The notes under the pieces are model-generated. The model was not told the origin of the DNA and made no database searches. It worked only from the letters and a program-made list of their open reading frames with translations. Position numbers and translations under genes: made by a program. Below, in pieces: positions 1-64,000 of a stretch of 64,000 nucleotides of DNA. The DNA is from Rhizaria sp. SCN 62-66. Lineage: Eukaryota. How positions within the stretch are numbered: position 1 is the first letter of the stretch; every line of letters begins with the position of its first letter. The stretch is from positions 1-64,000 of the forward strand of contig MEDY01000074.1 in NCBI GenBank assembly GCA_001724265.1, read 5' to 3'.

Positions 1-363
1 ATTGGCAAATAGTTTATTTGTAATTATATAAATAAACCACGTAGTTTGATAACTTCTACGAAAGTGCGCCAAAGTCGCAAAAAAAGCGCGAATTCGCGTA
101 TTTTAGTTGACGCTACATAGGGGTTACATTGTTTTATCTATCGTTGCAACTGTCTCTTCCATCAATGTCTGTAATACTTTCACAACCCACTATGTTGTCA
201 AGAGTGAGGAATAAATGCGTGTGTACTTTGTATTTTAAGAGGTTGGATTTCTTTGATTTTAATTTGCAAGAAAGCTATGTAAAGAGGACGTATCAACTCA
301 TAATCAATGTGAAAACTCTATATTGCAGACCTAAATGACTCAAGTGTGAGTGTCACTCCTTGC

Positions 364-2622
364 TCACTGGTAGGTATCGTAGCGTAAGTGCGGGAACGTT
401 GTCGGGCGCAGCAACTTGGCAAGACGGTCAACCGTGTAGTGCCGCAACGGGTGAAAGTCGCCGTAGACAAGCAGCGCCCTTTGGGCCATTGCCTTGTCGC
501 GCTCGCAGGCCTTCTTGTACTGCTTGTAGAGGAAGTCAGCCACTGAGAGCTTCTCGTTTTCCTCGGCCTCCTTGGCCTCCGCGTCAAGCCGCGCGGCCTT
601 TTTCTGCGCGCGGCGCTCTTCAACCTCCTCGGGCCCTTCCGCAAAGATTTCGGCAAACCACGCCATGACGGTCGCCGAGTCGTCACCGTAGTTGCGCACG
701 AAGAACATGCGCACCAGCTCCAGCGCCCCGTCGTCGCCGCGCACAAGCCCCTGCTGCGGGCGGCTGCCCAGCGCGGCCTCGGCGCGCGACATCTGCTCGG
801 GCCGGATCCCGCGGTTGTGCAGCGCGCCGAGCAGAGTTTGCGGCGGCTTGACCGTGGGCGCGGGCGGCGCCGGCGGTTCGCTGTGGTCCCACTGGCGCTT
901 CTGCTTGACACGCTCCGCGCTCGGCCGCGACTTGTCAGAGTGGTCGTCTCCTTCCTCGGAGCTGCGGAGCCTGTCCCACAGAGAGCGCAGTGTCATCTGC
1001 TCCCAGAGCTCATCCGAGGCCTTGGAGCTGTTCAAAAACAGCATGCTGCAGCCTTCATACATCGCGTGACGGCCCGCCTCGAGCGGCGCCACAATGCCGC
1101 GCCGCAGCAGCTCGATTGCGCGCCGCATCGCGTCCACACCCACGCGCACGCGGTCTTCGCCGTGGCGCGGGCCCAGCGGCGGCGAGTCTGTGGCTGCCAT
1201 TATACGCGCAAGGTCCTCTGACCCGCTACGGGCACCGATCTTGGCCTCGACAACCTGAGTTGACTCAATAAGACACACGTTGACAATCATCTTGTGCATG
1301 CCGTGCTTGAAGTAGGTTGGGAACTTGCCAAGCTCGTCACCAGATTTGGCCAGACGCCCGCTCCCGTCCCACAGGTCATTGCGCCAGTCGCCCTCGTAGC
1401 GCGCACCACACGCGTACCGCATGTCACCGAAGCCCTGCCGCTGCGTGCCACGCATCTGGCCAGCGTACGCGCCCCACTGTGGATGGTTAATCTCGGCGCT
1501 CTCGAGTGCACCGTCATTCCAGCGCCCGCGCACCTTCCAGCCGCAGGCTGACACTAGCGTCCCGTTGCCGTCGCGGACATCGCGTTTCCACCAGCCCGTG
1601 TGCGCGGCACCGCGCGGGTGCCGCTGCGTGGCGAACCCGTGCAGCTGCCCGCGGCGCCAGCAGCCCTCGACGCGAAGCCCGTCGGCGCGCGCGCGCTCGC
1701 CGCGGCCGTGAACGACGTCTGAAAGCCACGCGCCGCGGTGGCCGGCGCCAAAGCGGTCGCGCTGCTTGCCTGGTCCGTGGCGTAGCCCGTAGCACCAGAA
1801 GCCAACATGCGCGGTGCGCGCGTTGTCGGCAACATGGAACATGCCTTCCCCGTTGGGATAGTCAGCGACCCAAGCGCCGATGTAGGTACCGACCTCGAGA
1901 CACCAGAAGGACCCAAAGCCGTGCCGCCGCCCACGCTTCCACTGGCCCGTGTACACGCCTACGCCGGGCGCGGAGAGCGTGCCAAAGCCGTAGAACTGCC
2001 CGGCCTTCATGTCGCCCTCGTAGAGCGCGCCCGAGCACCACTGCACGCGGCAGTGCCCCTCGAGCAGACCGGCGACGCGCGGACCATGCGCAAACACCAC
2101 GTGCGCGGCGTCCACGGGGCAACCGGAGCCGGACGGTGAAGGGCACGCCGCGAAAACGCCCACCGTGGGCAGCGCCGCTGCGGGGGACTCCCAGGGCATC
2201 CAGCGCGGCAGCCGTGATGTGTAGTCCGGCTCTGGCCCCAGCAGCGCGGCGCGGTCGCGCGCGGCGGCGATGCGCACAAGCTCGGCCTTCTCGGCAGGCG
2301 AGCGCGGCGCGCGCACGGGGGCAAGCTTGGGCGGCGGCGTTACGGGGCGCGGCGCGGCGGGCAGGGCGAGCGTGGCCGCGGCGGTGCGGGCGGCCTCCTC
2401 GTCGCGGTTGTGGTTGCACCACCTGCACTTGCACGCAGCGTGGATCACAGACATCTTGGGCTTGCACTCGAGCGCAATAAGCGGCCGCATTGAGCACACC
2501 TACCGCGAAGGGATGGGGCTGGGTGGGCACGGTAGCTATGATCTGCGTCGGCTGTGCGTGCACGCAGCTGATAGCGCTTCGGGCGAGAGTGCGATACTCG
2601 GAGGAGCTCGCGGTGGGAGCAT
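364..2622 (-). CDS. MORN-repeat protein (paralog 1), about 752 aa if two N-terminal TAG codons are read as sense
   Basis: Tandem MORN motifs (YEGDMKAGQFYGFG, YTGQWKRGRRHGFG, YEGDWRNDLWDGSG). The ORF 364-2499 extends in frame through TAG 2500-2502 and TAG 2536-2538 to ATG 2622, where AT-rich flank changes to GC-rich coding-like sequence. Ends at TGA 364-366. A start at the downstream ATG 2490 is the alternative. Confidence 0.8.
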
Positions 2623-3864
2623 TGATAAGACCCTTCAAGTTAAACAACTTAATATAACCTGCAAAATTAAGGTTTTTACGCAAAGCCAAGACTGCGAAAC
2701 TTAAAGACGTCGCGTTTTTCGCGTTGTAGGATAGCTTTAGTGTCGGTGGTGGCTGATGTTGATGTGCGAGGACTTGATGTGGCAACCAATTCGCCTGTAG
2801 AGAGTGCTTAAGGCAGTTAAAAAAAAAGTAAACAAGTGAAAATGATATAAAAAATACGGTAAGCATGTAGCACTACGTTTGATTTTTGAAAAAAGCTTAA
2901 TCACATAGTAAATGTCGACTTAGTGCTTGATGTGCACCCCTCCTCCAACCTGTAGGAAAGAGTCGTCATTTCATCACATGACTCACAAGCTTAGCAGTAA
3001 ATCCTCCAATTATAATTAGGAATATGACTATATCAAAGGTAATTAACACAGAACATTGCAATATCATTGCACTTCCACGATTAATACTAGCTTGAGAGAC
3101 TTGAATCACAACTTCGCCAGAGCGGCCTCGTCAAGATGCATCGCAACCGAGGCTGTGTGAGTTAGCATATCACAGTCCGTCACACACGGCCGCTAGCATT
3201 CCACGTTTCCATTTGGCAACGGGAGGCAAGGTAATAGCGCCGACCAGGTTAATACAGTGCATATTTGAATGCTCGAATTGACTTGATGATGTATACTATG
3301 CGTTTATGGTTGATGATGGTGAACCTGTCCACGCATGTCACTTGAAGTTGCATGCAAGGCAACCTCAGACGATTGAATCGAGTGCCTCAGGAATACAAAC
3401 ACAAGAAAATACATAAATATAACTTGTTCAACACAGAGCATCCATTATTTTTGTTCAAGACATGATATACACACATATAACACAGATATCATATGAGCTA
3501 ATAAGATCACCACAAACCAATTTCAAGATGACAGTGTACGCTGGGTGTAAAAGAGTATAAGGGTAACAATGTATTATGATTGTTCACTATACCTGTAGCG
3601 AGGTACTGTAACACAGGTTGGCTGTGCTGATTTGGAAAAACATCGCGAGTTGCGCTCACATCGCGCTACATCTCACTGACAAGGATCACGAGCCCCTTGC
3701 CGAACTTACTGCGAGACATGAAGCCTCGACAGCTATCATGGAAAAATCATTACTCAACATTTTATCACATTTAAAACAAACAAATATACACCTAAAATAC
3801 AATTAAGATCGATGTTCGTTGCACCAAAAGCAACATCATCCCTTGATCTAGCATAAAGCGCCAC

Positions 3865-6498
3865 TTACTACGTCATGTCAGATGCTTCTGCTTGACTTTT
3901 CTTCGAGTAGATATGAATGAACCTGAGAGCATTCAGGCTTCCTTGCTCAAAACCAGTTTCAATATTGCTTAGCGTTGGTCTACCCAGCTCACGCACGCGT
4001 GTCAGTGCCGGTGCAGTGCTGTTTGCGTTGTTTCTGTTACGACTACCACTCCAGCCCCGCTCTGTGTAGCATCGCTCGCGCCGATCTTTAAACCATTGGG
4101 GCAGCTCTTCATCAGCATTGTCCACCTTGCGCACAGCGCCATCTGCATTCAAGGTTGTGTTTTCGCCGACGTTTGCAGTTAAAGCTGCGGGTACGGACGA
4201 CTTGAAGCGCGCCTTTGCAGAATAGTACGCGGCTACCCGAAGATCGAAGCGTGACAGAGCGTTACGCGCGGCCTTGCGGTCAAAAGTTCCACTATCTACA
4301 ATCTGCTGAAGCTTTGCCACGTGTGCCACAAGATACGCCGTGGGGTCGAGTTTTTGCTTTGGCGTTGTGTCTTTACGTTCACTGCCATCTCTGTCATATG
4401 CGCTATCGGGGTCAGATGAGTCGTCCTCAAAGCGACCAAGCGGGTCGTACAGCTCGCCACCCTCTTCCCACATAGCTTCATAACGTAGTTGCTCGTGTTG
4501 GCGGTGCTGCTCATGCGCCGCCGCAGCATTACGTTCATTGCGTTCTTTTTGCTCACGTGCCGCCACACTTGCACGTAGCATTCCATTTACGCTTACATCA
4601 GAACCCATGCGAGTGGATACACCTGGCATAGGCCGGAGAGTCATCTCTGTCGTGCGCACAGCCGCTGCGGCAGCCGCGGTTGACGTGCGCCGCAGGGGCA
4701 GCAATCCGGCACGCGTGTTGAGCGGCGTGCGCTAGCCAAGCAGACTGCCTAGTCCACTGCTACTCCCACTGACGGTAATGCCTGTGGCGCTAAACCCTGA
4801 GAAGCCACGTGCGGGCTGTCTCTGAGGGGCTGCAGATGTTCTTAGTGTTGTGGCAGCTTTGAGCGGAAATGATGTGCGGGCATTACCACCTACTTGCAGC
4901 AGATGCAGCGGAGCGGCAGAAAATCCACTCATCGAGTGCGTAGCAGTCAGTGACGGTGAGCGTTGTGGCTGTGCGCACTTATTTACATGCTGTGACCCTA
5001 GCTCAGGCGGCTCAGCCGCTACGGCAAGAACAACCTCAGACAGTGAACACGTCACAGATGGAACATCGGCGGCGTTTCTAGCAAGCTGTGTCCTTGTCGC
5101 ATCATCAATGTTGCCACAAGCTCGAACTTCAACGGTGCCAGCCGGCAGTACTGCTAAACTACTCTCTGGCGGAGTGACGATAATTGCCATATCGCGCTCT
5201 GGTACAAAGGCGAGATATGAGTCCGCAGAGCCTGCAAGAATGTGCTGCGCAAGTGTTCTGACCTCAACGCCCACGTTCTCAGCAGGAGGCTCGGGCCATA
5301 CCCAGTTGCGCGAACAGTTCCCGTCTTCACCACAGCGCGCGGCAAACGGTGTGAGTCCACCTGCAGCGAATGCGCTGCGCTGGAGCTCCCAGAGAGCAGC
5401 TTGTAGCTCGGCAAAGCGCACGAGCAATAACGTCTCAAACCCTTGCAAGACAAAGTGCAGTGCGTCGTCTTGCGGCGGCGGAGGCACGGTTGGCGCAACG
5501 TCCGCAGCGAGCTTAACTAGCGGCGATGCCTGCCGCTGAAAGCGTTCGCTATCGAAGTCGGCGAGCGAGTGTCCGCCGTACGGGGTGAAGCGCCTGCCAA
5601 CAAGATGCAATGAGCTTTGGCTCGCCACCAGCATTGTGTCACACCACCTGCCGCGGATTTGCGCGCTAGTGGGCAGCGTAAGAGCCCCAGCTTGCCAGAC
5701 GTCACCGCGCCACAGTCCAGTATAGGCGGCGCCACTGGGGTACGCCATGTTGCCCGTGCCTCCGCGCATCGTGCCATGCACGCCGCCGCTGTAGCTTCCC
5801 CAGTCAGGATGTTGAGCAAGTACAACGTTTCTAAGTGTGTCAGCAACCCACACCCCCTCAACACTGTGTCCGTGAGAGTGGCGCGCGAGCCCTGCGCCGG
5901 AACGCTGACCATCACGCCAGATACCTGAAAACGTGCCTTTACCTGTGCTATCTGTGCGCTGCGCCCAACCGTGCAGAAGGCCTGCGCGCCAGTGTCCGCT
6001 GTAACGCGTACCCGCTGCGTCGCGGTACTTGCCTTCGCCGTCGCGCCGGTCGCTGCTCCACGTGCCGCGGTACTCCTCTTCAGTCGCGTGAAAGAACAAG
6101 TTGCCCTGGCCGCAGCGCTGGCCGAGCTCAAAGCCGCCCTCATAGCTCACTACAACGCCACCAGGCAGCACATAACGCAAACGACCGCGACCGTGCGGAT
6201 GGTCTTCAAACCAGTCGCCAATGTAGACTGAGCCGTCGGGGTAGCGCTGCCGACCGAAGCCGTGACGGCGGCCAGCGCGGAAGCTGCCGCGGTAGGTGCC
6301 AGAGACCGGGTCTGTGAGACAGCCTTCGCCGTGAAAAAGCCCACGCTTCCAGTCGCCACTGTAAGTTGCCCCAAACGGCCAGCGGCACATTCCGCGACCC
6401 GAGAAAAATCCGTCTTGCAATGTGCCAGTGAAGACGGCGCCACCAGGCAACGCATAGTGCAGGTCGCACGACAGCATTGCCATGGGGGAAATTGACAT
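3865..6498 (-). CDS. MORN-repeat protein (paralog 2), about 877 aa, joined across in-frame TAG 4732-4734
   Basis: N-terminal MORN array (YSGDWKRGLFHGEG, YIGDWFEDHPHGRG, YRGTWSSDRRDGEG). ORFs 4732-6498 and 3868-4704 share one frame and are separated only by a TAG. The frame ends ACG TAG TAA, with TAA at 3865-3867. Confidence 0.8.
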
Positions 6499-7241
6499 AG
6501 CGAGTGAAAACCTTTGCTTATTTGAAAATCCTTTTAAATCACCAAATAAATATATAACTTAAACGATTTAATTGTTGCGGTGCACTTGGAATTGCTTATT
6601 CAATGCTTTTCTTTGTTCTAAGCAAGGATGGTCGTTGTGTTGAGAGCAGATGTGAGGTTTGTTCTTGTGGTGTTTCGGTCATAGTTCACCATTTCAAGAT
6701 AAAAAGATAACTTATCAAGAAAATAAACATTGATACACTGAATATTTGGAGAAAATGTGATTCTGGCGCAATATTGGCGAGATATCACAATCCAATTCTT
6801 GCGTTTACGATGTTTTGCACGCAACGCTGGTGGCAATCGACAAAAAGCCAATCTGTCGGGGTATTTCATCGACAGATTTCAATTTCATTTTAAAAAAACA
6901 TTTGACACTACGATTTAATGCGGCTCACACCAAAAACATTCATCAAAGCCTTTTGGATACGCCAGGCAGTGAAGTGATGTACACGAGATGCATATGATGT
7001 GCCAGGACAAAAGGAGACAGAATGTAAAACTTTAAGTGGGCTTTTAAGTTGTGGTTGGATGTATTGAAATTTTTCTTCAAGTTCTTATAATAATCAAATT
7101 GCCATTTTGTTACATTTATTATGGCATTTGCATTTTATGAACGCATATACCGAGTTTTCATTGTGATATGCGCTATATTGGCAGTATACTCCTCGTTATC
7201 AGTGTCATGCACTCGCGCTGTGCTGTGACTCTATAACACAC

Positions 7242-10200
7242 TCACTCGTCGTCATACGGCCGGTGCCTCCCAACGTTGTTGACAGGCCCGCACTCGGGCA
7301 GACACTTGCGTTGTTGGTGCGCCTTGAGCGTAGCGGCCTGCCCAAAGGCTTTACCACACGCGCACGCGAACGGACGTTCCTTGGTGTGTGTACGCAGGTG
7401 ATTATTACGTGCGCTTACCTGCGCGAAGGTTTCCCCACACACTTCACAGGCGTATGGCTTAATGCCCGTGTGGCAGCGCTCGTGCACGCGTGCGTTGGCG
7501 CGAGTCGTAAAGCGCTTACTGCAGAAACCGCACTCAAAGGGCCGTTGCGGGTTGTGCATGCGCAAGTGCCGCTGCAAATCCGTCTGCCGCGCAAACGATT
7601 TGCGGCAGTGCTGGCACGCATACGGGCGGTCGTCAGAATGGATGCGCGCGTGCCGCGTTAACGACGCTTTAGACGAGAACTGCTTACGGCACACCCCGCA
7701 CTCAACAGCAGCGCCGCGCCGCCCTCCAGCTGCGGCTGCGGCCGCGCTTGCGCCCGCAGCTGCACCTACAGCGGCAGCACTTTGCGCACTGTTGTTGTCT
7801 ACCCCGTCATCACTCTCCTCTTCTTCTTCTTCATTATCATTGTCAGCGGCAGCTCCAACCTCGCGTTTTACACGCACATCCCGCGCTTGCTGGTGATGAT
7901 GCTGCCCCGGCATCGGTAGCCGCGGCAACGCTGTTGACGCTTGACTAGAGCCTGATAGCGACGCAATGCCAAGCGGTGGCTGCGACGCAAGAAACCCGTG
8001 CGAGTGCACGCGCTCATGTGAGTAGTCATCTTCTTGCTTGATGTGCTGCAATGAGCCCGAGGACGCCGCTGCTGCAGCCGCTGCAACGGCTGCCGCTATC
8101 ATGTCGGGGTTACCAGTGCTGCGGGCATTAGCGGCCGCTGCAGCACTTACCGTCTTCACACCAAGCGCGGTGCTTGCGCTCCCGCGCGCGCCCACCACAA
8201 GTCGCGGCGTTGCGCCCGCCGCTGCTGACGTGGCTGAGGGCGGACCCGCAGCGCCGCGCTTGCGGATGAGCGCCTTTGTGCGAGGCTGCGCAGTCGGCGC
8301 ACGCCTTGAAACGGCTACTGCTGAGTGATGAGGTGTTCTTGCTACCTGGCCGGGGGCAGGTAGCGACGCATGGGGTGACACGATGGCGCTGCTGCCACTA
8401 CTGCTACTGCCGCTATATAGCTGATCTGAGTAGTGATGCTGCGCTGCGCGGTACGGCTGGCTGTAGCCATGAAGATGTGCGGCAGTTGCTGCCGCTGCAG
8501 CAGCTGCAGCAGCCGCTGCGACAGCTGCTGATGGAGCTTCCAACATTAAGTGTTGACGCGCGCTGCCACCGTCGTCTCCAAGCACAGGGACACTTCCTGC
8601 GCTCTCAGCAGCCGCAACAAACACGGATGCAGTCTGCGCGCTGTAAGAAAAACCCACGTCATTTGCTCGCATGCGTGAACTCGTACTTGCACCAGCTGCG
8701 CCGCTGCCGTAGCCAAAGTTTGCATAATGAGCACCGCTGTTACTGTACACTGCACTGTAGCTGCCGTGACGCGCGGACGATTGCGGCTCACCACATCCAC
8801 AGTTACAGTTTCCACTATGTCCGTGCGCGTGGCCGTTAGAAAGAGCGCGACTGCTGTTAGTATGCGCAATTGTTGCGTCGTAATAAGGATCACGTACGCC
8901 CACGCCTGCGCTTGCACCCGTGCCGTCAAAGTCGCTCCGTGAGCGCCCGCGCGGAAAGCGTCCCAATCCTGCGGGTGCCGGCGGCTGCTCGTGCGGCAAA
9001 TAGACATGCTCACCGTAACCAAAGCTGTTGTGGCTTTGGTTGTAGGCCGGTCCTCGAGCGTGCCCGTTGTCCAGAGAGTCTGTGCGACCAAGAAGCGTGC
9101 TTGCTGACTGCTGTAAATGACTGTGGCCGCTATGGTCATGCTGTTGATGTTGGTGCTGACGCTGCAGTGCGCCATTGCGCGGCGAGCGGTAATGCACCGC
9201 TTGAAAATCGCTCCCAGCTTGGTAGTGTGCATGCGCCCCATGTTCGCCGTAGTGTCCGCCGCGCCTGCCTTGATGTTGCTGCTGGTGTTGCTGCTGCTGC
9301 GCCCGTGGCGTTGGCGCGGACATGTAGTCTCCCGTTGCGAGACCGGGCAGTGCATGCTGTTGCACTGCGTTACGCAGGCCACCAAGACCACCGAGACCTC
9401 CAATGCCGCTGTTGCCACCGCCAAGTCCAGCGCCCAGCCCCATGCCACCAATGCCCAGCCCCAAGTTCAGCGTACCAAGCCCGCCAATGCCGCCGCTGTT
9501 ACCTCCCACCAGCGGCATGCCAAGTCCCATTGACGGCAATCCGAGTCCAAGCCCAAGGCCGAGACCCCCCGAAGCACTGCCTGGTGGGCTTGCGCGCTGC
9601 GGTAGCTTGAGTGTCGTTGCGCTGCTTGCGCTGCTGTTTTCGACATGTAGAGAAACCCCGGAGTGTGCGCGCGCTGCCGCGTCGTTGCCTCGAGCATAGT
9701 CGTGCGTATGACTGTGCGCGTAGGCGTGCGTGCTATCAGCGGCAGTACTTAACTGCGCTGCCGGCTGTTGTGCCATGGTTGGCTCGATGACAGTAATCAC
9801 CCCAACTGCATGCTGCCTTTGACTCCGCTGCTGCTCCGACTGCAGTGCGAGGGTGATTTCACTCTTGCCTGGGCCGTCGGCCTGTGCCAACACCGGTACG
9901 CTTTCCGTAGCCACGGGCGCGGGTTCAATCTTAACAACGTCAGCCCACACAAGACGCCGGCGCTCGGGCCGAGCCACAAGCGCCTCACTGTCTTGCATTT
10001 GGGCTATAGGTTGCGGCAGCGGCTGCGACTGTGTGCCAGCAACGGGTGCCACAATTGCCGTAACGGCACTGACAGAACACTCAGTCGGAAACGTGCGAGT
10101 GCCGCTTTTGATGGAGCGCATTGGGGCTTGACCGACAGCAGTCGCTGCCGCCGCAGCTGCATTGACTGCTGCGACGCTCACGTTTGAGGAGCCGCGACGT

Positions 10201-11951
10201 AGAACACCACTTGTGCTTGTGCACGTGAGTGCGCGCAGGGATCCTGATTGCTGCGACGGCGTTTGGGGCGCAGGGAGGTGTGCAGCTGACCGCTGCTGCA
10301 AGCGCCGACCAAGCAGCACCATTGGCACGGGCACTTCAGCTGCTGCGGCGGTCGCAGCAGCCGCCGCCGCAGCGCCGTTCATGTCGGCAAAGTTCGACTC
10401 TGAGGGCGACAGTGCCACAAGAGATCTTGACCAGCCAACAGCAGCTGCAACATTGCTGTTTATTGCGGTCTCAACGTTGTACTCGTTGCCACTAGCCGAT
10501 ATGGTCGGTGTCGCGCTTTCAGAGCTGCTACTGGCGCTGTTTTTAGGAGATCTGCAAGGTCTAACATGCGTCCCCTCAGCATTTGCGTCGTCGTCAGTCA
10601 TCCGCATAGCGGCGACAGGCGCCGTTGCCGAGCCGAACGCAGGGCGAGCGGCTGCGCTTGGGCAAGAGCCAAGGCCACCGGCAGGCAACAGAGCCAGCCC
10701 CATGCCACTCAGTGACATTGCTTGCTGCGACAGCGAAGGAGGAGGCAACGAGGCTGGGCCAGCTGTCGTTGGCGTGGCTGTTGCAGCATAGTCAGCTGCG
10801 TTGCCTCCAAGTGCGCCAGCGCCGCTAAACGCTCGCGGCGAGCGCCGAACGCCCCTTGCAGCCAGTAAAGCCGCAGGGTTGCGAGGCGCTATTAAAGCGC
10901 CATCGTTGGGACGTGCTGGCCATTCGATGGTCGGCGCCGCTCCACGCGCCGTCATGCTGGGCCAGTGCTGCTGTTGTTGATGTTGTTGTTGATGATGATA
11001 CGCGGCGCCATACTGTGGAGTAGCGGTGGGCGGTGTGCTGCCCGTTAACGCGGCGTGCGACGGAGCCGGCGGCGGAAACACCCCGTGCCCGAAACCGTAT
11101 CCGTGACTGAGGCCGGGACCCTGGCTGTGGCTCTGTGCGTGGGCGTGGCCAGCTTGACTGTGCACACCGCCTGCCTGTTGCTGTGGCGGTAGCGGCGGGC
11201 GCCCCTGCTGCACATACTGCGCGTGATGTGCTTGATGCGTTGCCGTTGCGGGGCGCGCGCCCGGTGAAGGTTCCGCTGCGTTGCTGTTGCCGCTGCTCTT
11301 GCCTCTCACTGCTCTGCTAGTCGCAGGAGTGCCCGCGCAAGTGCTAGCGCCGCCATTCGCAACCGAGTCAGGAGGCGTGGCAATTGGCGTGGCAAGCGCG
11401 TCCGCATCAGCGTCAGCGTGGGCATCGGTGTCAGTTTTGGGCGATGAGCCCCCTGGTGTGCGGCGGCCGGAGCGCAAAGTCAAGCCGCTGCCTTGCGAGC
11501 CGCTCTGCGGACCGCCGGGCGCAGCGAGACTTACAGCAGGCGCTGTCAACACAAGCGCAGTGGGCGTTGCGCCAAGACTAGGCGCGGGGGCTGCGGTTAC
11601 GTTTGAGGCCGCTGCGGGGCGCAGCTTGGGCGCGGAGAGCGCGCTGGTGACCCCTGCGCTGGCTGCGTGCGGAGTTGGGTCAAGGCCGCCTCGAAAGGAC
11701 TGGCGCACGGGCGTACCATGGTGTTGAGTACCGGATGCGGCTGCAGAAACTGGAGATAGAGATTGCGGCGGATGCAATGCGGAGACGTGTGCGGGGCCAG
11801 GAAGCGCAAAGGCGGGAACGGGGGCCGGTGCGGGCGGCGCGGGCGGGCTGCCACGGGCCCTGGCGCGCGAGTGCGACGACACGGGAGTGGAGAATTCGGC
11901 CGCAAAACAGTGCGGCACGTGGGCAAACAACAAGGGCTTGGCACAAAACAA
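7242..11951 (-). CDS. C2H2 zinc-finger transcription factor with a long low-complexity N-terminus; start uncertain
   Basis: C-terminal array of four canonical C-x2-C-x12-H-x3-H fingers with SDDRPY/NPQRPF/TGIKPY/TKERPF linkers, plus a fifth degenerate finger. Ends at TGA. The first in-frame ATG is only at 10955. Confidence 0.8.
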   Translation of the reverse strand: MFCAKPLLFAHVPHCFAAEFSTPVSSHSRARARGSPPAPPAPAPVPAFALPGPAHVSALHPPQSLSPVSAAASGTQHHGTPVRQSFRGGLDPTPHAASAGVTSALSAPKLRPAAASNVTAAPAPSLGATPTALVLTAPAVSLAAPGGPQSGSQGSGLTLRSGRRTPGGSSPKTDTDAHADADADALATPIATPPDSVANGGASTCAGTPATSRAVRGKSSGNSNAAEPSPGARPATATHQAHHAQYVQQGRPPLPPQQQAGGVHSQAGHAHAQSHSQGPGLSHGYGFGHGVFPPPAPSHAALTGSTPPTATPQYGAAYHHQQQHQQQQHWPSMTARGAAPTIEWPARPNDGALIAPRNPAALLAARGVRRSPRAFSGAGALGGNAADYAATATPTTAGPASLPPPSLSQQAMSLSGMGLALLPAGGLGSCPSAAARPAFGSATAPVAAMRMTDDDANAEGTHVRPCRSPKNSASSSSESATPTISASGNEYNVETAINSNVAAAVGWSRSLVALSPSESNFADMNGAAAAAAATAAAAEVPVPMVLLGRRLQQRSAAHLPAPQTPSQQSGSLRALTCTSTSGVLRRGSSNVSVAAVNAAAAAATAVGQAPMRSIKSGTRTFPTECSVSAVTAIVAPVAGTQSQPLPQPIAQMQDSEALVARPERRRLVWADVVKIEPAPVATESVPVLAQADGPGKSEITLALQSEQQRSQRQHAVGVITVIEPTMAQQPAAQLSTAADSTHAYAHSHTHDYARGNDAAARAHSGVSLHVENSSASSATTLKLPQRASPPGSASGGLGLGLGLGLPSMGLGMPLVGGNSGGIGGLGTLNLGLGIGGMGLGAGLGGGNSGIGGLGGLGGLRNAVQQHALPGLATGDYMSAPTPRAQQQQHQQQHQGRRGGHYGEHGAHAHYQAGSDFQAVHYRSPRNGALQRQHQHQQHDHSGHSHLQQSASTLLGRTDSLDNGHARGPAYNQSHNSFGYGEHVYLPHEQPPAPAGLGRFPRGRSRSDFDGTGASAGVGVRDPYYDATIAHTNSSRALSNGHAHGHSGNCNCGCGEPQSSARHGSYSAVYSNSGAHYANFGYGSGAAGASTSSRMRANDVGFSYSAQTASVFVAAAESAGSVPVLGDDGGSARQHLMLEAPSAAVAAAAAAAAAAATAAHLHGYSQPYRAAQHHYSDQLYSGSSSSGSSAIVSPHASLPAPGQVARTPHHSAVAVSRRAPTAQPRTKALIRKRGAAGPPSATSAAAGATPRLVVGARGSASTALGVKTVSAAAAANARSTGNPDMIAAAVAAAAAAASSGSLQHIKQEDDYSHERVHSHGFLASQPPLGIASLSGSSQASTALPRLPMPGQHHHQQARDVRVKREVGAAADNDNEEEEEESDDGVDNNSAQSAAAVGAAAGASAAAAAAGGRRGAAVECGVCRKQFSSKASLTRHARIHSDDRPYACQHCRKSFARQTDLQRHLRMHNPQRPFECGFCSKRFTTRANARVHERCHTGIKPYACEVCGETFAQVSARNNHLRTHTKERPFACACGKAFGQAATLKAHQQRKCLPECGPVNNVGRHRPYDDE

Positions 11952-12937
11952 CTTAAACAGCTGCGTTGTTTTCTATGCGTTTTGTTTGTCACTGGCAGCG
12001 CAGCAAGCGAGCCGTTGGCTATGGGGTGTTCAGTCGGGTAAAGGTAGGATTGGGTCGAGAATGTTATGGAGGTGTGTTTACAATATCACACCGTTGTATA
12101 GAAAAATACGCAGCGAAAATGATAATTTAAGAAATAATCAAGTGTGTTTAATGCATTAATTTCCCGATGCATCATAGTTTCATGCCATACAAACTCTGTT
12201 CTTTAGGCGGATCTTGGAACCTAGAGGCTGGACTCGGATCTAGCCGTTGCTTTCGGGTCTTGACTAAGTTGCCCGTGTTCATTGATTAACGCGTTCCATA
12301 TGCGCAAGCAAATTAAATAAACGTTGTATGCAATATAAGATCTTTGTGCTATAGTCTTAACATCGTTTTACGAAGATATTCAAGCTGCTGAGTTTGCTGA
12401 GTGGCGTAGTAAAGTGCTTCATCATGGCACCTCGCACTTGCCCACACACAGCGGCTCTAGATGATGCCGGAATGCAACAGTACACATAGAGGTTGCAAAA
12501 AAACATGTTGATATACTGTCAATATGTTGAGTTGTCTCTGAACAATCAATTCTCGAATTTGTGCTCGTGAGCTTGAGTGGCGAATAGTGATGATGCTGCT
12601 GATGAGCAGTCGTACCTTTCAGGATATCTCATGAGTAACTTCAGATTTTAAGTAACATACTTTTTATAAATCATGAACATCGTACAATCTATAAGGCGCA
12701 CACATTAATATTGAATTTCACAACTTCTTCAAGTCAATATTGCCGGATTCAGACCTTGTTGTCAAGTGACTGTGGGCGAGCGCCTGACCAACCGCGTGCT
12801 GGCCCCGCTCAAGAAGGAGTTCTTGTAGTGCTGACTGCGCTCTTAAGTGATCGTCAAGTCGGACTTAGCAACGTAATTTAGACATGTCGTTTGCATCTAA
12901 GTTTGCCTTGAAAATTATTGCTGGTGCAGGTGTCGCT

Positions 12938-14709
12938 ATGTCTGTGGCCGCGCTGCTTCATTCACGCAAATCCCCCAGTACCGAAAGCGATTCCTCGGCT
13001 CGCCCTTCGATCTGGACACGTCTTGCTACTCCTCCATAGGAGCTTCCGGTAGCGGTTCCCCAGACATGGCGTGACCGCATCAACACTGCTGCGTTTGCAT
13101 GGGTACGTACGACACGTGTCTCTTAAAAAAATATCTCTACATTTATCTCTCAGCCAGCCTTTCTTCCTCAAGCCCTCTTGTCGTCTCCATTCCCCCGCTT
13201 TTGTTCTCACACACAGGCTTCATCGTTTGTGGCACACGCCCGCCGCCCGTCAAACCTGCCCCCGCCGCCTGTTGCCCCGCCGCAACCTGCCCCTGAGCCG
13301 AAACTGCTGCAGCCGGCCGAGCTTCTCTGCTTCCCGTCCTCGCCCTACACCACAACACTCACGCCCCTCACGTCAGGCAGCTCGGCCCCCACATCCCAGG
13401 CCGCAGCGCTGCTGCCCGCGCTGCCGCTGCCGACGCTGACGACGACGCTGTCCGCGGGCGAGCAGGCGGTGCGTCTGGCGTCTATCGCGGCCTACGGGCT
13501 GCCGTCGGTGGAGAACGTTGTCGTGCGCAACGGATACATTGCGTCGGCTAACTTCCGCACAAAGGGGCCCAACTGGGTCCTGGAGGACTACAGCGGCAGG
13601 CAGTTTGCTGAGAAGCGCTCTAATGGGCCGTGGGGCCGCAAACAGGTCGAGGAGCGCGACAGCTCGTGGCAGGATGCCGCTGATAACGACGTTTATGGTA
13701 AGCAAACAATTTTCTGAAAGTGCATTTATATACATGGTGATGGTATTTTCTTTGTTTTCTTTTGATTAATACGTGTCTATTGCGATTTAACACTGCATAC
13801 TTTCTTTTAAAGAATATATTTGTTGAATCTTGTGAGTAACTTACAACCATAGCATCCTAACATTTGACTCGTGTTTGTTCGTTTGCAGTGCCCGGCGCGA
13901 AGGTTGACCGCAAGACGATGACATTCCGCGGTGACGCCGCGGTGCCGCCCCCATTCCGCTCTCTGCCGTCCGACTACACGCGCTCCGGCTACGCCCGCGG
14001 CCATCTCGCGCCCGCTGCGTCGCACAGCTACAACGAACTGGACACGTTCGAAACATTCCTGCTGTCGACCAACGTCGTGCCACAGAACAGCGCGATGAAC
14101 AGCGGCGACTGGCTCAAGCTGGAGCGTCTCTCACGCACGCTGTGCCAGCATTTTGCGCAGGTACGCACGGTCACCGGTCCGCTGTATCTGCCGCGCGTGG
14201 ACCCCGCGACTGGCAAGGCGATGATTTGCTACGAGGTCGTCGGCAAGAACGCAGTCGCAGTTCCCACTCACTTGTTCAAGGTGATCTACGTCGAGGACCC
14301 CATGTCGCCTGAAGCGCAGCGCGCGCTGTCGAACGTGCTCTCGCCTGGCATTTTGAGACACATGAACAAGGTCGCCGTCCCCGCCGCAGCGCATGGCGCG
14401 ACGCAGCTCGCGGCCGGTGGCGGTGCGCGCGCGTTGCTGCCTGCACCGACCTCGCCCGTGGCGTCGATGGGCACCGCACTGGTGCCCGCGGCGGGAACGT
14501 CGATCTCAGGCGCTATCAGCAAGGGAGGCGCGGTGGGGACGCGGCAGGTGTACATTGCTGCCTTCGTCATGCCCAATACGGACCAGGGCGTTGACAAGGG
14601 ACTTGCTTCGTACATGGTCCCGCTTGGGGAGCTCGAGAAGTCATCAGGACTCTGTCTGACGCCGCGCACGCTTGCTTCTTCAGTCACTATGACCACAGTC
14701 GAGCAGTGA
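12938..14709 (+). CDS. ENDOG: Endonuclease G / Nuc1-family DNA/RNA non-specific endonuclease; exons 12938-13102, 13154-13697, 13889-14709
   Basis: Family motifs PNWVLE, DYTRSGYARGHLAPAA, TFLLSTNVVPQ...MNSGDWLKLE, TGPLYLP, VAVPTHLFKV, AFVMPN. Introns 13103-13153 (GTACGT..CAG) and 13698-13888 (GTAAGC..CAG) restore the frame. Exon 1 contains in-frame TAG 13037-13039 and is less certain than exons 2-3. Confidence 0.85.
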
Positions 14710-14944
14710 GGAACGCTCTTTGACTGACACAAGCGGTCTGGTGACGGCCAACTTCTTCAGTGCATAGGGGCCTGTGACCTTAACATTCTTAATTAATTCT
14801 TGATTTATAGGACTAGCAAATCTATTTATTATAATAATACATCGTTATTTTTCCACTAGCTAGATCCTTCAAGTCAGGACAGTCGCGAATATGCAATTTT
14901 TTTTCGAGTCACAGACTGGCTGACGGCGCTCGGTCTGGGCATGC

Positions 14945-14986
14945 GACCGTGAGCAGGCGCAAGAAGTTTAGCCGCGAGCCGGTCTG
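14945..14986 (+). promoter_or_regulatory. Candidate bipartite upstream element GACCGTGAGCAG-N19-GAGCCGGTCTG upstream of RPL36
   Basis: Both words recur exactly and in the same order at 40628-40656. Confidence 0.4.
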
Positions 14987-15383
14987 GTGCGCGACTGGGC
15001 AGACAGAAAATCGACCCACAGTATCTCAAGACGATCGCTTTTAGCGTTGTAGTTTTTGTGCAACTATTTTTATGAACGTATATCGTTAGTGCAGCTATTG
15101 GTGTTTCTAGACTGCGGATCCTTCGCTCTAGATGACCTCGGTCAGGGGTCTGGCCCACACTTTCCTGTGGCCGACTTTGCCTATCGACAACGACCCCTCG
15201 CACCCTCGGCCCTGACGTTGTATTGTCCCACAGACAGTCTTCGCAGAAACTACCCATAGTACTACCCCGTGTCTGCTTATTAGATTCTCTCCCGCGTTGA
15301 TCTTCGCTCACCAAGCCCACATTCTTTGCTCCGCCCTCGACTACCTCTCTCGACCGACCCCTCTTTTCCTTCCCGTGCAGAGC

Positions 15384-15707
15384 ATGACCAAGGCTGAGGC
15401 TCTCAAGGCCCCTACCGGCATCTCCCGTGGCCTGAACAAGGGCTTCGTGGTTTCCAAGATCGCCGCCAAGAAGACCCCCGTCTCCCAGAAGGGCCGCAAG
15501 ACCCGCTACAACACCATTGTCCGCTCTGTTGTTCGCGACACCGTTGGCTTCACCACCTACGAGCGCCGCATCATGGAGATGCTTAAGGGTGGCGGCTCCA
15601 ACCCCCAGAAGCGTGCTTACAAGTACGCCAAGCAGCGCCTCGGTGCTCACCTCCGCGCCAAGCGTAAGGTCGCCGAGATGGACGGCGTCCTCGCCCGTGC
15701 CAAGTAA
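15384..15707 (+). CDS. RPL36: 60S ribosomal protein L36 (eL36)
   Basis: GLNKGF, VRDTVGFTTYERRIMEMLK, KRAYKYAKQRLGAHLRAKRK match eL36. Strong C-ending codon bias. ATG 15384 follows a pyrimidine tract and CAG (probable 5'-UTR intron). Ends at TAA. Confidence 0.97.
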   Translation: MTKAEALKAPTGISRGLNKGFVVSKIAAKKTPVSQKGRKTRYNTIVRSVVRDTVGFTTYERRIMEMLKGGGSNPQKRAYKYAKQRLGAHLRAKRKVAEMDGVLARAK

Positions 15708-16298
15708 GTGGTTTGCCCCACCTACCTCCGCACTGGTGCGCTGTGGCGTGCGTGACATTTAACGCAGCAGCATTAGCTGCTGTGGTCGCGTCGCCGCAGT
15801 GCTATCGTGAGTTCACCACCATCTTTTCCGATGCTCTCTGTGTGCCTATTTCAGCTGCAAAAGTATCAAAAATACACAAATCATGCTCTATACCCCTCGC
15901 ACATACCCTCGATCCACGCTGGTCAATGCAATGCCAACCTTGTCATGTCTCTGTCATCCGTCGATATAAGTTGAATTACACACGAGGAATGTATTCATGT
16001 TTGCTAGTAGCATCTACATTGTCATTGTTGACACCATTAAACACGATATGCGCACGCGCGCTCTCTTAGAGCGTAACGCATCACAGTGAAGTTAGGATCG
16101 ATTGTTGCTGTACAGACAAGGACATGTACATCGGTAAGAATATCTTTACAAGACGCTGTTTCGATGACAGAGTCTCTCTTTTGAAAGGAATATAGTGATA
16201 TACACTTAAAAATCGCGGATAAAATAATCAATGTTAAAAGAAAACGACATCAAATTCAATCTAAGCTTATCATGAGAAGCACGGCCAGCGGTCAGAAG

Positions 16299-19200
16299 TT
16301 ACGCGCCGACAAGGACGTCCGAGAGGCCTGTGGGAAGGAAGACAACAATAAGCGCATATCCGATGGTGATAATAAGCAGGTATGAGAGCAGCGTGAGCGG
16401 CACACCGTGCTTGATGATGAGCTGCGGCGTCAAATACGGGCTGCCGTTTTCGGCGCGCACGGTGAGAGCGTTGAGGTTGGGGAACGAGGAGAACGGCAGC
16501 GCCATGGCGCCGGAGATGGCGAGCGCGCAGGACAGCGTGAGCAGCACCGGGATCTCGAGCTTGAGGCCGATCTGCACGAGCAGCGGCATGAGGATGATGG
16601 CGCCGACCGTGTGGGAGATGCACGACGTCACCACGAGAATCACGAGCACGACCTGCGCGTACATCAGGAACGGCGGGCCCGCGAGCACGTCGAGAATGCC
16701 ACGCGCGAGGATCTCAAGCAGATGCGAAGACTTGATGACGTCACCGAGAATCGCGCCGCCGCCGATGAGCACGAGCAAGTGCCAGTTAAACGAGTTGAAG
16801 TCGACGGCAGTGAGGATATTGCACGAGAACATGGTAACGAGGTAAATCAGCGACAGCACGGGCATGCCGCCAATCGCGCGCGACACCAGCGGCATAAACG
16901 CGAGTCCCGCAACCGAGAGCACGGTGGACGCAAGCACGATGTAGTGCAGCGTCGACAGAGGCTGCTTGTCGTAGATGACGACGGGAATCTCGTCGACGTC
17001 GTCGGGGCGCTCCACACGTAACAGATACAGCCAGCAGAGCACGGTGCAAACGAGCGAGAAAGGCACGGCGACAACCATCCAGGAGCCGAACGAGACTTCA
17101 ATGCCGACAGCAGCGAGCGCGGACACGGCGAGCACGTTGTGCAGCGAAGCGATGGGCGTCACCATGCCGCCGAAATTGCAGCCGAACGTCAGTCCCAGCA
17201 TCAGCGCGCGGTTGAAGCGTGAGTCCTTGCCGAAGTCTTGCATGATGGGCGCAAGGAACGACACGCAGAGGATCGGTGCAGTGTGATTGTTGAGCCACAT
17301 CGACAAGAACAGACCGAGGAGCATGACACCAAGGATGAAATGCGACGGGTTATGACCCAGACGCGTTTGGAAGTACTCAGCGATGCGCAACTCGAACTGT
17401 GCCTTGCAGAACGCAGCCGAGACGGCGAAACCGAACAGAATGAGCCATGTTGTGTGGTTGAACATATGGCCAGCGACGTAGTGCGAGGCCTCCTTGAGCG
17501 GCAAGATCTCGCCGGAAACGGGATCCACGGCCAGGCGCAGCAGCACGACGAGCACGGGGATGAGCATACCCGTGCAAAAGTACGGGATAGCCTCGGTCAC
17601 CCACATCGAGATTGCAAACACGAGTAGCGCGAGGCACCTAGAGAGCGAAGAGAAAGCAAGACAAATAGTGCGTGTAAGTTAGGAGAACGAATATGAAGAG
17701 ATGAAAGAGAAGGACACTGAATGAAAGAGTTTTAGTTGAGATCGATTTTGACGCACTTGTGAGCCTGCTCGGAGATGAGCCCCGGAGCAACGCGCTTGGG
17801 CGCCTCACTGCGCTTCTTGCTTGTCTTGGGCAGAGGTGCAGTGGTCGCAGTCAAAGTGCCGTTGGGCGCCGCAACAGCGACCATGCCAGCAGGGAACGTT
17901 GTCGCCGTCGTCACATTGCCACTGCCCTTGCCCTTGCCCTTGCCGGCGCCAGAGTCAGCGACCGCGGCGACGGCGTTGTGTGCGGGCGTGACGACAGCCT
18001 TGCCGCCTGCCGCGGCCACAAGCGCGTCGAACGCCTCAGCATCAGCCGCGTCAATGTGCACCGCTGCAGAGCCGTCGACAGCGCCCGAATTCGCCGCATC
18101 AACGCTGTTCTCGCCCTCGTTGTCGTCGTCGTTGTCGCGGTCAGCGGCCTCGAGCAGCGCCTTGGTCGCTGGCGCACCAACCGCGGACCGCTGTTGCGCC
18201 TGCAGCGACGGCATCACAGCGACGACGTCGTCCTTGGCGCTGTGCGGCAACACGAGCGGGAGCCAGAGCACCGCGAAGAACAGCGCGACCGACACCAGCA
18301 CCGGCACAGGCTTGATTGTGCGGAACAGACCGGCCTTGGCGCCGTGTGCGCCGCCCGCGCCTGCGCCGTCCGCGTCAAGCCGCTTGGTCATGACGTGGTT
18401 TTCGATCGCAAAAAGCTTGTCGCGCGCCACGAGCTGGAAGATGTGCGCCGTGATCGCGCGCAAATCATCCTGCATTGCCAGCGGTGATCGGCGTAAATCG
18501 CGCGTCAGCGCCGCCGTCAGCGCGGCGCACACGGCGACCTTGCCGCCAGCGGCCGTCTGCACCTTGGGGGCGTACTTCTCGGCCTTTTTGACGATCTTGC
18601 GCAGCGCCTGCAGATTGAGCTGGCAGAAGAGCCGCAGTTCGCACACGGTCTCGTACATCGCCAGCAGCGCACCGTAGCGCGCCTCGTCCGGCACGTAGTG
18701 CTTGCCGAGTGCGTTGCCACCCCCAGCTCCGGTTGCGCCGTCGCCGTCGTTGCCTCCGTCGCCGTCACCATCCGCGCTGCCACTGCCGCTGCCGTAGCCG
18801 CTGCTGCCGTAGCCGCCGCCGCTGCCATCGCCGCCTGCGCCGTCGAGGTTATTCGCGCCGCCCTCAGTATCCTGTGCCGCAAACCACAGCGGCCGGCGGC
18901 CGTGAGCGTCGTGGGAGGTGGATCCCACACGCTCCATGCCCACGGTCAGTGCGGCTACAGTGCCGCGGTAGAGCCGCACCGCCGTCTCTAGGTCTAGCCG
19001 CACCTGGCGCCAGAACTCCTCGACCAGGGCTTCGTACTGCGCCACGTGCGGGTTCGCGCGCGCCGCCGCGAGGGCGTCGACGGGCTTGACCTCGGCGGCC
19101 GCGATCACGGCCAGCGGCTGCGGCGCGGCAAGCGCGGCCGCGAGCGCGGGCGTCGGGCACCGCAGCAGCGCCGGCGGAGCGGCACCGGCGGCAGACGCTG

Positions 19201-21205
19201 TCACCGCAGACTGGGAGGTGCCGGTGTACGCGGTGTGCGCGGCGGTGGATTGGGTAGACTCGGCCGCGGCGGCCGCGGCGTCAAGCGCGGCAGCGTGTGT
19301 GCCGGAATGCGGGCCAGAGCGCGAAGTCGTGACCGCAACAGGCGCCACAATCGCAGTGGCCGCAGCGGTCGTGCCGGCAGCGGGCGTGTGCGAGCGTGAC
19401 GGCAGCGCGCCGGGCGCGCCGGGCGCGGCCAGCGCCGGAACAGCCGTCTGAGTGGAAGAGGGCGCGGGGGCGGACGCGGCGAGAGCGGGGGCTGCAGAGG
19501 GCGCGGGTGACGGCGACAACGCGGCCAGCAGCCCCTCCACAGCCGACACAGCCGTCGCGGCCACCGAGGACGTCGCCGAAGGCGCCGCCGCAGCGGGCGC
19601 GGCCGACGGCACTGAGAGCTTGCTCTTGTCGCCCGCGGCGGCGATTCGCAGCAGCAGCGCGGGGTCTGTGCTGACGGGAGACTGGAAGAGGTCCGCGGCA
19701 GTCAGCACAGCGCCCGGCGCGGGGACAGGTGCCGTCGCGGTGATCGGGTGGTGCAGAGGGTCTGCCAGCGCGGCCAGCGAGGGCGTAGACTGCACACGCA
19801 GGGACAGACCGCGCACGGGCGCGCTGGCGCCGCTGCCGCTGCCATTCCCACCGCCAGTGAGGGACGACTGCGCCGACAGAGCACCGGGCGCATTGAGAGA
19901 GACGTCAGAGTGCGTGTGTGTGTGACCGCCGGTCTTGGTGACGACAGGAAAGGCGGACGCCACGGTCACGCCGCCGACGCTGGCGGTGACGGCCTTGGCG
20001 GCGCTGTCGTCGTCGAGGTCGTCGTCGTCGTCATCGTCGTCGTCGTCGTCGTCGTTGTTGTCTTTGGGCGTGGCTGCCGGAGGCATTGCGAGCAGCGCGC
20101 TCTGCTGGCCCTGCAGCTGCAGACGCTGCTGCTGCTTGCGGAGCGCCTTTTCGGCCTTCTTGAGCTGTTTGCGCTCCTTCTTGCCCAGCTGCGCACCCTT
20201 ATCCTTGCCCTTGCCCTTGGTATCTTCCTTGGCATTCTTCCCCTTCAACGAATCAGCAGCGCCAGCGGCGGCGATGCGGCCAAGCGCGCCGTAGCCGCTC
20301 TCGTAGTCCTCACCATCGTCGTCATCGTCGTCGTTGTCGGCGTTGCTGTCCCCGGCGGGACTGGGCGCGTCGAACGTGCTCGCCAGCAGCCGCGGTGCAC
20401 CGCGAACCTTGGTTCCACCGGCCGGCGGCGGCAGCGGGGGCAGACCCGAGCTGTTCCCAGTGCCATCGGCAGCGGCGGCGGCGGCAGAGGGACCGCGCTT
20501 GCGCTGGAACTTGCGGTACCGTACGCCTGAGAAGGTCATGTTAATCGCGTCGAAGGGATCCGCGCCCGCGCCGCCGCCGCCGCCAACCGCGGCCGCGGCA
20601 GATGAGGCTGCAAGCGCCATGGCCGCCGCGGAGGCCGGCAGGGGGGCGGGGGATTCGGGCCCCAGCGGCGAGGCGAGCACGGGCGTCAACAGCATGTCCG
20701 CGCCGCCGTCCTGCGAGGCGCGGCGCGTGTTCTGCTGCTGCTGTTCCTGCTTTTTGGCGGCCTGCTTGCGTAGCTTCTTGGCCTGCTTCTTGCTGAGGCC
20801 AGCGCGGTCGAGCGGCGAGGGCAGCGGCGAAGACGAGAGCAAGCCCGCGGCGCCGGGGCCCAAGCCGCGGCGCGCGAGCAGCGGGGCGGCCTCGTTGCCC
20901 GCCACCGCGGAGCCCGGGGTGCCGAGCGCGGAGGTGGGCGCGAGTGGGGAGTTGGTGCCGAAAGGGTCGTCTCCGTCGGACTCGCCCTCGCTGTCGTCGC
21001 CGGGGAGCTTCGGCGGGACAAGCTCGGCCGTGGAGTATTGCACGGGTGCGCCGCCCGGGGTGTAGCGCACGGGATACTGCCAGAGTTCGCCTTTGTGCCA
21101 GGTGAAGACCATCTTCTTGATTAGTGTGCGCAGGCGGCGGTAGTTGACGTAGGATTCCGCCCACGACGGGTTCGCCTGCGCGAGGAGCAGACGGCTGAAG
21201 CGCAT
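16299..21205 (-). CDS. SPX-domain SLC13/DASS-family low-affinity phosphate transporter (Pho87/Pho90/Pho91-like); exons 21205-17757 and 17637-16299
   Basis: SPX N-terminus MRFSRLL..PSWAESYVNYRRLRTLIK and SPX C-terminal helix LNLQALRKIVKKAEK. Permease motifs WVTEAIP, LSMWLNNHTAP, GCNFGGMVTPIAS, ISHTVGAIILMP, MALPFSSFPN. Intron 17756-17638 (GTGCGT..TAG) gives EQAHK|CLALLVF. Ends at TAA. Confidence 0.92.
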
Positions 21206-21807
21206 GCGGACTCAAAGGACTCACGCAAGGCTGCGGGCAGACGTGCTCGTGCGGCGGGGGGAAGAAGGGTTTGCTGTCAGGACGCGGGTTGAAGGAAATA
21301 TAAAGAAAAATGACGTGAGTGTCGACTTGACCCAAGGTTTACTGACAGGATTACGCAATAAATTGCATGTTCTAAGGATTTTTACGAGCGATTCCAAGTG
21401 CAACACAATTTAAATAGTTTCCAAGACGACTAACACCCGTAACCAATTCCATGTGCACATGAAAAACGAGATAGAAGTGAACGACCCATGCTGGGTTGCA
21501 GGTGCACTGGATCGATGATGCAATTTCTGTTTGTCAGTAGTTGGCATGCCAGGTTCCGTCACAACAAATGCTGTTAATACTGAATACTGATGAATCAAGT
21601 TCATTCATTACATTGAAATTAAAGCTTAAATGAAAATCGGGATGTCTCAGTTACACACTTGATCTTCCACAGATCCCAAGCTTGACTTCGATAGATTTCG
21701 GGGTGCTTTGCGACACCGACGTTTTGATCTCGTTCTTGACAATGTTAACTTTTGACTCGGCCAGACTCACATTTTCTTGTTTTATCTTGCGCGTTTTATC
21801 AGGATTT

Positions 21808-23322
21808 ATGTCAATTAGGCCTTCTGAGGGTCCAGAACCTGTCCCACCCGACCTTTCAAGCATTAGCGACCCGTTGCCGCCAACCGCCCCTCACGGCGCG
21901 TCAGCACCCGCACTCACTCCCACAGACACGAGGACAGTTCCAGCGGGTGCCGAGCCTGCGCACACACTGTCCCGCGCTGCGCGCCGGCGCCAGCGGCGTG
22001 AGAATCTCCGTCTGCGCGTCGAGACCATCGCTCTCGAGCGCGCGCTCCAGCAACATCACAACAGTATCAATAGCAACAACAGTAACAGCGACCGCGGACA
22101 TTGGGAGCAGCAACACGTTGGCGACCGTGACGACACGCAACAACGCCACTCTTTTGTTTCCGGCGGATATGATGCACATGCGCGCTTAGACGCACAGTAG
22201 ACCAACTCTCCAGTGTCAGGCCGAAATAGCATCAACACACAGATCAACAACACTACCGATTCAGAAGAGAGCGCACACGCACCGCCGGCACAACTTACGC
22301 AGCAGCCACAGCTGCACTCCACCGACCCCGGCGTGGGCAGCCCCCGCGACCCGCGCGATCCTCGAGCACGCCGGCTGACAACAACAGCAACAGCAACAGC
22401 AACAGCAACAACAACACCTACAACAACACCAGCAGCATCAACCCCGCATGTGCACAACTCTTCAGCACTATCTTCATTCGCTGCGCTGCCTGGCGCTGAA
22501 GGCATCCCCGGGTGGTCTGCGCTCCTGCCGCTGGCCGCTGCTGCAGTGGCACCGCCGGGCGCTGCCGTGCTACTGACTCCACATGCACTCTCGGCGGCTA
22601 CTATTGACCCGCAGTTCTCATTGCCAGGACTTGATGACGGCGTCCTCAGCTCCACAGCCGGGCTAGCGCCTCGCTTTGCTGCTGTTGCTGCTACCGGCTA
22701 TATTACCGGCGCTGTCACGGCTACTGAGATTGCGCACGGTGCTCGTGCCGGCGTCGCCATGAGTGAATCGATCGATAGTGCTGTTACGTTGCCAGGATTG
22801 GAGGATATTCCTGGCTTCGGGTTTGTGCCTGCAAGCCACGCTACAGCACCCGACAGTCGAGTCTCCACTGCGCATCCACTGGCCACTGCGGTGGGTGTTT
22901 CTGAGGCAGAAATTGCGACTGCGAGCGCGAGTGCCAATGCAGGCCGGGGCCGCAAGCGTACTGTCCCTTCCGACGACACTGACTCTGGCATCGCTGCTGT
23001 AAGCGAAAAGTCACGCAACAGCGCACAGCTTGACATTAACACAACGGGATATCACTCGCATGCGCCTCTGGCGGGCGCAGTGGGCGACGATCCGGCTGGG
23101 GAGCAGGGGACAAGCTGGAGCCACGCTGCTCTCGAACAGGATGCAGAAGAAGAAGAGGTTGACTTAGAGTCGTTCCTATTCCCTTCGCGGCTTGTGCGGC
23201 GCAATACGCGTCTTAACCGCAGCATTCCGCTGCCCGATGATGTCTCTGCGGTGCTGGCGGCCGAGGCTGCGGCCGAAGAGGCGCTTGCGGCAGCAATCAA
23301 GCGACGCAGGCGGGCTCGGTAA
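21808..23322 (+). CDS. Hypothetical low-complexity protein, about 504 aa, with basic NLS-like stretches, joined across in-frame TAG 22198-22200
   Basis: ORFs 21682-22200 and 22213-23322 are the same frame (..GCA CAG TAG ACC AAC TCT CCA GTG..). GC-rich coding composition is continuous. Basic stretches RRRQRR, GRKRT and KRRRRAR. Ends at TAA. Confidence 0.65.
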
Positions 23323-23902
23323 ACCATGCACCGACGCAAAAACGATGTTATATAGACAGTTGATGATACAATAGCTTCAAATACATTAGATTCATGATAT
23401 TTTTAAATGCAATACGTCGTTTCCTCTTTATTTGCTTTTAATACGAACGTTAATAATGCCAATACTCAACTGAAATAGGAATTAAATTTGTTTTCAAGTC
23501 GTCACGTAGTGTTCAGTTGCGTTTCAACGTTTTCTACACTCGCGGTTATCTTTAAGAGGAGGAATACTCAAATTATTTGCCTATATAAAGGCTATCGCAA
23601 CATTTGACTTGATCACTGGATTGGTTTGTCAGAGTTATGACGACATTTAGTGTGTTGTCACTTGATGCTTGTCACTTGAAGCGCGTTTGTGGCTGGGACT
23701 GCACAGAGATAGAGCGCGGCCAGCGCCAACTTAAACTTTAACACTTCTTACATTCCAGCGCTCGAAATATGACAAATCAACTTTGAGTGAATCGTACTAA
23801 GTCTCTCGTTTGTACGTCTATTTTTATAATTCTCACTGCTGCTGATTTGTGTGGTGAATTGCATCCCTCGCGTTTTGGTCCTCTGTACAGAACAAGCAAC
23901 CC

Positions 23903-24043
23903 ATGCCCACCCCCGCCTCCAAGTCCCAGAAGGCACCCCAGGCCTCCCACGCCAAGGCGCCGCAGCAGGCGCAGCCGCCTCAGCAGCAGCAGCGCAAGCA
24001 GCAGGCGCAGGCCTCCTCGCTTAAGTCTGCCCACGGCCAGCCT

Positions 24044-24077
<34 letters not shown>

Positions 24078-24223
24078 CCAAGGCTTCCCAGGCCAAGTCC
24101 GCAGCTCCCTCCCAGGAGTCCCACGCGCGTGCCGCGGGCGGCCGCTCCGCCGTCGAGCGTTCCCCGGCGTCCTCGCGTCTGCGCTCACCTGCTGGCAGCG
24201 CGATCCGCCGTCACCAGATGTAA
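23903..24223 (+). CDS. Small Gln/Ala/Ser-rich basic protein (106 aa)
   Basis: GC-rich island with the codon bias of a highly expressed gene (CAG, AAG, GCC, TCC), bounded by AT-rich flanks. An upstream CTCTGTACAG acceptor suggests an additional 5' exon. Ends at TAA. Confidence 0.6.
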
Positions 24224-24664
24224 AGCGTAAAATGTAAGAGACATTGTATATTTATAATGTAACGTTAGTTCATTTAATTTTGGTGTACTCGAAAGTCCAA
24301 AGTGTATTTTTGTGGTCAGTACCGACGTCGAACCGCTGTGGGTGTCGAAATCTCAAGATACACAGACAAGTCATAAAATAAAACGAGGATGCGCGTGCGC
24401 ATTATTGTTACTGGAAACTTGTCTTGATGCTCGTGGCTTTATACACTGTACATATAGAACTGATTACGTTCTTACTGAGGGCTCACATCAATTTATTAAA
24501 GAAATTTTTTATTGCAATATGTGTCACAAAGAGCCGCGTTCAAGCGCGCGAACATTTGCGACATATTGAGTGAATTTAACTAAGTATCTGGTGCGCTGCT
24601 CGAGTGACAGCGTTGTACAAGGTTTGACACAGTGACAGTAGTTGCGCAGTATGTACGGGCTCAC

Positions 24665-25273
24665 TTACTTGTTGACGGCAAACTTGTCCATGATGCGGAG
24701 CGGACGCAGCACGTTGGTTTTGTTGGTGTCAACGATACGGCCGTTTACGACCATTTCGTCCAGGATGAAGTGCGCACGCTCGAGGTTGAACATGATCTAC
24801 ACAAAAACAAGCGAAAGATCGGCAAAAGCAGCAGATACACACATCGAGATACAACACGTAAGAAATATGCCGATTTGATTCCATACAGACACTATAGACA
24901 TGATCAGATTGAAAAGAAGAGCGAGAAAGCGAGGAAGGGGACGTACGTCAAGCTCGCAGACGGTGACGTAGTACTCATCGAGGATCTCAACAAAGCGGTG
25001 GATAAACTCAAGCGCGCCGAGCTCGTTGGCCTCGGACTTGTCGATGCCGACGATGAAGAAAAGCGAGGCGTAGCGCCGGTAGACGCAGGTGAAGCCGTTG
25101 CCGTCAAAGAAGGAGCACTGCGTCTCGCTGCGCGAGAGGCATTTGCGGATGATCTCACCCTCGAGAGCATTCTTCTCCGCAATAGTCTGCACGGGAAACA
25201 ACGGCGACGGGTAATACTGGGACAGACGGGTCTGTCCCTGCTTGTTCACCATGAGAACAAAACGGATTGTCAT
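24665..25273 (-). CDS. AP4S1: AP-4 adaptor complex sigma subunit; exons 25273-24947 and 24796-24665
   Basis: [19 protein letters not shown] (AP-4 sigma type), [61 protein letters not shown] across intron 24946-24797 (GTACGT..TAG). Ends at TAA. Confidence 0.95.
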
Positions 25274-25857
25274 CACACTGTGGGGACGAGCAAGAAGCGG
25301 AGGGGTGGGCGAGGAGCGGTAGGAGAGCAAGAATAAAAGATAACGATTAACCAAGAGCAGATTTAGTTATTATAGAACACTCAGTACAGAATGATTACAT
25401 CCATTCTGTCGTATCCAGCCAATACACACCCGTTCAGCGATTGCAGATGAATTTTCATTGGGGCATGGAGGACGACGTAACCCGAGAGATTTTAAGGGAT
25501 ACTATCATGATAAAGACAGTGACTGAGCGGCTCAGAATAACTGTTCTTAATTCATCACTATTCACGAACTTTGGAAGATTCACCCGCAGCTCATTGTGAC
25601 GAACATGTGAGCTCACAAGATGGCTGCAATATCTCCCTTCACTTCCCCCACCGCAGAGCCCGAATCCACCACCAACGACTGGCCAATGTGACAATTTCAG
25701 GGATACACACTTAAAATATCCAGGTCAACGTTTAAAAATGCAAAATACAGATTTTATCCTCCAAGGCCTTTGTTGAAAAGTGGCTTTTTCCACAACTGAT
25801 GATAATAAATAGTCACATCTCGACCATATTCGTCGTCGTTAGTTACGATAGTCACGC

Positions 25858-27804
25858 TCACTTATCACCGTGGTTACTGTCATCCTCGCCGTCGCTGCTC
25901 TCAGTCTCACTCTCGCCACCCGGCGCCTGCACATTGCCCAGTGCCTTCTGCTCCCTAATGAGCTTCTCGATCGCGTCAGTATCAGTCAAATCCGCGCGGT
26001 CCGCTGGCAGCCGCGCCCGCACCGCCGCCACCGTGGCGCGCTGATTCGCCGCGCGCGCCGTCGCGGCCGTGACGACGGCCATTGGCACCGGGTAGCGGCG
26101 TCCCGCACGCAGCGCGGCCGCGATCGCCGCGCCGTCGCGGTCCTCGGTCTCGAAGTCGCTGTCGTCTTCGTCGTCGTTGATGCCAGGGATGATCACGTTC
26201 TCTGGCTGCTGTGTGTTGTTGCTGCTAGCGGTGTCAGCGATGATGATGTCCGCCTCCTTCCCGGCCTCCAGCGCGCTCATCTCCGCCAGCAGCGCCGCAA
26301 AGCCCGCACCCAGCGCCGCGGGCTGGCTGTTGCTTGACGCACTCGCACACACACTCGCGCTTGTATTCGCATCTGCGTTGCCGCCGATGCTGTTTGAGCT
26401 GTTGCGATGGCTGTGCGCGGCCGCGTCGGCCTCACCGGCAGCGATGAGAGCGGCCAGGTGCCTATCCCAGTCCACCAGCGCTGTGGCGCCCCAGTCCGGC
26501 CCCAGCGGCCCCACGTCGAGCACGAACACCTTCCCACGCGTATCCACGTACACGTCGTAGCAATAATGCACCGACCGGCCTCCGGGCACAGCGCCTGCAC
26601 GCACGGCGGCGACTTCTTCTTCGGACAGCGAGCGCAGCAGCGGCCGAGTCATATGGTCCTCGTGGAAGTCCAGCACAGCGCGCTTGAGCTTCCGGCGCGC
26701 GGCGCGGCGCTGCAGCTCATCGTGCTCTTCGTCGTCGCGCTGTGAGAGAGCGACGACACGGCCGTGGACCACAAACACGCGCAACTCGCGCCACGGATGC
26801 AGCGTGGACCACTTCTTCAGCACGAGCGCGAACGGGGACGCCGCGCTGCCATCGTCATCACCGTCATGATCGCCACCAATCGCCGCCTTGTCTGACTCTG
26901 CAGCGGTATTGCTGCTGTTGCTGTTAGCGACAGAGGATGAGAGCGAGACAGACGGAGCTGAGGGAGGCGGCAGAAGAGGGCCGAGGCGCTGCTCCAGCGT
27001 CAGTGCATCAGGCCCGTACAGCGCACTCAACTCGGCGTCACTCGGCGGCGCAGCGCCAGAGGGAGACTCTGCGACGGCCGCAGCGGTAGCGGCATCGTCG
27101 GCGGCCTGAGCACGCTTGGCGCGGGCCAACAGAGCGCGCAACGGGTCGTAGTCGGGGTGGTTTTCATCATAGATCACACCGCTGACATCGCTGTCAACTG
27201 AGGCGCTCGCATCGTCACCAGCAGCGGCGACGGGGGAGTGGGAGTCTGCGGCGGCGGCGGCGATAGGGGCGGGGCGCGGGGGCGTGGGTCCCCAGCCTTG
27301 GGCCGAGGCCATGACAGGCCGCGACGGATGGTCAACCAGATCCGTCGCACAGGCCGCGGAGGCCTTCAGAAGCACGAGAACGTCACGCGCGTTCTCGCAA
27401 CGCAGCGTGCCGTCGAGTGTAATCCATCGCGCGTCCTGCGGCGAGCTCCACGAGAGTTTGGGAAACACCGCGCCGCCGAGCTCCTTGACTGCGGTCTCGA
27501 TGGACCGCGCGAAGTCGGGAAGGAAGGCGGGCACGGCGCGGGTGCTGTGAAGCCCGGCCTTAGCGACGCGCACGACGTAGCGTTTGTCAATGTGGAAAAC
27601 GTCATCGGGCACGTCGACGCCGTCGGCGAGGAAGTACGCCGCCTGCGCGCGCGTCAGCGGCAGAGTGACCGACTTGACCGTGCGCGTCTTGAGGTGCGGG
27701 AACCACGAGGTGTAGTTGAAGTCCCACACGTTCGTGCCAGGCGCAAACGGAGACGCCGCCACGGACGGAGACAACGCGCCCGAGGCAAGGCCAGAGCTAG
27801 ACAT
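25858..27804 (-). CDS. CDC123: Cell division cycle protein 123 (ATP-grasp eIF2 assembly factor)
   Basis: LGGAVFPKLSWSSPQDARWI..TLRC..DVLVLLKAS, LVLKKW..LHPWRELRVFV..VALSQRD, YDVYVD..VFVLDVGP. Ends at TGA. Confidence 0.92.
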   Translation of the reverse strand: MSSSGLASGALSPSVAASPFAPGTNVWDFNYTSWFPHLKTRTVKSVTLPLTRAQAAYFLADGVDVPDDVFHIDKRYVVRVAKAGLHSTRAVPAFLPDFARSIETAVKELGGAVFPKLSWSSPQDARWITLDGTLRCENARDVLVLLKASAACATDLVDHPSRPVMASAQGWGPTPPRPAPIAAAAADSHSPVAAAGDDASASVDSDVSGVIYDENHPDYDPLRALLARAKRAQAADDAATAAAVAESPSGAAPPSDAELSALYGPDALTLEQRLGPLLPPPSAPSVSLSSSVANSNSSNTAAESDKAAIGGDHDGDDDGSAASPFALVLKKWSTLHPWRELRVFVVHGRVVALSQRDDEEHDELQRRAARRKLKRAVLDFHEDHMTRPLLRSLSEEEVAAVRAGAVPGGRSVHYCYDVYVDTRGKVFVLDVGPLGPDWGATALVDWDRHLAALIAAGEADAAAHSHRNSSNSIGGNADANTSASVCASASSNSQPAALGAGFAALLAEMSALEAGKEADIIIADTASSNNTQQPENVIIPGINDDEDDSDFETEDRDGAAIAAALRAGRRYPVPMAVVTAATARAANQRATVAAVRARLPADRADLTDTDAIEKLIREQKALGNVQAPGGESETESSDGEDDSNHGDK

Positions 27805-27975
27805 TGTCTATACAGGGTGCGATGGGCAAGTGCGGGAAGGAATGTCGCGAGAAGTTGTGAGTGTGTGCCGTAGGGACAATGCGAGGTGCAGCAGTCGAGG
27901 ACGTGAAGATTGGGTGATGTGCAGAAGGTATAATGATTAAATGCTTGTATAGTCACTGATACTCCGTAGTTGACT

Positions 27976-27987
27976 CTGGTGACGGTC
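27976..27987 (-). promoter_or_regulatory. Variant upstream motif GACCGTCACCAG in the CDC123 divergent promoter
   Basis: 10/12 match to GACCGTGAGCAG, oriented toward the CDC123 ATG about 170 bp away. Confidence 0.3.
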
Positions 27988-28260
27988 AAACTGTAGGTCA
28001 CCTCCGTGTATTTTTGGAGCTACTCCTGGGGGTTGCACCATTTCCGATGGCAGCCGTTGAGCTGTAGGTGACGTCTCTCTTCAACAGTCATTATCTCGAA
28101 TTTTCGAACGTCAGAACGATTTAGTCCTATATTTTATCGACAAACCAGCTTTTTTAATTCTAACCTTTTAATTATATTGCGACTGCTATGCGTTTGTATC
28201 TCCTAGTTTGAACCTCAAGACACTTTGGTAGACAAGAGGAATAACCGTTCGGCCCCTGTG

Positions 28261-31200
28261 ATGTTCGGTCCTGTGGCCCCTCGCCAGGGCGCCAACGGGC
28301 GTCCCGGCCCCACAGCGACGGCCTCATCCTCCGGGCTTGGCGCCGCACTTGTTGCCATGATCACCGCTCCCGGCTTCACCACAGTCCCGCCCCCTGTCTC
28401 CGCCTCGGCCTCCACTATCTCGTCCAGTGCCTCTGGCCGCAAGCCCGCCACCGCGGCCACCACCGGTGCAGCCGCCACCGGTGCTGCGCGGCCGTCTGGC
28501 TTCGGCACCGACGCGGCGGGCCGCCTGCTCCCGTCCTGGCTGGACACGCTCGCGGTTGACACCGACGACGATCCAGCGGCCGCCGGCGCTACCGCGGGCG
28601 CTGGGTACGAAGCCAGCGAGGACGGCGCATACTTCGAGCACAACCCATTAGCCTCCTCCCCTGGCCTTGCCTTTGCACCCGTGTCCGTGCCTGCCTTTGC
28701 GCCTCCTGCCGCTGCGGCGACGGGTGCGGCGGGGCGGCGGCGTGAGGTGGCGGCCGCGTCGCTGGCGCTGGCTCTGGAGCTCGAAGACGATAGGATTGGC
28801 GCTGGCACTGGTATATCAGGCACTGGGCTCGACTCACCGCTCTCGGCCGCTGACGCACACAGCTTCTCCGACGCTGGCGCTGCTGCTACTGTTACAGCCG
28901 CCCCGCTCTCCCGCGCGCTCTCGCGCCCGCGCACGAGCACAAGCGGCACTGGCACTTCTGGCTCTGGCGCATCAACACCGCCACAGGCACAGGCGCAGTC
29001 GCATTCGTCGCGGCCGCAGTCCCGGTCCGCTGCTCTGCGTTTGCACTCGCGTTCAACCTCACGCCCGCAGTCGCGCTCGCAGTCGCGGTCTCGCTCGCGG
29101 CCCCGCAGCAGTCCCACCGAGACTGCGATCGCAGTGAATAATGCCGACGACGGTGGCGATGACGAGGACGAGGCCGAACGCGCACTCGATACCGCCGCGC
29201 TTGCCGCCGTCGAACGCTCTATTGACGCCATCACCCGTACTCTCCTCGCAGCCCCGCGCACTTCTCTGCTATCTCCACAGCATCAACACCACAAACACTC
29301 TTTGACCGGGACAGCGGGCGAGGGCCGCAGTGCGACTGCGCGGTTGGCGGGCGCCGTGCAGGGCGGCGTGGGCGGGCTCACGGCCGCGCTGGGTTCGCTG
29401 CGCGGCGCGCGCGGGTTGTCGGCTCTGCGCCGCGCCGCTCGTGGCGTTTCAGCCACATCTATCAACAACAACAACACCAACAACAATGCTGACAATGATA
29501 CAACAGCTGCACTCTCTCCGTCTGCGACTGCGCGTATGACGACTGCGCATGCGGCGTCGCAGCCTGCTCGGGCGCCGCCGTTCCGCACCGAGTCCACTTC
29601 ACCGTCGCGCCCGCGCGGGGGTCGACCCAGCACCGCGGCCGCCGCGGCCGCCGCCGCCGCTACCGCGTCCTTCCTCCCGCCGCAGCTTTTCCCGCTCGGC
29701 CCGCTCGGCAGCCAGGGCACGCCACAGGCCGCCGCGCTTGTCTCGCTCACCTCCGCGCTGCTGACCCACTCCGCGTCCCCCGCGACAGCGCTGCCGCACC
29801 ACCCGGCCCTGCCGCCGGTCGGCGCCGCCGCGGCCGCCGCCGGCGCGGGCGCGGGGCCGGGTGCGGGCGCGGGCGCGGGCACTGGCGGCACGGGCGGCGC
29901 GTCCTCCGGTGGCGCGAGCGTTGGCGGCCACATCTCCGGCGCAGCGGTTACGCTGGCACGGTGGGATGAGAAACACCATGCCGCGCAGGCCGACGCCGCG
30001 TTCACCGCCTCCGCCAGTCTCCCCACCGCCACCACCGCGAGCGCTTCCGCGGCGGGACAGTCGCTGGCGGGGGCCTCAGCGGCGCGCGCGGCGGCGCTGG
30101 CGGCCGCGGTGGACGGGCGTCGGCGCCAGCCTACGCAGCGCCGCCACCGCCGACCGCAGCCGCCGATGGCACCGTTGCCCGGCGCCGCGCCCGCCGGCAC
30201 GGGCCGCGTGGTCGCTGGCGGCGGCGGCGGGACCGTGGGCGGCGGCGGACTGGGCGCGGGCCGGTCTGTGATCCCAGAGGGGCAGGTGCGGGCTGTGCAT
30301 AAGGACCTTATGGCCGGCGCGGGCGTACCAGCGGCAACCGCCGAGAGGCTGCGCAACGTACGTTGCGATTCTACAGCGATATGTGTTTTACTCTATGGCT
30401 TAACATGTATTTTATGACTGCGTGTATACCTTTAACTGTTATCTTACGTGCATGTTTAAACCTTAATTTGTACTATTTGCGATTGGTTTGCTCTTTTTCA
30501 GGTTCTTGCGGTGTACTCGTCGGGTATGCACCGGCTTATGGCGACTCTGCACACCACTGCGGTGCGCCCCGACCCACTCACCCCACTCCACAACGACGCG
30601 TTCCTCGTCCCACCTTTCGCTCTTGCGCCCCCAGGGCTCGACTCTGTGAGTGGCAGCGCTCAGAGCAAGAAGAAGGACGAAGCTGGTGACGATGGTGGTG
30701 ATGATGGTGAGAGCGAGTGCGAGCTCGGCTGTGTCGTCACACCGGGCGGCGCACTGCTCCCCGCCACCGCAGCCGACTTCTTGCCATACGCCTCCGCGTC
30801 CACATCCGCATCTGCATCCACACAGTGCGGCGCATCGCAACCGCACGCACTGCTCGTGCGCGGCCACCTCCCACCGCACCCACCGCTGCCGGCGCCGACG
30901 CCCGCCGCCGTGGGCGCGCCGACCGTGGCCGAGCCCGTGGCGGACTTGTGGTCGGTCTTCATGGCGCTGCTCGACCTCTGCCAGCGTCACGCCGACTGCG
31001 CCGCCGCGGCCGCCGCCGGTGGAACGCCGCCGTCTGCCGCGGCCGGCGACGTTGTGGTGCTCAAGTCGACGCGCATCCACGCGCGCAGCCGTGCGGCCGC
31101 GGCGGCGCTGCAGAAGCTGCGCGCGCGGTACGCGCGGCTGCAGGACGCCGCGGGCGAGGCGCTTGCGCGCAGGCTCGATCTTGTGCTCGCGCAAGCCCGT

Positions 31201-34200
31201 ACGGTCGTGGCGCGCAGGCAGGACCTCGACGCGCAAGAAGTCGAGCTCCTCGACGAACTGTACGTGCTTGACTGTTTCATATGAACAGTGTTTTTTGTTT
31301 GATTCTTTTTTCTGGATATGATCGTGATGCATTGGTTTATTTTTTTAAATATCTCGTTGATTTCTTTGTTCTATCTATTGTAGATCGCAACAAAATGCGT
31401 TGATCGCGCGCGTGCGTGGCGACTTAGAGACCGCGCGTGCAGAGGGCGCTGCGTGCCGCGTCAAGGCGCGCTTGGCGCACAACCGCTACCTGCTGCTCTC
31501 CGAAGACGCCGCAGCGCGCGCCATGTCGCTGTCGACATTCCTGTCTCTGCGTCAGCACTTGTCGCGCGCTGACGAAGCGCTTGCTGTGTCGCTCTCCGCG
31601 CGCGCCGCGGACGTTGCGCGCGCGACCCACGCGCTCGGCAGCGCGCAGGCCGCGTACGACAACGCGCGCGCGCATCTCGACACGCTGCTGGCCGGCAATC
31701 TCGCGCTGGCCGAGGAGCACGCTGCGGCGCTGGCGGCGCTGGAAGAGACTGCGCAGGCCACTGGCGCGCTGTCGACGCAGCTTGAGGCCAAGATCGCCGA
31801 ACGGGAGGCCTTTGGCGCCGCGTTCTCCGCCGTCGCCACGGAGGCAGCGCGGCTCGGTGAAGTCGACGCTGCACTGGCGGCCGCGCTGGCTCGCGCTGAG
31901 GCTGAGGTCGCCGAGTCCGGCCGCCAGCTTGCAGCCGCGCAGAACCAAGTGCGCGCGACACAGGCGCGCGTTGCTGCGGTTGAGCAGGCCGTCGCGCTGG
32001 CGGGCGCTGCAATGGAGCGCGCGACCCGCGAGGTTGAGACCAAGCAGGCGCTTGTGCACGCTGCGCTGGAGCAGAAGGGCGAGGAGCGAGAGGCCCTTGA
32101 AGCCGTCGAGCGACAGCGTGAGACTATCGCGGAGCAGGTACGACACATTCCAACTCACGGTTTTTCAATACGAACATGTATTTGTTTTTTGATTAAGGTA
32201 AACGCCTTCCTCATAATTACACTTATATCTTTTCACCTTGCTGTCATAGGTTGTTGAGGCTGAAGAGCACATTACGTCGTTGCGCTTGCAGTTCGCAACT
32301 GTTTCCAGCGAAGCCGCTGAGCTAGCTGCTGCGACCGCGGCACTGGACGCTGAAGCGCAGGTGCACTTTGACCACATGGGCCGCGAACGCGAGAAGGACG
32401 CCGTGCTGCGTGCGCGTCACCGCGAGGAAGAGCTCGCGCAAGTCTCGGCCACGGACGGCGCTGCGCGCCAGGTCGCCGTGCTTGCTGCGCAGCTGGGTGA
32501 GATTGAAGACGCCGCAGCGGTGCAACGGTACGTATCGTTACAGGAATTTACGCATATGTCACCTTTTACGATGTGATGTATTTGAGGATGTTGAAGTCGC
32601 AAGCGTGTTGCACTGTGCTTGTGATGGAGTCGATGTCATGGGTGTTAAATTTATGATTATTATTGTGGGTTCATGGTTAAAATACGACAGCGTTAGCTGC
32701 TTGCATATGATGTTGATATGATATGGTATTGTCTTACTCACTGTACTGTTTACATCTCACTTTTTGCGGTCACTCTTTCCCGTACGATTGTCTTTTTCTT
32801 TCCACAGCGATGAAGTGACACGCTATGTAGACTTGCTTTCCGATCACGAGCGCAACTACGCTGCACAGACTGCGCTGCTTGACGCAACGACTGCGGCCGT
32901 GCGTGACTCAGACGCGGCCACGGCATCGTATCTCGTACGCACGCAGTCAGCTCTTGAGGCCCGCGCGCGTGCAAAGGAAGAGACGCTTGTCGCACAGGCC
33001 GCGGCGGAGGAATTGCGCGCAGAGCTACCGCGCACACACGAGGGCCGCGCTCTGTTAGAGCGCCGTCGTGCGCGCGCCGCGACAGAGACAGCCGAGCTAG
33101 TCTCAGCTCTGAACAAGGTGCTGACTGAGCAGCGTGTGTCTCAAGTTGCGGCAACGCAAGAACGCGAGACTGTTGACGCCGAGATTGCGACTGTAGAGGC
33201 CGAGCACGGTGCAGTTACGACGCGTATTAAGGGCGCCATCTCGCGCACTGGTGAAGCTGTCCATACAGCACGCACCGAGTACGCGCGCATCCTTGCCGTC
33301 AAGGTTGAGAATGCGCGTCTCAAGAGCGAGGCTGCTGCGCTTGACTCGCGCCTCGGCCCGCTCACGCGCTCAGCGGGCGAGCTCTGGCGGCTCTCACGCG
33401 AGGCTGAGGCCGAGACCGAGGCGCGCGCAGACCGCATCGCGTTTCTGCGTGCTCGGCTTGATGCTGCTGCCGCCGACGCGCGCGCTGCTAAGGCCGAGGC
33501 TGAGGAAGAGGCTAACGAGGCTGCCACGATTGCACGCGCTCTTGCCGCTGCCGTTGCTGAGCTGTCCGAGACGCAGGCCGCTGTGGCTCAGCTGCGCGCG
33601 GCGTCGGCGCGCGGGCAGACGTATTTCGAACAGCACAAGCGCGCACTCGGGTTCCACCCCACAGCCTCGGCCGCCACGGGCGCGGACGCCGTTGCCGCGG
33701 GCACGGCCCCGGGCGCTGAGGAGCGCAAGGTGCTCGCCGCGCGCGTGACGCTGCTGCGCGCGCTGCAGATGCGTCAGGCTGCGGCGCTGGCACGCGACGC
33801 GGCGCCCGGTGCCGCGCAGACCGAGCGATCAGACGCGAGCGCGCTGGCGCAGCGGCTCCGCGCGGCCGTGACGGACGACGACGCGGACCTGCTGGGCCCG
33901 CACGGCGCGCGCACGGGCTGCCCGCTGTCGCTGACTCCGATGTCGATGCACGTGCCCGCCGCGCACTGGGGGCTGCTCACGCCCGCAGCGCGGCGCCTCG
34001 TGCGCATTGCTTACTTGCAGCGCGAAGTGGCGCTGCGCGAGCGCCGCGGCCGCGCATGGGCGCAGGGCGCCGCGCCGTTCTTGCCGCCGGATCTGTTCCG
34101 GTCCGCGGTCTCTGCGCCCGCGGTTCGCGTGGACGCGGAAACGCAGTGCGAGCCCGCGCGTCTTGACTTCTGCGTGCAGACGCCCTCGTGGCTGCTGCTG

Positions 34201-34428
34201 GGCTTCGAGGCCGAGGAGACGCAGGCCGCGCTGCGCAGGCAGGACCTTGGCACGCGCGCCGCGCGCAGGGTCAGTCGCAGTGTCGCCGTCGGCGCTGGTG
34301 CTGGTGCCAGGGTGCTACAGGCGCGCACAGACTCGGCAGTCAGTAGTGTCAGCGCGAGCGTCAATCCCAGTGCAGCACCCTCGCGTCCCGACACCGGCGT
34401 TGGTATTGCGGTTGGCGAGAGTCTGTGA
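28261..34428 (+). CDS. Large coiled-coil protein with disordered N-terminus; exons 28261-30357, 30502-31259, 31384-32137, 32250-32527, 32808-34428
   Basis: Four AT-rich GT-AG introns with phase-compatible junctions (5508 nt total, divisible by 3). Long E/A/R/L heptad-rich region. C-terminal ETQCE/CVQTP motifs. Ends at TGA. Confidence 0.75.
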
Positions 34429-34433
34429 AGGTC

Positions 34434-37400
34434 TTACTCGTTGTCGTCATCGTCGAAGTCGTGCTCGTCTTCCTCATCGATGTTAAGACCTGCGGGGTCT
34501 GTCTGGGCTGGTGCGTTTGGAGGTGCAACTCCAGCGCGAAGACCGCCACCGAGTGCTGTGCTCCGCAGCGAGCTCGCGCGGGCGCCGGTCACTTGACTCG
34601 TTGCGCCGGCGCTATAGGCTGTGTATGCTGATGTAGCGTCGTCGCCCGAGCCATTCATGTTTGACGCCTTTGAGATGCCGGTGCTACGTGTATAAAGGGA
34701 TTAGTTGGAACGAGAGCTATATTAGAACTGTTTTTGCTTTTACGCACCATTTGTTTTAACCTACTTCATAGGGTGTATGTTTAACGTACCGTTTCTTGGA
34801 GAGCTTGGGATTGAATCCACGACTGTGCGCTTTGCAGTGCGAGCGGAGGTGGTTTGTTTTGAGAGTCCTGCAAAGTGCGTCCAAACAAAACCAATGATCA
34901 ATGGTTATAGAATTAGTTTACATAGCTTTAGGATTAAGATGTTGCTGATGTACTATCAATACATTTTGCTTTTAACACAGTAGCAACGATTAAACGTACC
35001 ACCAAGGCCTCCGTGGACCTGTATCAGTAGCGGCGTCACCCATAAAGCAGGTCGCAAAAAGCGTGCAATGATAGTGTTTCTTGCCTCCAGCACCATCACA
35101 GTTAGGCACGCGACACGGCCGTCCGCGCTGCGTCATGATGTACCATCGCGGGTCCACATCAGTCATCTTGGACTCTAACTCGCCGTATATTGCGCTCTCG
35201 TGCAGCGGCGGTGGCTGTAATGACCCGAATGCAGACACTGCACCGGTTGGGGCTTCCTGTGATGTGGACGTCACGCGCGCTGACGGTGCCTGGCGCGCTA
35301 TGCCAGCTTGCCGCGGGACTGGGGCTGGAAGCACGGTGCCGTGGGGCGCATCTGCAGCTGGAGCCTGGTCTGCACTGCGACCGGACTGCTGTTGTTGCAG
35401 CGGGTGCTGTTCTTGGGTTGGACCTGCATTAAAACTAGAAGGCTGCGACAGTCGATTGTAGTGCAACTGGGCGTGTGGAACCTGTGCATGCGCGCAAGAC
35501 ACAAAACGTTCCGCGTGCCCACCAGCAGGATGTGATACATAGCTCTGTCGGTTGGTTGGGACAAAAGTCTGGTCATGTGCCCGCGGACCGTTGTGTACGT
35601 GCAAGTCCTTGTGGCCACAATGGCCGGGCTGACGCGGACGCAGATGCGGAGGACTAAATCGTTGCTGTTGTGGATGTTGACCGTGGTGCTGATGGTGCAG
35701 CTGTTGTTGCGGCTGCTGGCCTTGGTACTGGCCATAATGTGGCTGAGAAGGCGGCGCCTGTCTGTGGTTGCGCGTCCCCGCTAAGTGCGATGGCAACGTT
35801 TGCTCTTCGTACTGCCCTATTTGGCCTGCTTGCTGCTGAGCATGCATGGGCTGCATATGTGGTTGATGAACGCCGTGAGAAACATTGTGCTGCAACTGTT
35901 GCTGTAAGAAGTCAGCACTGTGCATCATGCTTGGATGTCCGTTGATGTTGCAATTGTTACTGTGATTGTTTGCAGGGTACGGATGATAGCGCTCGCGGTG
36001 CGAGCGGTCACCGGCTGTCACTGGGCGTATTGCGCCCGGTTGCACGTATGTTGTCTGTGACTGCCCTTGAGAGTGCGCGTATGCGTGCCCGTGCGCTTGA
36101 GGCAGTGACGGTGGCAGTGCCCCATAGTTTATCATGTCGCTCCCGTCGCTGCGGCCGTACACCACATAGCCTGACTCGTTCTGTAACGCGCGCTGCGCGC
36201 GGTGTGGTCGCGGTGCGGGCGGCTGCTGTTGGTGTGCCTGCTGCAGAGGGTATGGTTGCTGCATGAGCGCCATTGTCTGTCCAGGGGCCGCGTGCTGTGG
36301 CGCGATATTGCCGCCGTCTGTGCTGAAAGCATGTGCATAACTATGCGCATGTGCGGGCGACGGCAACGTGTGGCCGGGTCCATAGTGCAACACCTGCGCG
36401 CGCGACGACATCTGTGCAGGAGCGTTTCCTTGCGGACCGCCGAACTGCCCTGACGCTGACGGCGGTCCACCCAACGCCGCGGACGCGGGGTACACAGCAC
36501 ACAGCGTTCCAGGCGCGCCCACTGGTCCGGTAAAGAGTCTGCTGATGCTGTTACTGTTGGCTACGCCCACAACAGGCATAACACCCGGTAGCGGCGCCGC
36601 GCCTCCATTGCCTGCAAGACTGGAGCCACGCGGCAGGCCCGCGGCGCCGGGTGAGGGGAATGCTTGCGGCAAGTACCCAAAAATCATCACATTGCCGCCT
36701 GCAGCCATAGGAACACCGCTGCTTGGGCGCAGCTCAGCACCGTTGGATGGCGAGTGCACAAGTTCATAACTTGTCACGCCACCCTGTAACGAAGCGCCTT
36801 GCGACGGACGCTGTTGAGCGCTGGGCATTGACGCGCCAAGCGCGTATTGCGGCGGAGTGTTGTGTTGCTGAGGCTGCGGCAATAGCGCAAGATCGGAAGT
36901 AGGGTTGGACAGGCTGTGACCCCCAAAGAAGACGTCTCTTGCAACCATTGAAGGCGATGTTCTCTCTTGCTTTACTGTTGCTGTTGACGCCACTGTGCCA
37001 AGCCTGCTCTGTTGCGGCCGAGCCGCTGCATCTGTTATGGCGATGGACGCCGTATCACCCTGTGGATCGCTGTATGACGAGAGGAACGGCAACGCGCCGG
37101 CACGAAGCCCCATTGGCGCGGGCGCCGCCGGCGCGGACACGTACGCCGCCCCCGTATTGTCCAGTAGGGAAGACACTGATGATGTGGCGTTGGTGGCGGC
37201 CGCTGAGTCGTGAGTATTCTCGAACAGCGCAATCGGCTTTGTACTTACTTCTGCCGCGGTGCCTGCTGTTGCGTAGGCTGGATTCCCCTCCTGTCGGGTC
37301 CACGTAGCGTTGTGGCCATGAATGTGATCGTGGATATACCCACTGGTCTCGACAGGCGAAGGATCACCAGTTGCCGTAGCGCGCGCAACATTGCCGCGCC

Positions 37401-37866
37401 CGTTAGCGCGGTCAAACGCTACTTGCGAAGGTTGCACTGTAGGCGCATGACTTGTACTCACACTCACATTTGTGCCAAACGTGTGATGGGCGTACCCGTG
37501 ACCCACAGAGACGTGAGCGCTCGAGACCTCTCCGTGGTCTCCAGTACTGAAGCGCGGACTCAGCGCTGCAGGAGCATGCGAGGAACAAGACGGTGACACG
37601 CGACCATGCGGCTGAACAGGTGACAACATGTCATGGATGAGCTTTGCCGCGCTGCCGACGCTGCTGTGCGGATGAACTCCACGCGTGCTGGGAACCGGTG
37701 ACACAACTGATTTAACGGGCTTGATGTCAACGTCGTGTTTTGAGAGGATCGAGCTCTGCGTAAAAGGCGGCGCAGGCTTCACCGGTGGGAGGTAATCGTA
37801 GCTAGATGCGTAGGCTGAGTATGGCTGACTCGATGTGTGGCTAGTGGAAGAGCCAGGAAGCGGCAT
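34434..37866 (-). CDS. Q/H/P-rich putative transcription factor with a C-terminal castor-like zinc finger; exons 37866-35000, 34867-34790, 34683-34434
   Basis: Splicing introns 34999-34868 and 34789-34684 (both GTACGT donors) yields CRVPNC..KKHYHCTLFATC..WWTLKTNHLRSHCKAH followed by an acidic tail. Ends at TAA. The start ATG is tentative. Confidence 0.7.
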
Positions 37867-38903
37867 CAGGCTCAACGCCCTGATCTAAAAGTGCAACGTC
37901 GAATGTTATTGATTATGTGAGCGTAAAAGACATCCAAACCAGAATTCGTCAAAGCAACCAACGGATCTTATTTAGGCGTACCTATAAAAAAGGTTTTCTT
38001 GCTCTACCCCACGTTTAACACGGAGACATATGCCTTCAAAAGCGAGTTGTCAAATGGACTTGATGCACAACAAACCCGGCGAGAGGTCTAGGACAGAGAT
38101 TCAAAGCAAACAGACGTGTTATTAAAATGGCTGCAAGTTTGGGTGAGATGATATATCAGCAGCTGTGTAATTACGCAATTAACGATCAATTCCAACTGGT
38201 GTCGTGCCTCCAAGTCAAGGGTCAAACAATGCGATACTGCGGAACAACAAATGTGGTGAGCAACATATCTCGGAGAAAGTGCTGCACTTCTTGCTGCACT
38301 TTCAAATGATTCTTTATATATCCAGTAAAACATACGTTAAAAAAACGACGTTTAAGTTGTACATATAAAATCATTGTGTTCTTACTCCGAAATTTGAGCA
38401 CGAAATAAGAGTCCGATGTTTGTTTGCTGAGGAGCGCAGTCCAACTTGAAGACAACGGTCGAAAAACTCACAGTCACTTTCTTGCTGTGCCAAGGCGCAA
38501 CTGAGGAGAATAGAGAAAGTGTATCATATTATTGGGGTGTGTATTATAATAAAAACGAAAATAATAAAAATAATAATTTTTGTGGTAAGGCCAGCCAATA
38601 AATACCTCGAGCGGTGCCCACGTGCAGCCGACATTTACTTTGTCAGCCGCACTCGCGAGCAACCGCTGCGTCTCGCTCGCTGTTGCTGCTGAAACCAAAC
38701 GATGTTTGATTTTGTGAGTGTTTTGTTATAAACTTTTCTTGTTGTTGAGCTACCGGCGCAAAAAAAAAACAACCGCGCAACGGCAGAAAACAATAGAGAG
38801 TTATTACTACGTGCTATGTAGTTTCGGAGGATCCCCTCCTTGCATCATCCATCCAGTCGCTAAAAAAGAGCACGAAACCGAGCTCAATCAATCGCTTGTT
38901 TGC

Positions 38904-40385
38904 TTACTGCATCTTAAAGAAGTCGTGGACGTCACTGGGGACGTTGCCGGTGGCGACCTCGGTACGGCGCAGCAGCGTGAGATTGGGCTCAGCGTGCGTC
39001 GCCTTGGAGACGACGTAGTGCTCGATCATCACCTGCAGCTCCATGGGCGAGTAGCGCTTGGTCTGCACGTGCGTGCCAGCGCGGTCGTGCATCTCCTGCG
39101 CGTTGTTGGACGGGAAGTTGCGCATCGAAGTGGCGACGATAACGGCACCACGGCGCGGCGGGCAATCAATAACGTTGGCAAGCGCATCGACGCCGGCGAG
39201 ACGGCGCGCGGGCAGCTTCGTGACACGCTGCGGGTGCACAAAGTCGGAGAGCATGTCCATGCCGTTGATATTATCGATGGCAAAGAGCACGGGCACGGCC
39301 GTGGTGTGCTGCAGTTCCCAATAGAAGGCGTAGAGAGCCTCGGTGGCGAGATCGGTACGCCACGCGCCGAGCGCGCAGAGGTCGAGCAGCGTCGCGGGCG
39401 CGGCCGTGGGGCGCGGCAGCGAGTCCTTGGCGGGGAACGGAAGCGCGATGCGCGCGTCGGCGTCCGTGAGCGGGGGCTCGAACATCGGGTGCTGGGCACC
39501 GGCCCAAGGCCACGCGGCGTAGTCGCCCTGGAGCGGGATCTGCGACAGAATGGCCGAGTTCTCCACACCGAACTTCTCGAGGAACTCGCGCGAGAAGAGC
39601 GGCTGCGTGAAAACGTGGGGGCGCGAAGCAGAGGGCTGGATCAGACCCAGGGGGTCACGCGCCCAGGTGTCGATTGACGTGCCGACGACGAGCCAGCCAG
39701 CGTGCCGGGCCCACTCGGCGGCGTAGGCCAGAGTCGTCGACTTGCCCGTGCCGCGGTGGCCGTAGATAATGGCGAGGTTCTTGGCGGCGGGCGCGTAGCC
39801 CGTCTCGCGCGAGGGTGGGAACGGCAGGCTGATGTCGTTGCCGTTCTCGCGGAGGAAAGTCACGGCGTCAACCATGGGTTGGCGGACGAGCATGAAGCCG
39901 TGGGTGAACTCGAGCTCGCGCGCGATAGCGGGCAGCAGCGGCGCAGGGATAAGGTCCTTGTTGACCTCGTAGAGACTCATCACGTCCTCGGGACTGTGCT
40001 CGAGGATGGACTTGGTCGTGTACTGCTCGAGCGCCTGCACGCGCTGCTCCATCGTAGGCGGCGTGCGGAGGTAGTCGGCGAGCTGCAGACGCGGGTTGTT
40101 GGCGTTGGTCAACGCCTTGCGCGCCTCCACAACGGCCTCAGACATCTTGCGCTCCACGTAGCCGCGGCTGCCAAAGCGCGCAGGCACGGTCACGGGGGTG
40201 GCCGCCGCCGCGGCGCGGGCCTGCACCGAAGACGAGAGAACGGAAGACGAAAGAGACGCGGACGCCATCGTCGAGGCGTAGGCCTTGGACGAGACGGTGG
40301 GCATGGCGCAGCCCGCAGCACGGAAGAGCGTGCGCGCAAGCGACGGGCCGGCGAAGGCCTTCTTCACACCAATGCTACCAAGCAT
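38904..40385 (-). CDS. DAP3: Mitochondrial small-subunit ribosomal protein mS29 / DAP3
   Basis: N-terminal Arg/Ser/Ala-rich presequence. GFMLVRQP, P-loop IYGHRGTGKSTTLA..A...GWLVV, VPVLFAIDNIN, TGNVP. Ends at TAA. Confidence 0.85.
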   Translation of the reverse strand: MLGSIGVKKAFAGPSLARTLFRAAGCAMPTVSSKAYASTMASASLSSSVLSSSVQARAAAAATPVTVPARFGSRGYVERKMSEAVVEARKALTNANNPRLQLADYLRTPPTMEQRVQALEQYTTKSILEHSPEDVMSLYEVNKDLIPAPLLPAIARELEFTHGFMLVRQPMVDAVTFLRENGNDISLPFPPSRETGYAPAAKNLAIIYGHRGTGKSTTLAYAAEWARHAGWLVVGTSIDTWARDPLGLIQPSASRPHVFTQPLFSREFLEKFGVENSAILSQIPLQGDYAAWPWAGAQHPMFEPPLTDADARIALPFPAKDSLPRPTAAPATLLDLCALGAWRTDLATEALYAFYWELQHTTAVPVLFAIDNINGMDMLSDFVHPQRVTKLPARRLAGVDALANVIDCPPRRGAVIVATSMRNFPSNNAQEMHDRAGTHVQTKRYSPMELQVMIEHYVVSKATHAEPNLTLLRRTEVATGNVPSDVHDFFKMQ

Positions 40386-40627
40386 TGGGGCGAGCTGTCC
40401 CTGCACAGTCAAGCGTGGGGAAACACAGTGGGCGAGTGGGAGGAGGTGAGGTAAAGTCAATCGAGCAAAGGGAAGACGGTCGTGAATAGATGCAGCACAA
40501 AAATATGGTATGTCCTTTGACAGATCACATCTAAACATTTTATTCACATGTTAACAAAAACTTGGTGTAGCCTCAAAAGCCGGTTTGTTCGAAATCCTCT
40601 GCGCACCTAGCCCTTAGAACGACCAGT

Positions 40628-40656
40628 GACCGTGAGCAGCCCTTAGAGCCGGTCTG
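40628..40656 (+). promoter_or_regulatory. Candidate bipartite element GACCGTGAGCAG-N6-GAGCCGGTCTG in the DAP3/CWC18 divergent promoter
   Basis: Identical words to 14945-14986, roughly midway between the two ATGs. Confidence 0.4.
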
Positions 40657-40872
40657 ATTCCAGCTTCTTGTCTCTCTTAGGCCCAAATATAACTCTACTC
40701 AAACGAAGTTTTATTACAAAATCATATGCACAGTTTTAAATACTTATCTTTAATTTCATCACTATTGACGGATCTTAGGCTCACATACGCTTCACTTTTG
40801 CTCTCCTGGCCATAGCCGTTCGCGTTCTACGTTCCTCTCAATTCGCTCTGGACTCTCCCTCAATCAAGGACA

Positions 40873-41370
40873 ATGAGCAAGAAGGCCGCTATGGACGACC
40901 TTGACGACGTCACTCTCCCCCGCGACCGCTCCGAAGGCGCCACTGGTGCCGCCGACGCCGCCACCGACGGCAACGACGGATCCTCAACGGATACCTCGTC
41001 TTCCTCCGACTCATCTGACTCCGACTCAGACTCCGACTCCGAGACCGAGGCTGACGGGGCCAAGGTGCAGCTCAAGTTCCGCAACTACCGCCCGTTTGAC
41101 CCCAAGCTGCAGCAGTTTGTCGTCCCGCCCGCATCGGCCGCGGCGGACCTGGCGTGGCTGAACGAGGAAGTCAACGCCGTCGTCGCCCGCGCCCGCGCCT
41201 CCGACACCGCTTTGCTCAACATCGCGCCCCGCCCCGCGGACTGGGACCTCGCGCGCGACGCTGCGCCGCGCCTCGCAGTGCTTGCTGCGCGCACGCGTCG
41301 CGCCATCGCACTCGCGGTCCGCGATAAGATCCGCGCCGCCAACGCCGGCAACAACGCCACCTCTGCGTAA
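40873..41370 (+). CDS. CCDC12: Cwf18/CWC18 (CCDC12) pre-mRNA splicing factor
   Basis: LKFRNYRPFDPKL and LLNIAPRPADWDLARD..PRLAVLAARTRRAI match the cwf18 family. Ends at TAA. Confidence 0.88.
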   Translation: MSKKAAMDDLDDVTLPRDRSEGATGAADAATDGNDGSSTDTSSSSDSSDSDSDSDSETEADGAKVQLKFRNYRPFDPKLQQFVVPPASAAADLAWLNEEVNAVVARARASDTALLNIAPRPADWDLARDAAPRLAVLAARTRRAIALAVRDKIRAANAGNNATSA

Positions 41371-41724
41371 GCCATCAGCTCTGTCACCAAACGCGTGTTT
41401 TCTACACCACATGATACCAGCCATGAGCTGAACCCGTGTATTAGAAACTGTGCGCTACGTGTTGCACGTGCGACCACTGTGATATGGTTTCATGTTGCCT
41501 TAGGGCAAGTGCAAACCGTGTCAGTCGACAATCGACATTACATAGTCTTCATTATAAGTCTTCTACTTAGCTTTCTAATCAATAATCCATCAATAAAATG
41601 TGTGTATATTATCCGCACAAGCTCCTTCGAGTCGGACAATCGTATATCTATGTATTGAAGCCTTATCTGGCCTCGCCATATCGCTATGTAAAATTAGTCA
41701 AATTGTGATCATGTAGCGTTACAG

Positions 41725-44448
41725 TCACTGCATGTTGAGCCGGTAACTGCGCGCAGCCTTCGCCAGGCTGTCCGCCATCTCGCGCTGCATCTGCGCGGCG
41801 CGCGCTGCCTTATCAGCACGTTCACGCTCTTCTTTGCGCGCCACACTTCTCTCGAGCGCGCGCTGCGCCGCCAGTGAGCGGTCACGCTTCGCCCGCGCAG
41901 CCGCGTCAAGCGCGAGCGCTTGCTCGTAGTTGCGTCGCTGCAGCAGCACCCACTGCGGCGCCATCGGCTGCACGCTGGGGTCCTCGCCCTCACCTGCCGC
42001 GTCCGCGCCTTCCTGAGGCTCAATTGCGGCGGTCGAACCACGCTCAGCGGTCTGCGGCATCTGCAGCAGCTCAGCGTCGCCGGGCCGCGCAATGCCCGCC
42101 ATAGAGCGCGTGATAGCCGTGTATAGCGGCGCGTGAGCCGGGGGGCACGGTGGAGGCGGCGGGTCGATGGCCATCTGCGCCCGCAGCGGCGGCGGAGGCA
42201 TCGGACAGAAGTGTGCACGTTGCGGCGCGCGAGCGGGCTTCAGACCGCCATTCACCACCGCATTAGAACTATGAACAGCAGCCGCTGCAGTCTTGCTCTT
42301 GCTGCTCTTGGCCTTGTGGGCGCCCTTATGTCCAATATCATCGCCGCTGTCGTCGCCACCGTCGCCGTCACCGTCAACATCAAGACTGCTCAGGTCCAGC
42401 TTGCTCAGCCGCATATGCGGGTGCACATTGGCCTTCGCAGCAGCCGCAGCCGCAGAGGCCTTCGCCGCTGCCGCCGCACTGCGGGGCGCTGTGCGCGGAC
42501 GGTGCGGCCGCTCGTACGACCGCACAAGCCCCTGCGCCCGCATCGCAGACTACGATTGCGGTTGACCTTGCGATCGCGACGGTGATTCCCACTGGCGGAT
42601 CGCCTCAACGCGCGCGCGGACTGCGACGTCGTTCGCATTCGCGCGCGCGTCGTAACGCGATACCTTGCTGTACGCCACCGCCGTCCGCGGCGCCGAGTTG
42701 GGCCGGCCACTCGCGCTGCTCGGCCGCTGCGCGTGGCCCCAGGCCTCGCCGACCGTGCCCGCGCCGCACTTGCCAGTCGCAGCGCTTGACTCGGTCTCGC
42801 CGCGCGGCATCGCGGCCCCCGAGATGACGGCGACGGCGCGCGCAACGGCCTGAGCGCGGGCGTGGGTGCGCGCAGCAGTCGTCGCAGTGTCACCGTACGC
42901 GCGCACGGCCGTGGGCGTCGCATCATCACCACCGCCGTTGCCAACGCCGTCATCAGCCTCACCGCGCTCATGGTCACTGCCGCGCGAGAGCGCCGCTGCT
43001 GTGGAGCCCGCGGTGGGCGGACGGCGTGCGGGCGCGGCGGTGAGCAAAAGGGGATCGGGTCCGTGCTGGGTCCAACGGGGGCGGCAATCCAGTGGCAATG
43101 GCCCACGCGGCGGTCGCGATTGCGACGGCGACGACGCGAGAAACGCAGCCACCGCAGTGCCGGCCGCGGGCACGGAAGCAGCGGTGCCAGATCCGCTCGC
43201 TGCGGTGGCAGGAACGGCAGTGGCGGGGCGCGGGCGCGGGCGTGGGGCACTGCTGAAGGAGTCGCTGCCCGCAGTTGGCGCTGCGGTTTGGGGCCGTTGA
43301 CGCGCGCCGGGGCCGTGGCCGTTGTTATGGCTGTGTGACGCTGTGTTGGAGCCAGTGGTCGACTTGGGCAGGTCAGTGATGAATTCGTTCTTGATCGACT
43401 CATGAAGCTAAAAACATTAAAAACAAATCAGCACATTTTAATTGAGCAAAATCGATTGATATTAGACACATTGAAATGCATTTTGATGCGATGTAGGAAA
43501 TATTCGTGTTAAACGCACCTCGTCCTCCTCGCGCTTGCGCTGCATCTGCGTCTGTGCGTGCATACGTTTCGCCGCCGCAATCTCCGCCGGCAGCGGCCAC
43601 CGCGCGCGCACGTCCCGCTCAAAGCTCAACACAGCGCGCGCGCGCTCCTCGTAGTTCTCGCGCAGCGCCGCGGCCTCTTCGAGCAGCTGCTGTTCAGTCT
43701 CCTGGTTTTGCAGCAGCGATCCCCAACGCGACTCGGCGTAGCCCAGCGGCAGACCGCGCGGTGGCGGCGGCCGACGGCGCTCCGGCGTCGACGGGCCCGC
43801 GTGCGCATGCGCGGGCACGGACGCAGGCGCGGCAACGGCAGCGGGGGCGGCAGACCGGCGCGCGCCCGCAGTCGCAGGGCGTGTTTGTTGTTCTAGTTGC
43901 TGCTGTTGCAGTTGCGCTTGTTGCGTTGACTCCTGCTGTCCACTCTGCTGATCTTGATGTTGCTGACGGCGCTGCGCGTGTGACAAGCCCGGTGCAAGCC
44001 CGAGCCTGTGGTGGCGTTCTCGCTCGACGCGCGCGCGCTAGGCCCAGCGCGCCGCCTCCAGCAGCCGCGCGTGGCGCTCAGCAGCGCGCTGCTCGGATCC
44101 GGGGTGCGGGCGCGTCGCATCGGCGATGCACAGCGCGGGTGACACGTTCAGCGCGAGCGCGGAGAACGCCGGGGACTCCGCCAGCCGTGCTGCGATGGCC
44201 TCATCCCACGCCGCGCGGCGGCGCTCAGCGTGCTCAAGCCGCGCACGCTGCGCGCGCTCGCGGGCGGACCGCGGCGGCCGCCATGTGCGCTGCGGCTGCC
44301 GTCGCAGGCCGTGGCCATAATCGTAGTCGTCCTCGTCGTCTTCGATGCCTGCGAACTCGATCCCATCATTAACGCAGGCGCCGACGCCGTGATTATCGAC
44401 GGGCTGCGACTCGGGCTGTTGCCGCTGCGGCTCTCGACGAGCGTACTC

Positions 44449-44509
<61 letters not shown>

Positions 44510-46260
44510 GGCGCGTACTCTTGCTGATGCTCAGGCTGTTGCTGTTGTTGGTAATGTTGATGATTTGGCTGCTTTTGTTGCTGCGGTGACGCGTTGCGCA
44601 TGTTAGCGCCTGTGTCTGCGGGCAGCGCGCGGACAAGCGGGCCCAGCCGAGGGTCTTCAAACAACAATGGCCGCAAAGTCTCGTTTGCACTGACACCAAC
44701 ATGCCCAGTCTCACACAGTTGCTGTTGCTCCTGTTGTTGCTCCTTTTCACGTTGGAGCTGCTTCTCGCGTTCGAGCTCGCGACCGCGCGCAAGCCACAGC
44801 TGCCGCGTGATCGCAAGCTCCCGCGCAACAGCCTGGTCGCGCTGCAGATCCCGCTGTCGCTCGCGCTCGCGCTCGGCTTCCCACCCGCGCAGCTCAGACA
44901 TGTCGCGCGCCGGCGGACTCAGCGGCTCTGCGCGCGGTGAAACTGCCGTTGGTAAAGTTGCCGCCGGTGGGCCAACATGCGGGTCTGCGGGCCGCGGGCC
45001 GGAGCTGGGAGTCGCGGCGCACTGGCCTTGTGTAGCTTGTTCCGTATGCGCAAGAGTCTGAGGCTGCGACTGGGTGTGAACCTGTAAAGACTGTGGCTGC
45101 AAGCGCGTCTGGGGCTTTGCGGGGGGCGTGTGTGGCTGTGTTGGCGAGTGCTGTGCTACTGGCGAGTCGGCGGGACTCGGAGTGTCGTGATACTGTTGTG
45201 CTAACGCATCATGGAACATGCTCATGTCGCCACGCATCGTAAAGTCGCTGCGCATATTGGCAACACCATCGCCTGTCGGTTGTAAGCTGTCCTTACGTTG
45301 TTTGTCGTCGTTGTGTTGCGTGTCAGCGTTACGCACTTTATCATCCGCAAGCCACAAGTCTAAGCCACCCATAGCAGCGCCCAGCCCAGTCTGCTGGCCA
45401 GCACTCGGCTGTTGCGGTTTAATCAACAAGTGTTGACTCGGCACCGGCGTTAGCGTCGCGCCAGAGTCCAGAGCGGCACTCGCATGCGCACTCGCTGCTG
45501 CGTTCCTGTCCTGCGCTTGCACTTGCCTCGAGCGATCGCCTGCAGCCGCAGCCGCAGGCGCAGCCGGTGCAGGAGCAGCGTCGCGTGCAGGCCCCACAGT
45601 GGGCGCGGCTGTCGCCGCCGTAGTGACCGTGCGCGCAGTGACCGGAGACTCAGCCGCCGGCTCAGGGGCCGCGACCAACACTGCCGCAGTCGTCGCAGTC
45701 GCCGCTTCTGGCGCGGCAGGGGGCCCAGCGGCATCAAGAGGCTTCGCCTCAGCTTTCACCCGCTGCGGCACTGACGCGGCTGCAAGCGCGGAAGGCGTCG
45801 ACGCGTCCGGCGAGGGCTCGATAGAGCCCACTGGAGCGTATGCGTCATTCGCAGCGTTGTAGTTGTAGCCATAGTCCATTGCATGCGCGTGTGCGTGCGC
45901 GTTGGCGTGGTCCAAGTCATCGCCGTAGCCGCCGCCGTAGATGCCACCGAATCCGCCGTAGACGTCGCTGCCGAAGACACCCGGCGCGGGGTACGCGAAG
46001 CCGAACGCGGCGGCGTCCTGTGACGCTGACAACGCTGAGGCCGCCGCAGTCGGAGGCGCAGACGAGGATGAGGACAACAACGGCGCGAGCGAGAGCCCGC
46101 CATGGGAGCCCGCGGCGTTGGCCGAGTATGCGGTCGTGGGGGCGCCGCCGTAGAGGTCGTAGGCGTGCGTGGCGAAGACATATGTATCGCCGCCTTCACC
46201 GTCAGCCTCGCTGACGGTTGCTGGGGCGCTTGTGTTGGCGCCACCAGGGTTGAAGGACAT
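41725..46260 (-). CDS. Large Gln/Ala-rich hypothetical protein with coiled-coil segments, about 1474 aa; exons 46260-43519 and 43407-41725; two in-frame TAGs
   Basis: Four track ORFs join in frame through TAG 44038-44040, intron 43518-43408 (GTGCGT..TTTTAG) and TAG 42550-42552. Ends at TGA. Confidence 0.7.
44449..44508 (-). repeat. CAG/CAA microsatellite encoding a 20-Gln tract
   Basis: (CTG)n run on the + strand inside the CDS. Confidence 0.9.
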
Positions 46261-46921
46261 CGTGTCTCAGCGCTGGCGGGGCAAGTCAGAGCGTGCTCAA
46301 TATGTGTGTCCTAAACTGTCAGTCCGCTGTGCGCCGTGTTTTGTACGAGTCAGACGTGACGCAGGGCTGCCTATCGTAGGGAGACAGAAAGAAGGTTTGA
46401 TAGCCGTTATTCCCTTGTGTGACTCGAAAGTTGGACCCTGCGACATGAATAGCATAGTCAAAAGTGTAGTTCGGGTTTGTTATGGGATACTATAATATAC
46501 ACAGCATAATAGCGCCCTGGCGTATCATATGAACATTCAGCCGTCATATGCATATGAATTATCAAGACGCTCAAAGTTCAGTTGAGCCACTTCCCTCTAT
46601 TAGGCTGGAGAGAAGCCAACATCGAGACTGTGAAACAAATAATTAAAAATAACCAAGCAATAATAGATTACGCCGTCGGTACACGTGTCCTTTGGGAAAT
46701 GACGATCAATTTCGCGAGAAATAGACTTCCAAAATCGGGCCTAGCAGCAGACTTGCCTCATGTGCCTCACAGCCCGCCAAGCCGAGCAAGCTCGAAATGA
46801 TTGTATCTCAGCTATATAGATCAACTTACGTAGTAAGATATTGTGTAACCTATAATACTACGCACTTCCTTTACTATTACTTTATAGGACCTCTAGAAAA
46901 GCACGATAAGCACCTCAGACG

Positions 46922-49900
46922 ATGTCTGACGCGAGCACTACCTCTTCTCGCGCGATGTCATCAAGTACACCAACCGCCTCACCGCGCACTCGAACGACAG
47001 AGCGTGCCAATTTTGATCTTTATGGCAGTGGTATTACATTTAACGATCTATTCGACGAGCTCCCGGCCGCATTCGGCGCATCAACGCCCGCGCGCGAGGC
47101 CGGGGCCGCCCTGGACAACGATGCCGCAGGTCACACGCTTCACTCTGCGCACCCTGTCACAGCTGCGTTGAGTCCAGACATCGCGTCGTTTCTTTATAAC
47201 CGCAACGCGCAGTCTCTTTTCCAGCCGGTCGGCGGTGCCGTCGGATAGTTTCCTAGCTCCACTGCATCCCCCAAGTGCGCCGCTAGCCCCGCCGGTGGTG
47301 TGGCAGCAGAGAAAGCTGCAGCGAACTCGGCCACGCCGAGCAACGCTGTCACTGCTGCAACATCCGCCGCGGCGGGGGTCTCTGCGTCGCCTTCCGCGGG
47401 AGCATCTCGCGCAGTTGCGGCAGGTGAGTCGGGTTCCCTGGCTGGCCAGGCCAACACGTTTGCGAGCAGCAAAACCAACGCCATCAGCAGTGAAACCACA
47501 GATGCTGCTGCCGCGTCTGACCACGAACACGAGAAGCAAGATGCACCCACCAAGAACGGCACTTCCACGTCTACTCGCGGTGTTTTGCGCTCGCCGTCAC
47601 AGTTACAGTTGCAGCCACAGGCGCAGTCTGATGATGGCGATGGTGACGCTGACAATGCGACTGCAGACGATGCAAGCCCCGCAGACACCCAGACCGAAAG
47701 CAGCCACAGCGCTGCCGAAAACAGTGGCAGCGCTGCCCAGACTGATCTTAGTCGCACTGACAAGGTCAAGACTAAGAGCAGCAGCACTGCCAAGGCCAAC
47801 AGTGAGAGTTCCGGTGGTGTTAATACTGCGGACAGTGGCGAGCTGTTGTTTGCGCGCGGAGGCACGAGCAAGAAGAGCAAGAAGTACGCACATGCAGCAA
47901 CGGGCGATACTGACGGTAAGAACTCGGACAAGAACGATGCTGCCGCTGCCTCCGCCACTGCTGCCGCTGCCGCTGCTGCTTCGAGTCCGGGCCTCGCGGT
48001 GACTGAGGACACGGCGCGTATCCGTGACGCGTTAGTGCGGGACACGGCCGAGAACAGCAAGAGCAGCCGCAAGAGTAGTGCCGACAAGAACAATGCCAGC
48101 AAGAACGACGTCACCAAGAGCAGCAACAGCAAAAGCAGCAGCAGCAAGAGCTCGAGTAGCAAGAGTGCGGGTAACGAGAGCGCGCGTGACGCGGCCGCCG
48201 AGAGCGCCGCCAAGAGCGGCCGCGGACAAGCAATGACCGACGGCGACGACGATGTTGACGACAGCACTGCTGACGGTGGCAAGGCTGTTCGTGATGATGT
48301 TGAGTCGAAGAGTAAGCGGCGCCAAAGCAAGGTCGCCGCCGCCGCAGCAGCTGCAGCTGACCCTATGTCTGACGGTGACACACACTCCGACAAGGTCGTT
48401 CGCGCGAATAGCAACAGCAGCAGCAGCGACGCCGCTGTCGCCGCTGTGGCCGCCGCCGCTCTCCCAAAGGCGGCCGCAGTGGTAGGGGCCTCCCCCGTGA
48501 AGGCGCATCGCAAGTCCTCGGCCAAGGCAGCCGCTGCCGCTGTTAACGCAGACACTGAGGCCGAGGCGGGCGCTGACGCTGCTGCCGCGCCCGCAGCGAA
48601 GCGCAAGAGCTCAAGCAAGGCCTCCGCAGTCAATGTGGACAAGACAGAGACCAGTGTGAGCCGGACGGCCAGCGGGGCCTCGGCTGCATCATCGCCGGCG
48701 CTTCCAGCAGCGACAGGAAAAAGGTTGCCTGCGCTAGTGGGTGATGTCAGCTACCTGCTGGTGGCCGACCACGACGCGAACATCTTCTCAGCTTCGCGCG
48801 GTGGCTCCCAGTCCAACTATCACTCCAGCCAGTCCAGTGCGAGCTCTCATGGCACGGACGAGGCGGTCTTTGGGAAGAAGATCAAGGGTCACAAGTCTTC
48901 GGTCAAAACGCCTCAAGCCAAGAGCCCCAGTCGTGGCAAGCTCGCTCGCGTCGACGGTGCGGGCGAGCAGAGTGAGAGTGGCCGCGCCAGTGACCGCGAG
49001 GAAGGCGACGACGGCAACGATGGTGGTGATGACGGCGGGATTGACAGCAAAGACGGTGTGAAGGTAAAGTCCGAGCCCCGCGTCAAGTACGAAGCCCGCA
49101 TCACGAGCGCGCGCAGCCTCGCCGCCGCCGCCGCGCACGCCGCCGCCCTCGCCTCGCCGCCCGGCCCGTCATCGGCGATCTCGGCGTCGACCGTGGCAGC
49201 AGTGAACCCTGCGCAGCAGAGCCCCAGTGCATCGGCGCCGCGGGCCGAGTCGAGCGTGCTGCGCGACGAGTTGCTGCGCAAAATTGCTGCGGACAAGGCC
49301 GCCGCGAAGGCGGCCGCGGACAAGGCCGCGGCGGCGACTGCGAAGACTGGTGCCGCGCCTAAGACGCCGAAGCTTCAGGCTGACGTCGTGGCCCGTGCGC
49401 GGGCCAATTCCGCTAGGGCCAGCGCCAGCGCCAGCGACGCTAGCGACGGCGTGGGCGATGACGAGTCTGGCTCTGACAGCGACGCCGAGTCCGACGCCGA
49501 TACCAAGAAGAACGCTGCGAGTCGGAAACTCACCAAGGAGGAGAGGAAGGCTGCCGCTGCTGCCAAGGCGGAAGCCAAGGCGGAGGCCAAAGCGGCTAGG
49601 GAGGCCGCGAAGGAGCAGGAGAAGGCAGATAAGGCCGCCGCCAAGGCACTGGCGCTTGCCGCGAAGGCCGCTGCCCGCGCCGCTGCTTTAGAGGCTAAGG
49701 AGCAAGAGAAGGCTGCCAAAGCCGCGGCGAAGGCGCAGGCTAAGCCCCCGCCCAAGACGCCCAAGACTACGCTTCACTCGGGGAGGAAGCGATCTTCAAC
49801 CGCCGCTGCGGCTGCCTCTTAGGACGACGTGTCTGACTCTGATAACGACGAAGTCGCGACTCCGCAGCAGCAGAAGAACCACAGCAAGAAAGAGCGCGAG

Positions 49901-51067
49901 ACCGCCGATTCCGCAGCGGCCGCCGCTGCTGCCGCTGCCGCCGCTGCTGCCGCTGCCGCCGCTGCTTCTGCTCTCAACGGCCCGGCTGTGCAGTCGCCGT
50001 AGCTCCAACCACAGCCGCAGTCGCGGTCGCAGGAGTTTTCGCTGACACAGGCGTTCACCTTCTCGCAGCTGGCTCTGTCCCAAGGCCTGGACGACGGCGC
50101 GGACGCCGCCTACGCCGCTGCCGCCGCTGCCGAGGCCGAGGCTGAGGCGCAGGCGCAGGCAAGCGCGGCGCCAGAGTCTGGACGCCGTGTGCACAGTCGC
50201 AAACGTGCGTCGCAGGGTGCGTCTAGGCTCGCGGGCGCTGCTGCGGCTCCGGCGGCGGCGGCGGTCGAGGATGAGGAGGAGGAGGATGGTGAAGGTAAGG
50301 TCGAGACTGAGCCGGATGCTGATGCCAAGGCTGACGCGAGGGCTGAGCGCAAGCGTGCCAAGCGTGCCCGCAAGAGCTTGCTTGCTGCTGCCGCCGCTAC
50401 TGATGCTGCTGCTGCCGCCGCGCGTGCTGCGGAGATTGCTCGGGCATATGACGAGAGCGGTCGCAGGGCGTATCCTCGTGGCGATCCTCTTGTCGAGCTC
50501 CCGCGTGCGCGCAACGACGCCCCTCTGGACCTCAGCGAGTGGGGCATCTTTCCCGCCGAGTCCGCGGCCGCCGGCAGCGTTGGCGGCGCGTGCGCGTATA
50601 AGCCGGTGCCGGGTTTCTCGACCGAGCTGCTGCCGCTGGCGCCGATGCTGCAGTACGTGCCTGGCGAGGGTCACTGCGTTGACGCGGCCGCGCTCGCGCG
50701 CCTCCGCGCTGGCGGCCCGCGCGCGCAGCTGGCGCTGGTGCAGCGCGCGCTGGAGGGCTACCCCGCGAACGAAGTGGGCGTGGCCGATGCAGCGCGGGTG
50801 TACCACGACTGGATCGCGCCCGCGACCAGCAGTGCCATTATCGGCGCCGTGTCTGCGTGTGACTATAGCGCGGTGTACGCGCGCTACTGGGCGCGCGTTG
50901 ATGTGTTGTGCCGCGTTGAGGCCACAATGGGCCGCGTCATGGAGCCCAGCCGCGCTGCTGTGCGCAAGCTGGTGTTGGCGTTGAGTGAGGCGAATAAGGC
51001 ACTCTGTGTTGTCGCCACGTTCCACGCTCAATCGCTGGCTCAGGGACCGGTGGGGGGCAAAGCGTGA
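46922..51067 (+). CDS. Large Ser/Ala/Lys/Asp-rich hypothetical (probably nuclear) protein with a folded-looking C-terminal domain, about 1381 aa; three in-frame TAGs
   Basis: Track ORFs 46922-47248, 47300-49822 and 50189-51067 are all the same frame. The only stops between ATG 46922 and TGA 51065-51067 are TAG at 47246, 49820 and 50000. Confidence 0.75.
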
Positions 51068-52165
51068 CTTGTGGGTGAAATTACTCTCAAAAGGTTGTAA
51101 TGTGGTTGGCATGATGTAAAGAAATGATACTTAAACATTATTTAAATACTTAGTCCAAAAGTGGCCAGTGGTATGAAGTAAAAGTCAACGAGGCAGCGAC
51201 TACGCGGCCACTTGAAAATCTCGGTTTAATCGTCATGTTGAATGAATAAACGAAGGTTAGAAATACGCTAGCTGTAGTATTGCACGTGTATAGGGGTGTT
51301 CTTTTGTATTGATGAAGAAAAATTTGCGCGTGCCCATTTATCTCTCTCTAGACATTCAAAACATATCATGTTGTCCTGGCCAGCACAAAAAAAAAAGTCG
51401 GAATTCTAGAGTATCTCAGGATGGTTTTGCATGACAACAAATTAACTAAAATATCCACACATAATTTCTACCAAAACTGTTGACGTCGTGGTTTTATATT
51501 ATTATATTTTTGTGCTGCACTGCGAGGTCCGCTTTTGTCGCTAATCTATCGAACTGTCCTTCAGCTCTTGACTGGCCTTAGGTTGAATCAGGAATATCTG
51601 TCAAAGTGTGGTTGGCATGGGACAAAATGCAATGTAGTCAGATGTTTCACGCGTGTTTCACTCTATATCTGCCAATTATATCGTAGATCATTCATTACTT
51701 GATGTCCGCACGCGTAGGGAGCGCGACATGACCGGGTCTTGGCCTCAAGTCGTTTGAAGGATCCTACTAAGTTTCTGCATCGTAATTCCAGCCTCCTGGA
51801 CGTATGCAGTTCATTTTATAGCAATGCCAACATGATCATACGTGTTATGTTTGTTGTCGTTAAATTATATGATTAGATGTCTCCACGATATTGTTCTGTA
51901 GGCTTGGATGTTCTTGGGAACCAGACACGTGCTACCTCCTTCGTGCGCAACTCACGATGCATCAGATTTCATCCTTTATTCATGCATCTAACGCAATGCA
52001 GCGCCGCTCATTTGTACCTCACTCGTTTTAACACTGCAATCATACTTGGATTTCTTAGAACACCGTCTTATACAGTCGGTGTCGTCATCCCCACTCAGCC
52101 TAGTCCCTGTTCCGTCGCGCGTCGGAGCCCCCGTCCAACCAAAGTCGTCGCGGCAAGCCCGCTTC

Positions 52166-54463
52166 ATGTCCTCTCCTCGCGCCGCCGCTGTCCCCGCAGC
52201 CGCGCTGTCTCTTGCCCCATTATCCCTTGACACGCCTCCCGTCGCGCGTGCGGCCGCACCCGCCGCGTCCGCCGCGTCTGCCTCTGACTCCAAGCCCAAC
52301 AAGTCCAAGTTGCCCACCTCGGTTCTGGAGCTCTTCTACGGCCCCGCGGCGGGCGACCCCATTGCGTTCCGCTCTCTCTGGGCCGCCGCGCTGTGTGACG
52401 GCGATGACGACCTGGTTCACGACGCCATCGCCGTCACCGACGCCGTCACCCGCCTCCTCGCCCGCGCGCCAGTACTGGCTCTGACCGCACCTGCCGCAAC
52501 CCCAGACCCCGCCGCGCCGGCCCTTGCCCCCGAACTCGGTTCCGCAGACGCACCTTTGCTCGTGCCCGCCGCTGCGGACGTTGCACTAGTCGCCAACACG
52601 CATCTCTCCGCCGCCGATGCCGACGCGTACGCGGCCGCTGCTGAACGTGTCGCCGCCGCACGCGCCAACGCCGCGACCGACAACCCCACAGCTGGCGCGG
52701 TCCCTGGCTCGCCCGACGTCGCGCCCGCCTACCCGCGCGTGCGCTGCAACGCCGACGGCACTGGCCCCGCTTTGTTTCCGGCTGTTCTCGCCGATGCACT
52801 TGTAGCTTACGTCACCGCAACAGCCGCACCTGGATCAACTCTCGCGGACGTCGCCGCCGCTGCCTCCGCCGCTGCCGCTGCCAAGGACGCCGCGGCGGCG
52901 CAGGACGTGTTCGACGCCGTGGCTACCGCCGTGGCCGGCCCGTTCCCTGTCGTCAGCGCCAATCCAGCATCAGCTGCAGCAGCGGGGCGTTGGCGTTGGT
53001 CTTCTGCGTTCCTTTGGTCCCTGGCGACCCACCGCGCGCTGTACGACCGCCCCCTGACTAGCGGCGACTGCGTCGTGACCCGCGTCGCCCTGTCAGGCCA
53101 GGCGCGCACACTTGCGCTGCTGCTGCGGCTGCCGTGGAGCCGTCCCGATGCCGCCGACCGCGCGCTCCGCCGCACTCCGCTCAACGCCGCCGTGCGCGCC
53201 GTCCAGGGCCCCGCGCGCCGCGTGCCGACCGCGCAACGGGCGCACCTGGACCGCATGCCGCACGCCTACGCCTGGATTACCACCACGACGCGTGAGCGCG
53301 CGACGGAGGCGGACCGCGCGGCGGGCGCGGCTGTGGACGAGGACGGGATGGTAGTCCGCGAGCTTCTCTCCCCGCCGCCGCTCACACGGCCCGCGTTTGA
53401 GTGGCGAGTCGGGGACCTGGGCGCCGGCAGCAGCAGCGGGAAAAAGCCCAAGAAGTCCCCTGAGGCGCCCCGCTCGCGGCTGACTGATCTCTTCGAAGCC
53501 ATCTGCGTGCTGGCGCTGCACGGTGCGCGGCTTGACATCAAGGACCGCACGGGAACCACTCCACTCGACGCGGTGCCGGCGAACTCTCTGTACCGCCTCG
53601 CGCGGTGGGCGCTGCGGCTGGGGCTCATCAAGGCCCGCGTGCGCGCGTTCACCGTCGCACGCGCGCTCCAGGCCGCGCTGGGTGCTGCGCTGGGGTTATG
53701 CTCGACCGAGTCTAGCGAGCAGTGGGCGCCGCCGACCGAGCCCGGCCGCGTGCCGATCGCCGCTGTGCGGGCAGGCGCTGGGTGGGCCGTCGCGGAGGAC
53801 ACGCGGGATAAGCTGGCGAAGCGCGCCAACGGGTTCCGTATCGGCGGCATCAGCAACAACTTCAACTCGGCCGCCAAGGCCGCGGCGAAGGCAACTGAGA
53901 AGCCCGTCACTGTGCGCCTCGCTGCGCTTGCCGGCGCCGCGCCTGACCCACGCAAGAGCTCAAACAGCAACAGCAACAGTATCAACGGGAGTAATGGGCC
54001 GAGCGCGAGCCCGCGCGCGTCGCCGGGCCGCAGTGCCAGTGTTGCAAGCACGGGCGGCACGGGCACCATGACTCTGCTGACGACGGCCGCGAGCGTGGCC
54101 AGCAAGGCGCAGCGCAAGGAGGCCAAGCACGCGCGCCGCGAAGGGCGCAACTCCGACGCGGACTGCGCGGGTCCCGCTGGCGGCGGCGGCGGCGGGGACG
54201 GGGATGGCGACGAGGACGCCCCTGAGCGCGGCAGAGCGGGCGCGGCGCTGATGCCGCACGGCGCCATGAGTGGCGACGCCGCCGAGGCCGCCGTGGCCGC
54301 GGTGGAGGACGGATGGGCGCTGGCCGGTGACGCTGGGGACATGGTGACCGTGGTGACTCGGCTGGTGTTGTCGTACGCGGCGCAGGATAAGTACGAGGCG
54401 GACAGCAAACTGCCTTCCAAGCTGCCGTCAACCATGCTGCAGCCTCTCATGGGCAATCTGTGA
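52166..54463 (+). CDS. Ala-rich protein with divergent ankyrin repeats
   Basis: SGQARTLALLLRLPWSRPDAADRALRRTPLNAAV and ICVLALHGARLDIKDRTGTTPLDAV are ankyrin-like. ATG 52166; ends at TGA. Confidence 0.65.
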   Translation: MSSPRAAAVPAAALSLAPLSLDTPPVARAAAPAASAASASDSKPNKSKLPTSVLELFYGPAAGDPIAFRSLWAAALCDGDDDLVHDAIAVTDAVTRLLARAPVLALTAPAATPDPAAPALAPELGSADAPLLVPAAADVALVANTHLSAADADAYAAAAERVAAARANAATDNPTAGAVPGSPDVAPAYPRVRCNADGTGPALFPAVLADALVAYVTATAAPGSTLADVAAAASAAAAAKDAAAAQDVFDAVATAVAGPFPVVSANPASAAAAGRWRWSSAFLWSLATHRALYDRPLTSGDCVVTRVALSGQARTLALLLRLPWSRPDAADRALRRTPLNAAVRAVQGPARRVPTAQRAHLDRMPHAYAWITTTTRERATEADRAAGAAVDEDGMVVRELLSPPPLTRPAFEWRVGDLGAGSSSGKKPKKSPEAPRSRLTDLFEAICVLALHGARLDIKDRTGTTPLDAVPANSLYRLARWALRLGLIKARVRAFTVARALQAALGAALGLCSTESSEQWAPPTEPGRVPIAAVRAGAGWAVAEDTRDKLAKRANGFRIGGISNNFNSAAKAAAKATEKPVTVRLAALAGAAPDPRKSSNSNSNSINGSNGPSASPRASPGRSASVASTGGTGTMTLLTTAASVASKAQRKEAKHARREGRNSDADCAGPAGGGGGGDGDGDEDAPERGRAGAALMPHGAMSGDAAEAAVAAVEDGWALAGDAGDMVTVVTRLVLSYAAQDKYEADSKLPSKLPSTMLQPLMGNL

Positions 54464-56090
54464 CGGGGTGTTGTTTGTTTGGAGTTAGCAAGGCAGAATG
54501 TGTGCAATGTGTATTAGAGGAGTTGGGCGGAGTCTGTTGCACGCCAGTGACACTGTGTAACGGAGAAGTATTTGGGACTGAAGATTACGACACATATATC
54601 GACTACTTGTATGAAATAATGTGATTATCATCCGTATCATTAATAACTTGAGGTTTAATAAACTGTACTATCATTACAAAAATCTTGTTAAGAGTCATTT
54701 GTTGATGAAAGCGCTGTTTGTGTATTGTTGCGAATTGCACCGCTAACGAGGCCATAAAAAGATACAATGCGATATGACTGACGCTGTGTATAGATGTTCA
54801 TGGCAACCAGCATTAGCACCAAGACCAACGGCTTGAAAATAATCATGTTCGAAACAAGTCGACAAACTAGTCAGGGGTCTGACGCCTGTGAAGAAAGAGA
54901 ATGGTGAAGAGAAGAGCGAATATGTGAGTTGCAAAAAGGGAGATTGCCAAGTGGAGAAAGAAATGTGTTGTGGATAGAAAGGAATCAGACAAAACTTAAG
55001 GCTCAGCAGATTATATCGCGCCATCACCAGGGCTCCACGCACAACCCAAGCGCACCTGACCCGCAGGACAGGGAACCAGAGGGGGAAGCAAAGGCAACAA
55101 CCGACACGTTTTTAAGTACCATGCATGTAAATTATCATCATTTAGCTATCAGGTGTGGGCATTTCATCAAGACACCTTGTTAAGAAGCGTACCTTAAAGA
55201 GAATGACCTTCGTCAACGAGCAAGCGCCGTAGGCGAAGAGTCAACACCTCAGCACATTGAGTGCGTTACTGGCAAGAAGACGAGCTACAAAGTCTATTTA
55301 GGAAAAAGATAGAGTGAAGAATGTCAGAGAGAATAGAGTGAGAGCTTATCGAATGGAGCTACAGGAGAGCGGCTCTGAAAGGGTGAAAATGTTGAGAAAG
55401 GATCAGAAGTACTTATACCTCGGCATATCCCCCGAGCTCTGATGAGGGCGAATCGAAATCCACACACCCCACCAGAGACGAGTCGGATGATCTGACCATG
55501 CATGTGTATTTTAAGTGGTTTCATCATATCAACAGCAAACCAGGAAGGGGCACAAAGGTCGCAACTCACCGTTAAGAGAAGCTGCTGCAGTTGGCTGGTC
55601 AACCAGTTCGAAAACGTACCTCGATATCACGCCCACCGACTGCCTTTGGAAGCGTATACGAAATAAAGAAATGAACAAGAGTACCTGTTCAATTCATATC
55701 AGCGCGCAAAACACTATTCCAGGCAGTCAGTGCTGAGTTTGGATGTGTGAAAGATCGACCCCAAATGTGGCGCATCTGACAGAGTCTCGCCCACACTCGC
55801 GGCCTAACTTTATGCTGACTGTGGGCAATCAACCAAGAGATTCGTCGAAATACATCATGTTCAAGTGCAATCTCGGTGATCTTGGAATTAAAAGTGATGG
55901 TTTTGTATTAACGAATGAATGTTGTTTGTGTCTAGAGTATAAGTTATTCATTTAAAGCAAATCCTGGCCCGCAAATCCCACTTAAGTGGTCTGCGTGACT
56001 TGGAGTTACTCCTGTGACTACGCAGACTGAGCATCCGCGCAGCTCAGCTTGTTTCATTTCTATTTTTTCTCGCGCCACCCAGCGGCCCAT

Positions 56091-59072
56091 TCACCGACGG
56101 CCCTTCATGGGCGCGCGCGAGCCCGCCGCGGTCTTGGACGCCGAAAAAAAACCCGCCCCCGCCCCAGTATTCGCGCCGCCGAAGCTGCTCCCGGTCGCGC
56201 CGAATGCGGCGGGCTTGTGGGGCGTATTGGCCCCACCGAACGCGCCACCACCGCCGAAGCCGCCCGCGGCCGGGGCGGGGGCGCCGAACGCGGGCGCCGT
56301 CGCCCCGAACGCGGGCGCAGCAGCAGGCGCAGCGCCGAACGCGGGGGCGGGGGCGCGGAACACGGGCGCCGGTGCACCAAACGCAGGAGCGGGGGCGCCG
56401 AACGCGGGGGCCGCGGCGCCGAATGAGCCGGGGGCGGGCTTAGCGCCGAAAGACGTGGCGGGGGCGCCGAACGCCGCGGGCGCGGGCGCCGCGGCACCGA
56501 AAGCAGCGGGCTTCACGCCGAACGCCGTGGCAGCAGCAGCGGGGGCACCGAAGGCGTTCGCGGCGGCGGCGGGAGCGCCAAACGCGCTCGCTGCGGCCGG
56601 GGCGCCAAAGGAGTTCGCTGCGGCCGGAGCGCTGAAGGCTGAGGCGGCGGCGGGGGCAGCGCCAAACGCTGCGGGTGCGGCGGCGCCGAACGCGGGCGCG
56701 GCGGCACCGAACGCAGGCGCAGCGGCGGCGGGGGCAGCGCCGAATGTGGCACCGAAGGCCAAGGGCTGGGCGGGGGCGCCGAAGGCAGTTGCAGGCGCAG
56801 TCGCAGGGGCTTGGACGCCAAACGCGGTCGCAGGCGCCTGTCCGAAACCGGGGGCCGCGGCGGGGGCGCCAAAGGCAGCGGGCTTGGGGGCACCAGCGGC
56901 GGCGGCGCCGAAGGAGAAAGCTGGCGCAGGCGCAGTGGCGGCAGCGGCGGGCGCGGAGACGCCGAATGCAGGGGGCTGGGCTGTTGGGGCGGCGGCGGCA
57001 CCGAAGGAAAAGGACTGCTGTGCAGGCGCGACGGCAGAGGCGGGCGCCGAGGGTGGGATTGCGGCAGGTGGCGCAGCGGCGCCGAACGCAAAGCCGCCGC
57101 CAGCAGCAGGAGCAGGAGCAGGAGCAGGAGCGGCGGCAGGTGCGGCGCCGCCGAAGCTGAAGCCGGTGGCGGGCGGAGCAGTAGCAGCAGCGGCGGCGGG
57201 CACAGTGGATTTGGCCCCGAAAGAGAACCCACCAGCAGCAGCGGGCGCGGGCGCAGCGGTAGCGGCTGCGGTGGCGGCGGGCGCAGAGGAGCCAAACGAG
57301 AAGGTCGTTGCAGGGGCGAGGCCCGGTGCAGGCGTCGTCGGCGCAGCACCAGCAGCACCAGCACCAGCAGTAGCAGCCGTGTTGCCGGCGACGATGGGCT
57401 GGATGCCGAACTTGAACCCACCGGACGCCGCCGCGGGCGCTGCAGCAGTAGCGGGGGCAGCAGCAGCAACAGCCGCAGCAGCGGGGGCAGCGGCGGCCGC
57501 AGCGGCCGTGGCGGTGTCGGTCGCAGCAGGCTTGGCCGCTCCAAAGCTGAACGTCGGCTTCGAGGCTGTGGGCGACGTGGCAGTTGTGGCCGCATTCGTC
57601 GCCGTCGCCGTCGCCGTCGTCGTCGCAGCAGCAGTGGCGTCCGCGGGCTTCGCTGCGCCAAAGCTAAACTTGGGTGCCGCAGTCGCCGTTGCAGGCGCAG
57701 CATCGGGCGACGCCGCCGCGGCAGCAGCAGTGGCAGAGCTGTTGGACGCAGCGCCAGCAGGCTTGGTGGTGCCAAAGCTAAACGCGGGCTTCGCAGCCGC
57801 CGCGGTCTCAGCCGGCTTTGCTGCAGCGTCAGCAGTCTTTGCTGCGGCCGAGTCAGCGGCCTCAGTCGTCGTGGCAGCAGCGGTGGCGGCGGCGGGCTTG
57901 GGCGAACCAAACGAGAACGCAGACTTGGCAGCAGGCGTAACCGCAGGCGCAGTCGCCGTGGCCGTGGCCAGGGCATCACCCGTGGCGGCTGGCGCTAGCG
58001 TAGAGGCAGTTTTCGCCGCCGCAGCAGCAGCAGCAGCCGCGAGTGCCTGCAGACCAGTGCCAGGCTCGCGGCGGCCGCCCGACCCGGCCGCGCCGCCCAC
58101 AGCGCCCGCGGCCCCCGCGGCGCCGGAGCCGTCGTTCTCCGGTGAGCGCCGCAGCAGCCTGTCAATTGCATCACTCGCGCGCGCGGCCAAGCTCGCTTCG
58201 CTGGCGGCGGACGGCTGCGGTGCGGCGCCGCCGGCGGCGGCGTCGGCAGCGGCCTCGGCGGCGCTGGCGGCGGCGCCGGAGGCTGTGAGCGCGAGCTTCG
58301 GACGCGTCAGTGCGCTGGCGCGGGCACCGAGGCTAAGCACGGCAACCGCGGCGGCCTCGGCGGCGGCGGCGGCGGCGGCGGGCTCGGCGCCGTCGGCCGC
58401 GGTGGCCGTCGCTGTTGAGGTGCGGCGTGCAGGCAGCGGCAGCGGGAGCGAGAGCCGCTGAAGCGATGACAGCGAGGCACGGCGCATCAGCGCAGGCGCA
58501 GCGGCGCGCGGAGCGGGCGGCTGCGGCATCGCAAGCGCGACAACTGCGAACGAGTCATCAGCCTCGTCATCATCATCGTCGGTGTCGTCGTTGTCATCGC
58601 GCTTGCTGTTGTTGCTGCCGCGGCGCGGGGCAGTCTTGTCCTTGTCGCCGTCCTTGTCGACCGCAGCTCTACTGCTCGCAGCCACCGCGGCAACAGCAGT
58701 CTCTTGACTGGCGTCGGCCGCGTCAAACTCGGCGTCGGCGTTCGCGTCGGTGGACGCAGGGGGCGCAGGTGACCGCGAGCGGGACGAGGGCCGGCGCACT
58801 CGCTTGGCCGAGTGCGCAAGCGTGCCCGTGGCGGGGCGGCGCGGCCGAGACCGCGGCCCGCTACCAGTCCCGTCACCAGCGCCAGTGCCCGTGCCCGAGG
58901 CGGCGCCGGCGCTGCTTGCGGTACTGTGCGTCGGCGAGGGCGGGGTCCGGTCCCCGTCGCCGTCACTCTCGGCGTCGGTCGCGGCGTCTGTGGCCGCGTC
59001 CGCGTCAGCTTCAGTGCTGGTCACGGAACCCTCCTCGCTGTTGTCGGCCTCGGTCACCTCTTCGTCCTCGTA

Positions 59073-59103
<31 letters not shown>

Positions 59104-60512
59104 ATGGACTCGTCGTCGTTGTTTGACTCGTAGTCGTCGTCGCTGCTGCGGCCTAGGGCGGCACCAGCGCGCGCGCGCGCGCTGGCCCTGGCCGCCGCGT
59201 CCGCCGCCACCGCCGCGGCGTCCCGGCCCAGCTGCACCGCCCCGGCCAGCTCGCCCGAGGCCGACGCACGGCGGCGGCGGCGGCGACGGTGACGGCGAAC
59301 GCTGCTGTCCGCACCCTCACCGCCTTCGCCGCTCTCGACCGACGCGCCAGCGAATGCGCTGCCGCGGCCGCTGCCGCTGCCGCTGCTGCTGCCGCCGGCG
59401 CCGGCGCCGGTGGCTGCGGGACGCTTGCGGCTCGCTTGAGAGTGCGACTGCGCCTTGGTAGCGCTGCGCTGTGTCGCACTGCTGCGCTGTGACGCTGCAG
59501 CGGGCGTGATAACCACGCGGTCCCGACCCTGTTGCTGCTGTTGTTGCTGAAGCTGCTGCTGTTGCTGCTGCTGCAGGAGCTCAACATGCATGAGCGTCGA
59601 CCCAGTCAGACCGCCCAGCCCAAACCCCAGTGCGCTCGCGCTGTATCCGCCAGCGCTGTGACGCATCGAGTGGGACAGTCCAGAGTAACCGCCACCTAAC
59701 GCGCCGTGACCATAGCCTCCCGCAGCGGCGGCAGCAGCGGCGGCGGCGGCGTATTTGTCAAGAGTGACGTCCAAGGTCGCGTCAAGCGCGGCGGCGGCAG
59801 CGGCGGCGGCTGTGGAGCCCATATTGGAGTTAGAGTCCACACCATAACCATAATTATAACCAAAGTTCTGACTCTGACCGTGCAACAGCGCAGCGCCGTA
59901 GGAACTGGCAAGTGGCAGTGAATCCGCGGTATGCGCAGTGTGAACTGTGGAGGCTGCGGCGGCGTGGCGCAGTGCGGCGGGCGTGGAAACGGGCAGCTGC
60001 ACCGAAAGCGCGGGCGCTCCAGAGTAGGCAGGGCCGTAGCTGGTCAACGACGCGATGCCGGTCACCTGCGGCAACGGCGCAGCAGTCTGATACCGCGCAC
60101 CAACACCGACCCCCGTGACAGCGGGAGCGGTGGCACCGGGCGCGGCAAGGGGCAGCGCGGCATTCGCTGTGGAAGCGTTGATGGTGTTGTTGGTGATGTT
60201 GATGTTGCTCGCGGGTGTGTTGCTGGCAGCGTGGCCGCGACGGGTGCGCACTGTCATGGGCGTCTGCTGCGCAATCCAAGCAAGGCTGGGCGGCGCCGTG
60301 ACAGACACGCGCGCCGTGGCGGCCTTGGAGTGGGCGTGGGTCAGTGCCGCGGCCGTCGCGGCGGCGGCGGCGGCAGCGGCGGCTGCGGCGGCGGTCGCGG
60401 CAGCTTTGTCTTTAGCGGCTTTCGCGGCGACAGCGGCGCGCGCACGGGCAATCAGAACAAACGCGCTAATGGCGACAGCCGCGGTGAGGAGAACGATAAG
60501 GGTCGTGGACAT
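56091..60512 (-). CDS. FG-repeat nucleoporin with an N-terminal transmembrane helix (POM121/Nup153/Nup1-like architecture)
   Basis: N-terminal hydrophobic helix TLIVLLTAAVAISAFVLIA, basic NLS-like clusters (RRHRRRRRR, AKRVRRP), dozens of FSFG/AFG repeats and a basic C-terminal tail SRAPMKGRR. Ends at TGA. Confidence 0.8.
56140..57925 (-). repeat. Coding repeat array of FxFG and PAFGA units
   Basis: Recurrent GCGCCGAACGCGGG-type units on + encode PAFGA; spaced FSFG units lie further upstream in the protein. Confidence 0.85.
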
Positions 60513-61168
60513 CGGGAGAGCGGGGGACGGCGGGCCGCCGGGCTGGCAGTCGGCGCGCACAAGTGGTGGTGAGAAATGGCCTTGTTCGGAGAGAGGCTGT
60601 CTTGAGGGGGAAATCTATAAACAACGACTAAAAATGTGCAAATATCAATAGATAAGATGTGTGTAAGCTGGATACAATTGTTTCTCGCCCTTAAAAAGTG
60701 GTACTAGTGTGTTGCCGATTGAGAAATGAACTCGTCTGGCATCAGGGATCTCGCGCCTCAGCGCATCACCGCCAAACAGCGATCATTAAACCAAGAAAGG
60801 TTTCTGAGTCAACACGAATTATAAAGAGGATACAAATCATATAGTTCTTCTAGTTGCCAGTATTCCTAGACGTTTGACGATCATAGACATTCATACGTGA
60901 GGATAACAATCACGCCTCTCCGGAGTCTCCGCACGCTGTGAGCCGCGCCTCAGTCAACACGAGTTTTTCGCTGAATGGGTGTTATCACGACATGTATAAG
61001 CTAAACTAGGGTATTTCTTGTTTGTGCAGTTAAAGACAGTATGTTTATTTTGTGTCTATAGAATGAAATCTGGCCAATTGGTCATATTGTCCTGAAATCG
61101 AGTCTAATGAGTAAGGTTGGTACAGTACAACGCTCATGCGTTGCAGTCTTTCTCGGATCAAGTGGTGC

Positions 61169-61803
61169 TCAAAAGTCCATCTCCATCTCCATATCCAAGT
61201 CCGCATCACCCGCGGCCGCAGGCGCAGGCGCCGGAGCAGCAGCGGCGGCAGGAGCAGGAGCAGCGGCGGCAGGCGCAGGAGCAGCGGTGGCAGGAGCAGG
61301 AGCAGCGGTGGCAGGAGCGGTGGCAGGCTTGTCATCGTCTAGCCCCATATCCATATCCATATCGAGACCCTCATCAGCCACCGGCTTGGCAGCGGGCGCG
61401 GGCGCAGGCGCAAGCGCGGGCGCAGGCGCGGGCGCAGGAGCCGCGGCAGGAGCCGCGGCAGGAGCCGCATCGAGGTCACCGTCGAGGTCCGCGTCCAAAT
61501 CCATCTCTGGTTCAGCCACAGGAGCAGTCGCCGCAGGAGCAGCAGCGGCAGCGGCGGGCGCTGCGACAGCATGAGCAGGGGAAGCGGCAGCGGCGGGCGC
61601 CAGGGGTGCGGGCAGGTCTAAGTCGCCGTCGAGGTCCGCATCAAGCTCCATCTCGCCATCAGCGGCCGCAGCGGCCGCAGCGGGCGCGGCAGGCGCGGCA
61701 GGCGCAGCAGGCACGGCAGGCGCGGAGGCAGCAGCAGCGGCGGCGGGAGCAGCAGCCTTAGGACTCGCAGCAGCAGCATCAGCAGCAGCATCAGCAGCAG
61801 CAT

Positions 61804-61838
<35 letters not shown>

Positions 61839-64000
61839 GGTGCAGGTGCGGGTGCGGGCGCGGGCGTGGCATCGAGGTCCATGTCTTCGAGTTCCAAATC
61901 ACCCGAAGCAGGCTCAATCGCAACAGGCGCAGCAGCAGCGGGGGCGGCGGCAGGAGATGCGTCGAGCTCCATGTCAGCTCCAAGGTCAAGGTCCATACCC
62001 GCATCATCAACAGCAATAGCAGCAGCAGGAGCAGCAGCGGCAGCAGGCTCCTCAGCGGCAGGGGCAGGCTCCGCAGTGGCAGGAGCAGCGGGAGCCGCAG
62101 GCGCGTCAAGAGCGAGGTCGTCATCGAGCGCAAGGTCTGCGTCCGCCGCCGCAGCAGTAGGAGCAGCAGGCTCAGCAGCAGCATGATCAGAAGCAGCAGC
62201 AGCGGCGGGCTCAGCCGCGGCCGGCACAACAGCAGCCGCAGTAGCCGCAGCGGGCGTGGAAGCAGCAGCGGGCTCGCTGGCGTCGAGGTCAGCCTCCAGA
62301 CTCAACGAATCATCGGATGCTCCTGTCGCCGGCTCCGCAGCCTCAGCAGCAGCAGGGCCAGCGGCGACAGGGACCACGTCGTCGTCGGCGCCATTGTCCT
62401 GGGTCATGAAAAACGACTGGCCCCCAGGCTCGGCACCAGGCGCCGCTGCAGCCTCAGCAGGCTTCTCCTCTGCCTTAGCCTCAGGCTCAAGTGCAACCTC
62501 AGCCTCGGTCTGAGCAACGCCAGGCTCAGCAGCAGCAACAAAAGCGTCGGAAACGGACTCAGGCGCGTTGCCCTCAGCAGCCACGGGCATCTCGTCCACA
62601 CCACCAACGCCGTCGGCTTCCTCGGCCGCGTCCCCAGCAGCAGCGGCTTCAGCAGCCTCAGCATCCGCCGCCGCCGCATCCAGTGCCGCATCAGTGCGCG
62701 CAACGGTCTCAGCCGCGTCGGCCGCGGTCTCAGTCTCAGGTGCGGCCGCGGGTGCGGGCTGATCGTCGCCCTTGACGTGACTTGCCCCGCCGTTGTTCTC
62801 AGCAGGGGTGATGCAGAACGCCGCGCTGGCCCGCGCGACCGCCGCGCCGTGGGCCGCCGCCTGTTCCTGCTGCTGTCGCCGCCGCTGCTCTTCTTTGGCC
62901 TGCTGCTGCCGTGCCGTCCGCGCGCGCGCCTCGTCCATCCGCGCCTGCACTTCCTTCAGCCGCGTCTTGCGCGCTTCCTCCTCCTCCGCGGCGGCCTTAA
63001 CCATCGCATCGCGCTCTTCCCGCTCCTTCTTGCGCCGCTCGCGCTCCTTCGCGCGCACCTCGGCCAGCGCGGCGGCGCGCTCCTCGCGCGTCTCAGCCGC
63101 TTTGGCCTTGGCTTCTTCCTCGGCTTCCTCGCGCTTGCGCTTCTCCTCGGCCTCCCGCGCCGCGCGCTGCTCGGCGATCTCCTTGACACGGGCGGCGACG
63201 CGCGCGCGCCTGTCCTGCTCCTCCGCGCGCAACTGCGCCAGACGCTCTTGCTCACGCGCCGAGGGCGGGAGGTATACAGGGACCAGGTCGGGCCGCAGCG
63301 GCAGCGTCAGCACGAGCGCCATCTTGGCGCGGTACGCCTCAGCCGTGCGGGCGAGGAACGCGCGCTCGGCGGCCGGCACTGGGACGCCGCGGCGGCCGGC
63401 CTGGGGCGCCATTGTCGTCTGCCGCTTCGGTGCGCCGCCGCGCGAGCCCGCTGCGGCCTGGGTCTGCGAGCGGCGCACGGGCGAGGAGGAGTCGCGCCCA
63501 CGCTCGCGCTCGCTGTGACCGCCGCCGTGGCTGCTCTCGGTCATTGCGGTGGAGGAAGAGTTGGAGCCGGAACTTGCGGGGCGTGGGGAGCTGCGGATCG
63601 GCGGCAACTGCGAGGGCGCGTCCTTACCGTCTTTACCGTTGTTATTCTTGCTCGCCGCGGAAGAAGAAGATGACGAGGACAATGTAACGGGCGCGGTGGC
63701 GCGGAACGACGGCTGGCCGTTCTCGTAGGCGTACGGGGGCGCTGTCGGGTAAGGCACTGAAGCGGGCGCGTCGGGGCCGGAGAAGGCGTCGGAAACGCGC
63801 GTACGGCGCCCGTAGAACGACGAGTCCGTGAACACGATCGCGCGCTCGGACGGCGTCAGCTGTGGGTAATGTTGAAACAGAGGGGATGATAGAGGTGAGA
63901 CTGGGGCTGAGATGGCAGCAGGGATGAAAGGTAGTGACAATAAGAAACGAAGGGGCTGTGAAGGGGAAGGGGAAACGTACCTTGGAGTTGGCGTCATTTT
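61169..64000 (-). CDS. 5'-truncated protein with a charged coiled coil and a C-terminal array of acidic D-[LM]-D-L-D motifs in Ala/Pro linkers
   Basis: Open frame 63859-61169 ending at TGA. Probable intron 63980-63860 (GTACGT..CCCACAG) joins an upstream exon (..NDANSK|LTPSER) that runs off the window. Confidence 0.7.

What the first reader, a model, noticed from the sequence alone, without database searches (positions are those of the whole stretch)
42550..50002. Local contexts indicate that the UAG amino acid is glutamine
Seen: at 44038 the frame reads RWA*RARVE, and the same protein has ERAQRARLE about 70 codons earlier. At 50000 it reads SP*LQPQPQS, and the same protein has SPSQLQLQPQAQS. 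At 42550 it reads SQGQPQS*SAM, at 49820 AAAS*DD (ASQD occurs in other proteins here) and at 22198 DAQ*TN. TAG is one transition from CAG, the dominant Gln codon. Inference: UAG=Gln rather than Leu, Tyr, Glu or Trp. None of these sites lies in a conserved domain, so the assignment rests on context only.
Basis: partly seen in the sequence, partly recalled or inferred. Interest (0 to 1): 0.8.

Follow-up and report, generated by a model that had tools for sequence, protein, structure and literature searches.

The report
In-frame TAG read as sense codon
An uncultured wastewater protist seems to read the stop codon TAG as an amino acid while keeping TAA and TGA as stops, a rare kind of genetic-code change, but this window cannot show that the amino acid is glutamine.

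Summary
All five quoted TAGs sit in frame at the stated places, and there are two more, at 4732 and 47246.

TAG behaves as a sense codon:
- After the seven TAGs the frame stays open for 59-857 codons. After the 17 TAA/TGA gene ends it stays open for only 1-55.
- Codon-usage scores favour the same frame in 12 of 12 segments flanking the TAGs.
- None of the 21 gene models has to end in TAG.
- Contigs from a polyA-RNA library cross the TAGs at 42550 and 49820 unchanged and unspliced.

The glutamine assignment is not shown:
- Two context models rank Gln 5th and 3rd of 20 amino acids, within about 2 nats of Leu, Ser and Arg.
- Only two sites, which continue (Gln-X)n repeats in phase, point to Gln.
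- No ortholog, tRNA or conserved column could be reached.

The organism is an unsampled eukaryote, probably from the stramenopile-alveolate-rhizarian (SAR) group. It recurs in bioreactor and wastewater metagenomes.

TAG-only reassignment is already known from Iotanema, a rhizarian and some ciliates. This looks like a new, very low-usage case. Probability that TAG is sense: about 0.9. Probability that it is Gln: about 0.6.

The parts
42550..42552 (-). In-frame TAG in gene L (context SQGQPQS*SAM). It continues a (Gln-X)3 repeat in phase.
   Evidence: An RNA-library contig (X5 record 19, 42383-42780) and a DNA contig (X3 record 2) cross it with no change at the TAG.
41725..43407 (-). Gene L, a low-complexity protein with no Pfam family. 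It ends in TGA at 41725-41727.
   Evidence: The coding score is positive in this frame on both sides of the TAG.
44038..44040 (-). In-frame TAG in gene M (context RWA*RARVE).
   Evidence: 191 open codons follow it. The downstream piece was called as a separate 174-aa protein, P0003, in public data.
43462..46260 (-). Gene M, 932 aa with a run of 20 Gln and no Pfam family. It ends in TAA at 43462-43464.
47246..47248 (+). In-frame TAG near the start of gene N (context GAVG*FPSS).
   Evidence: The 108 codons from the ATG at 46922 score as coding in this frame. X4 record 14 covers the site with no change.
49820..49822 (+). In-frame TAG in gene N (context AAAS*DD).
   Evidence: RNA-library contig X5 record 22 (49633-49909) crosses it unchanged.
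50000..50002 (+). In-frame TAG in gene N (context SP*LQPQPQS). It starts a (Gln-X)n repeat in phase.
46922..51067 (+). Gene N, about 1381 aa, Ala/Ser/Lys-rich with a more complex C-terminal part. It ends in TGA at 51065-51067.
22198..22200 (+). In-frame TAG in gene F (context DAQ*TN).
   Evidence: 373 open codons follow it, and the coding score is positive on both sides.
21742..23322 (+). Gene F, counted from its first ATG. It has no Pfam family and ends in TAA.
4732..4734 (-). In-frame TAG in MORN-repeat gene B (context SLLG*RTPL). It lies in a low-complexity linker between two more complex parts.
   Evidence: The upstream piece was called as a separate 588-aa protein, P0048, in public data.
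3865..6498 (-). Gene B, a MORN-repeat protein. Its last codons are TAG (3868-3870) then TAA (3865-3867), so this is the only gene where TAG could itself be the terminator.

Best explanation
The window comes from the nuclear genome of an uncultured, GC-rich, intron-poor eukaryote. [quoted passage not shown]

Inferred mechanism (not testable in this window): a tRNA with anticodon CUA reads UAG but not UAA, together with an eRF1 that recognises UAG poorly. This is what has been argued for the other UAG-only codes (PMC5304391, section 'Molecular mechanisms').

The amino acid is most likely glutamine, through a tRNA-Gln(CUA) one mutation away from tRNA-Gln(CUG), but the data here do not show this.

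The codon is used very sparingly: 7 of 14,974 codons, or 1.1% of Gln codons if it is Gln. In this window it occurs only in low-complexity parts of long proteins and never in the conserved genes. That fits a young or inefficiently decoded reassignment.

What is shown: TAG lies in frame inside coding sequence, is absent as a terminator, and is present unedited in RNA-library contigs. What is inferred: the tRNA, the eRF1 change and the amino acid.

My odds are about 0.9 that TAG is sense and about 0.6 that it is sense and Gln. The confidence figure is for the full statement.
For: - Open frames: the frame stays open 59-857 codons after each of the 7 TAGs, against 1-55 after the 17 TAA/TGA ends.
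- Coding score: it is positive in the TAG frame and negative in both other frames for 12 of 12 segments flanking the TAGs. The 16 stretches after true stops range from -0.22 to 0.31 and centre near zero.
- Terminators: 21 of 21 gene models end in TAA (10) or TGA (11), and none must end in TAG. A scan for coding ORFs that end in TAG found only antisense frames and one intron.
- Stop types: 7 TAG against 0 TAA/TGA in frame. P = 0.02-0.03 under random nonsense mutation.
- Not introns: no GTRMGT within 300 nt upstream and no T-rich tract at any of the 7 TAGs. The one intron the scan could check, in the AP-sigma gene, has both. The other intron, read by eye, shows the same signals. RNA-library contigs cross 42550 and 49820 without a joint or a changed base.
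- Stable across samples: contigs from other studies (X3, X4, X5) carry strain SNPs elsewhere, but none at a TAG they cover.
- For Gln: 2 of 7 TAGs extend (Gln-X)3 repeats in phase. That context holds 6 of 623 Gln, 1 of 1069 Leu and 0 of 614 Glu. CAG is the main Gln codon and is one transition from TAG. Gln is the commonest meaning of reassigned UAG in the papers I read (PMC5304391 Background; PMC11687900).
Against: - No tRNA is in the window, no whole genome is held, and eRF1 is not in the window. The mechanism is therefore untested.
- No TAG lies in a Pfam domain.
- No ortholog of a TAG-bearing protein was found. M matched only its own downstream piece, and B matched only its own upstream piece.
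- General context models do not favour Gln. It ranks 5th of 20 (aggregate -0.87 against L 1.1) and 3rd of 20 (0.58 against S 1.59). Two sites, N109 and N967, score below -2.7 for Gln, which only 3.9% of true Gln sites do.
- Usage is far lower than in any described UAG reassignment. Published figures are 6.5-32% of synonymous codons with about 80-90% of genes carrying one (PMC11687900, codon-usage section) and about 8% in Iotanema (PMC5304391). Leaky read-through is therefore not excluded.
- The RNA evidence consists of contigs from an RNA library, which may contain DNA. It covers only 2 of 7 sites.
Confidence: 0.6

Rival explanations
1. UAG is a sense codon but encodes another amino acid. Leucine is the first candidate, through a tRNA-Leu(CUA), as in the sainouroid rhizarian exLh and some phyllopharyngean ciliates. 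Glu, Tyr, Ser, Arg and His are further candidates.
For: - The naive-Bayes context model ranks L first (1.1, against Q at -0.87). The observed L score sits at the 65th percentile of true-Leu sets.
- The site at 4732 lies in a Leu-rich stretch.
- The transporter tree groups this organism's clade with Paulinella, a rhizarian (SH-aLRT 95; record named through). The one rhizarian code change in print is UAG=Leu (PMC5304391).
- His is as enriched as Gln in the (Gln-X)n phase context, at 4 of 414.
Against: - The differences between amino acids are about 2 nats over 7 sites, which is not significant.
- The (Gln-X)n phase context holds only 1 of 1069 Leu and 1 of 1326 Ser.
- Asp, Asn, Cys, Lys and Ala fall in the lowest 3% of their own true sets.
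- The tree is of a single gene, was made by the quick method, and the tool flags long branches meeting at that join.
- Gln is the commoner outcome in the literature.
Confidence: 0.3
2. UAG has no dedicated tRNA or has a dual meaning. It is an avoided, weakly recognised stop that near-cognate tRNAs read through at these sites, and it may still terminate in some contexts, for example at the TAG-TAA end of gene B.
For: - Usage is very low (7 of 14,974 codons) and confined to low-complexity regions.
- Gene B ends in TAG followed directly by TAA.
- Context-dependent stop/sense codes exist in Condylostoma and Blastocrithidia (PMC5304391 Background).
Against: - No gene must end in TAG (0 of 21).
- Five of 21 genes would depend on read-through for 190-860 codons of sequence that scores as coding.
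Confidence: 0.05
3. The TAGs are nonsense mutations in decaying genes, strain polymorphisms or assembly errors, and translation stops there.
For: TAG is the commonest nonsense outcome for this codon usage, at 58-61% of such mutations. The affected proteins are poorly conserved.
Against: - All 7 of 7 are TAG (P 0.02-0.03).
- Coding scores persist downstream in the same frame.
- The same TAGs stand in contigs of other studies that differ by SNPs elsewhere.
- There are no TAG terminators.
Confidence: 0.03
4. Each TAG lies in a short in-frame intron, or separates two adjacent independent genes.
For: The organism has introns that end in TAG. One in the AP-sigma gene is in frame and was first read as an in-frame TAG. 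In gene L an ATG follows the TAG by two codons.
Against: - There is no 5' splice motif or T-rich tract at any of the 7 sites.
- RNA-library contigs cross two of the sites unspliced.
- In the translations, the parts downstream of the TAGs in M, N and F run for long stretches without a Met.
- Gaps of 0-6 nt between eukaryotic genes are implausible (inference).
Confidence: 0.02

Closest known systems
Iotanema spirale nuclear code (UAG=Gln, UAA and UGA stops; the pattern of NCBI table 15)
   Same: UAG alone is in frame. UAA and UGA are the only terminators. A low share of Gln codons is also reported there, about 8% (PMC5304391, sections read).
   Different: - Iotanema is an anaerobic metamonad, and its assignment rests on hundreds of conserved columns.
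- Here usage is about 1% of Gln codons, the lineage is different, and the amino acid is unproven.
- UGA is the commoner stop here (11 of 21). UAA is the commoner in Iotanema.
Hartmannula sinica and Trochilia petrani (phyllopharyngean ciliates, UAG=Gln)
   Same: UAG-only reassignment with UAA/UGA kept as stops (PMC11687900, abstract and two sections read).
   Different: - In these ciliates UAG is 18.5-31.8% of Gln codons and about 80% of genes carry one.
- This window is a contig of at least 64 kb at 61% GC with 21 genes. From recall, that does not look like a ciliate macronuclear genome.
- The nearest named homologs here are stramenopile and rhizarian.
Rhizarian exLh (Sainouroidea) and three TARA phyllopharyngean MAGs (UAG=Leu)
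   Same: UAG-only reassignment with UAA/UGA stops. This organism may also be rhizarian.
   Different: - In those organisms UAG sits at conserved Leu columns and is abundant, for example 384 in 71 genes in exLh (PMC5304391).
- No conserved column is available here.
- Two sites here sit in Gln repeats.
UAR=Gln codes (NCBI table 6: many ciliates, hexamitin diplomonads, some ulvophytes, oxymonads, Amoeboaphelidium)
   Same: A stop codon is taken over, probably by Gln.
   Different: TAA is a working terminator here, in 10 of 21 genes, and is never in frame.
Context-dependent stop/sense codes (Condylostoma, Blastocrithidia)
   Same: The gene B ending TAG-TAA leaves room for a dual reading.
   Different: Those codes also use the reassigned codon as a regular terminator. 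Here 0 of 21 genes need TAG to terminate.

Membership tests
Nuclear code with UAG alone reassigned to sense | UAG occurs in frame inside coding sequences that continue beyond it | tested here: met
   There are 7 sites in 5 genes. 59-857 open codons follow each, and the same-frame coding score is positive in 12 of 12 flanking segments.
Nuclear code with UAG alone reassigned to sense | UAG is not used as a terminator | tested here: met
   0 of 21 gene models in the window must end in TAG. One ends in TAG-TAA. The sample is small.
Nuclear code with UAG alone reassigned to sense | UAA and UGA remain terminators and are absent in frame | tested here: met
   There are 10 TAA and 11 TGA ends. No pair of same-frame coding ORFs is split by TAA or TGA.
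Nuclear code with UAG alone reassigned to sense | UAG is present in the mature mRNA, neither edited nor spliced out | tested here: inconclusive
   PolyA RNA-library contigs cross 2 of the 7 sites unchanged. These are contigs, and DNA carry-over is possible.
Nuclear code with UAG alone reassigned to sense | A cognate tRNA with anticodon CUA | not testable with these tools
   No tRNA gene is in the window, and no whole genome is held.
Nuclear code with UAG alone reassigned to sense | eRF1 altered in its stop-recognition motifs | not testable with these tools
   eRF1 is not among the 21 genes of the window.
UAG = glutamine (table-15 pattern) | UAG falls at conserved Gln columns of homologous proteins | not testable with these tools
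   No TAG is in a Pfam domain. No ortholog of a TAG-bearing protein was found, and related DNA could not be fetched.
UAG = glutamine (table-15 pattern) | The sequence context of UAG resembles that of CAG/CAA | tested here: inconclusive
   Two models rank Q 5th and 3rd of 20. 2 of 7 sites lie in phase with (Gln-X)3 repeats.
UAG = leucine (exLh pattern) | UAG falls at conserved Leu columns, and the tRNA(CUA) has a Leu-type long variable arm | not testable with these tools
   The limits are the same as for Gln. Context is compatible with Leu (65th percentile).

The most novel reading that the evidence does not exclude
This may be the earliest stage of a stop-codon takeover yet seen in a eukaryote. 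In an unsampled SAR protist from wastewater reactors, UAG has already vanished as a terminator. As a sense codon it is used about ten times more rarely than in any described case, only in disordered regions, and never in the conserved genes of this window. Such an organism, compared with its relatives at 59-66% protein identity, would let the codon-capture and ambiguous-intermediate routes be told apart directly.
Probability: 0.35. Interest if true: 0.75.

Novelty: new member of a known kind. Interest (0 to 1): 0.6.

Why it matters
Nuclear codes in which UAG and UAA have different meanings are known from only a handful of lineages (PMC5304391, PMC11687900). My four literature searches found no report of one in a stramenopile, none in a second rhizarian lineage, and none in a wastewater protist.

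There is a practical consequence. Standard gene callers have already split these genes at TAG in public protein sets: P0003 and P0048 are such pieces. Proteomes of this organism are therefore mis-annotated.

The very low usage of the codon would make this a useful case for studying how a reassignment begins.

The amino acid must be settled from the whole genome before any code table is applied.

Tried and rejected
- tRNA and Rfam scans of the window found nothing.
- Ortholog route:
  - The D123 protein found one relative, P0002 (59% by BLASTP, 66% in the alignment).
  - The transporter exon found relatives P0006 (65%) and P0038 (60%).
  - TAG-bearing protein M found only its own piece among 1.84 billion representatives.
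  - The C-terminal half of TAG-bearing protein B found only its own piece.
- Shorter transporter hits (P0038, P0044) were checked for truncation at a relative's TAG. They run into introns instead.
- Fetching related DNA failed: metagenome contigs with D123 and with the transporter, genome contigs (only distant bacterial homologs, 21-29% identity, loci L001-L014), and viral contigs twice.
- Paralogs: genes A and B align only in their MORN repeats, not at the TAG.
- Strain SNPs: 29 were listed and none creates or removes a TAG.
- Context models were inconclusive.
- The in-frame TAG in the AP-sigma ORF was rejected as coding. It is a 3' splice site.
- The TAG upstream of the cwf18 ATG lies in the leader.
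- RNA contigs bridging the TAGs at 44038, 47246 and 50000 were not among the listed pieces. This says nothing either way.
- Runs with small word shares (X6-X8) are not used for habitat.
- The mS29 best match to Toxoplasma chains and the Atlas hint of Ascomycota were not taken as taxonomy.
- Supplementary files of the papers were not opened, so per-site tables there were not seen.
Full report
**What the window is.**
- The window is 64 kb at 61% GC. It holds long open frames on both strands and no tRNA or Rfam match.
- Pfam names typical eukaryotic genes:
  - two MORN-repeat proteins
  - a C2H2 zinc-finger protein
  - an SPX domain followed by a CitMHS/Na-sulfate-symporter domain
  - D123/CDC123
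  - mitoribosomal mS29/DAP3
  - an EndoG-type nuclease
  - ribosomal protein eL36
  - the small chain of a clathrin adaptor
  - splicing factor cwf18
- Two introns are visible, each with a GTGCGT or GTACGT start, a T-rich tract and a TAG end. One is 119 nt and joins the SPX and transporter parts in frame (my reading of the sequence). The other is 150 nt, in the adaptor gene.
- Most genes seem to have no intron.

**The observation.**
- Reading from TAA/TGA to TAA/TGA, seven TAG codons lie inside five long frames: 4732 (gene B), 22198 (F), 42550 (L), 44038 (M), and 47246, 49820 and 50000 (N). An eighth TAG sits directly before the TAA that ends B.

**Is TAG read through?**
- After the seven TAGs the frame stays open for 287, 373, 274, 191, 857, 59 and 354 codons. 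After the 17 terminal TAA or TGA of the long genes it stays open for 1-55 codons. From the base counts, a random frame here meets a stop about every 32 codons (my arithmetic).
- I trained a codon-usage score on the 12 long genes without TAG. It is positive in the TAG frame and negative in both other frames for all 12 segments on either side of the TAGs. The 16 stretches after true stops range from -0.22 to 0.31 and centre near zero.
- With the four short conserved genes added, 21 of 21 gene models end in TAA (10) or TGA (11). A scan for coding-looking ORFs ending in TAG returned only antisense frames of known genes and the adaptor intron.
- There are 7 in-frame TAG and 0 in-frame TAA or TGA in 14,974 codons. 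Random nonsense mutation of this codon usage would give TAG 58-61% of the time, so 7 of 7 has P = 0.02-0.03.
- None of the seven sites has a 5' splice motif within 300 nt or a T-rich tract. The adaptor-gene intron, the one the scan could check, has both. The SPX-transporter intron was read by eye and shows the same signals.

**Evidence from other samples.**
- The stretch 41700-51100 is held by runs of bioreactor, wastewater and activated-sludge metagenomes. Four runs hold half or more of its sampled words. One of these may be the source, and two (X3, X4) are from other studies.
- I laid reads on 38000-54600:
  - DNA contigs of X3 match with no difference over kilobases.
  - X4 and X5 differ by scattered SNPs.
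  - No listed difference touches a TAG.
  - Contigs of X5, a polyA metatranscriptome library, cross the TAGs at 42550 (42383-42780) and 49820 (49633-49909) with the TAG intact and no joint.
  - X5 contigs also cover the parts downstream of the TAGs in M and N.
- These are contigs from an RNA library, so DNA carry-over cannot be excluded.
- Public gene calls have cut these genes at TAG. P0003 is the 174-aa tail of M, and P0048 is the 588-aa head of B.

- No TAG lies in a Pfam domain.
- Searches with M (all 1.84 billion representatives) and with the C-terminal half of B found only the organism's own pieces.
- Relatives do exist for conserved genes: P0002 for D123 (59% by BLASTP, 66% in the alignment) and P0006 (65%) and P0038 (60%) for the transporter. 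Their DNA could not be fetched from any collection.

I therefore tested context formally.
- A position-specific naive-Bayes model (offsets -4 to +4, trained on the window's 15,000 residues) gives aggregate scores of L 1.1, P 0.04, S -0.16, R -0.41 and Q -0.87.
  - Random sets of seven true Gln sites put Q first in 73.5% of trials.
  - The observed Q score lies at the 12th percentile of such sets.
- A local-composition model gives S 1.59, R 0.91, Q 0.58 and L -0.01.
- Both models exclude little. Asp, Asn, Cys, Lys and Ala are unlikely.
- What does point to Gln is narrower. The TAGs at 42550 (QGQPQS*S) and 50000 (*LQPQPQ) each continue a strict (Gln-X)3 repeat in phase.
  - Among the 23 ordinary residues in that context, 6 are Gln, 4 His, 4 Arg, 1 Leu and 0 Glu.
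  - That is about 1% of all Gln or His residues but about 0.1% of Leu or Ser (totals).
  - Two of seven TAGs in such a context is about 100 times likelier under Gln than under Leu.
  - Two cautions apply. The pattern was chosen after it was seen. And in a tolerant disordered repeat a CAG-to-TAG transition would leave the same trace whatever TAG now means.
- The ERAQRARLE/RWA*RARVE resemblance is at protein level only, because the codons differ.
- Putting this together with the literature, where Gln is the usual outcome, I put Gln at about two in three given that TAG is sense.

**Who is it?**
- The transporter's named homologs, all at 40-48% identity, are:
  - oomycetes (Pythium, Aphanomyces)
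  - ochrophytes (Chrysoparadoxa, Ochromonas, Undaria)
  - one EukProt record that papers tie to the Paulinella transcriptome
- In a quick maximum-likelihood tree, the window plus P0006 and P0038 form a clade (SH-aLRT 99) that joins the Paulinella row (95), apart from oomycetes and ochrophytes. The tool warns that long branches meet there.
- mS29 matches the Toxoplasma mitoribosome chains best among solved structures.
- I read this as a poorly sampled SAR eukaryote, possibly rhizarian, and no more than that.

**Comparison with what is known.**
- UAG-only reassignment with UAA and UGA kept as stops is published for:
  - Iotanema spirale (Gln) and the rhizarian exLh (Leu) (PMC5304391; abstract, Background and four Results sections read)
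  - Hartmannula sinica and Trochilia petrani (Gln), and three TARA ciliate MAGs (Leu) (PMC11687900; abstract and two sections read)
- Usage in those organisms is far higher. UAG makes up 6.5-32% of the synonymous codons, or about 8% in Iotanema, and most genes carry one.
- Here it would be 1.1% of Gln codons (7 against 623). Five of 21 genes carry one, and none is in a conserved domain.
- Four literature searches found no report of such a code in stramenopiles, in another rhizarian, or in wastewater protists. A 2025 paper on wastewater eukaryotes does not mention the genetic code (term search of its text only).

**Verdict.**
- TAG as a sense codon is well supported for this window.
- Glutamine is the leading candidate but is unproven, and leucine is the main rival.
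- The finding is a probable new, low-usage member of the known class of UAG-only nuclear code variants.

Noticed in passing
16299-21211 (-), intron 17638-17756: The SPX-domain ORF (17735-21211) and the CitMHS transporter ORF (16302-17636) are one gene. A 119-nt phase-2 intron (GTGCGT...CTAAC...TAG) joins them and restores the frame across ...HK|CLALLVF. This matches the fused SPX-transporter architecture of the oomycete homologs.
   Followed up: yes
24665-25366 (-), intron about 24797-24946: The clathrin-adaptor small-chain gene has a 150-nt intron that happens to be in frame and free of TAA/TGA. Its 3' TAG therefore mimics an in-frame sense TAG. It serves as a warning control for code inference in this genome.
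   Followed up: yes
3865-3870 (-): Gene B ends ...ACG TAG TAA. This is either Gln-stop or a tandem stop, and it is the only place where TAG could still act as a terminator.
   Followed up: partly
364-2499 and 3865-6498 (-): Two neighbouring MORN-repeat genes are paralogous in the repeat region only (37% identity over 241 aa).
   Followed up: partly
15216-15707 (+) and 14877-15758 (-): The ribosomal protein eL36 gene (Pfam E 2.5e-26) lies on the plus strand. The longer 294-codon ORF on the opposite strand is probably spurious. High GC gives many long antisense ORFs throughout the window.
   Followed up: partly
13127-13714 and 13861-14709 (+): An EndoG/EXOG-like nuclease (Pfam E 1.5e-35) has a second coding-looking ORF just upstream in another frame. 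This is probably an upstream exon across an intron.
   Followed up: no
41707 and 42919: Contigs of other runs carry a 6-nt insertion (intergenic) and a 3-nt GCA insertion (in gene L, in frame). These are strain-level length variation in low-complexity sequence.
   Followed up: no
about 44440-44520 (-), gene M: A run of 20 consecutive Gln codons lies in gene M. The read-laying tool skipped this stretch as a repeat.
   Followed up: no
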